Part shown: piece after piece, positions 1 to 64,000 of the stretch
Layout: each line of letters begins with the position of its first letter
How positions within the stretch are numbered: position 1 is the stretch's first letter
Source of the DNA: Squalus acanthias
Taxonomy: Eukaryota
Assembly: GCA_030390025.1 (NCBI GenBank)
Contig: CM059432.1
Coordinates: 248,001 to 312,000, forward strand
Length of the DNA: 64,000 bases
Reading direction: 5' to 3'
The notes under the pieces: model-generated
Databases searched by the model: none
Told to the model about the DNA's origin: nothing
What the model saw: the letters and a program-made list of their open reading frames with translations, nothing else
Made by a program: the position numbers and the translations under genes

Positions 1-3000
1 GCCAGACGACCGTCCCCTGCCAGACGACCGTCCCCCGCTAGACGTCCGTCGCCCGCTAGACGACCGTCCCCCGCTAGACGACCGTCCCCCGCTAGACGAC
101 CGTACCCCACGAGACGACCGTCCCCCGCTAGACCACAGTCCCCCGCTAGACGACCGTCCCCCGCTAGACGACCGTACCCCACTAGACGTCCGTACACCAC
201 GAGACGACCGTCCCCCGCTAGACGACCATACCCGCTAGACGACCGTCCCCCGCTAGACGATCGTCCCCCGCTAGACGACCGTCCCCCGCTAGACGACCGT
301 AACCCACGAGACGACCGTCCCCCGCTAGACCACAGACCCCTGCTAGTCGACCGTCCCCTGCTAGACGACCGTACTCCACGAGATGATCGTCCCCCGCTAG
401 ACGACCGTCCCCCACTAGACGACCGTACCCCACGAGACGACCGTCCCCCGCTAGACGACCGTACCCCACTAGACGTCTGTACACCACGAGATGACCGTCC
501 CCCGCTAGACGACCATACCCGCTAGACGACCGTCCCCCGCTAGACGACCGTCCCCTGCTAGATGACCGTCCCCCGCTAGACGACCGTCCCCTGCCAGACG
601 ACCGTCCCCTGCTAGATGACCGTCCCCTGCCAGACGACCGTCCCCCGTTAGATGACCGTATCCCGCTAGACGACCGTCCCCTGCTAGATGACCGTACCCC
701 GCTAGATGACCGTCCCCCGCTAGATGACCGTCCCCCGCTAGATGACCGTACCCCGCTAGATGACCGTACCCCGCTAGACGACCGTCCCCTGCTAGATGAC
801 CGTCCTCCGCTAGATGACCATACCCTGCTAGATGACCGTTCCCTGCTAATGACCATACCCCGCTAGATGACCATACCCCGCCAGATGACCATACCCCGCT
901 AGATGACCGTACCCCGCTAGACGACCGTCCCCTGCTAGATGACCGTCCTCCGCTAGATGACCATACCCTGCTAGATGACCGTACCCTGCTAGATGACCGT
1001 ACCCTGCTAGATGACCATACCCTGCCAGATGACCGTACCCCGCTAGATGACCATACCCTGCTAGATGACCGTACCCTGCTAGATGACCATACCCCGCTAG
1101 ATGACCATACCCCGCCAGATGACCGTACCCCGCTAGATGACGGTTCACCGCTAGTCGACCGTCCCCTGCTAGATGACCGTCCCCCGCTAGATGACCGTAC
1201 CCCGCTAGATGACCGTACCCTGCCAGATGACCGTACCCCGCTAGATGACCATACCCCGCTAGATGACCGTACCCTGCTAGATGACCATACCCTGCTAGAT
1301 GACCGTACCCCGCTAGATGAGCATACCCTGCTAGATGACCATGCCCTGCTAGATGACCGTACCCTGCTAGATGACCATACCCTGCTAGATGACCGTACCC
1401 CGCTAGATGACCGTACCCTGCTAGATGACCGTACCCCGCTAGATGACCATACCCTGCTAGATGACCGTACCCCGCTAGATGACCGTACCCTGCTAGGTGA
1501 CCGTACCCCGCTAGATGACCGTACTCCGCTAGATGACCGTACCCTGCTAGATGATCGTACCCCGCTAGATGACCATACCCTGCTAGATGACCGTACCCTG
1601 CTAGATGACCGTACCCTGCTAGATGATCGTACCCCGCTAGATGACCATACCCTGCTAGATGACCGTACCCTGCTAGATGACCATACCCTGCCAGACGACC
1701 GTCCCCCGCTAGATGACCGTCCCCCGCTAGACGACCGTCCCCCACTAGATGACCGTACCCCGCTAGATGACCGTTCCCCACTAGATGACCGTACCCCGCT
1801 AGATGACCGTCCCCCGCTAGATGACCGTCCCCCGCTAGATGACCATACCCCGCTAGATGACCGTACCCCGCTAGATGACCATACCCTGCTAGATGACCGT
1901 ACCCCGCTAGATGACCGTACTCCGCTAGATGACCGTACCCTGCTAGATGACCGTCCCCCGCTAGATGACCGTACCCCGCTAGACGACCGTACCCCGCTAG
2001 ACGACCGTACCCTGCTAGATGACCGTCCCCCGCTAGATGACCATACCCCGCTAGACGACCTTCCCCCGCTAGATGACCATACCCTGCTAGATGACCGTAC
2101 CCCGCTAGACGACCGTCCCCCGCTAGATGACCGTACCCCGCTAGATGACGGTTCACCGCTAGATGACCATACCCTGCTAGATGACCATACCCTGCTAGAT
2201 GACCGTTCCCCGCTAGATGACCATACCCTGCTAGATGACCGTACCCCGCTAGACGACCGTCCCCCGCTAGATGACCGTACCCCGCTAGATGACCGTACCC
2301 TGCTAGATGACCGTACCCTGCTAGATGACCGTACCCTGCTAGATGACCGTACCCCGCTAGATGACCATACCCTGCTAGATGACGTACCCTGCTAGATGAC
2401 CATACCCTGCTAGATGACCGTACCCTGCTAGATGACCATACCCTGCTAGATGACCGTACCCCGCTAGATGACCATACCCTGCTAGATGACCGTACCCCGC
2501 TAGATGACCATGCCCTGCTAGATGACCGTACCCTGCTAGATGACCGTACCCTACTAGATGACCGTACCCCGCTAGATGACCATACCCCGCTAGATGACCG
2601 TACCCCGCTAGATGACCGTACCCTGCTAGATGACCGTACCCTGCTAGATGATCGTACCCTGCTAGATGACCATACCCCGCTAGATGACCGTACCCTGCTA
2701 GATGACCATACCCCGCTAGATGACCGTACCCTGCCAGATGACCATACCCTGCTAGATGATCGTACCCTGCTAGATGACCATACCCTGCCAGATGACCATA
2801 CCCTGCTAGATGACCGTCCCCCGCTAGATGATCGTACCCCGTTCGATGACCGTCCCCTGTTTGATGACCGTACCCTGCTAGATGACCATACCCCGCTAGA
2901 TGACCGTACCCCGCTAGATGACCGTACCCCGCTAGATGACCGTACCCCGCTAGATGACCATCCCCCGCTAGACGACCATCCCCCGCTAGACGACCGTCCC

Positions 3001-6000
3001 CCGCTAGACGACTGTCCCCCGCTAGATGACCGTATCCTGCTAGATGACCATACCCCGCTAGATGACCATACCCCGCTAGATGATCGTCCCCCGTTGGATG
3101 ACCATACCCCGCTAGATGACCATACCCCGCTAGATGACCGTACCCCGCTGGATGACCATCCCCCGCTAGATGACCGTACCCCGCTAGATGACCGTACCCT
3201 GCTAGATGACCGTACCCTGCTAGATGACCGTACCCTGCTAGATGATCGTACCCCGCTAGATGACCATACCCTGCTAGATGACCATACCCTGCTAGATGAC
3301 CGTCCCTCGCTAGATGATCGTACCCCGTTAGATGACCGTACCCCGTTAGATGACCGTACCCTGCTAGACGACCGTACCCCGCTCGATGACCCTCCCCCGC
3401 TAGATGACCGTCCCCCGCTAGACGACCGTCCCCCGCTAGATGACCATCCACCGCTAGACGACCATCCCCCGCTGGACGACCGTCCCCCGCTAGATGATCG
3501 TACCCCGTTCGATGACCGTCCCCTGTTTGATGACCGTACCCTGCTAGATGACCATACCCCGCTAGATGACCGTACCCCGCTAGATGACCGTACCCCGCTA
3601 GATGACCATCCCCCGCTAGACGACCATCCCCCGCTAGACGACCGTCCCCCGCTAGACGACTGTCCCCCGCTAGATGACCGTATCCTGCTAGATGACCATA
3701 CCCCGCTAGATGACCATACCCCGCTAGATGATCGTCCCCCGTTGGATGACCATACCCCGCTAGATGACCATACCCCGCTAGATGACCGTACCCCGCTGGA
3801 TGACCATCCCCCGCTAGATGACCGTACCCCGCTAGATGACCGTACCCTGCTAGACAACCGTGCCCCGCTAGACGACCATCCCCCGCTAGACGACTGTACC
3901 CCGCTATACGACCGTACCCCGCTTGATGACCGTACCCCGCTAGACGACCGTACCCCGCTAGATGACCGTACCCCGCTAGATGACCGTACCCCGCTAGACG
4001 ACCGTACCCCGCTAGATGACCGTACCTCGCTAGACGACTGTACCCCGCTAGATGACCGTACCCCGCTAGATGACCGTACCCCGCTAGATGGCCGTACCCC
4101 GCTAGATGACCGTACCCCGCTAGATGACCGTACCCTGCTAGATGACCGTACCCCGCTAGATGACCATACCCTACTAGATGACGTACCCTGCTAGGTGACC
4201 GTACCCCGCTAGATGACCGTACTCCGCTAGATGACCGTACCCTACTAGATGACCATACCCTGCTAGATGACCATACCCTGCTAGATGACCGTACCCCGCT
4301 AGATGACCGTACCCTGCTAGGTGACCGTACCCCGCTAGATGACCGTACTCCGCTAGATGACCGTACCCTACTAGATGACCATACCCTGCTAGATGATCGT
4401 ACCCCGCTAGATGACCATACCCTGCTAGATGACCGTACCCTGCTAGATGACCGTACCCTGCTAGATGATCGTACCCCGCTAGATGACCATACCCTGCTAG
4501 ATGACCATACCCTGCCAGACGACCGTCCCCCGCTAGATGACCGTCCCCCGCTAGACGACCGTCCCCCACTAGATGACCGTACCCCGCTAGATGACCGTTC
4601 CCCGCTAGATGACCGTACCCCGCTAGATGACCGTCCCCCGCTAGATGACCGTCCCCCGCTAGATGACCATACCCCGCTAGATGACCGTACCCCGCTAGAC
4701 GACGTACCCCGCTAGATGACCGTACCCCGCTAGATGACCGTACCCCGCTAGATGACCGTACCCTGCTAGATGACCGTACCCTGCTAGATGACCGTACCCC
4801 GCTAGATGACCGTACTCCGCTAGATGACCGTACCCTGCTAGATGACCGTCCCCCGCTAGATGACCATACCCCGCCAGATGACCGTACCCCGCTAGACGAC
4901 CGTACCCTGCTAGATGACCGTACCCTGCTAGATGACCGTACCCTGCTAGATGACCGTACCCCGCTAGATGACCGTACTCCGCTAGATGACCGTACCCTGC
5001 TAGATGACCGTCCCCCGCTAGATGACCGTACCCCGCTAGACGAACGTACCCCGCTAGACGACCTTCCCCTGCTAGATGACCGTACCCTGCTAGATGACCG
5101 TAACCCGCTAGGTGACCGTACCCTGCTAGATGACCGTACCCTACTAGATGACCGTACCCCGCTAGATGACCGTACCCCGCTAGATGACCGTTCCCCGCTA
5201 GATGACCATACCCTGCTAGATGACCGTACCCTACTAGATGACCGTACCCCGCTAGATGACCATACCCTGCTAGATGACCGTACCCCGCTAGACGACCGTC
5301 CCCTGCTAGATGACCGTACCCCGCTAGATGACCATACCCCGCTAGATGACCGTACCCTGCTAGATGACCATACCCCGCTAGATGACCATACCCTGCTAGA
5401 TGACCGTACCCTGCTAGATGACCGTACCCCGCTAGATGACCATACCCTACTAGATGACGTACCCTGCTAGATGACCATACCCTGCTAGATGACCATACCC
5501 CGCTAGATGACCATACCCCGCTAGATGACCATACCCCGCTAGATGACCGTACCCTGCTAGATGACCGTCCCCCGCTAGATGACCGTACCCTGCTAGATGA
5601 CCGTACCCTACTAGATGACCGTACCCCGCTAGATGACCATACCCCGCTAGATGACCGTACCCCGCTAGATGACCGTACCCTGCTAGATGACCGTACCCTG
5701 CTAGATGACCGTACCCTACTAGATGACCGTACCCCGCTAGATGACCGTACCCTGCTAGATGACCGTACCCTGCTAGATGACCGTACCCTGCTAGATGACC
5801 ATACCCCGCTAGATGACCATACACTACTAGATGACCGTCCCCCGCTAGATGACCGTACCCCGCTAGATGACCGTACCCTGCTAGATGACCGTACCCTGCT
5901 AGATGACCGTACCCTACTAGATGACCGTACCCCGCTAGATGACCGTACCCTGCTAGATGACCGTACCCTGCTAGATGACCGTACCCTGCTAGATGACCGT

Positions 6001-8432
6001 CCCCCGCTAGACGACCGTACCCTGCTAGATGACCGTACCCCGCTAGATGACCGTACCCCGCTAGATGACCATACCCTGCTAGATGACCGTACCCCGCTAG
6101 ATGACCGTACCCTGCTAGATGATCGTACCCCGCTAGATGACCATACCCTGCTAGATGACCATACCCCGCTAGATGACCGTACCCTGCTAGATGACCGTAC
6201 CCTGCTAGATGACCGTACCCTGCTAGATGATCGTACCCCGCTAGATGACCATACCCTGCTAGATGACCATACCCCGCTAGATGACCGTACCCCGCTAGAT
6301 GACCATACCCCGCTAGATGACCGTACCCCGCTAGATGACCGTCCCCCGCTAGATGATCGTACCCCGTTAGATGACCGTACCCCGTTAGATGACCGTCCCC
6401 CGCTAGATGACCATCCACCGCTAGACGACCATCCCCCGCTAGACGACCGTCCCCCGCTAGACGACCGTCCCCCGCTAGATGACCGTATCCTGCTAGATGA
6501 CCATACCCCGCTAGATGACCGTACCCCGCTAGATGACCGTACCCCGCTAGATGACCATCCCCCGCTAGACGACCATCCCCCGCTAGATGACCGTACCCTG
6601 CTAGATGACCGTACCCTGCTAGATGACCGTAACCCGCTAGATGACCGTACCCCACTGGATGACCGTACCCCGCTAGACGACCGTCCCCCGCTAGATGACC
6701 GTACCCCGCTAGATGACCGTCCCCCGCTAGATGACCGTACCCCGCTAGATGACCATACCCCGCTAGATGACTGTACCCCGCTAGATGACGGTTCACCGCT
6801 AGATGACCGTACCCTGCTAGATGACCGTCCCCGCTAGATGACCATACCCTGCTAGATGACCGTACCCCGCTAGACGACCGTCCCCTGCTAGATGACCGTC
6901 CCCCGCTAGATGACCATACCCTGCTAGATGACCGTACCCTGCTAGATGACCATACCCTGCTAGATGACCATACCCCGCTAGATGACCGTACCCTGCCAGA
7001 TGACCGTACCCCGCTAGATGACCATACCCCGCTAGATGACCGTACCCTGCTAGATGACCATACCCTGCTAGATGACCGTACCCCGCTAGATGACCATACC
7101 CTGCTAGATGACCGTACCCCGCTAGATGACCATACCCTACTAGATGACCGTACCCCGCTAGATGACCATACCCTGCTAGATGACCGTACCCCGCTAGATG
7201 ACCGTACCCTGCTAGATGACCGTCCCCCGCTAGACGACCGTCCCCCGCTAGATGACCGTACCCTACTAGATGACCATACCCTGCTAGATGACCGTACCCT
7301 GCTAGATGATCGTACCCCGCTAGATGACCGTACCCCGCTAGATGACCGTACCCTGCTAGATGACCGTACCCTGCTAGATGATCGTACCCCACTAGATGAC
7401 CATACCCTGCTAGATGACCATACCCTGCTAGATGACCGTCCCCCGCTAGATGATCGTACCCCGTTAGATGACCGTACCCCGTTAGATGACCGTACCCCGT
7501 TGGATGACCGTACCCTGCTAGACGACCGTACCCCGCTCGATGACCGTCCCCCGCTAGATGACCGTCCCCCGCTAGACGACCGTCCCCCGCTAGATGACCG
7601 TACCCTACTAGATGACCGTCCCCTGTTTGATGACCGTACCCTGCTAGATGACCATACCCCGCTAGATGACCGTACCCCGCTAGACGACCGTACCCCGCTC
7701 GATGACCATCCCCCGCTGGATGACCGTCCCCCGCTAGACGACCGTCCCCCGCTAGATGACCGTACCCTACTAGATGACCGTCCCCTGTTTGATGACCGTA
7801 CCCTGCTAGATGACCATACCCCGCTAGATGACCGTACCCCGCTAGATGACCGTACCCCGCTAGATGACCGTATCCCGCTAGATGACCATCCCCCGCTAGA
7901 CGACCGTCCCCCGCTAGACGACCGTCCCCCGCTAGATGACCGTACCCTGCTAGATGACCGTACCCCGCTAGATGACCATCCCCCGCTAGACGACCGTCCC
8001 CCGCTAGACGACCGTCCCCCGCTAGATGACCGTACCCTGCTAGATGACCGTACCCCGCTAGATGACCATACCCCGCTAGATGACCGTCCCCCGCTAGATG
8101 ACCGTACCCTGCTAGATGACCGTACCCTGCTAGATGACCGTACCCCGCTGGATGACCATCCCCCGCTAGATGACCGTACTCCGCTAGATGACCGTACCCT
8201 GCTAGATGACCGTACTCCGCTAGATGACCGTACCCTGCTAGACGACCGTACCCCACGAGACGACCGTACCCCACTAGACGACCGTCCCCCGCTAGATGAC
8301 CGTACCCCGTTAGATGACCATACCCCGCTAGACGACCGTACCCTACTAGATGACCGTACCCTGCTAGATGACCGTACCCCGCTGGATGACCGTCCCCTGC
8401 TAGACGACCGTACCCTGCTAGATGACCGTACC
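1..8432. repeat. 18-bp tandem satellite, consensus GCTAGATGACCGTACCCC, roughly 465-470 units, continuing past the window start
   Basis: Continuous 18-nt periodicity; variants are mostly CpG transitions; occasional 1-nt deletions near 2380, 4180, 4702, 5458 and 6830. Confidence 0.98.
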
Positions 8433-8467
8433 CATTCTCTGACAGGAACATCCTGCCCCCCCGAACT

Positions 8468-8659
8468 AAACCTCTCACCATGAGCGTTCCCATCCCCCTT
8501 CACTAGTTGCCAAACCTGCCGCTCCTACACACGGCACTCTCCTGCACTTGAGTTTTCTTCCATATAAGGTATGGAATGCAGAGAGTACCTGCTGTTTACG
8601 CTGGGATAGGCTCCTGCCCTCGGGGCTCTCTCCGTGTATCAATGCCTTCCTACCTCGCT
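8468..8659 (-). promoter_or_regulatory. Conserved MCAT+CArG module, copy 1 (candidate SRF/TEAD enhancer)
   Basis: CCATATAAGG at 8560-8569 and TGGAATG at 8572-8578; gap-free homology to 39573-39765 and 54836-55012. Confidence 0.65.
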
Positions 8660-8756
8660 GGCCCATGTTCAGGCCTGTTTTAGAGTCTCCAGCTTCCCAG
8701 TGTCTGCGTCAAATCATTCAAACTGTTGGGTCACTTTTTAGCTAGTTTGGGGTTTG

Positions 8757-9086
8757 CACAGAATTTACAGCAAAGAAACAGGCCATTCGGCCCAACACCA
8801 TACCGGTGTTTGTGCTCCACAGAATCACCTCCGACCCCTCTTCATCTCACCCTATCACCATATCCCTCTATTCCTTTCTCCCTCATGTCTTTATCGAGCT
8901 TCCCCTTAAAAGCATCTATACTATTCACCTCAACCACTCCCTGTGGTAGCGAGTTCCACATTCTCACCACTCTCTGGGCAAAGAAGTTTCTCCTGATTCC
9001 CTATTGGATTTATTAGTGACTGTCTTATATTGATGGCCTCTAGTTCTGGATTCCCCACAAGCGGAAACACCTTCTCTACGCCTACC
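8757..9086 (-). mobile_element. CR1-type LINE 3' fragment
   Basis: GGCCATTCGGCCC tail motif and decayed ORF2 C-terminus like the other CR1 copies here. Confidence 0.8.
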
Positions 9087-9970
9087 TCCCTGGCAGCTTA
9101 CCTGGCTGGGTATTCTTTGGGTACGAACAACAACACCTTGTATTTATATAGCGCCTTTAACGTGGTAAAACATCCCAAGGCGCTTCACAGGAGTATTATA
9201 AGACAAAAAATTTGACACCGAGCCACATAAGGATAAATTAGGGCAGGTGACCAAAAGCTTGGTCAAAGAGGTCGGTTTTAAGGAGCGTCTTAAAGTAGCA
9301 GAGAGAGGTAGCGAGGCGGAGAGGTTTAGTCAGGGAGTTCCAGAGCTTAGGGCCCAGGCAACAGAAAGCATGGCCACCAATGGTTGAGCGATTATAATCA
9401 GGGATGCTCAAGAGGGCAGAATTAGAGGAGCGCAGATATCTCGGGGGGTTGTGGGGCTGAAGGAGATTACAGAGATAGGGAGGGGCGAGGCCACGGAGGG
9501 ATTTGAAAACAAGGATGAGAATTTTGAAATCGAGGCGCTGCTTAACCGGGAGCCAATGTAGGTCAGCGAGCACAGGGGTGATGGGTGAACGGGACTTGGT
9601 GCGAGTTAGGACACGGGCAGCCGAGTTTTGGATGACCTCTAGTTTACGTAGGGTGGAATGTGGGAGGCCGGCCAGGAGTGCGTTGGAATAGTCAAGTCTA
9701 GAGGTAACAAAGGCATGGATGAGGGTTTCAGCAGCGGATGAGCTGAGGCAAGGGCGGAGACAGGCGATGTTACGAAGGTGGAAATAGGCGGTCTTTGTTA
9801 TGCTGCGGATATGTGGTCGGAAGCTCATTTCAGGGTCAAATATGACACCAAGGTTGCGAACAGTGGGGTTCAGCCTCAGACAGATATTAGGGAGAGGGAT
9901 GGAGTCGGTGGCTAGGGAACGGAGTTTGTGGCTGGGACTGAAAACAATGGCTTCGGACTTCCCAATATTT

Positions 9971-11664
9971 AAGAACATAAGAAAGTTAGAGCATAAGAAT
10001 TAGGAGCAGGAGTCGGCGATTCGGCCCCTCGAGCCTGCTCCGCCATTCAATGAGATCATGGCTGATCTTTGACCTCAACTCCACTTTCGTACCCGATCTC
10101 CATATCCCTTGAATCCCCTAGAGTCCAAAAATCTATTTATCTCAGCCTTGAATATACTCAAAGGGGTAAAAATTGAGTCGCGCCCCATTTGAGGCGCTAA
10201 CCTCGCCGGGGCGCGACTTTTAGCGCCCCGAAAAAATTAGCGGCCCCGCGCCGGAACTTCAGTGGTTGCGCCCCAAGAGGGAAGCGGGGCGCCACTGGAA
10301 GCACCCCGCATCCCTCTTGGGGCGCTGCGAGGGAATATCCTGGCGCTACGTGCCGCAGCGCCACGCGCTGCGGCACGTCGCGCCGCAGTATTGCAGGCCT
10401 TCCTCCCCTTCTTAAAGGGGAGGGACCCTGCGCAGCGCGAACCGGGGCCCAGCTGGGCCCCCAGGGATCGGGAGTGCCGGCAAAAGAGCCCGGCACTCAA
10501 GAGAAGTGCCGGGCTCTTGGAGCGCAGCCGGCACTTCACGGTGGGGGGGCTTCACGGGGGCCGGGGACAGCAACGGGGGCAGGTGCTGGCAGGCGGCCAG
10601 CAACAAAAATGGCCGCCTGCCACCTCCCCTTTAAATATCGCCGCCCCGGCCGCACGTACGCCTCCCTGAACCCGTCGGACATAGCGTCTGGCGGTAAATC
10701 AGGGGGCGCGACTGAAGATCACGGCCGGGGCGCGAGCGGGGTGCTGCGCACGGCGATGACATCATCGCCGGCGGCGCAGCGCCACAGGGCGCTACCAGCT
10801 GCCGCCGCCGCTAACCTCCCGCTGAATTTTTCGGGAGGCGTGGGCGGCGCTGCGCCCGGGCGTTAGCTGCTTTACGCCCCATTAGCGCCCTCTTAAGGCG
10901 CTAACGGGAGGCGCAAGCAGCTGAATTTTTCCCCCAAAGACTCAGCATCCACAGCCACTGTTTTTCTATTCTTCCTACCAAAGTGAATAACCTGACATTT
11001 CCTCACATTATGCTCCATCTGCCACCTTATCACCCACTCACTTAGTCTATCTATATCCCTTTGCAGGCTCTTTGTGTTCTCCTCACAGCTTACTTTCCCA
11101 CCTAGCTTTGTATCGTCAGCAAACTTATCCCTACTCTCTGTTTTCTGTCCGTTAACCAATCCTCTATCCATGCTAATATATTACCCCCAACCCCATGAGC
11201 CCTTATCTAGTGTAACAACCTTTTATGTGGCACCTTATCGAATGCCTTTTGGAAATCCAAATATCCACTTATCCACATCCACTGGTTCCTCTTTATCTAC
11301 CCTGCTAGTTACATCCTCAAAAAACTCTAATAAATTTGACAAACATGATTTCCCTTTCATAAAACCATGTTGACTCTGCCTAATCATGTTATGATTTTCT
11401 AAGTGCCCTGATACCACTTCCTTAACAATGGATTCCAGCATTTTTCCGACAACTGATGTCAGGCTAACTGGCCTGTAGTTCCCTGTTTTTCTCTCCCTCC
11501 TTTCTTGAATAGCGGTGTTACATTTGCGACCTTCCAATCTGCTGGGACCGTTCTAGAATCTAGGGAATTTTGGAAGATCACAACCAATGCATCCACTATC
11601 TCTGCAGCCACCTCTTTTAGAACCCTAGGATGTAGGCCGTCAGGTCCAGGGGATTTCTCAGCTT
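9971..11664 (-). mobile_element. CR1-type LINE, internally deleted, inserted in the L2
   Basis: AAGAACAT tail repeat; RT fragments [32 protein letters not shown]. Confidence 0.9.
10163..10935. mobile_element. GC-rich MITE, probably PIF/Harbinger-type
   Basis: TIRs GGGGTAAAAATT / AATTTTTCCCCC; 3-bp AAA duplication; host CR1 reads through as TACTCAAAGACTCAGC; no transposase. Confidence 0.75.
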
Positions 11665-12226
11665 TTAGTTGGAGGAAGTTTCAGCTCATCCAGGACTGGA
11701 TGTCGGACAAGCAGTCTGACAATTTAGAGACCGTGGAGGGGTCGAGAGAAGTGGTGGTGAGGTAGAGCTGGGTGTCGTCAGCGTACATGTGGAAACTGAC
11801 GCTGTGTTTTCGGATGATGTCACCAAGGGGAAACATGTAGATGAGAAATAGGAGGGGGCCAAGGATAGATCCTTGGGGGACACCAGAGGTAACGGTGCGG
11901 GAGTGGGAAGAGAAGCCATTGCAGGTTACGATTAGATAGATAAGAATGGAAATAGGCGAGTGCTGTCCCACCCAGCTGGACAGCAGTGCAGAGGTGTTGT
12001 GTTGGAGGATGGAGGGGTCAACCGATAGTTTACCACGGTCACAGTCACAAAGGATGTCATTTGTGACTTTGATAAGAGCCATTTCGGTACTGTGGCAGGG
12101 GCTGAAACCTGATTGGAGGGATTCAAACATGGAGTTCCAGGAAAGATGGACACGGATTTGGGAGGCGAGACATTCAAGGACTTTGGACAATATATATTAA
12201 TGATCTAGACGAGGGAACTAGATGTC

Positions 12227-14812
12227 CGGTTCCGACTTATCCCACGTGGATTCCAACTAAACTTCCACCCTTCGTGTTTCGGATCAACCCAGGATTACAA
12301 ATATCTCCAAGATATTCATCGTTCCTCGAACTACTGCTCTCGCCGCATCTTGAGATCCACGCTCAACGCCATGCGGCGCCACATGAACACTCTCGACCTC
12401 TCTCTTCAGCAGCACCGACGCACTCTATCTCAAAGCTGTCCGGGTCCACAGTTCCATTTCATCCTTAGACTCATCCGACGCTTCAACAAAAAACTTTTCT
12501 TTTTCCTTTCCAATGTCAAGGATCGCAAGCTTCAACAACTCTCGGACACTAACGCCCCTCCGGAATCTTCTTCCCCTTCACTTTCCTCTGACCCCCCTTC
12601 TCCCAATCTCACCCCCTGCCGTGTTTTCACCATCCCCTCTGACCTTCCCCTCTCTGACTCCGAACGATCAGTCCTCAGCAAAGGCCTGAGCTTCATCCCC
12701 TTACGCCCCCATCTCAATGAATTTCGAGCTCGGCACGATGCTGAGCTCTTTTTCCGCCGCCTCCATCTCCATGCCCACTTCTCTGGCCAGGAGTCTTCCC
12801 CCCATACGGCTGACCCTTTCTCCCGCTTTCAGAATTCTCGTTCCACCTGGACCCCTCCCTCTGGCCTCTTACCCTCTCTAGATCTTTTCATTGTTAACTG
12901 CCGTCGTGACATCGGCCAGCTCAATTTCTCTGCTCCCCTCTCTCACTCCAACCTACCTCCCTCTGAACTTGCAGCACTCTATTCCCTCAGATCCAACCCC
13001 GACATTGTCATTAAACCTGCTGACAAGGGTGGTGCTGTTGTTGTTTGGCGAACCGACCTCTACCTAGCGGAAGTTGAACGCCAACTCTCCGACACCTCCT
13101 CCTACCTCCACCTGGACCATGACCCCACTACCGAACATCAAGCCACTGTGTCCAAGACTGTCACTGACCTCATCTCCTCTGGTGATCTTCCCCCCACGGC
13201 CGCCAACCTCATAGTTACCCAACCCCGCACAGCCCGCTTCTACCTCCTTCCCAAGATCCACAAACAGGACTGCCCCGGTAGACCCATCGTTTCAGCCTGT
13301 TCTTGCCCCACGGAACTTATCTCTTCCTATCTCGACTCTATTTTTTCTCCCCTTGTCCAGTCTCTTCCCACCTACATCCGCGACTCTTCCGATGCCCTCC
13401 GCCATTTTAACAGTTTCCAGTTTCCCGGCCCCAACCGTCTCCTCTTCACTATGGACGTACAATCCCTCTACAGCTCCATTCCCCACCAGGATGGCCTGAG
13501 GGCGCTCCGCTTCTTCCTTGAACAGAGGCCCAACCAGTCCCCATCCACCGCCACCCTCCTCCGCCTGGCTGAACTTGTTCTCACATTGAACAACTTCTCC
13601 TTTGACTCTACCCATTTCCTCCAAATTAAAGGTGTTGCTATGGGTACCCGCATGGGTCCTAGCTATGCCTGCCTTTTCGTGGGATATGTGGAACACTCTT
13701 TGTTCCAGTCCTACTCGGGTCCCCTCCCTCACCTCTTTTTCCGGTACATTGATGACTGTATCGGTGCCGTCTCCTGCTCTCGCCCTGAACTAGAACATTT
13801 CATTCACTATGCTTCCAATTTCCACCCTTCCCTCACCTTCACATGGTCCATCTCCGACTCTTCCCTTCCCTTCCTCGACTTCTCCATCTCCATCTCTGGG
13901 GATAGGTTATTGACTAACATTCACTACAAGCCCACCGACTCCCACAGCTACCTGGACTACACTTCCTCCCACCCCGCCTCCTGTAGGGACTCTATTCCAT
14001 TCTCCCAGTTTCTCCGTCTCCGCCGCATCTGCTCCGACGATGCCACCTTCCATACCAGTGCTTCTGACATGTCTTCCTTTTTCCTCAACCGAGGATTCCC
14101 CTCTACCGTGGTCGACACGGCCCTCGACCGTGTCCATTCTATCTCCTGCACTTCTGCCCTCACCCCTGCCCCTCCCTCCCGGAACCACGATAGGGTTCCC
14201 CTTGTCCTCACCTTTCACCCCACCAGCCTCCACATTCAACGGATCATCCTCCGCCATTTCCGCCACCTCCAGCGTGATCCCACCACCAAACGCATCTTCC
14301 CCTCACCTCCCCTTTCAGCATTCCGCAGGGACCGCTCCCTCCGCGACACCCTAGTCCACTCTACCACCCCCAGCACCCCTTCCCCTTCGCCCAGCACCTT
14401 CCCGTGCAAGACCAGCAGATGCAACACATGCTCTTATACCTCCCCTCTTCCCACTATCCAGGGCCCCAAACACCCCTTCCAGGTGAAACAGCGATTTACT
14501 TGTAGTTCTTGCAATTTAATATACTGTGTTCGCTGCTCACGATGTGGTCTCCTCTACATTGGGGAGACCAAACGCAGATTGGGTGACCGCTTTGCGGAAC
14601 ACCTCCGTTCAGTCCGTAAGGGGGACCCCGAGCTCCCGGTGGCCTGTCACTTTAATTCACCGCTTCACTCCCACTCTGACCTCACCGTCCTCGGCCTCGT
14701 GCATTGTTCCACGGAAGCGCAGCGTAAGCTCGAGGAACAGCACCTCATCTTTCGTTTAGGCACGCTACAGCCCTCTGGACTCAATATCGAGTTCAACAAT
14801 TTTAGATCATAA
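12227..14812 (+). CDS. Penelope-like reverse transcriptase / GIY-YIG endonuclease, open from the truncation point
   Basis: IKPADKGGAVV, FYLLPKIHK, GRPIVS, MDVQSLY, GVAMGTRMGP, RYIDD, Cys-rich linker CKTSRCNTC, IYCVRCSRCGLLYIGET; the frame is open upstream of the listed ORF (RFRLIPRGFQL...). Confidence 0.9.
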   Translation, partial: RFRLIPRGFQLNFHPSCFGSTQDYKYLQDIHRSSNYCSRRILRSTLNAMRRHMNTLDLSLQQHRRTLSQSCPGPQFHFILRLIRRFNKKLFFFLSNVKDRKLQQLSDTNAPPESSSPSLSSDPPSPNLTPCRVFTIPSDLPLSDSERSVLSKGLSFIPLRPHLNEFRARHDAELFFRRLHLHAHFSGQESSPHTADPFSRFQNSRSTWTPPSGLLPSLDLFIVNCRRDIGQLNFSAPLSHSNLPPSELAALYSLRSNPDIVIKPADKGGAVVVWRTDLYLAEVERQLSDTSSYLHLDHDPTTEHQATVSKTVTDLISSGDLPPTAANLIVTQPRTARFYLLPKIHKQDCPGRPIVSACSCPTELISSYLDSIFSPLVQSLPTYIRDSSDALRHFNSFQFPGPNRLLFTMDVQSLYSSIPHQDGLRALRFFLEQRPNQSPSTATLLRLAELVLTLNNFSFDSTHFLQIKGVAMGTRMGPSYACLFVGYVEHSLFQSYSGPLPHLFFRYIDDCIGAVSCSRPELEHFIHYASNFHPSLTFTWSISDSSLPFLDFSISISGDRLLTNIHYKPTDSHSYLDYTSSHPASCRDSIPFSQFLRLRRICSDDATFHTSASDMSSFFLNRGFPSTVVDTALDRVHSISCTSALTPAPPSRNHDRVPLVLTFHPTSLHIQRIILRHFRHLQRDPTTKRIFPSPPLSAFRRDRSLRDTLVHSTTPSTPSPSPSTFPCKTSRCNTCSYTSPLPTIQGPKHPFQVKQRFTCSSCNLIYCVRCSRCGLLYIGETKRRLGDRFAEHLRSVRKGDPELPVACHFNSPLHSHSDLTVLGLVHCSTEAQRKLEEQHLIFRLGTLQPSGLNIEFNNFRS

Positions 14813-15102
14813 CCTCAGCCCCTATCACATTTATATTTTATTTTTTCATCCACCCTTTTATTTGCCCCCCCCCACCCCACTTTTCTTTTTTTTTCCTCCT
14901 AGAAGCTGGCAGCTGTCCTTCATTCTGCCAGTGGATTTCACACTTCTTTCAGCCTTAACCTGTCACATTAACACCACCTCTTGCCTTGCATATCTCTTAA
15001 TGTCTCTTAATGTCTCTCCATCTCCCCCTTTGTTCCTTTATCCCCTCCCCCTTTTCCCAGCTTTACTCTGGCCTTAAATCTATTTGATTTCCGGCTCTTT
15101 CC

Positions 15103-15139
15103 AGTTCTGACGAAAGGTCATCGACCTGAAACGTTAACT
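15103..15139 (+). ncRNA. Minimal type I hammerhead ribozyme motif in the Penelope 3' terminal region
   Basis: AGTT-CTGACGA-A-AGGTC ATC GACCT-GAAA-CGTT-AACT: catalytic core, stem II, palindromic AACGTT stem III, 4-bp stem I. Confidence 0.8.
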
Positions 15140-17914
15140 CTCTTTCTCTCTCCACGGATGTTGCCTGGCCTGCTGAGTTTTTCCAGCGTTTTCTGTTGTT
15201 ATTTTAGATATAATATCTCCAAGTTTGCAGACGACACAAAGCTGGGTGGGCGTGTGTGCTGTGAGGAGGATGCAGAGAAACTCCAGTATGATTTGGACAG
15301 GTTGGGTGATTGGGCAAATGCATGGCAGATGCAGTATAATGTGGATAAATGCGAGGTTATCCACTTTGGTGGCAAAAACAGGAAGACAGATTATTATCTG
15401 AACGGCAATAGATTGGGAAAAGGGGAAGTGCAACGAGACCTGGGTGTCCTTGTGCACCAGTCGCTGAAGGTAAGCATGCAGGTGCAGCAGGCGGTTAAGA
15501 AGGCAAATGGTATGTTGGCCTTCATAGCGAGAGGATTCGAGTACAGGAGCAAGGATGTCTTGCTGCAGTTGTACAGGGCCTTGGTGAGACTACACCTTGA
15601 GTATTGTGTGCAGTTTTGGTCGCCTTATCTGAGGAAGGATGTTCTTGCCATGGAGGGAGTGCAGCGAAGATTCACCAGACTGATACCTGGGATGGCAGGA
15701 ATGACGTATGAAGAGAGATTGGGTCGATTAGGCTTATACTCGCTAGAGTTTAGAAGAATGAGAGGGGATCTCATTGAAACTTATAAAATTCTAACAGGAC
15801 TAGACAGACTGGATGCAGGAAGGATGTTCCCGATGGCGGGGGAGTCCAGAACCAGGGGTCACAGTCTAAGGATAAGGGGTAAGCCATTTAGGACTGAGAT
15901 GAGGAGGAATTTCTTCACCCAGAGAGTGGTGAACCTGTGGAATTCTCTACCACACAAGGCAGTTGAGGCCAATTCATTAAATATATTCAAGAAGGATTTA
16001 GATATATTTCTTAAGGCTAAAGGGATCAAGGGATATGGGGAGAAAGCAGGGACAGGGTACTGAATTTGGATGATCAGCCATGATCTCATTAAATGGCGGA
16101 ACAGGCTCGAGGGGCCGAATGGCCTACTCCTGCTCCTATCTTCTATGTTTCTATGAAAGGGAGGTTGGAGATTGGTAGTTTGCAAGGACGGAGGGGGGTC
16201 AAGGTTTTTTGAGGAGGGGGTGATAACGGCAGATTTGAAGAAGAGGGGGACAGAACCTGAGGAGAGAGAACCGTTAACAATATCAGCTAACACGGGAGCC
16301 TGAAAAAGAAGTTGGTGGTCAGCAGTTTGGTGGGAATAGGGTCGAGGGAGCAGGAGGTGGGTCTCATGGACAAGATGAGCGCGGAGAGGTCATGAGGGGA
16401 GATCGGAGAGAAACTGGAGAAAGATGTGAGTTCAGGACAGGGGGGAACCATAGACGAAGTTTGGCCCAGTGGGCTAGGGGAAGGAAGGGAAGTGGCAGAG
16501 GCAGCTGAACGGATGGTCTCAATCTTAGAGACAAAGAAGTCCATGAGCTCCTCGGACTTTTTGTTGGAGGTGAGGGTGGAGGAGACAGGGGAGAGGGGTT
16601 TAAGAAGACGGTTAGCAGTAGAGAATAGGAGCCGGGGTTTATCTTTGCATTCCAGAATGATTCTGGAATAGTGAGCAATTTTGGCAGATGAGAGCAGGAC
16701 CCGATAATGCTTTATGTCCAGCCAGATCTGGCGGTGAATGGCTAAACCGGTTGTCCGCCATATCGTTCAAGTCTGCGATCCCTTGGAATTAAGGGAGCGA
16801 AGATGAGGGCCATACTGGGGGAACGGCTAGGGTGAGCGAGAGTAATTGTTCTAGTAGAGACTGGGGCATCAAAGATGGTGGTGAGGGTGTGGTTGAGCAG
16901 ATCGGTAGCTGCAGAAATGTTATGGTGAATGGAGGGCCAAAGGCTGGACAGTTGGGATTTCATAAGTGCTGTTATAAGAGAGTTGGGAGAGAATTTTTCC
17001 AGGGGTGGACACAGAAGGAAGGAGGGTTGGTGGGAGGAAGGGGGATGTGGGTGGTGAGCGATACGAGGAAGTGGTCAGTGATGGCTTTATCTGCGAATGA
17101 CACGATAGGAGTAGCGAGGCCACGAGAGGTGACAAGGTCGAGGGGGTGGCCGTGAATATGGGTTGGGGAGTTTACATGGAGGGAGAGATTAAGGGAGGAT
17201 AGGAGGCTAGTGAACTCAGAGGAGAGAGAGCATGATGAATTGAGATGGAGGTTGAAATCACCGAGGATGAGAAGTCATTTGGGGCAGAGGCCGAGGGAGG
17301 AGAACAGTGAAGATATCTCGGTGATAATATTAATGGTACTTAGGTGGGTGGTAGAGAATGGGAATTTTAAATGAGAGGTGAGGTGGAATAAGCTGAGATG
17401 CTCAAAGGAGGAGAAACTGCCGAATGAGTAGGGGGACAGACCAAGGTGTGATTTGGTGATGAGAGCCACACCGCCACCATGGCAGTCTGAGCGGGGCAAG
17501 TGGTGGAAGGTCTAGCCAGGCGGGGAGGCTTCATTGGTAAGGTGTCATCACCCCTCAACCAAGTTCCCGTCAGGGCCATGATGTCGATGCAGTCATCCCC
17601 GATAAGCTCATGGATGGCAAGGGCCTTGTTCGCAAGTGAACGGACATTCTGGAGGGAGATGCGGAGAGGGTCGGTGATGGCTGCCCCACTGCCAGTGTCC
17701 ACAGGGTCAGCGCTGGGGGGGGGGGGGAGTTGGACGGGAAGGAGATTGGGAAGATTTGCCCCCCGCGGTTACGCTGGGCGGGAAGGTCGGCGAGAGAGTA
17801 GGATGGGACAGCTGGGGTTGCTGCTCGAGTAGAGGCAACGACGAGGCACTCCGGATCCTACACAGCAAGTGTCGGCAGCCAAATACTCCTGTCCTCACTA
17901 TATGTGTATTGAAT

Positions 17915-18170
17915 GAGAGTTCAAATCCCACCTTGGGCAGTGTGAGAATTCAAATTCAGTGTCAAAAAAAACTGAAAAAAAAGACAGAATCAGTAAAAGT
18001 GACCATGAAGCTGTGAGATTGTCGTAAAACCCATCCGGTTCACTGATGTCCTTTAGGGAAGGAAATCTGCCCCCCTTACCTGGTCAGGCCGATATGTGAC
18101 TCCAGACCCACAGCAATGTGGTTGACTCTTAACTGCCCTCTGAAATGGTCTAGTAAAGCACCCAGTGCCC
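17915..18170 (+). mobile_element. tRNA-derived SINE (family B), 5'-truncated
   Basis: B-box-like GAGTTCAAATCCC; body GGTTCACTGATGTCCTTTAGGGAAGG...GTGACTCCAG shared with 39255-39545 and 57648-57965. Confidence 0.7.
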
Positions 18171-18171
18171 T

Positions 18172-18545
18172 AGTACAAAGGCAAAATACTGCGGATGCTG
18201 GAAATCTGAAATAAAAACAGAAAATGTTGGAAATACTCAGTAGGTCAGGCAGCATCTGTGGAGAGAGAAACAGAGTTAACGTTTCAGGTCGATGACCCTT
18301 CGTCAGAACTGGAAAAAGTAGGAGATAGAACAGGTTTTTAAGCAAGTGCAGGGGCAGGGAGAGGGATGAGGGGAGGAAAGAACAAAAGGGAAGGTCTGTG
18401 ATAGGGTGGAAGGCAGGAGAGATTAAGAGACAAAAGGGATGATGGTGCGAGGCAAAAGGAGATGGTAATGGGACAAGTTAAGAAACAAAAGATGACTCCA
18501 GATGAAGTGTAAATGCGAATGGCAGAATGATCGACAGCTGCCATG
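18172..18545 (-). mobile_element. Penelope-like 3' terminal fragment with a hammerhead motif at 18274-18310
   Basis: Reverse complement reads CCAGTTCTGACGAAGGGTCATCGACCTGAAACGTTAACTCTG, homologous to 15100-15204. Confidence 0.82.
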
Positions 18546-18547
18546 TG

Positions 18548-20102
18548 AACATAAGAACATAAGAAATAGGAGCAGGAGTAGGCCAATCGGCCCCTCGAGC
18601 CTGCTCCGCCATTCAATAAGATCATGGCTGATCTGATCCAACCTCAACTCTAAAGAACACAAGAAGTAGGAGCAGGACCCGGCCACTCAGCCCCTGGGCC
18701 CGCTCCGCCACCCACAGGGCCTTGACCGATCCGAACTCAAACTCATGTCCAATTTCCAGCCCGCTCCCCGTAACCCCTAATTCCCTTTACTTCTAGGAAA
18801 CTGTCTATTTCTGTTTTAAATTTATTTAATGAAGTAGCTTCCACAGCTTCCTGGGGTAGCAAATTCCACAGACCCACTACCCTCTGAGTGAAAAAGTTTC
18901 TCCTCATCTCAGTTTTGAAAGAGCAGCCCCTTATTCTAAGATTATGTCCCCTAGTTCTAGTTTCACCCATCATTGGGAACATCCTCACCGCGTCCACCCG
19001 ATCAAGCCCCTTCACAATCTTATATGTTTCAATAAGATCGCCTCTCATTCTTCTGAACTCCAATGAGTAGAGTCCCAATCTACTCAACCTCTCCTCGTAT
19101 GTCCACCCCCTCATCCCTGGAATTAACCGAGTGAACCTTCTTTGTACTGCCTCGAGAGCAAGTATGTCTTTTCTTAACTATGGACACCAAAACTGTATGC
19201 AGTACTCCAGGTGCGGTCTCACCAATACCCTATACAACTGCAGCAATACCTCCCTGTTTTTATATTCTATCCCCCTAGCAATAAAAGCCAACATTCCATT
19301 GGCTTTCTTGATCACCTGCTGCACCTGCATACTAACTTTTTGATTTTCTTGCACCAAGACCCCCAGATCCCTTTGTACTGCAGTACTTTCCAGTTTCTTG
19401 CCATTAAGATAATAACTTGCTCTCTGATTTTTCCTGCCAAAGTGCATAACCTCACATTTTCCAATATTGTATTGCATCTGCCAAATCTCTGCCCACTCAC
19501 CCAGCCTGTCTATATCCCCTTGTAGGTTTTTTATGTCCTCCTCACTTTCTACTTTCCCTCCCATCTTTGTATCATCTGCAAACTTTGATATGTTACACTC
19601 GGTCCCCTCCTCCAAATCGTTAATATAGATTGTAAAGAGTTGGGGACCCAGCACCGACCCCTGCGGAACACCACTGGCTACTGGTTGCCAGTCCGAGAAT
19701 GAACCATTTATCCCAACTCTCTGCTTCCTGTTAGATAACCAATCCTCCACCCATGCCAGAATATTACCCCCAATCCAGTGATTTTTTATCTTGAGTAATA
19801 ATCTTTTATGTGGCACCTTGTCGAATGCCTTCTGGAAGTCTAAATACACTACATCCACTGGTTCCCCTTTATCCACCCTGTACGTTATGTCCTCAAAGAA
19901 CTCGAGCAAATTTGTCAGACATGACTTCCCCTTCATAAAGCCATGCTGACTTTGTCCTATTAAATTATGCTTATCTAAATGTTCCGTTACTGTCTCCTTA
20001 ATAATAGACTCCAAAATTTTACCCACCACAGATGTTAGGCTAACTGGTCTATAATTTCCAGCCTTCTGCCTACAACCCTTTTTAAATAAGGGTGTTACAT
20101 TA
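18548..20102 (-). mobile_element. CR1-type LINE 3' portion, well preserved
   Basis: ORFs 19178-20029 and 18743-19114 are in the same frame, separated by a stop; AACATAAG tail repeats. Confidence 0.93.
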
Positions 20103-20169
20103 GCAGAGAGAGAGAGGAAAAAAAGATAGAAAAAAAATGTTCTTTGCTCCCCTCCCGCTGAGGAGGACT

Positions 20170-20930
20170 GTCCTCGCCTGTGTCCTTTCTTATCTGTCCA
20201 GTCATAGCCAAAGAAACTCCTGCAACGGCTTCTCTTCCCGCTCCCACATCATTACCTCTGGTGTCCCCCAAGGATCTATCCTTGGTCTCCTCCTGTTTCT
20301 CATCTACATGTTGCCCCTTGGCAACATCATCCCAAAACACAGTGTCAGTTTCCACATGTGCGCTGACGACACCCAGCTCTACCTCACCACCACCTCTCTC
20401 GACCCCTCCACGGTCTCTAAATTGCCAGACTGCTTGTCTGACATCCAGTTCTGGATGAGCAGAAATTTCCTCCAACGAAACATTGGGAAAACTGAAGCTA
20501 TTGTCTTGGGTCCTCGGCACAAACTCCGTTCCCGAGCCATCGACTCCATCCCTCTCCCTGCCAACTGTGAGGCTGAACCAGACTGTTTGCAACCTTGGTC
20601 TCGTATTTGACCCCGAGATGACCATCCGACCTCATATCCTCTCCAGCACCAAGACCGCCTTCAGACTTGGTATCACACAACTCCATCCGAACCTCAGCTC
20701 ATCTGCTGAAACCCTCTTGCCTTGGTTACCTCTTGACTACTATGCTAATGCACTCCACCCTCCATAACTTGAGCTCAACCAAATCTCTGCTCCCCGTATT
20801 CTAACTCGCATCAAATTCTGTTCACCCATTACCCCTAGCTTCTGGTGAAACAATGCCTCGATTTCAAAATTCTCATCCTCGTTTTCAAATCCCTCCCTGG
20901 CCTCGCCCCTCCCAATCTCTGTAACCAACC
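20170..20930 (+). mobile_element. L2-type LINE fragment
   Basis: SGVPQGSILG...ADDTQLY; homologous to 9238-12190. Confidence 0.85.
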
Positions 20931-20957
20931 TAGTCAGATGGTCATCGGTTCTTTCCA

Positions 20958-21291
20958 GCATTTGAGCACAAAATCTGCATCAGAGGGGCGGTACAGAGGG
21001 AGCGCCGCACTGTCAGAGGGGCAGTACTGAGGGAGCGCCGCACTGTCGGAGGGACAGTACTGAGGGAGCGCTGCACTGTCGGAGGAGCAGTACTGAGGGA
21101 GCGCCGCACTGTCGGAGGGGCAGTACTGAGGGAGCGCTGCACTGTCGGAGGGGCAGTACTGAGGGAGCGCCGCACTGTCGGAGGGGCAGTACTGAGGGAG
21201 CGCCGCACTGTCGGAGGGGGCAGTACTGAGGGAGCGCTGCACTGTCGGAGGGGCAGTACTGAGGGAGCGCCGCACTGTCAGAGGGGCAGTA
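20958..21291 (+). repeat. 33-bp minisatellite (~9 units) in a Deu-SINE remnant
   Basis: Unit GGCAGTACTGAGGGAGCGCCGCACTGTCGGAGG preceded by the SINE piece TTGAGCACAAAATCT. Confidence 0.9.
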
Positions 21292-22840
21292 AACATAGAA
21301 GATAGGAGCAGGATAGGCCATTCGGCCCCTCGAGCCTGTTCCGCCATTTAATGAGATCATGGCTGATCATCCAAATTCAGTACCCTGTCCCTGCTTTCTC
21401 CCCATATCCCTTGATCTCTTTAGCCTTAAGAAATATATCGAACTCCTTCTTGAATATATTTAATGAATTGGCCTCAACTGCCTTGTGTGGTAGAGAATTC
21501 CACAGGTTCACCACTCTCTGGGTAAAGAAATTCCTCCTCATCTCAGTCCTAAATGGCTTGCCCCTTATCCTTAGACTGTGACCCCTGGTTCTGGACTCCC
21601 CCGCCATCGGGAACATACTTCCTGCATCCAGTCTGTCTAGTCCTGTTAGAATTTTATAAGTTTCAATGAGATCCCCTCTCATTCTTCTAAACTCTAGCGA
21701 GTATAAGCCCAATCGACCCAATCTCTCTTCATACGTCATTCCTGCCATCCCAGGTATCAGTCTGGTGAATCTTCGCTGCACTCCCTCCATGGCAAGAACA
21801 TCCTTCCTCAGATAAGGCGACCAAAACTGCACACAATACTCAAGGTGTAGTCTCACCAAGGCCTTGTACAACTGCAGCAAGACATCCTTGCTCCTGTACT
21901 CAAATCCTCTCACTATGAAGGCCAACATACCATTTGCCTTCTTAACCGCCTGCTGCACCTGCATGCTTACCTTCAGCAACTGGTGCACAAGGACACCCAG
22001 GTCTCGTTGCACTTCCCCTTTTCCCAATCTGTTGCCGTTCAGATAATAATCTGCCTTCCTGTTTTTGCCACCAAAGTGGATAACCTCGTATTTATGTTGG
22101 CCTTCATAGCAAGAGGATTCGAGTACAGGAGCAAGGATGTCTTGCTGTAGTTTATCCACATTATACTACATCTGCCCAATCACCCAACCTGTCCAAATCA
22201 TACTGGAGCATCTCTGCATCCTCCTCACAGCACACACGCCCACCCAGCTTTGTGTCGTCTGCAAACTTGGAGATATTACATCTAGTTCCCTTGTCTAGAT
22301 CATTAATATATATTGTGAATAGCTGGGGTCCTAGCACCGATCCCTGCGGTACCCCACTAGTCACTGCCTGCCACTTGGAAAAAGACCCATTTATTCCAAC
22401 TCTTTGCTTCCTGTCTACCAACCAGTTCTCTATCCAAGTCAATACCTTACCCCCAATCGCACGTGCTTTAACTTTGCACGCTAATCTCTTATGCGGGACC
22501 TTATCAAAAGCCTTCCAAAAGTCCAAATACACCACAGCCACTGGTTCTCCCTTATCTATTTTACCAGTTACATCCTCAAAAAATTCCAGTAGATTAGTCA
22601 AGCATAATTTACCTTTTGTAAATCCATGTTGACTTGTCCGATCCTGTCACTGTTTTCCAAGTGCTCTGCTATTACATCTCTTATAATGGACTCTAGCATT
22701 TTGCCCACTACCGATGTCAGGCTTACCGGTCTATAATTCCCCGTTTTCTCTCTCCCACCTTTTTTTAAATAGTGGGGTTACATTAGCTACCCTCCAATCC
22801 ATGGGAACTGTTCAATTTTGGAAGATGACCAGCAATGCAT
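21292..22840 (-). mobile_element. CR1-type LINE 3' portion with a short inverted self-insertion near 22094-22152
   Basis: ORFs 21377-22159 and 22161-22601 with RT motifs. Confidence 0.92.
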
Positions 22841-22937
22841 GGACTGAGGGAGCGCTGCACCATCGGAGGGGCAATACTGAGGGAGCACTGCACTGACTTT
22901 TTTTGAGGGGGGGGGGGGGGGGGGGGAAGAAAGAGAA

Positions 22938-24075
22938 ACGTGTATTTGGATTTCCAGAAGGCATTCAATAAGGTGCCACATGAAAGGTTACTACACAAGA
23001 TAAGAGCTCACGGGTTGGGGGTAATATATTAGCATGGATAGAGGATTGGCTAACAGTGTTGGGATAAATGGGTCATTTTCTGGTTGGCAAACTGTAACTA
23101 GTGAGGTGCCACAGGGATCAGTGCTGGGGCCTCAACTATTTTCAATCTATATTAATGACTTGGATGAAGGAAGTGAGTGTATTGTAGCCAAATTTGCTGA
23201 TGACAAAGATAGTTGAGAAAGCAAGTTGTGAGGAGGACACAGATTCTGCAAAGGGATATAGACAGGCTAAGTGAGTGGGCAAAGATTTGGCAGATGGAGT
23301 ATAATGTGGGAAAATGTGAGGTTATCCACTTTGGAAGAATGAAAAAGCAAATTATTTAAATGAGTGAGACTACAAAATGCTGCGGTACAGAGGGATCTGG
23401 GGGGGTCTTAGTACATGAAACACAAAATGTTAGCATGCAGGTACAGCAAGTAATTAGGAAGGCAAATGGAATGTTGGCCTTTATTGCAAGGGGTATGGAG
23501 TATAAAAGTAGGGAAGTGTTGATGTAACTTTACAGGGCGCTGGTGAGACTGCACCTGGAGCACTGCGTACAGTTGTGGTCTCCATATTTAAGGAAGGATA
23601 TACTTGCATTGGAGGCAGTGCAGAGAAGGTTCACTAGGTTGATTCCTGGGATGAAGGGGTTGATGGATGACAAAAGGTTGAGCCTACACACATTGGAGTT
23701 AAGAGTGAGAGGTGACCTTATTGAAACATAAGATACTGAGGGGGCTTGACAGGGTAGAGGCAGAGAAGATGTTTCCCCTCATGGGGAATCTAGAACTAGG
23801 GGGCAGAGTTTCAGAATAAGGGGTCACCCATTTAAGACAGAGATGAGGAGGAATTTCTTCTCAGAGGGTCATGAATCTTTGGAATTCTCTACCCCAGAGA
23901 GCTGCAGAGGTAGAGTCATGAATATATTCAAGGCAGAGATTGACAGACATTTGAACTACACGGGAGTCAAGGGGTATGGGGAAGAAAGCAGGAAAGTGGT
24001 GAGACAAGATTGGATCAGCCATGATCTTATTGAATGGCAGAGCCAGCTCGAGGGGCTGATTGGCCTACTCCTGTT
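22938..24075 (+). mobile_element. Decayed CR1-type LINE
   Basis: Frameshifted fragments [12 protein letters not shown]...KFADD, LEAVQRRFTRLIPG. Confidence 0.88.
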
Positions 24076-24155
24076 TATGGAAAAGAGTCATGCACTCACT
24101 CAGCATTCATTCATTGATGGCAGTTATTACACATGATTTTAATGTCCAAATACAT

Positions 24156-24161
24156 TTTATT
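24156..24161 (-). terminator. Probable actin polyadenylation signal AATAAA
   Basis: TTTATT on the plus strand about 800 nt past the stop codon, at the edge of unique sequence. Confidence 0.6.
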
Positions 24162-24963
24162 CACAGTTCCAGAATGTTGTGCAATAACTGGGCAGGTGGA
24201 AAATACAAGACATTGTTTACAACACATTAAGTTACTGACACCAAGGAACTCCAGCAGAGGTTTGGCGCAAACAGTTCCAGGAGATAAACCTTCTCACCAT
24301 TCCCCATAAACCATCAACAACCCGTTAAAAGCCCCAATCTCCCATCACAAGCTACTGCTGTCACATCAGCAACTTCTCAGAAGGGATAGACATTCAATAT
24401 GAAGCCTCACAAAAAGCAAGATACTCAAGTACAAAGAAGATTACTGTAGCAAAGGTTCAGACTGGAAACCATCCAGGAACAGTGGACCTGCTCAAGGGGA
24501 GATTTGGGACCTCAAGGCCACAAACCCAATGGGGATTTGTAGAATTCAATACACATGAAATCAAGCCTTGAACCTTTCACTTTCTCCAACTCCCATCATT
24601 GAGACTACCAGGATGGTAGAGGGCAAACAAGATGGACCTTGGTCATTTAAGCTACAGGATAGAAAGGGGTGGGTAACTTGAACATTTCTCCCAGGAACCT
24701 CAGGCTGCAACAATTTTACACCGCCCAATAAAACATTCTAGGGTCACAGTAAAGAATTCCATCCTTTAACTCTTCTTGTACCCAAGCCAACATTGAGACC
24801 TTAAGAAAGTCAAAACTGATGATATCAATCACAGGCAAAGGCCCAAATCAAAAACTGAACCGTTATCAGCCAGTCAGGCAGCATCTGCTGAGAAATTAAT
24901 GAAAAGGTGACATTTCAGGTATAAATTAGTCAAGCCCAAATCAGTTCTGATCCCTACAGCACA

Positions 24964-25968
<1,005 letters not shown>

Positions 25969-26204
25969 CTAGAATGGGGAATAAAACAAAGGATGAAACA
26001 TGCCATCAGGAGTTAGAGGAGACCGACTCAAAATTATACAATGGTACAGCACAGAAGGAGGCCACTACTACTGAATCTGTAGCCACCATCCTTCCACAAA
26101 AAAGGTTTTTCCTCCCTCCTGTCACATCTGGTTCTTTTGCCAATGACCTTATATCTGTGCCCTCTGGTCATTGACCCCTCAGCCAACTTTTTTTTTTTAA
26201 AGTT

Positions 26205-26360
26205 ATATAAATGCAGCGAGTTGTGGTGATCTGGAACACGCTGCCTGAAAGGGTGGTGGAAGCAGATTCAAAATAACTTGCAAAAAGGGGAATTGGATAA
26301 ATGAGAAAAAATTCTCATGGCTATGGGGGAAGAGCAGAGGAGTGAGATTAATTGAATAGC
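26205..26360 (+). mobile_element. CR1 3' fragment in the actin intron
   Basis: TCTGGAACACGCTGCCTGAAAGGGTGGTGGAAGCAG matches other CR1 ends in the window. Confidence 0.65.
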
Positions 26361-28065
26361 TGTACGATTCTATGAACATCAGGATCGCTATGGCGACCAG
26401 GAACATCAGTATCGCTATAGCGACCAGATCAGGAGGATTGAAGTTCTCCTCCCTCACTATGTGGCTGGTGCAAACCCAGATCTGGTGTTGGCTCAAATTC
26501 CATTGCAACAGGAACTGTGATGCTCTCCTGCAGAGCTTACTGCAAGATCAGAGCGTGATAGAGGCACTGGGCGGGGTGAGGTTTAAGGAGATGACAAGCA
26601 AGTTTGTCTCCAGCCTTGAATGGTCTGATGGGTTAAAGTGCAGGGATTGAGAATTAAGCCACTCCCCACACAAAGCAAGAGACACTGATCCATGGTCAGG
26701 CTGTGGGAGTCACTGGCAAGGCCAGCACTCACTGCCCATGTGTGGGACTGGAGAAGGAGGGGGGGGGGGAGGGAGATTGGCAGCTGCTGAGGTTCAATCT
26801 TTCACCTCTCCAATAAAGGAGGCAAAAAAAAGGAAATCATTCATCCCACTGATTTGTGGGATCTTGCTCTGTACAGAATGGCTGCTGTGTTGGCCTTCAG
26901 AAGTCAAGGCACAAAGCATTCTGGGATATTGGGAGGGGTGATAAAGGTGTCATTTACAAACACATCCCCCAACCGAATACCACAAGCACTTGAGACAGCA
27001 GGAGGCCGTGACAGGCACTATATAAATGAAAGGCTTTTCTATGCAGAGTTCCATGGGTGGGTATAGCACCCTACCTCACCCACACACAGTTCACACAACC
27101 AGTGACAATATTTAGCCACAGCCCAACCCAGCTCTTGAACAATGCACACCAACAGGATGTTGGTGGACACTTAACTATCTCCCTCCCCTCTAGCACAGGG
27201 GCGGTTTTCATTGTAACTCCAATACCTCAAGCAGTGATCAAACCAGCTCCACAGTTCAGTGTTACACAAGGTGTACACACAATAAACAGAGCATAAAGAA
27301 ATAAAACAAGCCAGCACAGGCACGATGGGCCTCCTGTGCAGAGATTCGATGCCAAATACACTAGTGCCACCCACCATCACCTGAGACTAAGTACCAGAGA
27401 CGTTTCATTTTTAATTTTTAAAAAGTTTCCATGTACAACCAGACCGATTGTCTCCACATTCTGACCATTGCCAAGAAAAAACAATCCTCTCGCTACTGCC
27501 CATCCACCCCCAGGAAGCAGTTGGAGTGTCGTTAAGAACCCATCTTTCAGGAAGGAAACCGGCCGTCCTGCCCCAGTCCCACACAACAATGAGGGATGGC
27601 CAATAAATGACGGGATGTGGGTGTCGCTGGCAATCCTATGAATAACTGAAAGCAATAGGATTTAGTTGCAACGTGGCAGAGGCAAGGGAGCAGCATTAAT
27701 GGCGGAGGCACATGGTGACGGTGCCTCTGGGAGGAGTCCAGGGGAAATGGATGTTGGAACAAGGAGCCCAACAGCAGAGCAGAAAGGGTCAGCATCTAAA
27801 CATTGCAGGGGGGGGTCGGGGATGGAAACCTGGGGGGAGGGGGGTGTTGCAGTGAATCAGACACCCTGGCCAACAGCCAGCTTTGCTGCAGCCATGTCCA
27901 TCATGAAGCAGTCAGTCAGTTTTTGCTACATGGCCATCTATTGACTTGGCAGTGGGCCAACTTGGTTCCTTTCTCATCATACAACCTTTAAAAACCACAC
28001 TTACATTGCAGCACAGTTCAATCAAACCCCTGCCACAGCAAGACCAGAATATCATCCTGGAAACA

Positions 28066-28516
28066 TCAGAAATTTACAGCACAGGAGGAGGCCATTCAGC
28101 CCAGCGTGTCTGTGCTGGCCAACGAGGAGCTATCCAGCCTAATCCCACTTTCCAGCTCTTGGTCCACAGCCCTGTAAGTTACAACACTTCAAGTGTCTAT
28201 CCAAGTACTTTCAGGCAGTGAGTTCCAGACCCCAACACCCTTTGGGTGAAAAAAAAGTTTAACTCCCATCCAATCCTTCTACCAATTACTTTAAATCTAT
28301 GCACCCTGGTTATCAACCCTGCTGCTCAGGGAAATAAGTCCTTCTATCCACTCAATCAAGACCTCAATTTTATACACCTCAGTTAAATCTCCCCTCAGCC
28401 TCCTCTGTTCCAAAGAAAACAAACCCAGCCTATCATCATAGCTAAAATTCTCCAGTCCTGGGAACATCCTCAAATCTCCTCTGCACCCTCTCTAGTGCAA
28501 TCACATCTTTCTTGTA
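28066..28516 (-). mobile_element. CR1 3' fragment in the actin intron
   Basis: Homologous to 38775-39247 and 55093-55717. Confidence 0.8.
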
Positions 28517-28790
28517 AACACACCTCACATTTGACACAGAACAATTGGATCCAACACCCAGCAAAACACACAGCTCCCATCACCAAATGGTGCAACTGAA
28601 GTTGACCAGGGAGAGTTAGCAACTGCACTCCCTCCCCCCACAACCACAGCACTCCCTCCCACCCCAGGGAGCAGGCTTCATTCTGGCAGCAGTCTCATCA
28701 GAACAGCTCCAGCCCAGAGAGATCAATCCCAGCCCTTCAAGCAAGCAGTTTAACAAAGCCTGCATTCAAATCTTTTGAGGGAAGGAGCTA

Positions 28791-28988
<198 letters not shown>

Positions 28989-29099
28989 TTAGAATCTGTG
29001 GGAAGTGACTGAAACAGAGAAGGAAAAACCCATTAATAGAGACACAGACCTCACAACACATTTCAGACCAACTAGTCACCAAATGAAAGCCAGTCTCAC

Positions 29100-29320
29100 T
29101 CTACCTTCTAACAGAGAATGTATTCCAACTCCTGATCCCAGGCTGCACCTACACAACCCAGTGCCCCCACCTCACCCCTTATAGAGCACCAGGCTCCACC
29201 CACATTCCTATCACATGAGTCAGCCCACCAATGAGATTTAGGGGCAGGAGCCAAAACCAGCCACTGAGGCTCAGGGGGCGGAGTTCAGTCCAATCACAGG
29301 GAGAGAACCCAATCATTCAA
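29100..29320 (-). promoter_or_regulatory. Probable actin promoter and short non-coding exon 1
   Basis: TATAAG 29178-29183 (minus), MCAT CATTCCT 29203-29209, AP-1 TGAGTCA 29216-29222, CCAAT at 29228, 29290 and 29309, GC box 29275-29283; polypyrimidine acceptor near 29009-29030. Confidence 0.65.
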
Positions 29321-29486
29321 TTTATTTTTAACTTCTTGGCATTATTCACACTTTGAAACATAAACTTTTTCCTCCTTTTGTTAATTATTTTCAGTGTGAA
29401 TTAATATTCGCCGTTGGATTTAACCATTTCCCTCCCTCTCAGGTGATGGTTCGGGCTCGGTAACCGTTCCCCAGGATACAGAGCAA

Positions 29487-30110
29487 TAACAACAACAACT
29501 TGTATTTATATAGCGCCTTTAACGTAGTAAAACGTCCCAAAGTGCTTCACAGGAACGCTTTCGAACAACGTTTAACAGAGAGCCACATAAGGAGAAATTA
29601 GGGCAGGTGACCAAAAGCTTGGTCAAAGAGGTAGGTTTTAAGGAGCATCTTAAAGGAGCAGAGAGAAGTAGTGAGGCGGAGAGGTTTAGGGAGGGTATTC
29701 CAGAGCTTGGGGCCCAGGCAGCGGAAGGCATGGCCGCCAATGGTGGAGCGATGGTATTCAGAGATGCTCAAGAGGCCAGAATTGGAGGAGCGCAGAGATC
29801 TCGGAGGGTTGGAGGCAAAGTTCCCATTAAGCAGCCGCGCAGCGCTCTGGAGGTCCCGAGCAGCCGGCGAGCCAGCTTTTAAACAGAAAAACCGCGCATG
29901 CGGGGAATTTTGAATGGCCCGTGCAGCCTGTTAAAGGGGCCGCGCGAGCCAAAAAAATTAAGAGGGAACATTGGTTCTGGGCTGGAGGAGGTTACAGAGA
30001 TAGGGAGGGGCGAGGCCATGGAGGGATTTGAATTTTGAAATCGAGGTGTTGCTTAACCGGGAGCCAATGTAGGTCAGCGAGCACAGGGGATGATGGAAGA
30101 ATGGGACTTG
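29487..30110 (-). mobile_element. L2-type LINE 3' end, interrupted by a MITE
   Basis: Close match to 9126-9600. Confidence 0.88.
29816..29973. mobile_element. hAT-like MITE, copy 1
   Basis: TIRs CAAAGTTCCCATTAA / TTAAGAGGGAACATTG; degenerate 8-bp flanks GTTGGAGG / GTTCTGGG; homologous to 55884-56036. Confidence 0.7.
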
Positions 30111-30410
30111 AAGCAGGAAACCAGACCCCACCTCAACTGTCTGACACATGTGGACCGGAAGGGCCGAGCTTTGATCGCCATCTTGTGTTGAGTTAACCCA
30201 GCCAAGGCAAGCTGTAGGTGGGCCTGGAGAGGAGCGAGTGAGGGCAAATAGATCGCAGGGCTGTTGATCGCAATCCAGCAATCCCTGCCGGAAAGCGTGT
30301 CCCTCTATTGGTCGATTAGCCTGTCAATATTCGCCATCTAGGCTCTCAAGAAAGAAATAACTACTCATGCTAGATTCCTGGTGGGGTTCAAAAATGCCCA
30401 TGTACCCAGC

Positions 30411-32420
30411 CAGTGGCTCAATGGGCAGCACCCTCGCCCCTGAGTCAGAAGGTTGTGGGTTCAAGTCCCACTCCAGAAACTTGAGCACAAAAATCTAGGC
30501 TGACACTCCCAGTGCAATGCTGAGGGAGCGCCGCACTGTCGGAGGGGCAGTACTGAGGGAGTGCTGCACTGTCTGAGGGGCAGAACTGAGGGAGAGCTGC
30601 ACTGTCGGAGGGGCAGTACTGAGGGAGTGCTGCACTGTCGGAGGGGCAGTACTGAGGGAGAGCTGCACTGTCGGAGGGGCAGTACTGAGGGAGCGCTGCA
30701 CTGTCGGAGGGACAGTACTGAGGGAGCGCCGCACTGTCGGAGGGGCAGTACTGAGGGAGCACTGCACTGTCGAAGGGCCAGTACTGAGGGAGCGCCGCAC
30801 TGTCGGAGGGGCGGTACTGAGGGAGCGCCGCACTGTCGGAGGAGCAGTACTGAGGGGGCACCGCACTGTCGGAGGGGCAGTACCGAGGGAGCGCCGCACT
30901 GTCGGAGGGACAGTACTGAGGGAGCGCCGCACTGTCGGAGGGGCAGTACTGAGGGAGTGCCGCACTGTCGGAGGGGCAGTACTGAGGGAGCGCCGCACTG
31001 TCGGAGGGGCAGTACTGAGGGAGCACTGCACTGTCGGAGGGGCAGTACTGAGGGAGCACCGCACTGTCAGAGGGGCAGTACTGAGGGAGCACCGCACTGT
31101 TGGAGGGGCAGTACTGAGGGAGCACCGCACTGTCGGAGGGGCAGTACTGAGGGAGCACCGCACTGTCGGAGGGGCAGTACTGAGGGAGTGCCGCACTGTT
31201 GGAGGTGCCGTCTTTCGGATGAGACGTTAAACCGAGGCCCCGTCTGCTCTCTCAGGTGGACATAAAAGATCCCATGGCATTATTTTGAAGAAGAGCAGGG
31301 GAGTTATCCCCGGTGTCCTGGCCAATATTTATCCCTCAATCAATGTCACTACAAACAGATTATCTGGTCATTATCACATTGCTGTTTGTGGGAGCTTGCT
31401 GTGTTCAAATTGTTCAGTGCCACTCACAGCTCCTCAGATAATGAAGCAGTCCATGCCCGCATGTAGGAAGACCTGGACGACATTCAGGCTTGGGCTGATA
31501 AGTGACAGGTAACATTCACGCCACACAAGTGCCAGGCAATGACTAAACAAGCGAGAGTCTAACCACCTCCCCTTGACATTCAACGGCATTACCATCGCCG
31601 AATCCCCCCACCATCAATATCCTGGGGGTCACCATTGACCAGAAACTTAACTGGACCAGCCACATAAATACTGTGGCAACAAGAGCAGGTCAGAGGCTGG
31701 GTATTCTGCGGCGAGTGTCTCACCTCCTGAATCCCCAAAGCCTTTCCACCATCTACAAGGCACAAGTAAGGAGTGTGTTGGAATACTCTCCACTTGCCTG
31801 GTTGAGTGCAGCTCCAACAACATTCAAGAAGCTCGACACCATCCAGGACAAAGCAGCCCGCTTGATTGGCACCCCATCTACCACCTTAAACATTCACTCT
31901 CTCCACCACCGGCGCACCGTGGCTGCAGTGTGTACCATCTACAAGATGCACTGCAGCAACTCGCCAAGGCTTCTTCGGCAGCACCTCCCAAACCCGCGAC
32001 CTCTACCACCTAGAAGGACAAGGGCAGCAGGCGCATGGGAACACCACCACCTCCAAGTTCCCCTCCAAGTCACACACCATCCTGACTTAGAAGTATATCG
32101 CTGATCCTTCATTGTCGCTGGGTCAAAATCCTGGAACTCCCTCCCTAAAAGCACTGTGGGAGTACCTTCACCTCACGGCATGCAGCGGTTCAAGAAGGCA
32201 GCTCACCACCACCTTCTCAAGGGGCAACTCGGGATGGGCAATAAATGCCGGCCTCGCCAGCAACGCCCACATCCCATGAACGAATATTAAAAAAAGATTG
32301 GCTGCGATGTTTCCTACATTACAACAGTGACTACACTCCAAAAGTACTTCATTGGCTGTAAAGCGCTTTGGGACGTCCGGTGGTCGTGAAAGGCGCCAAA
32401 GGAATGCAAGTCTTTCTTTC
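30411..32420 (+). mobile_element. tRNA-derived Deu-domain SINE (SacSINE1-like) with an internal 33-bp array (30519-31203), interrupted by a LINE at ~31412-32295
   Basis: A box TGGCTCAATGG, B box GGTTCAAGTCC, Deu-like GGATGAGACGTTAAACCGAGG...AAAGATCCCATGGCA, L2-like tail at 32360-32415. Confidence 0.85.
31412..32295 (+). mobile_element. CR1-superfamily LINE family B (possibly Zenon-like), 3' end
   Basis: ORF IYKAQVRSVLEYS...HHRRTVAAVCTIYKMH...WNSLP; A-rich end; sits inside the SINE. Confidence 0.8.
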
Positions 32421-32789
32421 ATGTGTCAGCCCCTCAAGGAGAGGAGGGAAGGAGCAGGGAGCCTCGGCACAATGGGAACACCATGGTGAAAAGCTACCAG
32501 CACACGAAGGGTTGAACCACACACATTCTTCTCTCTGACATCGCAGGTTGCAGTGAATTTACCTTATTTGGTAATTAACCGGCAGAGCTTTCTCAGCCAC
32601 ACCTTGGTATTTAAAGGGACAGGCTTACGGCAAGCACCTAGCTGGCTTTCATCGGGATCCTCCAGTCCCAGGGAGTCACCACCTGGTCCGATCATGACAG
32701 CAAAGTTACACAGGGCTTGGGGGCACCATCCCTAGTCCTCCCTAATCAGTCTAATTGAAATAATCAGTCAATATGAACACAGTCTAGTC

Positions 32790-33112
32790 CCTACAACCCC
32801 CCGAGATCTCTGCGCTCCTCCAATTCTGGCCCCTTGTCCATCCCCGCTATCCATCGCTCCACCATTGGCGGCCGTGCCTTCAGCTGCCTGGGCCCTATGC
32901 TCTGGAATTCCCTCCCTAAACCTCTCCACCTCTCTCTCCTCCTTTAAGACGCTCCTTAAAACCTCCCTCTTTGACCAAGCGTTTTGGTCACCTGTCCTAA
33001 TATCTCCTTATGTGGCTCGGTGTCAAATTTTGTTTGATAATCGCTCCTGTGAAGCGCCTTGGGACGTTTTACTACATTAAAGGCGCTATATAAATACAAG
33101 TTGCTGTTGTTG
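32790..33112 (+). mobile_element. L2-type LINE 3' end
   Basis: Tail AAGGCGCTATATAAATACAAGTTGCTGTTGTTG. Confidence 0.85.
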
Positions 33113-33129
33113 TTCATTATTTTAAGCAT

Positions 33130-33375
33130 CGAGAATCAGGGAATCGCACAGCACAGGAGGAGGCCATTCGGCCCATCGTGCTGTGCCGGCTCTTTGAACG
33201 AGCTCTCCAATTAGTCCCACTCCCCCTGCTCTTATCCCATCGCCCTGCACATTTCTCCTTTTCAAGTATTTATCCAATTCCCTTTTGAAAGTTACTATTG
33301 AATCTGCTTCCACCGCCCTTTCAGGCAGCGCGTTCCAGATCACAACAACTCACTGCGTAAAGAACATTCTCCTCC
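33130..33375 (-). mobile_element. CR1 3' fragment
   Basis: IWNALPERAVEADSIVTFKRELDKYL. Confidence 0.8.
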
Positions 33376-33469
33376 TCTGGTTAATTTGACAATTCTTTGC
33401 CCATACGCTTAGCATTTCAGACAGAGCCAGAATTTTAAAGCTGTCTCAGTAACTCCGGAGTTTTAAGCT

Positions 33470-36400
33470 GACCTCAGGATGTCTCAAAGGGCTTTACAGC
33501 TAATATTGAACTTTCTGTGATATATAAAATGCAGAAGCCAATTTGCGCACAGCAAGCTCCCACAAACAGCAATGTGATCGTGACCAGATCAGCTGTTTTA
33601 GTGATGGACACTGGGGAAAAATGCCCCAGCTCTTCTTTGAATAATGCTGTGGGACCATTTTACCAATGATCTTAAATATCTATCAAATTGCCCATATTCT
33701 AAGTGAGAGGGCAGACGGGGCCTCAGTTTAAAGTCTCATCCGAAAGACGACACCTCTGACAGTGCGGCGCTCCCTCAGTACTGCTCCTCCGACAGTGCAG
33801 CGCTCCCTCAGTACTGCCCCTCCGACAGTGCAGCACTCCCTCAATACTGCCCCTCCGACAGTGCGGCGCTCCCTCAGTACTGCCCCTCCGACAGTGCGGC
33901 GCTCCCTCAGTACTGCCCCTCCGACAGTGCGGCGCTCCCTCAGTACTGCCCCTCCGACAGAGCGGCGCTCCCTCAATACTGCCCCTCCGACAGTGCGGCG
34001 CTCCCTCAGTACTGCCCCCCCGACAGTGCAGCACTCCCTCAGTACTGCCCCTCCGACAGTGCAGCACTCCCTCAGTACTGCCCCTCCGACAGTGCAGCGC
34101 TCCCTCAGTACTGCCCCTCAGACAGTGCAGCACTCCCTCAGTACTGCCCCTCCGACAGTGCAGCACTCCCTCAGTACTGCCCCTCCGACAGTTCAGTGCT
34201 CCCTCAGTACTGACCCTCTGACAGTGCAGCACTCCCTCAGTACTGCTCCTCCGACAGTGCGGCTCTCCCTCAGTACTTCCCCTCCGACAGTGCAGTGCTC
34301 CCTCAGTACTGCCCCTCCGACAGTGCGGCGCTCCCTCAGTACTGCCCCTCCGACAGTGCCATGCTCCCTCAGTACTGCCCCTCCGACAGTGTAGCACTCA
34401 CTCAGTACTGACCCTCCGACAGTGCAGCACTCCCTCAGTACTGCCCCTCCGACAGTGCAGCACTCACTCAGTACTGACCCTCCGACAGTGCAGCGCTCCC
34501 TCAGTACTGCCCCTCCGACAGTGCAGTGCTCCCTCAGTACTGACCCTCTGACAGTGCAGCGCTTCCTCAGTACCGCCCCTCCGACAGTGCGGCGCTCCCT
34601 CAGTACAGCCCCTCCGACAGTTCAGTGCTCCCTCAGTACTGACCCTCTGAGAGTGCAGCACTCCCTCAGTACTGCCCCTCCGACAGTGCGGCTCTCCCTC
34701 AGTACTGCCCCTCCGACAGTGCGGCGCTCCCTCAGTACTGCCCCTCCGACAGTGCGGCGCTCCCTCAGTACTGCCCCTCTGACAGTGCAGCGCTCCTTCA
34801 GTACTGCCCCTCCGATAGTGCAGCGCTCCTTTAGTACTGCCCCTCCGACAGTGCAGCGCTCCCTCAGTACTGCCCCTCCGACAGTGCGGCTCTCCCTCAG
34901 TACCGCCCCTCCGACAGTGCGGCGCTCCCTCAGTACTGCCCCTCCGACAGTGCGGCGCTCCCTCAGTACTGCCCCTCCAACAGTGCGGCTCTCCCTCAGT
35001 ACAGCCCCTCCGACAGTGCTGCGCTCCCTCAGTACTGCCCCTCCGACAGTGCGGCGCTCCCTCAGTACCGCCCCTCCGACAGTGCGGCGCTCCCTCAGTG
35101 CCGCCCCTCCGACAGTGCGGCGCTCCCTCAGTACTGCCCCTCCGACAGTGTGGCGCTCCCTCAGTACCGCCCCTCCGACAGTGCGGCGCTCCCTCAGTAC
35201 TGCCCCTCCGACAGTGCGGTGCTCCCTCAGTACTGCCCCTCCGACAGTGCGGCGCTCCCTCAGTACCGCCCCTCCGACAGTGCGGCGCTCCCTCAGTACT
35301 GACCCTCTGACAGTGCAGCACTCCCTCAGTACTGCCCCTCCGACAGTGCGGCGCTCCCTCAGTACCGCCCCTCCGACAGTGCGGCGCTCCCTCAGTACTG
35401 CCCCTCCGACAGTGCAGCGCTCCTTCAGTACTGCTCCTCTGACAGTGCAGCACTCCCTCAGTACTGCCCCTCCGACAGTGCGGGGCTCCCTCAGTACTGC
35501 CCCTCCGACAGTGCGGCTCTCCCTCAGAACCGCCCCTCCGACAGTGCGGCACTCCCTCAGTACTGCCCCTCCGACAGTGCCATGCTCCCTCAGTACTGCC
35601 CCTCCGACAGTGTAGCACTCACTCAGTACTGACCCTCCGACAGTGCAGCACTCCCTCAGTACTGCCCCTCCGACAGTGCAGCACTCACTCAGTACTGACC
35701 CTCCGACAGTGCAGCGCTCCCTCAGTACTGCCCCTCCGACAGTGCAGTGCTCCCTCAGTACTGACCCTCTGACAGTGCAGCGCTTCCTCAGTACCGCCCC
35801 TCCGACAGTGCGGCGCTCCCTCAGTACAGCCCCTCCGACAGTTCAGTGCTCCCTCAGTACTGACCCTCTGAGAGTGCAGCACTCCCTCAGTACTGCCCCT
35901 CCGACAGTGCGGCTCTCCCTCAGTACTGCCCCTCCGACAGTGCGGCGCTCCCTCAGTACTGCCCCTCCGACAGTGCGGCGCTCCCTCAGTACTGCCCCTC
36001 TGACAGTGCAGCGCTCCTTCAGTACTGCCCCTCCGATAGTGCAGCGCTCCTTTAGTACTGCCCCTCCGACAGTGCAGCGCTCCCTCAGTACTGCCCCTCC
36101 GACAGTGCGGCTCTCCCTCAGTACCGCCCCTCCGACAGTGCGGCGCTCCCTCAGTACTGCCCCTCCGACAGTGCGGCGCTCCCTCAGTACTGCCCCTCCA
36201 ACAGTGCGGCTCTCCCTCAGTACAGCCCCTCCGACAGTGCTGCGCTCCCTCAGTACTGCCCCTCCGACAGTGCGGCGCTCCCTCAGTACCGCCCCTCCGA
36301 CAGTGCGGCGCTCCCTCAGTGCCGCCCCTCCGACAGTGCGGCGCTCCCTCAGTACTGCCCCTCCGACAGTGTGGCGCTCCCTCAGTACCGCCCCTCCGAC

Positions 36401-38441
36401 AGTGCGGCGCTCCCTCAGTACTGCCCCTCCGACAGTGCGGTGCTCCCTCAGTACTGCCCCTCCGACAGTGCGGCGCTCCCTCAGTACCGCCCCTCCGACA
36501 GTGCGGCGCTCCCTCAGTACTGACCCTCTGACAGTGCAGCACTCCCTCAGTACTGCCCCTCCGACAGTGCGGCGCTCCCTCAGTACCGCCCCTCCGACAG
36601 TGCGGCGCTCCCTCAGTACTGCCCCTCCGACAGTGCAGCGCTCCTTCAGTACTGCTCCTCTGACAGTGCAGCACTCCCTCAGTACTGCCCCTCCGACAGT
36701 GCGGGGCTCCCTCAGTACTGCCCCTCCGACAGTGCGGCTCTCCCTCAGAACCGCCCCTCCGACAGTGCGGCACTCCCTCAGTACTGCCCCTCCGACAGTG
36801 CCATGCTCCCTCAGTACTGCCCCTCCGACAGTGTAGCACTCACTCAGTACTGACCCTCCGACAGTGCAGCACTCCCTCAGTACTGCCCCTCCGACAGTGC
36901 AGCACTCACTCAGTACTGACCCTCCGACAGTGCAGCGCTCCCTCAGTACTGCCCCTCCGACAGTGCAGTGCTCCCTCAGTACTGACCCTCTGACAGTGCA
37001 GCGCTTCCTCAGTACCGCCCCTCCGACAGTGCGGCGCTCCCTCAGTACAGCCCCTCCGACAGTTCAGTGCTCCCTCAGTACTGACCCTCTGAGAGTGCAG
37101 CACTCCCTCAGTACTGCCCCTCCGACAGTGCGGCTCTCCCTCAGTACTGCCCCTCCGACAGTGCGGCGCTCCCTCAGTACTGCCCCTCCGACAGTGCGGC
37201 GCTCCCTCAGTACTGCCCCTCTGACAGTGCAGCGCTCCTTCAGTACTGCCCCTCCGATAGTGCAGCGCTCCTTTAGTACTGCCCCTCCGACAGTGCAGCG
37301 CTCCCTCAGTACTGCCCCTCCGACAGTGCGGCTCTCCCTCAGTACCGCCCCTCCGACAGTGCGGCGCTCCCTCAGTACTGCCCCTCCGACAGTGCGGCGC
37401 TCCCTCAGTACTGCCCCTCCAACAGTGCGGCTCTCCCTCAGTACAGCCCCTCCGACAGTGCTGCGCTCCCTCAGTACTGCCCCTCCGACAGTGCGGCGCT
37501 CCCTCAGTACCGCCCCTCCGACAGTGCGGCGCTCCCTCAGTGCCGCCCCTCCGACAGTGCGGCGCTCCCTCAGTACTGCCCCTCCGACAGTGTGGCGCTC
37601 CCTCAGTACCGCCCCTCCGACAGTGCGGCGCTCCCTCAGTACTGCCCCTCCGACAGTGCGGTGCTCCCTCAGTACTGCCCCTCCGACAGTGCGGCGCTCC
37701 CTCAGTACCGCCCCTCCGACAGTGCGGCGCTCCCTCAGTACTGACCCTCTGACAGTGCAGCACTCCCTCAGTACTGCCCCTCCGACAGTGCGGCGCTCCC
37801 TCAGTACCGCCCCTCCGACAGTGCGGCGCTCCCTCAGTACTGCCCCTCCGACAGTGCAGCGCTCCTTCAGTACTGCTCCTCTGACAGTGCAGCACTCCCT
37901 CAGTACTGCCCCTCCGACAGTGCGGGGCTCCCTCAGTACTGCCCCTCCGACAGTGCGGCTCTCCCTCAGAACCGCCCCTCCGACAGTGCGGCACTCCCTC
38001 AGTACTGCCCCTCCGACAGTGCGGCGCTCCCTCAGTACTGCCCCTCCGACAGTGCAGCTCTCCCTCAGTACCGCCCCTCCGACAGTGCGGCGCTCCCTCA
38101 GTACCGCCCCTCCGACAGTGCGGCGCTCCCTCAGTACCGCCCCTCCGACAGTGCGGCGCTCCCTCAGTACCACCCCTCCGACAGTGCGGCGCTCCCTCAG
38201 TACCGCCCCTCCGACAGTGCGGCGCTCCCTCAGTACTGCCCCTCCGACAGTGCGGCACTCCCTCAGTACCGCCCCTCCGACAGTGCGGCGCTCCCTCAGT
38301 ACTGCCCCTCCGACAGTGCGGCACTCCCTCAGTACTGCACTGGAAGTCAGCCTAGGTTAAGGGCCCAAGTCTCTGGAGTGGGACTTGAACCCACGACCTT
38401 CTAACTCAGAGATGAGAGAGCTGCCCACTGGGCCACGGCTG
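33470..38441 (-). mobile_element. Deu-domain SINE inflated to ~5 kb by an internal minisatellite
   Basis: tRNA-like head 38375-38441 (B box GGTTCAAGTCC on minus); Deu domain and tail at 33470-33755. Confidence 0.85.
33754..38338. repeat. 33-bp minisatellite (~139 units) containing three 1221-bp (37-unit) higher-order repeats at ~34331-38022
   Basis: The marker variant GCCATGCTCC recurs at 34358, 35579 and 36800; translated ORFs repeat at a 1221 offset. Confidence 0.97.
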
Positions 38442-38774
38442 AATCTCAGATACCTCATTAACAAGTTGAGTTCGGAAGAAGTCCTGTCTGATTTCTATCA
38501 ATCTTTTGCCTGCCCTTACAGTGAGATGCCCCACCACTGGGCCAATGGATTCTTGGGTTTCTGAGCTATCATTCCCATGGTTGGAAATGTTGATGGGGTG
38601 AGATGAAGCGGGGTGGGAGGAGGCTGGTGTGGAGCATAAACACCAGCATAGACCAGTTGGGCCGAATGGCCTGTTTCTGTGCTGTAAATTCTTTGTAATT
38701 CTACGTTAGGAATGACATTCAACCGCTGGAGCGTGAGACCTGGTGTAGCAGGTCAGGTTACGGGAGTTATTATT

Positions 38775-39247
38775 AGAATCATAGAATCATAGAAATTTAC
38801 GGCACAGAAGGAGGCCATTCGGCCCATCGTGTCTGTGCCGGCCGACAAAGAGCTCTCCAGCCTAATCCCACTTTCCAGCTCTTGGTCCGTTGCCCTGTAG
38901 GTTACGGCACTTCAAGTGCATATCCAAGTACTTTTTAAATGTGATGAGGGTTTCTGCCTCTACCACCCTTTCAGGCAGTGAGTTCAAGACCCCCAGCACC
39001 CTCTGGGTGAAAAAAGTTCTCCTCAACTCCCCTCTAATCCTTCTACCGAATACTTTAAATCTGTGCCCCCTGGTTATTGACCTCTCTGCTAAGGGAAATA
39101 GGTCCTTCCTATCCACTCTATCTCGGCCCCTCATAATTTTATACACCTCAATTAAATCTCCCCTCAGCCTCCTCTGTTCCAAAGAAAACAACCCCAGCCT
39201 ATCCAATCTTTCCTCATAGCTAAAATTCTCCAGTCCTGGCAACATCA
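38775..39247 (-). mobile_element. CR1 3' fragment
   Basis: ORF 38862-39245 SYEERLDRLGLFSLEQRRLRGDLIEVYK; AGAATCAT tail repeat. Confidence 0.9.
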
Positions 39248-39254
39248 GTTAGAC

Positions 39255-39545
39255 CTGTGTGTTTTTATTCACATCCGGGATGTGGGATGTGGGCATGGTG
39301 GGCAAGACCAACATTTATTGCCCTTTCCTGGTTGCCCTGGTTTTGATACAACTGAGAGTCTCGCTCGGCCACTTCAGAGGACAGTTAAGAGTCAAACACA
39401 TTGGTGTGGGTCTGGAGTCACCTATAGGCCCAGACCGGGTAAGGGCGGCAGGTTTCCTTCCCTAAAGGACATGAATGAACCGGTTGGGTTTTTACAACAA
39501 TCCGACAGCTTCATGGTGACATTTACTGACATCAGTTTATAATTT
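39255..39545 (-). mobile_element. SINE family B fragment with a LINE-B-like tail
   Basis: Reverse complement of the body at 18020-18165 and the tail at 57910-57960. Confidence 0.7.
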
Positions 39546-39572
39546 CACAGATTTCTTTACAGAAATGAGTCA

Positions 39573-39765
39573 GTGAGATGGGAAGGCGAGTTGTCACACG
39601 GAGAGAGCCCCGAGGGCAGGAGCCTGTCCCAGCGTAAGCTGCAGGTACACTCGGCATTCCATACCTTATATGGAAGAAAACTCAAGCACAGGAGGGTGCC
39701 GTGTGTAGGAGCGGCAGACGGTGCAATCAGTGAAGGGGGATGGGAACGCTCGCGGGGTGAGGTTT
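39573..39765 (+). promoter_or_regulatory. Conserved MCAT+CArG module, copy 2
   Basis: CATTCCA 39655-39661, CCTTATATGG 39664-39673; AP-1 TGAGTCA immediately upstream at 39566-39572. Confidence 0.65.
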
Positions 39766-39836
39766 ATTTTCTGGGGAATCTGGAGGGAGAGGGAAGCATG
39801 GCTCTTCCCAGAACATGGCGATTCTGTCCACACATT

Positions 39837-40418
39837 CCACACAGAACCTCACAACTCCATCACCGAGACCTTCACCATCCACACAGAACCTCACAACTCC
39901 ATCACCGAGACCTTCACCATCCACACAGCACCTCACAACTTCATCACCGAGACCTTCACCATCCACACAGCACCTCACAACTCCATCACCGAGACCTTCA
40001 CCATCCACACAGAACCTCACAACTCCATCACCGAGACCTTCACCATCCACACAGCACCTCACAACTCCATCACCGAGACCTTCACCATCCACACAGAACC
40101 TCACAACTCCATCACCGAGACCTTCACCATCCACACAGAACCTCACAACTCCATCACCGAGACCTTCACCATCCACACAGCACCTCACAACTCCATCACC
40201 GAGACCTTCACCCACACAGAACCTCACAACTCCATCACCGAGACCTTCACCATCCACACAGCACCTCACAACTCCATCACCGAGACCTTCACCCACACAG
40301 AACCTCACAACTCCATCACCGAGACCTTCACCATCCACACAGAACCTCACAACTCCATCACCGAGACCTTCACCATCCACACAGAACCTCACAACTCCAT
40401 CACCGAGACCTTCACCAT
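39837..40418. repeat. 42-bp minisatellite (~14 units; two 39-bp variants)
   Basis: Unit CACACAGAACCTCACAACTCCATCACCGAGACCTTCACCATC. Confidence 0.95.
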
Positions 40419-40454
40419 TTACTACAGTGTTTGAGACAAACTGTAATCCCCCCC

Positions 40455-40960
40455 CACTCACACTCACCCCACACTCACACTCACCCCACTCACACTCACC
40501 CCACACTCACACTCACCCCACACTCACTCACACACACACTCTCACACACTCACCCCACACTCACACTCACCCCACACTCACTCACACACACACTCTCACA
40601 CACACTCACCCCACACTCACACACTCACCCGACACACACACACTCTTACACACTCACCCGACACACACTCTCACACACACACTCTCACACACACACACAC
40701 ACACACATACTCAAGCGCACACTCACGCACACTCACTGGCACTGGCACGTACTCACACACACTCACACTAACACTCACACTCTTGTACACACACTCTTGT
40801 ACACACACTCACACACACACAGACGCACACACACTCTCACACACTCACTCACATTCACACACACTCACACCCTCATGTACACACACTCACACTCACACTT
40901 ACACGCATGTACATGCCTGCACACGGACTCAAACACACACATGCATATATATGTACACAA
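40455..40960. repeat. CA-rich low-complexity tract
   Basis: Degenerate (CA)n and CACT runs. Confidence 0.9.
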
Positions 40961-42916
40961 ACGACTTTGATAATCTAAGTGAGAGGACAAAACCGTGGCA
41001 AATGGTGATGTCATCCACTTTGGACCTAAGAAAGATCGATCAGAGAATTTTCTAAATGGTGAGAAGCAGGAACCGTGGAGGAGCCGAGAGATTGAGGGGT
41101 CCAAATACAGAAATCACTGGAAGCTGGTGGACAGGTACAAAAATAATCAAAAAGGCGAATGGAATGTTGGCCTTTATCTCAGGGGCGGGAATACAACGGG
41201 TTGGAAGTGATGCTTCAGCTGTACAGAGCTCTGGTTAGACCTGTAAGCTTCACAAAATTCCCCAGATACTCGTATAGAACCCTAAAAGGGGTGATTTTTG
41301 GATTTTTCCTACAAATTTGGGATGATGGGACATAAGTGAAGTGATTTGAGGCAAAAACCTCAGCTTTGGAAATTTTAAAGATCAGGGAAGAAAAACCCTG
41401 AGAAAAAAATGACTTTTGAAAATGACTATGGGAAAAAAAACACCTTTGCGAAGGGGTGTGGCGAGGCAGTGGACAGCTTTTGGTGTCAAGCTGTCTGGAA
41501 TTTGTTTGCACTGCAATCCAGGCAGGAGGAAGAACCTCACCCAAAACCTCACAACACATCCAAAATTGAATAATTCAAGACACCTTTTGAATATCCCCAG
41601 GCCCAAACAGGATGCCAGAAGCCTGTAAACAATAAAACATCTAGTACAGCCATTACTTCATGAAAAACCAATCAGCCAGGTATCTATAGGGACAAGATTT
41701 GGCGCGTAGATAAAGGCCCTGCCTAAATGGGAGACATCGGAAGCCATCAGGACAATTTAACACCAAGTTAAACCCATCAAAACTTAACAAGCCCGCAAAA
41801 CTAAGACAATGGAATGAACAGGCCTCAACTGAAACCTAAATCACTTCAACACGAAACCGATTTAGTAAGGGGTTTTGGCGCGAAAGGGTCTGAACAGTAT
41901 AATTGAGGACCTAATCCCCCAAGAAAGTCTCTCTCAGCTCTGTTCCAGTTGCAGCAAGTTCCAGCAAGACACTACCAGCCACACGACACGAGCAGGAGGA
42001 GGAGAGAAGCAGCAAGGCCACGAGGCAGACCCGGGGTGAGATCGGAGGCAAGGACAGACTAGGCCAGGCAAGGGCTAGAGCTGAGGCCACTGGGAGCGAG
42101 TCGGCATCGCTCAGCACACGGTCTAGCACTAGCAGCCACTAGCCAAGGTCACTGGAGGCTGGGAGCGAGTCGGCATCGCTCAACGCACGGTCCAGCCCCA
42201 GAAGGTACCGCCCCGACAAGCCTCCAACGCAACAAAACTCGACGACCAGACCACCATCGCAGATTTCACAGACCGGTACCACGTGGGGACGGCAGGCCCC
42301 AAAGGACAAAAAGAGAGTACCTCAAAAATCGGAATCAACTTACCTGGCTGGATTTTGCACTGTCAAAACCCCTGTTTGGTGAGCATTATCCCTGATCTCC
42401 TGAAACCAAAACCTAGCTAGATAGTGGGAATTTTTGGGAGGGATAAGGGTTTTTGTATATTGTCTTTCTCCCTCGCCTGTACCGTGTGTTCTCCAACCTG
42501 TTTAAGTGTTAAGTGTGTTTTAAGTTTGTTACTTTTTCTCTTAATAAAAGTCAAAATTCTTTCATCGGAACCTGTTGTCTACTGCATCTTTATTCACAAC
42601 CCCTAAATAAGTCCAAGGTCTAGAACCAGGGGCGTGGGAGCGATTCGAACTGCTCACTGAGTCAGAGGTGAGGCTGACCCTTACCACACCACCCCCTACA
42701 GACCCCCGTCTGCAGTAACTGGGTTCAGTTCTGGGCCCCGCACCTCAGGAAGGATATATTGGCCTTGGAGGGGGAGCAGCGCAGATTCACCAGAATGATA
42801 CCAGGGCTGAAAGGGTTAAATGTTGAGGACAGGCTGCACAGACTGGGCTTGTATTCCCTTGAGTATAGAAGATTAAGGGGTGAACTGATTGAGGTGTTTA
42901 AGATGATGAAAGGAGT
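40961..42916 (+). mobile_element. Decayed CR1 copy split by the solo LTR (40961-41241 and 42701-42916)
   Basis: Paralogous to the uninterrupted copy at 54130-54795. Confidence 0.85.
41242..42700 (+). mobile_element. Solo LTR, 1459 bp, of an LTR retrotransposon or ERV
   Basis: TGTA...TACA termini; perfect 4-bp TSD GACC (41238-41241, 42701-42704); AATAAA at 42543-42548; empty site in the paralog at ~44250-44275. Confidence 0.85.
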
Positions 42917-44467
42917 TTTTTCAATATTCGTTCATGGGATGTGGACGTCGCTGGCAAGGCCAGCATTTATTGCCCATCCCTAATTGCCCTCGAGAAGGTG
43001 GTGGTGAGCCGCCTTCTTGAACCGCTGCAGTCCGTGTGGTGAAGGTACTCCCACAGTGCTGTTAGGGAGGGAGTTCCAAGAATTTGACCCAGCAACGATG
43101 AAGGAACGGCGATATACATCCAAGTCAGGGTGGTGTGTGACTTGGAGGGGAACTTGGAGGTGGTGGTGTTCCCATGCGCCTGCTGCCCTTGTCCTTCTAG
43201 GTGGTAGAGGTCGCGGGTTTGGGAGGTGCTGCCAAAGAAGCCTTGGCAAGTTGCTGCAGTGCATCTTGTAGATGGTACACACTGCAGCCACGGTAGACCA
43301 ACAAGCGAGCATCTAACCACCGTCCCTTGACATTCAACGGCATTACCATCGCCGAATCCCCCACCATCAATGTCCTGGGAAGGTCACCATTGACCAGAAA
43401 CTTAACTGGACCAGCCACATAAATACTGTGGCAACAAGAGCAAGTCAGAGGCTGGGTATTCTGTCACGAGTGTCTCACCTCCTGACTCCCCAAAGCCTTG
43501 CCACCATCTACAAGGCACAAGTAAGGAGTGTGATGGAATACTTTCCACTTGCCTGGATGAGTGCAGCTCCAACAACACTCAAGAAGCTCGACACCATCCA
43601 AGACAATGCAGCCCGTTTGATTGGCCCCCCATCCACTACCTTAAACATTCACTCCCTCCACCACCGGTGTACTGTGGCTACAGTGTGTACCATCTACAAG
43701 ATGCACTGCAGCAACTCACCAAGGCTTCTTCGGCAGCACCTCCCAAACCCGCGACCTCTACCACCTAGAAGGACAAGGGCAGCAGGCACATGGGAACACC
43801 ACCACCTCCAAGTTCCCCTCCAAGTCACACACCATCCTGACTTGGAAATATATCGTCGTTCCTTCATCGTCGCTGGGTCAAAATCCTGGAACTCCCTCCC
43901 TAACAGCACTGTGGGAGAAACTTCACCACACGGACTGCAGCGGTTCAAGAAGGCGACTCACCACCACCTTCTCAAGGGCAATTAGGGATGGGCAATAAAT
44001 GCTGGCCTTGCCAGCGACGTCAACATCCCATGAACGAATATTGAAAAAAATCCTTTCATCATCTTAAACACCTCAATCAGTTCACCCCTTACTCTTCTAT
44101 ACTCAAGGGAATACGAGCCTTGTCTGTGCAGCCTGTCCTCATCATTTAACCCTTTCTGCCCCGGTATCATTCTGGTGAATCTGCGCTGCTCCCCCTCCAA
44201 GGCCAATATATCCTTCCTGAGATGCGGGGCCCAGAACTGAACCCAGTGACTGCAGACGGGGGTCTAACCAGAGCTTTGTACAGCTGAAGCATCACTTCCT
44301 CCCCATTGTATTCCCGCCCCCGAGATAAAGGCCAACATTCCATTAGCCTGTTTGATTGCTTTTTCTACATGTCCACAGGCGAGAAATTCTCGTGGGGTTT
44401 TTTTTTTGTTTAAACTGGAGGTGACGTACTCACCTGAATCAGCCTGAAATGATTGGGCTCCTTTTCG

Positions 44468-44822
44468 GGAGATGCTGGATTTCTCAATTCATGCGTTCTC
44501 CGAGCAAGGCCTCAGGGAATCGGCCCTGAGGTGTCACCACAAATCCTGTGGTAGGTGAGAAACATTGTTGAGATGCTGGTGTTCTGATTGTCGAGTTGTT
44601 GGCGCTCTTGACCCAGTCGGACACTTCCTGCTGTCGAACCACATGAGTCAGACACTCCGACTGACTAATGGAGATCGTCAGCAGGAAGTGTTCCATTGGG
44701 ACAAGAGCAATTCTCCAATCGGAATGCCAGCATCTCGACAAGGTTCGTCACCTCCAAAAGGGTTTGTGTTGACACTGAACCTTAAACCAGGAGCTTGACT
44801 TGTAGTTGAGTCAGTAATCTCC
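44468..44822 (+). other. Long imperfect palindrome (core 44531-44775), copy 1
   Basis: Arms pair by hand over ~115 bp around the 9-nt loop ACACTCCGA. Confidence 0.85.
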
Positions 44823-47800
44823 AAGCTCTGTTGTGTTTTTAAATCTAATATAAACAAGGAACCATGGATAACATGACAGATTTGGCATATTTGCGTGTAT
44901 ATGTATGTGCGTGTGCATGTCTGTATGTGCATAGCAACATAGGAACAGAAGGAGGCCATTCAGCCCCTCGAGCCTGTTCCACCATTCAATTAGATCACGG
45001 CTGATCTGTATCTAAACTCCATCTACCCGCCTTGGTTCCGTGTCCCTTAATACCCTTACCCAACAAAAATCTTTCAATCTCAGTTTTGAAATTTTCAATT
45101 GACCCCCAGCCTCAACAGCTTTTTGGGGGAGAGAGTTCCAGATTTCCACTACCCTTTGTGTGAAGTGCTTCCTGACATCACCCCTGAACGGCCTGGCTCT
45201 AATTTGAGGGTTATGGCCCCTTGTTCTGGACTCCCCCCCCCCCCCGCCCACCAGAGGAAATAGTTTCTCTCTATCCACCCTATCAAGAGGAACAAGGGCA
45301 CAGAATGTACTCTGGGTGGCGGACTTCAATTTCCATCACCAAGAGTGGCTCGGTAGCACCACTACGGACCATGCTGGCCAAGTCCTGAAGGACATAGCTG
45401 CCAGTCTGGGCCTGCGACAGGTGGTGAGAGAACCAACACAAGGGAAAAACCTACTTGACCTCGTCCTCACCAATCTACGTGTCGCAGATGCATCTGTCCA
45501 TTACAGTATTGGTAGAAGTGACCACCGCACAGTCATTGTGGAGACAAAGTCCCATCTTCACACTGAGGACACCCTCCATCGTGTTGTGTGGCACTACCAC
45601 CGTGCTAAATGGGATAGATTCAGAACAGATCTAGCAGCTCAAAACTGGGCATCTATGAGACACTGTGGGCCATCAGCAGCAGCAGCAGAATTGTATTCCA
45701 CCACAATCTGTAACCTCATGGCCCGGCATATCCCTCACTCTACCATTACCATCAAGCCAGGGGCCAACCCTGGTTCAATAAGGAGTGTGGAAGAGCATGC
45801 CAGGAGCAGCACCAGGCATACCTAAAAATGCAGTGCCAACCTTTGGAAGCTGCAACACAGGACTACATACATGCTAAAAAGCAGAAGCAGCATGCTATAG
45901 ACAGAGCTAAGAGATCCAACAATCAACGGATCAGATCAAAGCTCTGCAGTCTTGCCACATCTAGTCATGAAGGGTGGTGGACCATTAAACCAATGGGAGG
46001 AGGAGGTTCCATGAATATATTTTTTTAAATTTGATTTTATGGGACGTGGGCGTTGCTGGCAAGGCCAGCATTTATTGCCCATCCCTAATTGCCCTTGAGA
46101 AGGTGGTGGTGAGACGCCTTCTTGAACCGCTGCAGTCCGTGTGGTGACGGTGCTTCCACAGTGCTGTTAGGGAGGGAGTTCCAGGAGTTTGACCCAGCGA
46201 CGATGAAGGAACGGCGATATACTTCCAAGTCAGGATGGTGTGTGACTTGGAGGGGAACTTGGAGGTGGTGGGGTTCCCATGCACCTGCTGCCCTTGTCCT
46301 TCTAGGTGGAAGAGGTCGCGGGTTTGGGAGGTGCTGCCGAAGAAGCCTTGGCAAGTTGCTGCAGTGCATCTTGTAGATGGTACACACTGCAGCCACGGTG
46401 CGCCAGTGGTGGAGGCAGTGAATGTTTAAGGTGGTGGATGGGGTGCCGATCAAGCGGGCTGCTTTGTCCTGGATGGTGTCGAGCTTCTTGAGTGTTGTTG
46501 GAGCTGCAACCATCCAGGCAAGTGGAGAGTATTCCATCACACTCCTGACTTGTGCCTTGTAGATGGTGGTAATTAGGGATGGGCAATTCATGCTGGCCTT
46601 GCCAGCGATGCCCACATCCTCAATGATGGTGGAGCCCAGCACATGAGTGCAAAAGACAAGGCTGAAGCGTTTGCAACCATCTTCAGCCAGAAGTGCCGAG
46701 TGGATGATCCATATCGGCCTCCTCGCGAGGTCCCCACCACCACAGAAGCCAGTCTTCTGCCAATTAGATTCACTCCACGTGATATCAAGAAACGGCTGGG
46801 CGCACTGGATACAACAACGCTATGGGCCCCGACAACATCCCGGCTATCGCGCTGAAGACTTGTGCTCCAGAACTAGCCACACTTCTAGCCAAGCTGTTCC
46901 AGTACAGCTACAACACTGGCATCTAATCGACAATCTGGAAAACTGCCCAGGTATGCCCTGTCCACAACCTCCAGGCCTCATTACAGCCTTGGTCCAAAGG
47001 AGCTGAATTCCAGAGATGAAGTGAGAGTGACTGCCCTTGACATCAAGGCAGCAATTTGACCGAGTGTGGCATCAAGGAGCCCTAGTAAAACTGAAGTCAA
47101 TGGGAATCGGGGGTAAACGCTCCACTGGTTGGAGTCATACCTAGCACAAAGGAAGATGGTTGTGGTGGTTGGAGGTTAATCATCACAGCCCCAGGACATT
47201 GCTGCAGGAGTTCTTCAGTGCAGTGTCCTCGGCCCAACCATCATCAATGACCTTCCCTCCATCATAAGGTCAGAAATGGGGATGTTCGCTGATGACTGCA
47301 CAGTGTTCAGCGCCATTCGCAACTCCTCAGGTAAGGAAGCAGTCCATGCTCGCATGCAGCAAGACCTGGACGACATTCAGGCTTGGGCTGATAAGTGACA
47401 GGTAACATTCGCGCCACACAAGTGCCAGGCAATGACTATCTCCAACAAGCGAGCGTCTAACCACCTCCCCTTGACATTCAATGGCATTACCATCGCTGAA
47501 TCCCCCACCATCAATATCCTGGGGGTCACCATTGACCAGAAACTTAACTGGACCAGCCACATAAATACTGTGGCAACAAGAGCAAGTCAGAGGCTGGGTA
47601 TTCTGTCACGAGTGTCTCACCTCCTGACTCCCCAAAGCCTTGCCACCATCTACAAGGCACAAGTAAGGAGTGTGATGGAATACTCTCCACCTGCCTGGAT
47701 GAGTGCAGCTCCAACAACACTCAAGAAGCTCGACACCATCCAGGACAAAACAGCCCGCTTGATTGGCCCCCCATCCACCACCTTAAACATTCACTCCCTC

Positions 47801-47847
47801 CACCACCGGTGTACCGTGGCTGCCTGAAATGATTGGGCTCCTTTTCG

Positions 47848-48202
47848 GGAGATGCTGGATTTCTCAATCCATGCGTTCTCCGAGCAAGGCCTCAGGGAAT
47901 CGGCCCTGAGGTGTCACCACAAATCCTGTGGTAGGTGAGAAACATTGTTGAGATGCTGGTGTTCTGATTGTCGAGTTGTTGGCGCTCTTGACCCAGTCGG
48001 ACACTTCCTGCTGTCGAACCACATGAGTCAGACACTCCGACTGACTAATGGAGATCGTCAGCAGGAAGTGTTCCATTGGGACAAGAGCAATTCTCCAATC
48101 GGAATGCCAGCATCTCGACAAGGTTCGTCACCTCCAAAAGGGTTTGTGTTGACACTGAACCTTAAACCAGGAGCTTGACTTGTAGTTGAGTCAGTAATCT
48201 CC
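47848..48202 (+). other. Long imperfect palindrome, copy 2
   Basis: Near-identical to copy 1 at offset 3380. Confidence 0.85.
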
Positions 48203-51200
48203 AAGCTCTGTTGTGTTTTTAAATCTAATATAAACAAGGAACCATGGATAACATGACAGATTTGGCATATTTGCGTGTATATGTATGTGCGTGTGCATGT
48301 CTGTATGTGCATAGCAACATAGGAACAGAAGGAGGCCATTCAGCCCCTCGAGCCTGTTCCACCATTCAATTAGATCACGGCTGATCTGTATCTAAACTCC
48401 ATCTACCCGCCTTGGTTCCGTGTCCCTTAATACCCTTACCCAACAAAAATCTTTCAATCTCAGTTTTGAAATTTTCAATTGACCCCCAGCCTCAACAGCT
48501 TTTTGGGGGAGAGAGTTCCAGATTTCCACTACCCTTTGTGTGAAGTGCTTCCTGACATCACCCCTGAACGGCCTGGCTCTAATTTGAGGGTTATGGCCCC
48601 TTGTTCTGGACTCCCCCCACCCCCCCCCCCCCCCACCAGAGGAAATAGTTTCTCTCTATCCACCCTATCAAGAGGAACAAGGGCACAGAATGTACTCTGG
48701 GTGGCGGACTTCAATTTCCATCACCAAGAGTGGCTCGGTAGCACCACTACGGACCATGCTGGCCAAGTCCTGAAGGACATAGCTGCCAGTCTGGGCCTGC
48801 GACAGGTGGTGAGAGAACCAACACAAGGGAAAAACCTACTTGACCTCGTCCTCACCAATCTACGTGTCGCAGATGCATCTGTCCATTACAGTATTGGTAG
48901 AAGTGACCACCGCACAGTCATTGTGGAGACAAAGTCCCATCTTCACACTGAGGACACCCTCCATCGTGTTGTGTGGCACTACCACCGTGCTAAATGGGAT
49001 AGATTCAGAACAGATCTAGCAGCTCAAAACTGGGCATCTATGAGACACTGTGGGCCATCAGCAGCAGCAGCAGAATTGTATTCCACCACAATCTGTAACC
49101 TCATGGCCCGGCATATCCCTCACTCTACCATTACCATCAAGCCAGGGGCCAACCCTGGTTCAATAAGGAGTGTGGAAGAGCATGCCAGGAGCAGCACCAG
49201 GCATACCTAAAAATGCAGTGCCAACCTTTGGAAGCTGCAACACAGGACTACATACATGCTAAAAAGCAGAAGCAGCATGCTATAGACAGAGCTAAGAGAT
49301 CCAACAATCAACGGATCAGATCAAAGCTCTGCAGTCTTGCCACATCTAGTCATGAAGGGTGGTGGACCATTAAACCAATGGGAGGAGGAGGTTCCATGAA
49401 TATATTTTTTTAAATTTGATTTTATGGGACGTGGGCGTTGCTGGCAAGGCCAGCATTTATTGCCCATCCCTAATTGCCCTTGAGAAGGTGGTGGTGAGAC
49501 GCCTTCTTGAACCGCTGCAGTCCGTGTGGTGACGGTGCTTCCACAGTGCTGTTAGGGAGGGAGTTCCAGGAGTTTGACCCAGCGACGATGAAGGAACGGC
49601 GATATACTTCCAAGTCAGGATGGTGTGTGACTTGGAGGGGAACTTGGAGGTGGTGGGGTTCCCATGCACCTGCTGCCCTTGTCCTTCTAGGTGGAAGAGG
49701 TCGCGGGTTTGGGAGGTGCTGCCGAAGAAGCCTTGGCAAGTTGCTGCAGTGCATCTTGTAGATGGTACACACTGCAGCCACGGTGCGCCAGTGGTGGAGG
49801 CAGTGAATGTTTAAGGTGGTGGATGGGGTGCCGATCAAGCGGGCTGCTTTGTCCTGGATGGTGTCGAGCTTCTTGAGTGTTGTTGGAGCTGCAACCATCC
49901 AGGCAAGTGGAGAGTATTCCATCACACTCCTGACTTGTGCCTTGTAGATGGTGGTAATTAGGGATGGGCAATTCATGCTGGCCTTGCCAGCGATGCCCAC
50001 ATCCTCAATGATGGTGGAGCCCAGCACATGAGTGCAAAAGACAAGGCTGAAGCGTTTGCAACCATCTTCAGCCAGAAGTGCCGAGTGGATGATCCATATC
50101 GGCCTCCTCGCGAGGTCCCCACCACCACAGAAGCCAGTCTTCTGCCAATTAGATTCACTCCACGTGATATCAAGAAACGGCTGGGTGCACTGGATACAAC
50201 AACGCTATGGGCCCCGACAACATCCCGGCTATCGCGCTGAAGACTTGTGCTCCAGAACTAGCCACACTTCTAGCCAAGCTGTTCCAGTACAGCTACAACA
50301 CTGGCATCTAATCGACAATCTGGAAAACTGCCCAGGTATGCCCTGTCCACAACCTCCAGGCCTCATTACAGCCTTGGTCCAAAGGAGCTGAATTCCAGAG
50401 ATGAAGTGAGAGTGACTGCCCTTGACATCAAGGCAGCAATTTGACCGAGTGTGGCATCAAGGAGCCCTAGTAAAACTGAAGTCAATGGGAATCGGGGGTA
50501 AACGCTCCACTGGTTGGAGTCATACCTAGCACAAAGGAAGATGGTTGTGGTGGTTGGAGGTTAATCATCACAGCCCCAGGACATTGCTGCAGGAGTTCTT
50601 CAGTGCAGTGTCCTCGGCCCAACCATCATCAATGACCTTCCCTCCATCATAAGGTCAGAAATGGGGATGTTCGCTGATGACTGCACAGTGTTCAGCGCCA
50701 TTCGCAACTCCTCAGGTAAGGAAGCAGTCCATGCTCGCATGCAGCAAGACCTGGACGACATTCAGGCTTGGGCTGATAAGTGACAGGTAACATTCGCGCC
50801 ACACAAGTGCCAGGCAATGACTATCTCCAACAAGCGAGCGTCTAACCACCTCCCCTTGACATTCAATGGCATTACCATCGCTGAATCCCCCACCATCAAT
50901 ATCCTGGGGGTCACCATTGACCAGAAACTTAACTGGACCAGCCACATAAATACTGTGGCAACAAGAGCAAGTCAGAGGCTGGGTATTCTGTCACGAGTGT
51001 CTCACCTCCTGACTCCCCAAAGCCTTGCCACCATCTACAAGGCACAAGTAAGGAGTGTGATGGAATACTCTCCACCTGCCTGGATGAGTGCAGCTCCAAC
51101 AACACTCAAGAAGCTCGACACCATCCAGGACAAAACAGCCCGCTTGATTGGCCCCCCATCCACCACCTTAAACATTCACTCCCTCCACCACCGGTGTACC

Positions 51201-51994
51201 GTGGCTGCAGTGTATACCATCTACAAGATGCACTGCAGCAACTCGCCAAGGCTTCTTCGACAGCACCTCCCAAACCCTCGACCTCTTCCACCTAGAAGGA
51301 CAAGGGCAGCAGGCACATGGGAACACCACCACCTCCAAGTTCCCCTCCAAGTCACACACCATCCTGACTTGGAAATATATCGCCGTTCCTTCATCATCGC
51401 TGGGTCAAAATCTTGGAACTCCCTCCCTAACAGCACTGTGGGAGAAACTTCACCACACGGACTGCAGCGGTTCAAGAAGGCGGCTCACCACCACCTTCTC
51501 AACGGCAATTAGGGATGGGCAATAAATGCTGGCCTTGCCAGCGACGTCAACATCCCATGAACAAATATTGAAAAAAATCCTTTCATCATCTTAAACACCT
51601 CAATCAGTTCACCCCTTACTCTTCTATACTCAAGGGAATACGAGCCTTGTCTGTGCAGCCTGTCCTCATCATTTAACCCTTTCTGCCCCGGTATCATTCT
51701 GGTGAATCTGCGATGCTCCCCCTCCAAGGCCAATATATCCTTCCTGAGATGCGGGGCCCAGAACTGAACCCAGTGACTGCGGACGGGGGTCTAACCAGAG
51801 CTTTGTACAGCTGAAGTATCACTTCCTCCCCATTGTATTCCCGCCCCCGAGATAAAGGCCAACATTCCATTAGCCTGTTTGATTGCTTTTTCTACATGTC
51901 CACAGGCGAGAGATTCTCGTGGGGTTTTTTTTTTGTTTAAACTGGAGGTGACGCACTCACCTGAATCAGCCTGAAATGATTGGGCTCCTTTTCG

Positions 51995-52349
51995 GGAGAT
52001 GCTGGATTTCTCAATCCATGCGTTCTCCGAGCAAGGCCTCAGGGAATCGGCCCTGAGGTGTCACCACAAATCCTGTGGTAGGTGAGAAACATTGTTGAGA
52101 TGCTGGTGTTCCGATTGTCGAATTGCTGGCGCGCTTGACCCAGTCGGACACTTCCTGCTGTCGAACCACATGAGTCAGACACTCCGACTGACTAATGGAG
52201 ATCGTCAGCAGGAAGTGTTCCATTGGGACAAGAGCAATTCTCCAATCGGAATGCCAGCATCTCGACAAGGTTCGTCACCTCCAAAAGGGTTTGTGTTGAA
52301 ACTGAACCTTAAACCAGGAGCTTGACTTGTAGTTGAGTCAGTAATCTCC
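51995..52349 (+). other. Long imperfect palindrome, copy 3
   Basis: Offset 7527 from copy 1, with a few substitutions. Confidence 0.85.
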
Positions 52350-53555
52350 AAGCTCTGTTGTGTTTTTAAATCTAATATAAACAAGGAATCATGGATAACA
52401 TGACAGATTTGGCATATTTGCGTGTATATGTATGTGCGTGTGCGTGTCTGTATGTGCATAGCAACATAGGAACAGAAGGAGGCCATTCAGCCCCTCGAGC
52501 CTGTTCCACCATTCAATTAGATCACGGCTGATCTGTACCTTAACTCCATCTACCCGCCTTGGTTCCGTGTCCCTTAATACCCTTACCCAACAAAAATCTT
52601 TCAATCTCAGTTTTGAAATTTTCAATTGACCCCCAGCCTCAACAGCTTTTTGGGGGAGAGAGTTCCAGATTTCCACTACCCTTTGTGTGAAGTGCTTCCT
52701 GACATCACCCCTGAACGGCCTGGCTCTAATTTGAGGGTTATGGCCCCTTGTTCTGGACTCCCCCCCCCCCCCGCCCACCAGAGGAAATAGTTTCTCTCTA
52801 TCCACCCTATCAAGAGGAACAAGGGCACAGAATGTACTCTGGGTGGCGGACTTCAATATCCATCACCAAGAGTGGCTCGGTAGCACCACTACGGACCATG
52901 CTGGCCAAGTCCTGAAGGACACAGCTGCCAGTCTGGGCCTGCGACAGGTGGTGAGAGAACCAACACAAGGGAAAAACCTACTTGACCTCGTCCTCACCAA
53001 TCTACGTGTCGCAGATGCATCTGTCCATGACAGTATTGGTAGAAGTGACCACCGCACAGTCATTGTGGAGACAATGTCCCGTCTTCGCACTGAGGACACC
53101 CTCCATCGTGTTGTGTGGCACTACCACCATGCTAAATGGGATAGATTCAGAACAGATCTAGCAGCTCAAAACTGGGCATCTATGAGACACTGTGGGCCAT
53201 CAGCAGCAGCAGCAGAATTGTATTCCACCACAATCTGTAACCTCATGGCCCGGCATATCCCTCACTCTACCATTTCCATCAAGCCAGGGGCCAACCTTGG
53301 TTCAATAAGGAGTGTAGAAGAGCATGCCAGGAGCAGCACCAGGCATACCTAAAAATGCAGTGCCAACCTTTGGAAGCTGCAACACAGGACTACATACATG
53401 CTAAAAAGCGGAAGCAGCATGCTATAGACAGAGCTAAGTGATCCCACAATCAACGGATCAGATCAAAGCTCTGCAGTCCTGCCACATCTAGTCATGAAGG
53501 GTGGTGGACCATTAAACTAATGGGAGGAGGAGGTTCCATGAATATATTTTTTTAA

Positions 53556-54133
53556 ATTTGATTTTATGGGATGTGGGCGTCACTGGCAAGGCCAGCATTT
53601 ATTGCCCATCCCTAATTGCCCTTGAGAAGGTGGTGGTGAGACGCCTTCTTGAACCGCTGCAGTCCGTGTGGTGAAGGTGCTCCCACAGTGCTGTTAGGGA
53701 GGGAGCTCCAGGATTTTGACCCAGCGACGATGAAGGATCGCCGATATATTTCCAAGTCAGCATGGTGTGTGACTTGGAGGGGAACTTGGAGGTGGTGGTG
53801 TTCCCATGCGCCTGCTGCCCTTCGGCAGCACCTCCCAAACCCGTGACCTCTGCCACCTAGAAAGACAAGGGCAGCAGGCGCATGGGAACACCACCACCTC
53901 CAAGTTCCCCTCCAAGTCACACACCACCCTGACTTGGAAGTATATCGCCGATCCTTCATCGTCGCTGGTTCAAAATCCTGGAACTCCCTCCCTAACAGCA
54001 TTGTGGGAGTACCTTCACCACACGGACTGCAGCGGTTCAAGAAGGCAGCTCACCACCACCTTCTAAAGGGCAATTAGGGATGGGCAATAAATGCTGGCCT
54101 TGCCAGCGACGCCCACATCCCATAAAATCAAAT
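53556..54133. repeat. Fold-back inverted repeat of a LINE-B 3' end (arms ~267 bp, spacer ~43 bp)
   Basis: ATTTGATTTTATGGGATGTGGGCGT at the left end and ACGCCCACATCCCATAAAATCAAAT at the right end. Confidence 0.9.
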
Positions 54134-54795
54134 CACTGGAAGCTGGTGGACAGATGCAAAAAATAATCAAAAGGGTGAATGGAATGTTGGCCTTTATCTC
54201 AGGGGCGGGATTACAAAGGGGAGGAAGTGATGCTTCAGCTGTACAGAGCTCTGGTTAGACCCCAATCGAGTAACTGGGTTCAGTTCTGGGCCCCGCACCT
54301 CAGGAAGGATATAATGGCCTTGGAGGGGGAGCAGCGCAGATTCACCAGAATGATACCAGGGCTGAAAGGGTTAAATTACGAGGACAGGTTGCACAGACTA
54401 GGCTTGTATTCCCTCGAGTGTAGAAGATTAAGGGGTGATCTAATCGAGGTGTTTAAGATGATGAAAGGAGTTGATCAGGTAGAGAGAGAGAAACTATTTC
54501 CTCTGGTGGGGGGAGTCCAGAACAAGGGGGCATCACCTTAAAATTAGAGCCAGGCCGTTCAGGGGTGATGTCAGGAAGCACTTCTTCACACAAAGGGTGG
54601 TGGAAATCTGGAACTCTCTCCCCCATAAAAGCTGTCGAGGCTGGGGGGTCAATTGGAGCTTTCAAGACTGAGATCGATAGGTTTTGGTTGTGTGAGGGAT
54701 TATGGAGCCAAGGCGGGTAAATGGAGTTAAGGTGCAGATCAGCCATTGAATGGCGGAACAGGCTCAAGGGACCGAACGGCCAATTGATGTTCCTG
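54130..54795 (+). mobile_element. CR1 3' portion, uninterrupted paralog of the CR1 in the duplicated unit
   Basis: ORF 54179-54541; lacks both the LTR and the LINE-B insertions. Confidence 0.88.
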
Positions 54796-54835
54796 TGCTC
54801 GTGAAGTGGCTGGTGATTGCTCTCTCCTAGCAAAA

Positions 54836-55012
54836 AAACCTCTCCCCGCGAGCGTTCCCATCCCCCTTCACTGATTGCACCGTCTGCCGCTCCTACACAC
54901 GGCACCCTCCTGTGCTTGAGTTTTCTTCCATATAAGGTATGGAATGCCGAGTGTACCTGCAGCTTACGCTGGGACAGGCTCCTGCCCCGAGGCGCTCTCA
55001 GTGTAGCAACTT
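54836..55012 (-). promoter_or_regulatory. Conserved MCAT+CArG module, copy 3
   Basis: CCATATAAGG 54928-54937, TGGAATG 54940-54946; 54844-54987 is the exact reverse complement of 39614-39757. Confidence 0.65.
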
Positions 55013-55092
55013 GTGTTCACGTGTCATCGTTCCTTGTTCACGGTGCTTTTAGAGACTCCAACCTCTTTGGGATTGTCTTGCATAGGTTTCCA

Positions 55093-55717
55093 TAGAATCA
55101 GAGAAGTTTACGGCACAGAAGGAGGCCATTCGGCCCATCGTGTCTGAGCCGGCCGACAAAGAGCTCTCCAGCCTAATCCCACTTTCCAGTTCTTGGTCCG
55201 TAGCCCTGTAGGTTACGGCACTTCAAGTGTATATCCAAGTACTTTTTAAATGTGGTTAGGGTTCCTGCCTCTACCACCCTTTCAGGCAGAGAGTTCCAGA
55301 CCCCCACTACCCTCTGGGTGAAGAAATTTCCCCTCAAATCCCCTCTAAACCTTCCACCAATTACTTTAAATCTGTGCCCCTTGGTTTTTGACCCCTCTGC
55401 TAAGGGAAATAGGTCCTTTCTATCCACTTTATCTATGCCCCTCATAATTTTATACACCTCAATAAGGTCTCCCCTCAGCCTCCTCTGTTCCAAGGAAAAC
55501 AGACCCAGCCTATCCAGTCTTTCCTCATAGCTAAGATTCTCGACTCCCGGCAACATCCTTGTAAATCTCCTCTGTACCCTCTCTAGTGCAATCACATCTT
55601 TCCTGTAATGTGGTGACCAGAACTGCACGCAGTACTCTAGCTGAGGCCTAACTAGTGTTTTATACAGTTGAAGCATAACCCCCCTGCTCTTGTATTCTAT
55701 GCCACGGCTAATAAAGG
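55093..55717 (-). mobile_element. CR1 3' portion
   Basis: ORF 55173-55676 LYKTLVRPQLEYCVQFWSP... Confidence 0.9.
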
Positions 55718-55861
55718 AGGTGGGGGTGGGGGATGGGGATTTGCCTCCTGTTCCAGTTCCAGCAGGATTTGCGCGCTGCGCTGGGATAATATAACCTTCT
55801 CCGGAGCCCGCACCCTTGGCCCAAGTATCTAGTTCATCCCATCACAGCTTTCGATTCCGAA

Positions 55862-57402
55862 GAACTTGCATTTATGTAGCACCCAATGATCCCTCTTATT
55901 TTTTTTGGTGCGCTGGTCCCTTTAACTGGCTGCGCCGCCCAATCAAATCTCCACACAGGCGCGGTTATTCCCATTGGGAAACCGGCGAGCGGCCTGCGCG
56001 GGAACGCCAGACCCGGCACAGCTTAACGAGAACTTCGTAGCACCTTCTCCGGACCTCCCAAACCGCTTTACAGACAATGAAGTACTTTTTGAAGTGTGGT
56101 CACTGTTGTAATGTAGGAAACGCAGCAGCCAATCTGTGCACAGCAAGCTCCCACAAACAGCAATGTGAAAATGGCCAGATAATCTGTTTCGGTGATGTTG
56201 GTTGATGGATAAATATTGGCTCCAGGACACCGGGGGTCATCCAGGATCTTATTGAATGGCGGAGCAGGCTCAAGGACGGTATGGCCTACTCCTGCTCCTA
56301 TTTCTTATCTTCTTATGTTCTTATGATAACTCCCCTGCTCTTCTACAAAATAGTGCCATATACGTCCACCCGAGACAGCAGATGGGGCCTCGGTTTAACA
56401 TCAAAGACGGCCCCTCCGACAGTGCAGCACTCCCTCAGTACTGCCCCTCCGACAGTGCGGCGCTCCCTCAGTACTGACCCCTCCGACAGTGCAGCACACC
56501 CTCAGTACTGCCCCTCCAACAGTGCAGCGCTCCCTCAGTACTGCACCTCCAACAGTGCAGCACTCACTCAGTACTGCCCCTCCGACAGTGCGGCGCTCCC
56601 TCAGTACTGCCCCTCCGACAGTGCAGCGCTCCCTCAGTACTGCCCCTCCGACAGTGCAGCGCTCCCTCAGTACCACCCCTCCGACAGTGCAGCTCTCCCT
56701 CAGTACTGCCCCTCCGACAGTGCAGCGCTCCCTCAGTACTGCCCCTCCGACAGTGCGGCGCTCCCTCAGTACCGCCCCTCCGAACTGCCCCTCCGACAGT
56801 GCGGTGCTCCCTCAGTACTGTCCCTCCGACAGTGCGGCCCTCCCTCAGTACTGCCCCTCCGACAGTGCGGCGCTCCCTCAGTACTGCCCCTCCGACAGTG
56901 CGGCCCTCCCTCAGTACTGCCCCTCCGACAGTGCGGCGCTCCCTCAGTACTGCCCCTCCGATAGTGCGGCGCTCCCTCAGTACAGCCCCTCCAACAGTGC
57001 AGCACTCCCACAGTACAGCCCCTCCGACAGTGCAGCGCTCCCTCAGTACTGCCCCTCCGACAGTGCGGCGCTCCCTCAGTACTGCCCCTCTGACAGTGCG
57101 GCGTTCCCTCAGTACTGCCCCTCCGATAGTGCGGCGCTCCCTCAGTACAGCCCCTCCAACAGTGCAGCACTCCCACAGTACAGCCCCTCCGACAGTGCAG
57201 CGCTCCCTCAGTACTGCCCCTCCGACAGTGCGGCGCTCCCTCAGTACTGCCCCTCTGACAGTGCGGCGTTCCCTCAGTACTGCCCCTCCGACAGTGCGGC
57301 GCTCCCTCAGTACTGCCCCTCCGACAGTGCAGCGCTCCCTCAGTACTGCCCCTCCGACAGTGCAGCGCTCCCTCAGTACTGCACTGGGAGTGTCAGCCTG
57401 GA
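55862..57402 (-). mobile_element. Deu-domain SINE with a 33-bp array (56411-57381), plus inserted MITE and CR1 tail
   Basis: Tail and Deu domain match 31200-31410 and 32297-32420; 165-bp (5-unit) duplication at 56958 and 57123. Confidence 0.85.
55884..56036. mobile_element. hAT-like MITE, copy 2
   Basis: Perfect 8-bp TSD GTAGCACC (55876-55883, 56037-56044); reverse-complement homolog of 29816-29973. Confidence 0.78.
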
Positions 57403-57647
57403 CAATGACAGGAAGTTCGCAGTATAGAGGGCGTGAACCAGGCAACAAGGGTGAGGGATACGTTGTATGAAGTTAGCACAGAGATGTGGTGACTGATTCT
57501 AAGGTTAATGCTCCCAGTGGTGGGCGCAATACTCACACAGATCAGCTCTCAGCACATCACTGGATATCATATCCACGTTGCTGATAGGTGATGCGTCTGT
57601 CTGATTGCGTCACTCCTTGCTGGGAGCGGCATTTCCTGGATCAGGTG

Positions 57648-57965
57648 CGGTGGTGTCGTGGTTTTGTTACTGGCCTAGTAATCGAGAGGCCGAGGCTACT
57701 AATCCATGTGTCAGTTCACATCTCCCTCGGGCAGGTTTTTGAGTATTTGAATTCAGCTTCACAAAATCTGGTTCACTGATGTCCTTTAGATAAGGAGACC
57801 TGCCGTCCTGACCCACTCTGGGCCTATAGGTGACTCCAGTCCCACACCAACGTGGTTGACGCTTCCCTGCCCTCCGAAGCGGCCTAGCGAGACACTCAGT
57901 CGTATCCAGGGCAACAAGGGATGGGCAATAAATGCCGGCTTTGTCAGAGACGCCCACGAATAAAA
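57648..57965 (+). mobile_element. SINE family B, near full length
   Basis: Decayed tRNA-like head, shared body, tail GGGATGGGCAATAAATGCCGGC matching the LINE-B 3' end. Confidence 0.7.
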
Positions 57966-58089
57966 AGAATTTTAAAAATACAGCGTTGCTAAGGCAATAA
58001 TGTTCGGAGATACATCAGATAGGGAGTTTCTGCCAGTTTAATACAGTCACTCACTCACTCAGTGTCCACCTCCACCTCGAGAGGAAAAA

Positions 58090-58490
58090 TCTGCCCCCTC
58101 AGGTGAACGTAAAAGATCCCACGGCCACTATTGGAAGGAGAGGAGCAGGGGGAGTTCTCCCCGGTGTCCTGGGGCCAATATTTATCCCTCAACCAACATC
58201 ACTAAAAACTGATGAAAGGTCTCGACCTGAAACGTTAACTCTGCTTCTCTCTCCACGGATGCTGCCTCGCCTGCTGAGTGTTTCCAGCGTTTTCTGTTGT
58301 TATTTCACTGAAAACAGATTATCTGGTCACTTATCTGATTCCTGTTTGTGGGAGCTTGCTGTGCGCGAATTGTCTGCCGCGTTTCCCACATTACAGCACT
58401 GACTCCACTTCAAAAAGTACTTCATTGGCTGTGAAGCGCTTTGGGACGTCCGGAGATCGAGACAGGCGCTATATAAATGAAAGTCTTTCT
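58090..58490 (+). mobile_element. Deu-SINE 3' part containing a ~95-bp Penelope terminal insertion (58210-58304)
   Basis: CTGATGAAAGGTCTCGACCTGAAACGTTAACT; flanking repeats TCACTAAAAAC / TCACTGAAAAC. Confidence 0.8.
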
Positions 58491-58522
58491 TTACTCCTGG
58501 AAGTGGCTGAATGGGAGCATTG

Positions 58523-58525
<3 letters not shown>

Positions 58526-58554
<29 letters not shown>
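58526..58554. repeat. (TG)n microsatellite
   Basis: Perfect TG run. Confidence 0.95.
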
Positions 58555-59139
58555 CTGCACCCAGCACTGTCCAGACCAGGTACGGCACAGGTTAGACTCG
58601 TTGTAAATCTCTCTCTCCTGTGCTGACAAATGGCCACCGCATTCCTGGGCCTGGAGAAGGTGGATTTTCAGTCCAGGAATTTGGGGCGGAGCTGGGTCTC
58701 GAAGAGACTCCACCCTGTTGGGACCAGCCCATTAACTTTCAGAGCCCTGTTGGCAGAACAGTCTGTCAGTTTTTATTCTTCTCATCCTTTATTGCAGCAT
58801 TTTAATTCCTGGAATTAAATTGAATTGAAATTCTGCCGTGGTGGGATTTGAACTCACGATCTCAGGATTATCAGTCCAGGCTTCCAGGTTACTGTGCCAG
58901 CCTTTGGCGCAGTGGTAGCATCCCTGCCTCTGAGTTAAGAGTATCAGTCCCAGGTTCAATCCCCACTCCAGCCAGTCCTGGAGACTGGAGACTAGAGGCT
59001 GATATCCAGCAGGATCTGTGGGTGTGGGGGAGCCGTGGCCTTTTCTTTCCACCCCCACCCCTGTGTAGGACGAACCACCCATATTGGCTGTGAGTCACAA
59101 TGTTCCCACTGCAGACTAGCCCACAAATCCTTCCACTAC

Positions 59140-59586
59140 TTCAGTTATGAGGAGAGGTTGGAAAAGTTCGGACTGTTCTCCTTGGAACAGAGAAGGTTAA
59201 GAGGTGACCGAATAGAGGTTTTCAAAATGATGAAAGGTTTTGATAGAGTAGAGAGAGAAAAACTATTCCCTCTGGCGAGTGGGTCAATAACCAGAGGTCA
59301 TCGATTCAAAATCATTGGAAAAAGATCTCGAGGGGAGATGAGCAGAATTTTTTTCTGAGTTGTGGGGATCTGGAACACTCGACCTGGAAAGGTGGTGGAA
59401 GCTGATTCCATCAATCATTTTAAAAGGGAGTTGGACGGGTTCTTGAGGATGAGGAGCTCACAGGGTTACGGACAATACGCGGGGATGTGGGACTGAGCAC
59501 GACGGCTCTTTCAAAGACCCAGCACAGGCACGGTGGGCCGAATGGCATCCTCCTGTGCTGTAAGTTTCTATGATTCTGTGATTCTA
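59140..59586 (+). mobile_element. CR1 3' fragment
   Basis: SYEERLEKFGLFSLEQRRLRGD; ATGATTCT tail. Confidence 0.85.
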
Positions 59587-60158
59587 CTTTGCAATGTTCC
59601 CCAGTGGAGGAGCGTGAAGTTACAAAAACAGCAGCAGATCCATCGATTATGAGTTAGGTTTTAAATTCATTCCTGGGATTCAGGCGTTGCTGGTGAGACC
59701 GGCATTTATTGCCCATCCCTAATCGCCCTCGAGAAGGTGGGGGTGAGCCGCCTTGAACCGCTGCAGTCCGTGTGGTGGAGGTGGATGGGCCAACGAATCT
59801 CGAGGAGGTACAGTGTCCTAGACTAGGAACCGAAGACTCGGCTTAGAGGAACACAAATTAGCAGAGAGAAATAATAGGGAACAGAAAAACCAAGAGGAGA
59901 GCAGAATGAGGAAGATGGTGACTGCCCAGCTCTCGACAGATCCCTTTTATAGACACCAGCGAACTCCTCCCCTTAAAGCAGCCAGTCAGCCAACAACCCC
60001 AACCACTTAAACTCGCTCGACATAGAAAGATACAGAGAAAGACTCCCATTTCAACAGCGCCTTTCACAACCTCAGGATGTCCCAAAGTGCTTTACAGCCA
60101 ATGAAGTTCCTTATCAAGTGCACTCACTGTTGTAATGTAGGCAACGCAGCAGCCAATT

Positions 60159-60460
60159 CTAGGACTAGGGGGCAGAGCCTAAAAACTAGAGCCAGACCTT
60201 TCAGGAGTGAAATTAGGAAACACTTCTACACACAAAGGATGGGAGAAGTTTGGAACTCTCTTCCGCAAACGGCAACTGATGCTAGATCAATTGTTAATTT
60301 TAAATCGGAGATTGATAGACTTTTGTTAACTAAAGGTATTAAGGGATATAGGGCAAAGGCGGGTCTATGGAGTTAGGTCGCAGATCAGCCATGATCTCAC
60401 TGAATGGCGGAACAGGCTCGAGGGGCTGAATGGCCTCCTCCTGTTCCTGTGTTCCTATGT
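60159..60460 (+). mobile_element. CR1 3' fragment
   Basis: SRTRGQSLK...VWNSLP and tail. Confidence 0.8.
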
Positions 60461-60461
60461 T

Positions 60462-61119
60462 ACTGCCCCTCCGACAGTGCGGCGCTCCCTCAGTACTGCC
60501 CCTCCGACAGTGCGGCGCTCCCTCAGTACTGCCCCTCCGACAGTGCGGCGCTCCCTCAGTACTGCCCCTCCGACAGTGCGGCGCTCCCTCAGTACTGCCC
60601 CTCCGACAGTGCGGCGCTCCCTCAGTACTGCCCCTCCAACAGTGCGGCGCTCCCTCAGTACTGCCCCTCCGACAGTGCGGCGCTCCCTCAGTACTGCCCC
60701 TCCGACAGTGCAGCGCTCCCTCAGTACTGCCCCTCCGACAGTGCAGCACTCCCTCAGTACTGCCCCTCCGACAGTGCAGCGCTCCCTCAGTACTGCCCCT
60801 CCGACAGTGCGGCTCTCCCTCAGTACTGCCCCTCCGACAGTGCAGTGCTCCCTCAGTACTGCCCCTCCGACAGTGCGGCTCTCCCTCAGTACTGCCCCTC
60901 CGACAGTGCAGCGCTCCCTCAGTACTGCCCCTCCGACAGTGCAGCGCTCCCTCAGTACTGCCCCTCCGACAGTGCGGCGCTCCCTCAGTACCGCCCCTCC
61001 GACAGTGCGGAGCTCCCTCAGTACTGCCCCTCCGACAGTGCGGCTCTCCCTCAGTACTGCCCCTCCGACAGTGCGGCGCTCCCTGAGTACGGCCCCTCCG
61101 ACAGTGCAGCGCTCCCTCA
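60462..61119. repeat. 33-bp minisatellite (~20 units)
   Basis: Same unit as the other SINE-derived arrays. Confidence 0.95.
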
Positions 61120-61209
61120 GGTAGAAGATCAGCCATGATGTTATTGAATGGCGGAGCAGGCTCAAATGGCCGAATGGACTACACTTGCTCCTATTTCTTA
61201 TGTTCTTAT

Positions 61210-61452
61210 TTCAAAGAAGAGCAGGGGAGTTATCTCCGGTGTCCTGGGGCCAATATTTATCCCTCAACCAACATCACTGAAACAGATGATCTGGTCATTA
61301 TCACATTGCTGTTTGTGGGAGATTGCTGTGCGCAAATTGGCTGCCATGTTTCCTACATTACAACAGTGACTACACTCCAAAAAGTACTTCATTGGCTGTG
61401 AAGCGCTTCGTGACGTCCGGTGGTCGTGAAAGGCGCTATAGAAATGCAAGTC
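61210..61452 (+). mobile_element. Deu-SINE 3' part
   Basis: Matches 31285-31410 joined to 32297-32415. Confidence 0.82.
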
Positions 61453-61749
61453 ATTGTTTACATTTATTGGACAGAAAATCTTGGACTAGGATTGTGAAAT
61501 TTCTCTGTAAGAAATCCCCTTTAATCTTCACAACAAGTCTTCAACATAGCACTTCCTCAAATGATTGTTGGTAACTACACATACACCACATACCACTGCA
61601 TTCCCTCTGCCGACATTCTCAATAATTACGTTGAATGATTCCCTGAAATGGATCGAGCTTGCCGTGCCCATTTTATCTCCCTGATTACCCAATCAAAGTT
61701 CTCACTAATGCTATCCTTATAATGGTCTTCAGTTATCGAGGTTTCCAGC

Positions 61750-62286
61750 ACTCTCCTGGCCGGTCTCCCACCTTCCAACCTCCAGAAACTTCAGCTCATC
61801 CAACACTCTGCTGCCCGTGTCCTAACTCGCCCCAAGTCCTGTTCACCCATCACCTCTGTGCTCGCTGACTTACATTGTCTCCCGGTCCGGTAACACCTCG
61901 TTTATAAAAGTCTCATCCTTGTGTTTAAATCCATCCACGGCCTCGACCCCTCCCTATCTCTGTGACCTCCTCCAGCCCCACATCCCCCCGAGATCTCTGC
62001 GCTCCTCCAATTCTGGCCTCTTGAGGATCCCCGATTTCCATCGCTCCACCATTGGCAGCCGTGCCTTCAGCTGCCTGGGCCCCAAGCTCTGGAATTCCCT
62101 CCCTAAACCTCTCCTCCTCTCTCTCCTCCTTTAAGACGCTCCTTAAAACTTCCCTCTTTGACCAAGTTTTAGGTCACCTGCCCTAATACGTGTCTTGGTG
62201 TCAAATTTGTGTCTTAAAATACTCCTGTGAAGCGCCTTGGGACGTTTTACTAGGTTAAAGGCGCTGTATAAATACAAGTTGTTGTG
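61750..62286 (+). mobile_element. L2-type LINE 3' end
   Basis: Reverse-complement homolog of 9126-9680. Confidence 0.85.
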
Positions 62287-62559
62287 CTGATGTGAGGCTA
62301 ACTGGTGAGTCGATGCCTGGGTGTCTTCATTTCCCCTTCGTTGAATGGGCTGTAACACTCACCAACCTCCGGTCCTGTGTTACAAATGCCGACTCCTACG
62401 AGTGTTGTAAGTTTGTTGTTTGTGGTTCTGCTATTTCATCACAAACCACTGTGCTGCTGGGCTCAGTATCATGCCCTTATATGTAGAAGTCACCGTACTG
62501 TGCAACGTCAGGAAACTGAAGTCAATCAATCCGCTAATTTGTTGTAACATTTACCACGA

Positions 62560-64000
62560 AAACTGCCGGATTGTCGTAAAAACCCAACTGGGGGGTCACT
62601 CACGTCCTTCAGGGTAGGGAACTTGCCACCCCCACCCGGACTGAGCCTACATGTGACTCCAGTCCCACTCTACCGAGTTAACTCTTAATTGCCTCTGAAG
62701 TGGCCTAGCCAGTCACTCAATCGCTGCAGAACTGAACCGTGAATTAACCAGACATTGTATCAGAATAAGCCTCAGGCACTCTCAGCCCAGTCGACCCTGT
62801 AAAGTCCTCCTCACCAACATCTGGGGACTTGTGCCAAAATTGGGAGAGCTGTCCCACAGACTAGTCAAGCAACAGCCTGACATAGTCATACTCACAGAAT
62901 CATACCTTTCAGCCAATGTCCCAAACTCCTCCATCACCATCCCTGGGTATGTCCTGTCCCACCGGCAGGACAGACCCACCAGGGGTGGCGGCACAGTGGT
63001 ATACAGTCAGGAAGGAGTGGCCCTGGGAGTTCCCAACATTGACTCCGGACCCCATGAAGTCTCATGGCTTCAGTCAAGCATGTGCAAGGAAACCTCCTGC
63101 TGATTACCACCTACCGCCCTCCCTCAGCTGATGAATCAGTACTCCTCCATGTTGAACACCATTTGGAAGAAGCACTGAGAGTAGCAAGGGCACAGAATGT
63201 ACTCTGGGTGGGGGACTTCAATGTCCATCACCAAGACTGGCTCGATAGCACCACTACTGACCAAGCTGGCCGAGTCCTGAAAGACATAGCTGCCAGACTG
63301 GGCCTGCGACAGGTGGTGAGAGAACCAACACGAGGGAAAAACCTACTTGACCTCGTCCTCACCAATCTACCTGTCGCAGATGCATCTGTCCATGACAGCA
63401 TTGGTAGCAGTGACCACTGCACAGTCATTGTGGAGACAAAGTCCCGTCTTCACACTGAGGACACCCTCCACCGTGCTAAATGGGATAGATTCAGAACAGA
63501 TCTAGCAACTCAAAACTGGGCATCCATGAGGCGCTGTGGGCCATCAGCAGCAGCAGAATTGTATTCCACCACAATCTGTAACCTCATGGCCCGGCATATC
63601 CCTCACTCTACCATTACCATCAAGCCAGGGGACCAACCCTGGTTCAATAAGGAGTGCAGAAGAGCATGCCAGGAGCAGCACCAGGCATACCTAAAAATGA
63701 GGCGCCAACCTGGGGAAGCTGCAACACAGGACTACATGCATGCTAAAAAGCAGAAGCAGCATGCTATAGATAGGGCTAAGAGATCCCACAATCAACGGAT
63801 CAGATCAAAGCTCTGCAGTCCTGCCACATCCAGTCGCGAATGGTGGTGGACCATTAAACAACTAACGGGAGGAGGAGGCTCCATGAATATTCCCATCCTC
63901 AATGATGGTGGAGCCCAGCACGTGAGTGCAAAAGACAAGGCTGAAGCGTTTGCAACCATCTTCAGCCAGAAGTGCCGAGTGGATGATACATATCGGCCTT
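62560..64000 (+). mobile_element. LINE family B 5' portion (SINE-like leader plus APE endonuclease), running off the window
   Basis: NIWGLVPKLGELSHRLVKQQPDIVILTESYL...DRPTRGGGTVVY; 63185-64000 matches 45292-46700. Confidence 0.82.

Follow-up and report, generated by a model that had tools for sequence, protein, structure and literature searches.

Long-hairpin RNA (hpRNA) loci yield small interfering RNAs of endogenous origin (endo-siRNAs) in Drosophila, in plants and in mouse oocytes. Several of the Eulor/UCON repeats are palindromic, the hammerhead core reads CUGANGA ... GAAA, and viroid-like RNAs are comparable in size and rod shape to the locus described here. This locus, an imperfect palindrome (the rod) in a 64,000-nt stretch of Squalus acanthias DNA, the whole of which is termed the window, resembles hpRNA loci in its more than 100 imperfect pairs, its transcript-like size, its one-strand G.U lean and its recent local duplication. 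It differs from them in that two-sided compensation is absent and pairs have been lost in both lineages, and it is known from DNA alone.

Four other described systems bear comparison. Made1, which is linked to the hsa-mir-548 family, is an 80-bp element with 7,850 annotated human copies and a known mariner parent (Piriyapongsa and Jordan, 2007, PMC1784062). The rod is likewise nearly wholly palindromic with a spacer of a few bases and a hairpin on either strand, but it is 245 bp long and single-locus at a likeness of at least 80%, and it has no clear target-site duplication, parent or known small RNA. Canonical primary microRNAs have an optimal stem of 36 +/- 3 nt, with loops of at least 10 nt favoured (Roden et al., 2017, PMC5340965); the rod shares the imperfect stem with wobbles and 1x1 mismatches, yet its ~115 opposed pairs and its loop of 5-9 nt lie outside those ranges, and it matches no known family (Rfam; one supplement of PMC3789328). 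Eulor/UCON repeats are ancient, low-copy vertebrate repeats, some of which proved to be non-autonomous DNA transposons (Kojima, 2018, PMC5753468). The rod, likened to them by description only, is also old, low-copy, non-coding and hard to classify, but is not conserved above its flanks. Penelope-like elements include fold-back insertions with hammerheads (PMC11167929), whereas the rod is a single locus without a hammerhead core with GAAA, a reverse transcriptase or a GIY-YIG remnant.

Shape and predicted fold of the rod

The structural features are as follows (A to D are the organisms in whose contigs the rod was found).

44531-44775, + strand: rod copy 1, imperfect palindrome of 245 nt
47911-48155, + strand: rod copy 2, identical to copy 1
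52058-52302, + strand: rod copy 3, differing from copy 1 at 5 positions
44510-44531, + strand: side hairpin, unconserved, with 2 of its 8 pairs disrupted in C/D
44700-44704, + strand: 5 stem bases, an indel, present in the window, A and B, missing in C and D
44622-44630 and 44682-44690: mirrored ETS-type 9-mers, CACTTCCTG and CAGGAAGTG, unchanged in three genome-scale contig runs (X3, X7 and X8)
44644-44650 and 44662-44668: AP-1-type sites, TGAGTCA and TGACTAA

The palindrome and its copies, first recognised by a sequence-only reading, were confirmed, copies 2 and 3 lying at offsets of +3380 and +7527 from copy 1. Copy 1 contains 92-93 Watson-Crick pairs, 8 G.T and 2-3 A.C oppositions and 12-16 transversion-type mismatches, the ranges depending on the register, together with a 6-nt bulge in the left arm and a terminal loop of 5-9 nt. 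Of the 245 sites, 230 are opposed (~115 pairs), and the longest unbroken helix spans 26 bp (44565-44590 with 44716-44741). A long imperfect intramolecular duplex is predicted: the comparison with shuffled controls that the sequence-only reading had proposed for both strands gave z of -12.2 on the + strand and -10.2 on the - strand, with 0/100 shuffles as stable on either, and the - strand fold is 28 kcal/mol weaker than the + strand fold. A weaker extension to 44468-44822 with a side hairpin, also proposed earlier, did not hold up, being absent from the MFE fold. Outside the rod, 11 of the 15 differences in organism C break predicted pairs, 2 of the 8 in the side hairpin among them. The side structures are broken in C. 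A multi-domain RNA with side hairpins was considered and rejected.

The 9-mers, which we take to be ETS-type motifs, and the AP-1-type sites are present where they had been reported; such mirrored pairs are automatic in any palindrome. The chance that the 18 positions of the two 9-mers would all remain unchanged at 7.3% divergence is ~0.26 (hand arithmetic), and the perfect AP-1-type site carries T instead of G at 44645 in C/D.

Copies, island and LINE surroundings

The rod lies in a non-LINE segment (the island), itself set in LINE debris.

44377-44930 (554 bp): non-LINE island with rod copy 1
47822-48310: island copy 2, first 65 bp missing, cut by the 3,380-bp duplication junction
51904-52457: island copy 3, 98.2% to copy 1
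44442-51208: very recent tandem duplication with a 3,380-bp period (44442-47823 vs 47822-51208, 99.76%)
43298-53822: older duplication of ~3.0 kb (43298-46295 vs 50827-53822, 97.6%)
44048-44376, - strand: LINE fragment, one half, left of the island, 89% to 54146-54472
44938-45286, - strand: LINE fragment, adjoining other half, right of the island, 80.5% to 54471-54797
45208-45825, + strand: LINE endonuclease remnant (Pfam Exo_endo_phos_2, E 1.7e-10)
42700-43299, - strand: inverted copy of 43666-44265, 95%, left edge of the duplicated block
53556-54133: LINE-derived fold-back palindrome, arms 89.5%, right edge of the duplicated block

Two nested events replace the single 4.1-kb duplicated unit that had been assumed: the 3,380-bp tandem duplication, whose halves differ by 3 substitutions and one 5-nt indel in a C run, sits inside the older 97.6% duplication, with 4,147 bp between copies 2 and 3. 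The 3,380-bp duplication may be a true copy-number variant (CNV) or an assembly duplicate. Three copies are indeed present, but with copies 1 and 2 identical over the whole rod they count as two independent ones, not three. The differences of copy 3 (in copy-1 numbering) fall at 44585, 44595, 44599, 44606 and 44773, and at 44585 and 44599 copy 3 has the state common to organisms B, C and D.

As had been claimed of the non-LINE segment, the island matches nothing else in the window beyond its own copies and one 25-nt chance match. From the permuted order of the two LINE halves beside it we infer a head-to-tail unit, and the endonuclease remnant belongs to a second LINE that split the first. The same LINE junction recurs without the island at 42700-43299, and two more cases of fold-back occur elsewhere in the duplicated block. 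The rod was copied, as proposed, but the suggested amplification is better described as passive carriage, the duplications taking along 3-4 kb of LINE debris. The CpG o/e is 0.62 in the island vs 0.21-0.45 elsewhere. A repeat scan of the whole window is dominated by satellites. An intact actin gene with two coding exons (24964-28985, - strand) lies 15 kb from the rod, with a promoter-like region near 29.2 kb (read by eye), and a consensus splice donor is found at 44436 on the - strand.

Family, RNA and protein searches

No Rfam family reached its gathering score in the window; the 6 matches up to E 10 are all far below, the best miRNA match scoring 28.4 bits vs a gathering score of 180, and none of the 6 is a ribozyme family. 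The tRNA scan returned 0. Pfam searches of 5 reading frames across the island gave nothing at cut-off and 2 weak matches under it; any reading frame through the rod is broken by the 5-nt deletion in C/D. None of six 10-mers (0/6) occurs in one supplement of PMC3789328, four 12-letter arm motifs returned no fish RNA among the literature matches listed, and the two-arm pattern had 0 matches in viral contigs. One metagenome contig did match this pattern and was dismissed as chance: the match is a perfect inverted repeat of bacterial origin at the end of the contig, and BLAST shows no similarity between it and the window. Neither arm has a target-like match elsewhere in the window. Matches to Pol III boxes are loose and in the wrong order, and no run of 4 T occurs between 44466 and 44835.

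The rod has the palindromic, terminal-inverted-repeat, non-coding character of a MITE. Its ends carry no TA, TTAA or 8-bp repeat, the sole candidate target-site duplication being TGA with a 1-nt offset (by eye), although an old duplication could have decayed. Many dispersed copies were not found at a likeness of at least 80% in any of the three genome-scale runs (3/3), each of which has one contig layer of flat depth over the rod. Records on the island region number 21, 34 and 22 in X3, X7 and X8, and all the extra records among those listed sit on a TG repeat (44885-44933) outside the rod. This single layer argues against a young high-copy MITE, an alternative raised earlier. Contig depths of 22.6, 19 and 7.8 were not taken as copy numbers, and the lack of copy-3 alleles in X3 contigs says nothing on triplication there, as contigs drop rare variants. 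In a further run (X6; 126 million letters, depth 2; low-pass DNA or RNA) positions 44631-44666 are uncovered.

Orthologues and rate of change

The rod was found in contigs of four organisms, C and D forming an outgroup pair, with single contig layers over the island in the A, C and D runs and, in B, two pieces that do not overlap. The rod differs from C at 18/245 sites (7.3%) vs 18/227 (7.9%) for the island flanks (Fisher p 0.86), the flanks being a short yardstick of neutrality that is possibly constrained itself. The longest unchanged run, 41 nt, is as expected by chance (p 0.47). Among the 18 differences between A and C/D there are 0 Watson-Crick-to-Watson-Crick double changes, at a shallow divergence depth, and the only opposed pair that differs on both sides (44559/44747) is mismatched in both. 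Watson-Crick pairs number 101 in the inferred ancestor, 93 in copy 1 and 96 in C/D, which also have the 5-nt stem deletion; pairs were lost in both lineages, transversion breaks included. Pair-breaking changes make up 6/18 vs 10.3 expected under a neutral model (p 0.037), a deficit whose p becomes 0.07-0.13 if transitions are 70-80% of changes.

Copy 3 had been credited with repairing wobbles. One case, G44595>A, stands as the only true stepwise compensation (44595/44711: G-C to G.T to A-T), whereas TTCTGATT/TTCCGATT is the ancestral state.

Balance of G.T and A.C oppositions

The argument that neutral decay of a palindrome should yield G.T and A.C about equally is sound, and the counts first given for copy 1 were reproduced in the + strand fold (8 G.T, 2 A.C; p 0.11). 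In a strand-neutral alignment, G.T:A.C is 8:3 (p 0.23) for copy 1 and 6:3 for copy 3. The claimed G.U bias keeps its direction when species are added, with 11:4 over all lineages (p 0.12) vs symmetric duplicated LINE flanks as control (18:19 and 27:29). Depending on the counting rule, lineage-specific events lie between 6:2 (p 0.29) and 9:0 (p 0.004), and with the handling of ambiguous sites p for the lean spans 0.004-0.30. A lineage tally of 8:0 (p 0.008) was dropped, because neither 44599 nor 44757 pairs in the register given by RNAfold and 44653 borders the loop; 44559/44747 and 44618 add A.C cases to the tally. An excess of transversion-type old mismatches was likewise dropped as register-dependent (p 0.04-0.42).

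CpG dinucleotides hold 4 of the 8 G.T of copy 1 (44569, 44580, 44581 and 44585). As the C at 44585 is common to copy 3, B, C and D, a CpG C>T change removed it from copies 1 and 2. In the part of the island beyond the rod, polarised transitions have a lean in the same direction, 6:1 (p 0.125), or 5:2 with 44917 read otherwise.

Origin and alternative explanations

The rod is one locus in four organisms, with pairs lost in both lineages, no covariation and CpG decay. We favour, at a probability of about one half, the reading that it is an old one-off fold-back that evolves near neutrality, was duplicated passively and has no function needing pairing. A single fold-back (inverted) duplication of ~120 bp around a 5-9 bp spacer would have produced the palindrome, probably by template switch or a retroelement-linked fold-back, and erosion at about the flank rate, with CpG decay, would have followed. 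If neutral, its age would be ~3x the A vs C/D split, as the arms differ at 27/119 columns and the orthologues at 18/245. The three copies would be passive products of unequal exchange between the LINE fragments on either side, and the G.T lean would mostly be small-number chance on top of methyl-C deamination. What we count against near-neutrality is the 11:4 lean beside symmetric LINE flanks and the pair-breaking deficit, and also the compensation at 44595/44711 and the 28 kcal/mol advantage of the + strand fold.

Since the lean keeps its direction with added species against a symmetric control, a long-hairpin RNA read from the + strand, subject to weak purifying selection and diced to endo-siRNAs or ADAR-edited, is a possibility to which we give some weight, though we doubt it. 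The 115-pair rod would be transcribed by Pol II, or by Pol III from ~44467 to a T5 run at 44836; G.U-creating changes would be tolerated, and A.C and transversion breaks partly purged. The 11:4 vs 18:19 contrast, the deficit of disruptive changes (p 0.037-0.13), the stepwise compensation in copy 3, the orthologous locus across four organisms, the T4-free stretch 44466-44835 and a perfect helix of 26 bp, below the 33 bp for PKR activation (PMC7930956), all point this way. They are opposed by a rate equal to that of the flanks, the 0 Watson-Crick double changes, the deletion of 5 nt from the C/D stem and the transversion breaks seen in each lineage, a lean that is not significant under conservative counting, unconserved side hairpins, and the lack of an Rfam family or of a target-like match in the window. 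Of the long-hairpin RNA first suggested, the long imperfect fold thus holds, but two-sided covariation and a drop in rate do not appear. A fuller version, a shark-lineage single-locus + strand hpRNA gene, born by fold-back, under G.U-tolerant selection, siRNA- or ADAR-processed in somatic or germ cells and with CNV by local duplication, we regard as rather doubtful. The rod could also be what remains of an ancient palindromic DNA transposon, non-autonomous and low in copy number (MITE, Eulor/UCON-like), decaying neutrally, with sisters less than 80% alike. This is unlikely given one contig layer over the rod in X3, X7 and X8 and the end sequences, even though it is like Made1-type MITEs in its size, its almost complete palindromy and its short spacer (PMC1784062), the terminal 16 bp are complementary except at 44537 and 44544, both paired in C/D, and a neutral clock would put sister copies at ~77%, just below the 80% floor.

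Cis-regulatory DNA, as an enhancer or promoter that contains two ETS sites and may serve the actin gene 15 kb away, would explain the lean differently: transcription with the + strand as non-template would add C>T and A>G and mimic a G.U bias. The unchanged ETS-type 9-mers, the higher CpG o/e of the island, the same-way transition lean outside the rod (6:1 or 5:2), the intact actin gene and the splice donor at 44436 (both - strand) are consistent with it. Mirrored motifs are automatic in a palindrome, however, and the lack of change in the 9-mers has a chance of ~0.26; the AP-1-type site is altered in C/D, rod CpG sites are being lost, LINE DNA beside the island is symmetric and the actin gene comes with a promoter-like region of its own, so that we hold this to be quite improbable. 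Origin as an endogenised RNA (viroid-like, retrozyme or Penelope hammerhead) or as the terminal hairpin of a virus is close to refuted. Size and rod shape would fit, and one CTGACGA occurs on the - strand at 44681, but it has no GAAA after the stem, the + strand near-core is altered at 44531, 44537 and 44559 in C/D (by eye), no ribozyme is among the 6 Rfam matches, viral contigs gave 0 matches, and a tail and target duplication are lacking.

Implications

As a decaying palindrome, the rod matters little beyond the lesson of its G.U lean, which in that case shows how small counts and CpG decay can yield a G.U bias. If the RNA reading were true, endogenous RNAi outside mouse oocytes would be testable at one locus. 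A jawed vertebrate that has an interferon system, a setting in which long duplexes are normally a liability (PMC7930956), would then possess a conserved locus of hpRNA type, the vertebrate equivalent of such loci in flies.

Sequence setting and local duplication

The window is repeat-rich animal DNA with tandem arrays of 18-, 33- and 42-bp units; it also contains reverse-transcriptase and endonuclease remnants and one actin gene. The imperfect palindrome studied here (the rod) lies in a 554-bp non-LINE segment (the island, 44377-44930), which sits between permuted halves of one LINE fragment and whose sole matches within the window are its own copies. Self-comparison of the window located the palindrome at 44531-44775, where it matches its reverse complement at 73%, and placed two further copies, in agreement with the three described in the sequence-only reading.

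44531-44775, rod copy 1
47911-48155, rod copy 2
52058-52302, rod copy 3
42700-43299, inverted copy at the block edge
53556-54133, LINE fold-back at the block edge

Copies 1 and 2 are identical and lie within a 3,380-bp tandem duplication, whose units differ by three substitutions and a single 5-nt indel; an older duplication (43298-46295 against 50827-53822, 97.6%) contains copies 1 and 3. The duplication of the island was passive, and LINE-mediated unequal exchange probably carried it along.

Other features of the window

The 18-bp unit (469 copies, 4-8433) is probably a satellite; a minus-strand frame with S/R/G/V hexapeptide repeats (5450-8524) is open over 1,024 codons. Within the 33-bp satellite, three successive 1,221-bp blocks (37 units; 34395-37900) are 100% identical and, like the 3,380-bp duplication, reflect either higher-order amplification of very recent date or duplication in the assembly. 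An inverted 782-nt pair (15345-16126 and 21314-22095; 98%, 5.2 kb apart) is another recent local inversion-duplication, and a 175-187 nt repeat (39589-39775, 54826-55011, 8468-8642) borders on tandem arrays in two of the three positions where it occurs. The GC-rich element at ~10163-10935, single-copy in the window, has a stronger fold than that of the rod. Its short inverted repeats at the termini (GGGG..AAAATT type), AAAG-like flanks and several internal palindromes give it the look of a non-autonomous DNA transposon. A solo-LTR-like element of ~1.46 kb (41242-42700; TGT start, ACA end, 4-5 bp target duplication AGACC/GACC) is inserted in a LINE fragment. The minus-strand actin gene (24964-28985; Pfam Actin, E 2e-131), which we take to be cytoplasmic-like from its protein start, looks intact with just two coding exons (28985-28860, 25968-24964) and a GT-AG intron; more coding introns are usual in vertebrate actin genes. 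TATA- and CCAAT-like motifs were seen by eye around 29180-29320.

Folding of the rod

When both strands of 44440-44850 were folded against shuffled controls, as had been proposed from sequence, none of 100 shuffles was as stable as the plus strand (-203.3 kcal/mol, z -12.2) or the minus strand (-175.4 kcal/mol, z -10.2). Equally strong local hairpins occur in the window at 10150-10600 and 53650. The plus-strand fold of copy 1 contains 93 Watson-Crick pairs, 8 G.T oppositions (G.U wobbles in plus-strand RNA) and 2 A.C, reproducing the earlier hand count. Alignment without a G.T bonus gave 92 Watson-Crick, 8 G.T, 3 A.C and 16 transversion-type mismatches for copy 1, and 93, 6, 3 and 17, respectively, for copy 3. 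The G.T:A.C ratio of copy 1 has p 0.11 at 8:2 and p 0.23 at 8:3.

Orthologues in related organisms

Nine of the 12 listed sequencing runs, from four studies, contain part of the island. Contigs at 80% likeness were compared from X3, X6, X7 and X8 (organisms A, B, C and D; three studies), with C and D, which show 3 listed differences, counted as a single outgroup. X3, X7 and X8 each yielded one contig across the rod (627-629 nt) with flanks matching at their readable ends, and X6 covered the region in two non-overlapping pieces; the rod is thus orthologous at a single locus. The remaining records, among those listed, fall on a TG repeat (44885-44933), and depth is flat over the rod. Since only one contig layer covers the rod, a young dispersed family is absent at 80% likeness or more, and a young high-copy MITE is not supported. 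X3 is identical to copy 1 in the rod, with 7 listed differences outside it; those at 44828-44829 are common to C/D but absent from B, a pattern that does not fit a simple tree. A small hairpin-forming palindrome (44419-44436) overlaps a consensus minus-strand splice donor, unchanged in C/D; no exon was identified upstream of it.

Pair conservation and the G.U lean

Divergence of the rod from C (18/245 sites) is similar to that of its flanks (18/227; p 0.86). If every pair with Watson-Crick status in at least one lineage is counted as ancestral, and 44559/44747 is added on grounds of parsimony, the total comes to 101 pairs, of which copy 1 retains 93 and C/D 96; pairs have been lost in both lineages, and five stem bases are deleted in C/D. 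Between copy 1 and C/D there are no Watson-Crick to Watson-Crick double changes; one opposition changed on both sides and is mismatched in both. The proposed wobble repair in copy 3 holds at 44595/44711, the sole stepwise compensation (G-C in B, C and D; G.T in copies 1, 2 and X3; A-T in copy 3), and fails at 44585; there, and at 44599, the C of copy 3 is also the state in B, C and D, so that the decay was in copies 1 and 2. Pair-breaking changes in copy 3, also anticipated, are found at 44773 and, in one bulge register only, at 44606. Of the 15 differences in C that lie beyond the rod, 11 disrupt predicted pairs, 3 make G.T and 1 is unpaired; the side hairpin and weaker extension are therefore not conserved structures.

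All oppositions in copy 1 or C/D number 11 G.T and 4 A.C (p 0.12; Fisher against control 0.13). Lineage-specific events give 9:0 (p 0.004) on the most generous count and 6:1 (0.125) or 6:2 (0.29) on strict ones. In the control, the LINE flanks that were duplicated with the island, polarised transitions stand at 18:19 (polarity was assigned to 53 of 69 differences, with island sites and 6 unpolarised ones excluded), and a wider, overlapping LINE-copy set at 27:29; this symmetry means that region-wide strand bias does not explain the lean. The island outside the rod leans likewise (6:1, p 0.125, or 5:2), which makes local mutational asymmetry indistinguishable from selection on structure. CpG sites hold 4 of the 8 wobbles of copy 1. 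Changes that disrupt pairing (A.C or a transversion where the site is paired, the 5-nt deletion being outside this count) number 6/18 against 10.3 expected (p 0.037; 0.068-0.128 at a higher transition share).

Known families and the origin of the rod

No Rfam family reached its gathering score anywhere in the window (best match in 43500-46000: MIR5998, 28.4 bits against 180), and no Pfam family reached its cut-off in 5 reading frames across the island. No account of the rod turned up in literature listings or in one supplement to the study of bamboo-shark miRNAs (PMC3789328), a scope without miRBase/MirGeneDB, Dfam, Repbase, subscription papers or bioRxiv supplements, which may matter. The one metagenome match was a bacterial palindrome with no relation to the window: a perfect inverted repeat of ~110 bp (contig L001, 1910-2159, reaching the contig end). 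It lies 3' of a tRNA-like segment and a small unit of two genes, and is probably a fold-back made in assembly.

The rod stem is ~3x the pri-miRNA optimum of 36 +/- 3 nt (PMC5340965), and its longest unbroken helix, 26 bp, is shorter than the PKR minimum duplex of 33 bp (PMC7930956). Made1 MITEs (80 bp, 7,850 copies; PMC1784062) are its closest structural analogue, although the rod is longer and without a young dispersed family; the Eulor/UCON repeats in PMC5753468 are described without sequence for comparison. We consider an ancient low-copy MITE relic quite unlikely. A viroid-like relic or one of a Penelope element, whose hammerhead is described in PMC11167929, seems highly improbable: no hammerhead core was found at the locus and the viral contig search gave no match to the rod. 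A putative regulatory element with transcription-linked asymmetry, with which the lean outside the rod would agree, is very unlikely. A candidate plus-strand long-hairpin RNA under weak selection is favoured by the G.U lean and the scarcity of disruptive changes, a weak and partly post hoc argument; however, with no covariation and no drop in rate against the flanks, we regard it as doubtful. Because one defining feature of each failed, the rod is not classed as an hpRNA, MITE or pri-miRNA.

We contend, at a probability of about one half, that the rod is a one-off fold-back palindrome, since eroded and carried through two local duplications. A 120-bp segment would have been copied back on itself once, presumably before A/B split from C/D; early mismatches would have given the palindrome stability, and single-base changes, decay at CpG sites and short indels would later have eroded it, the eroding palindrome then being carried by the two duplications. 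Such a rod would lack function; should it act at all, its mode of action may be hpRNA-like.
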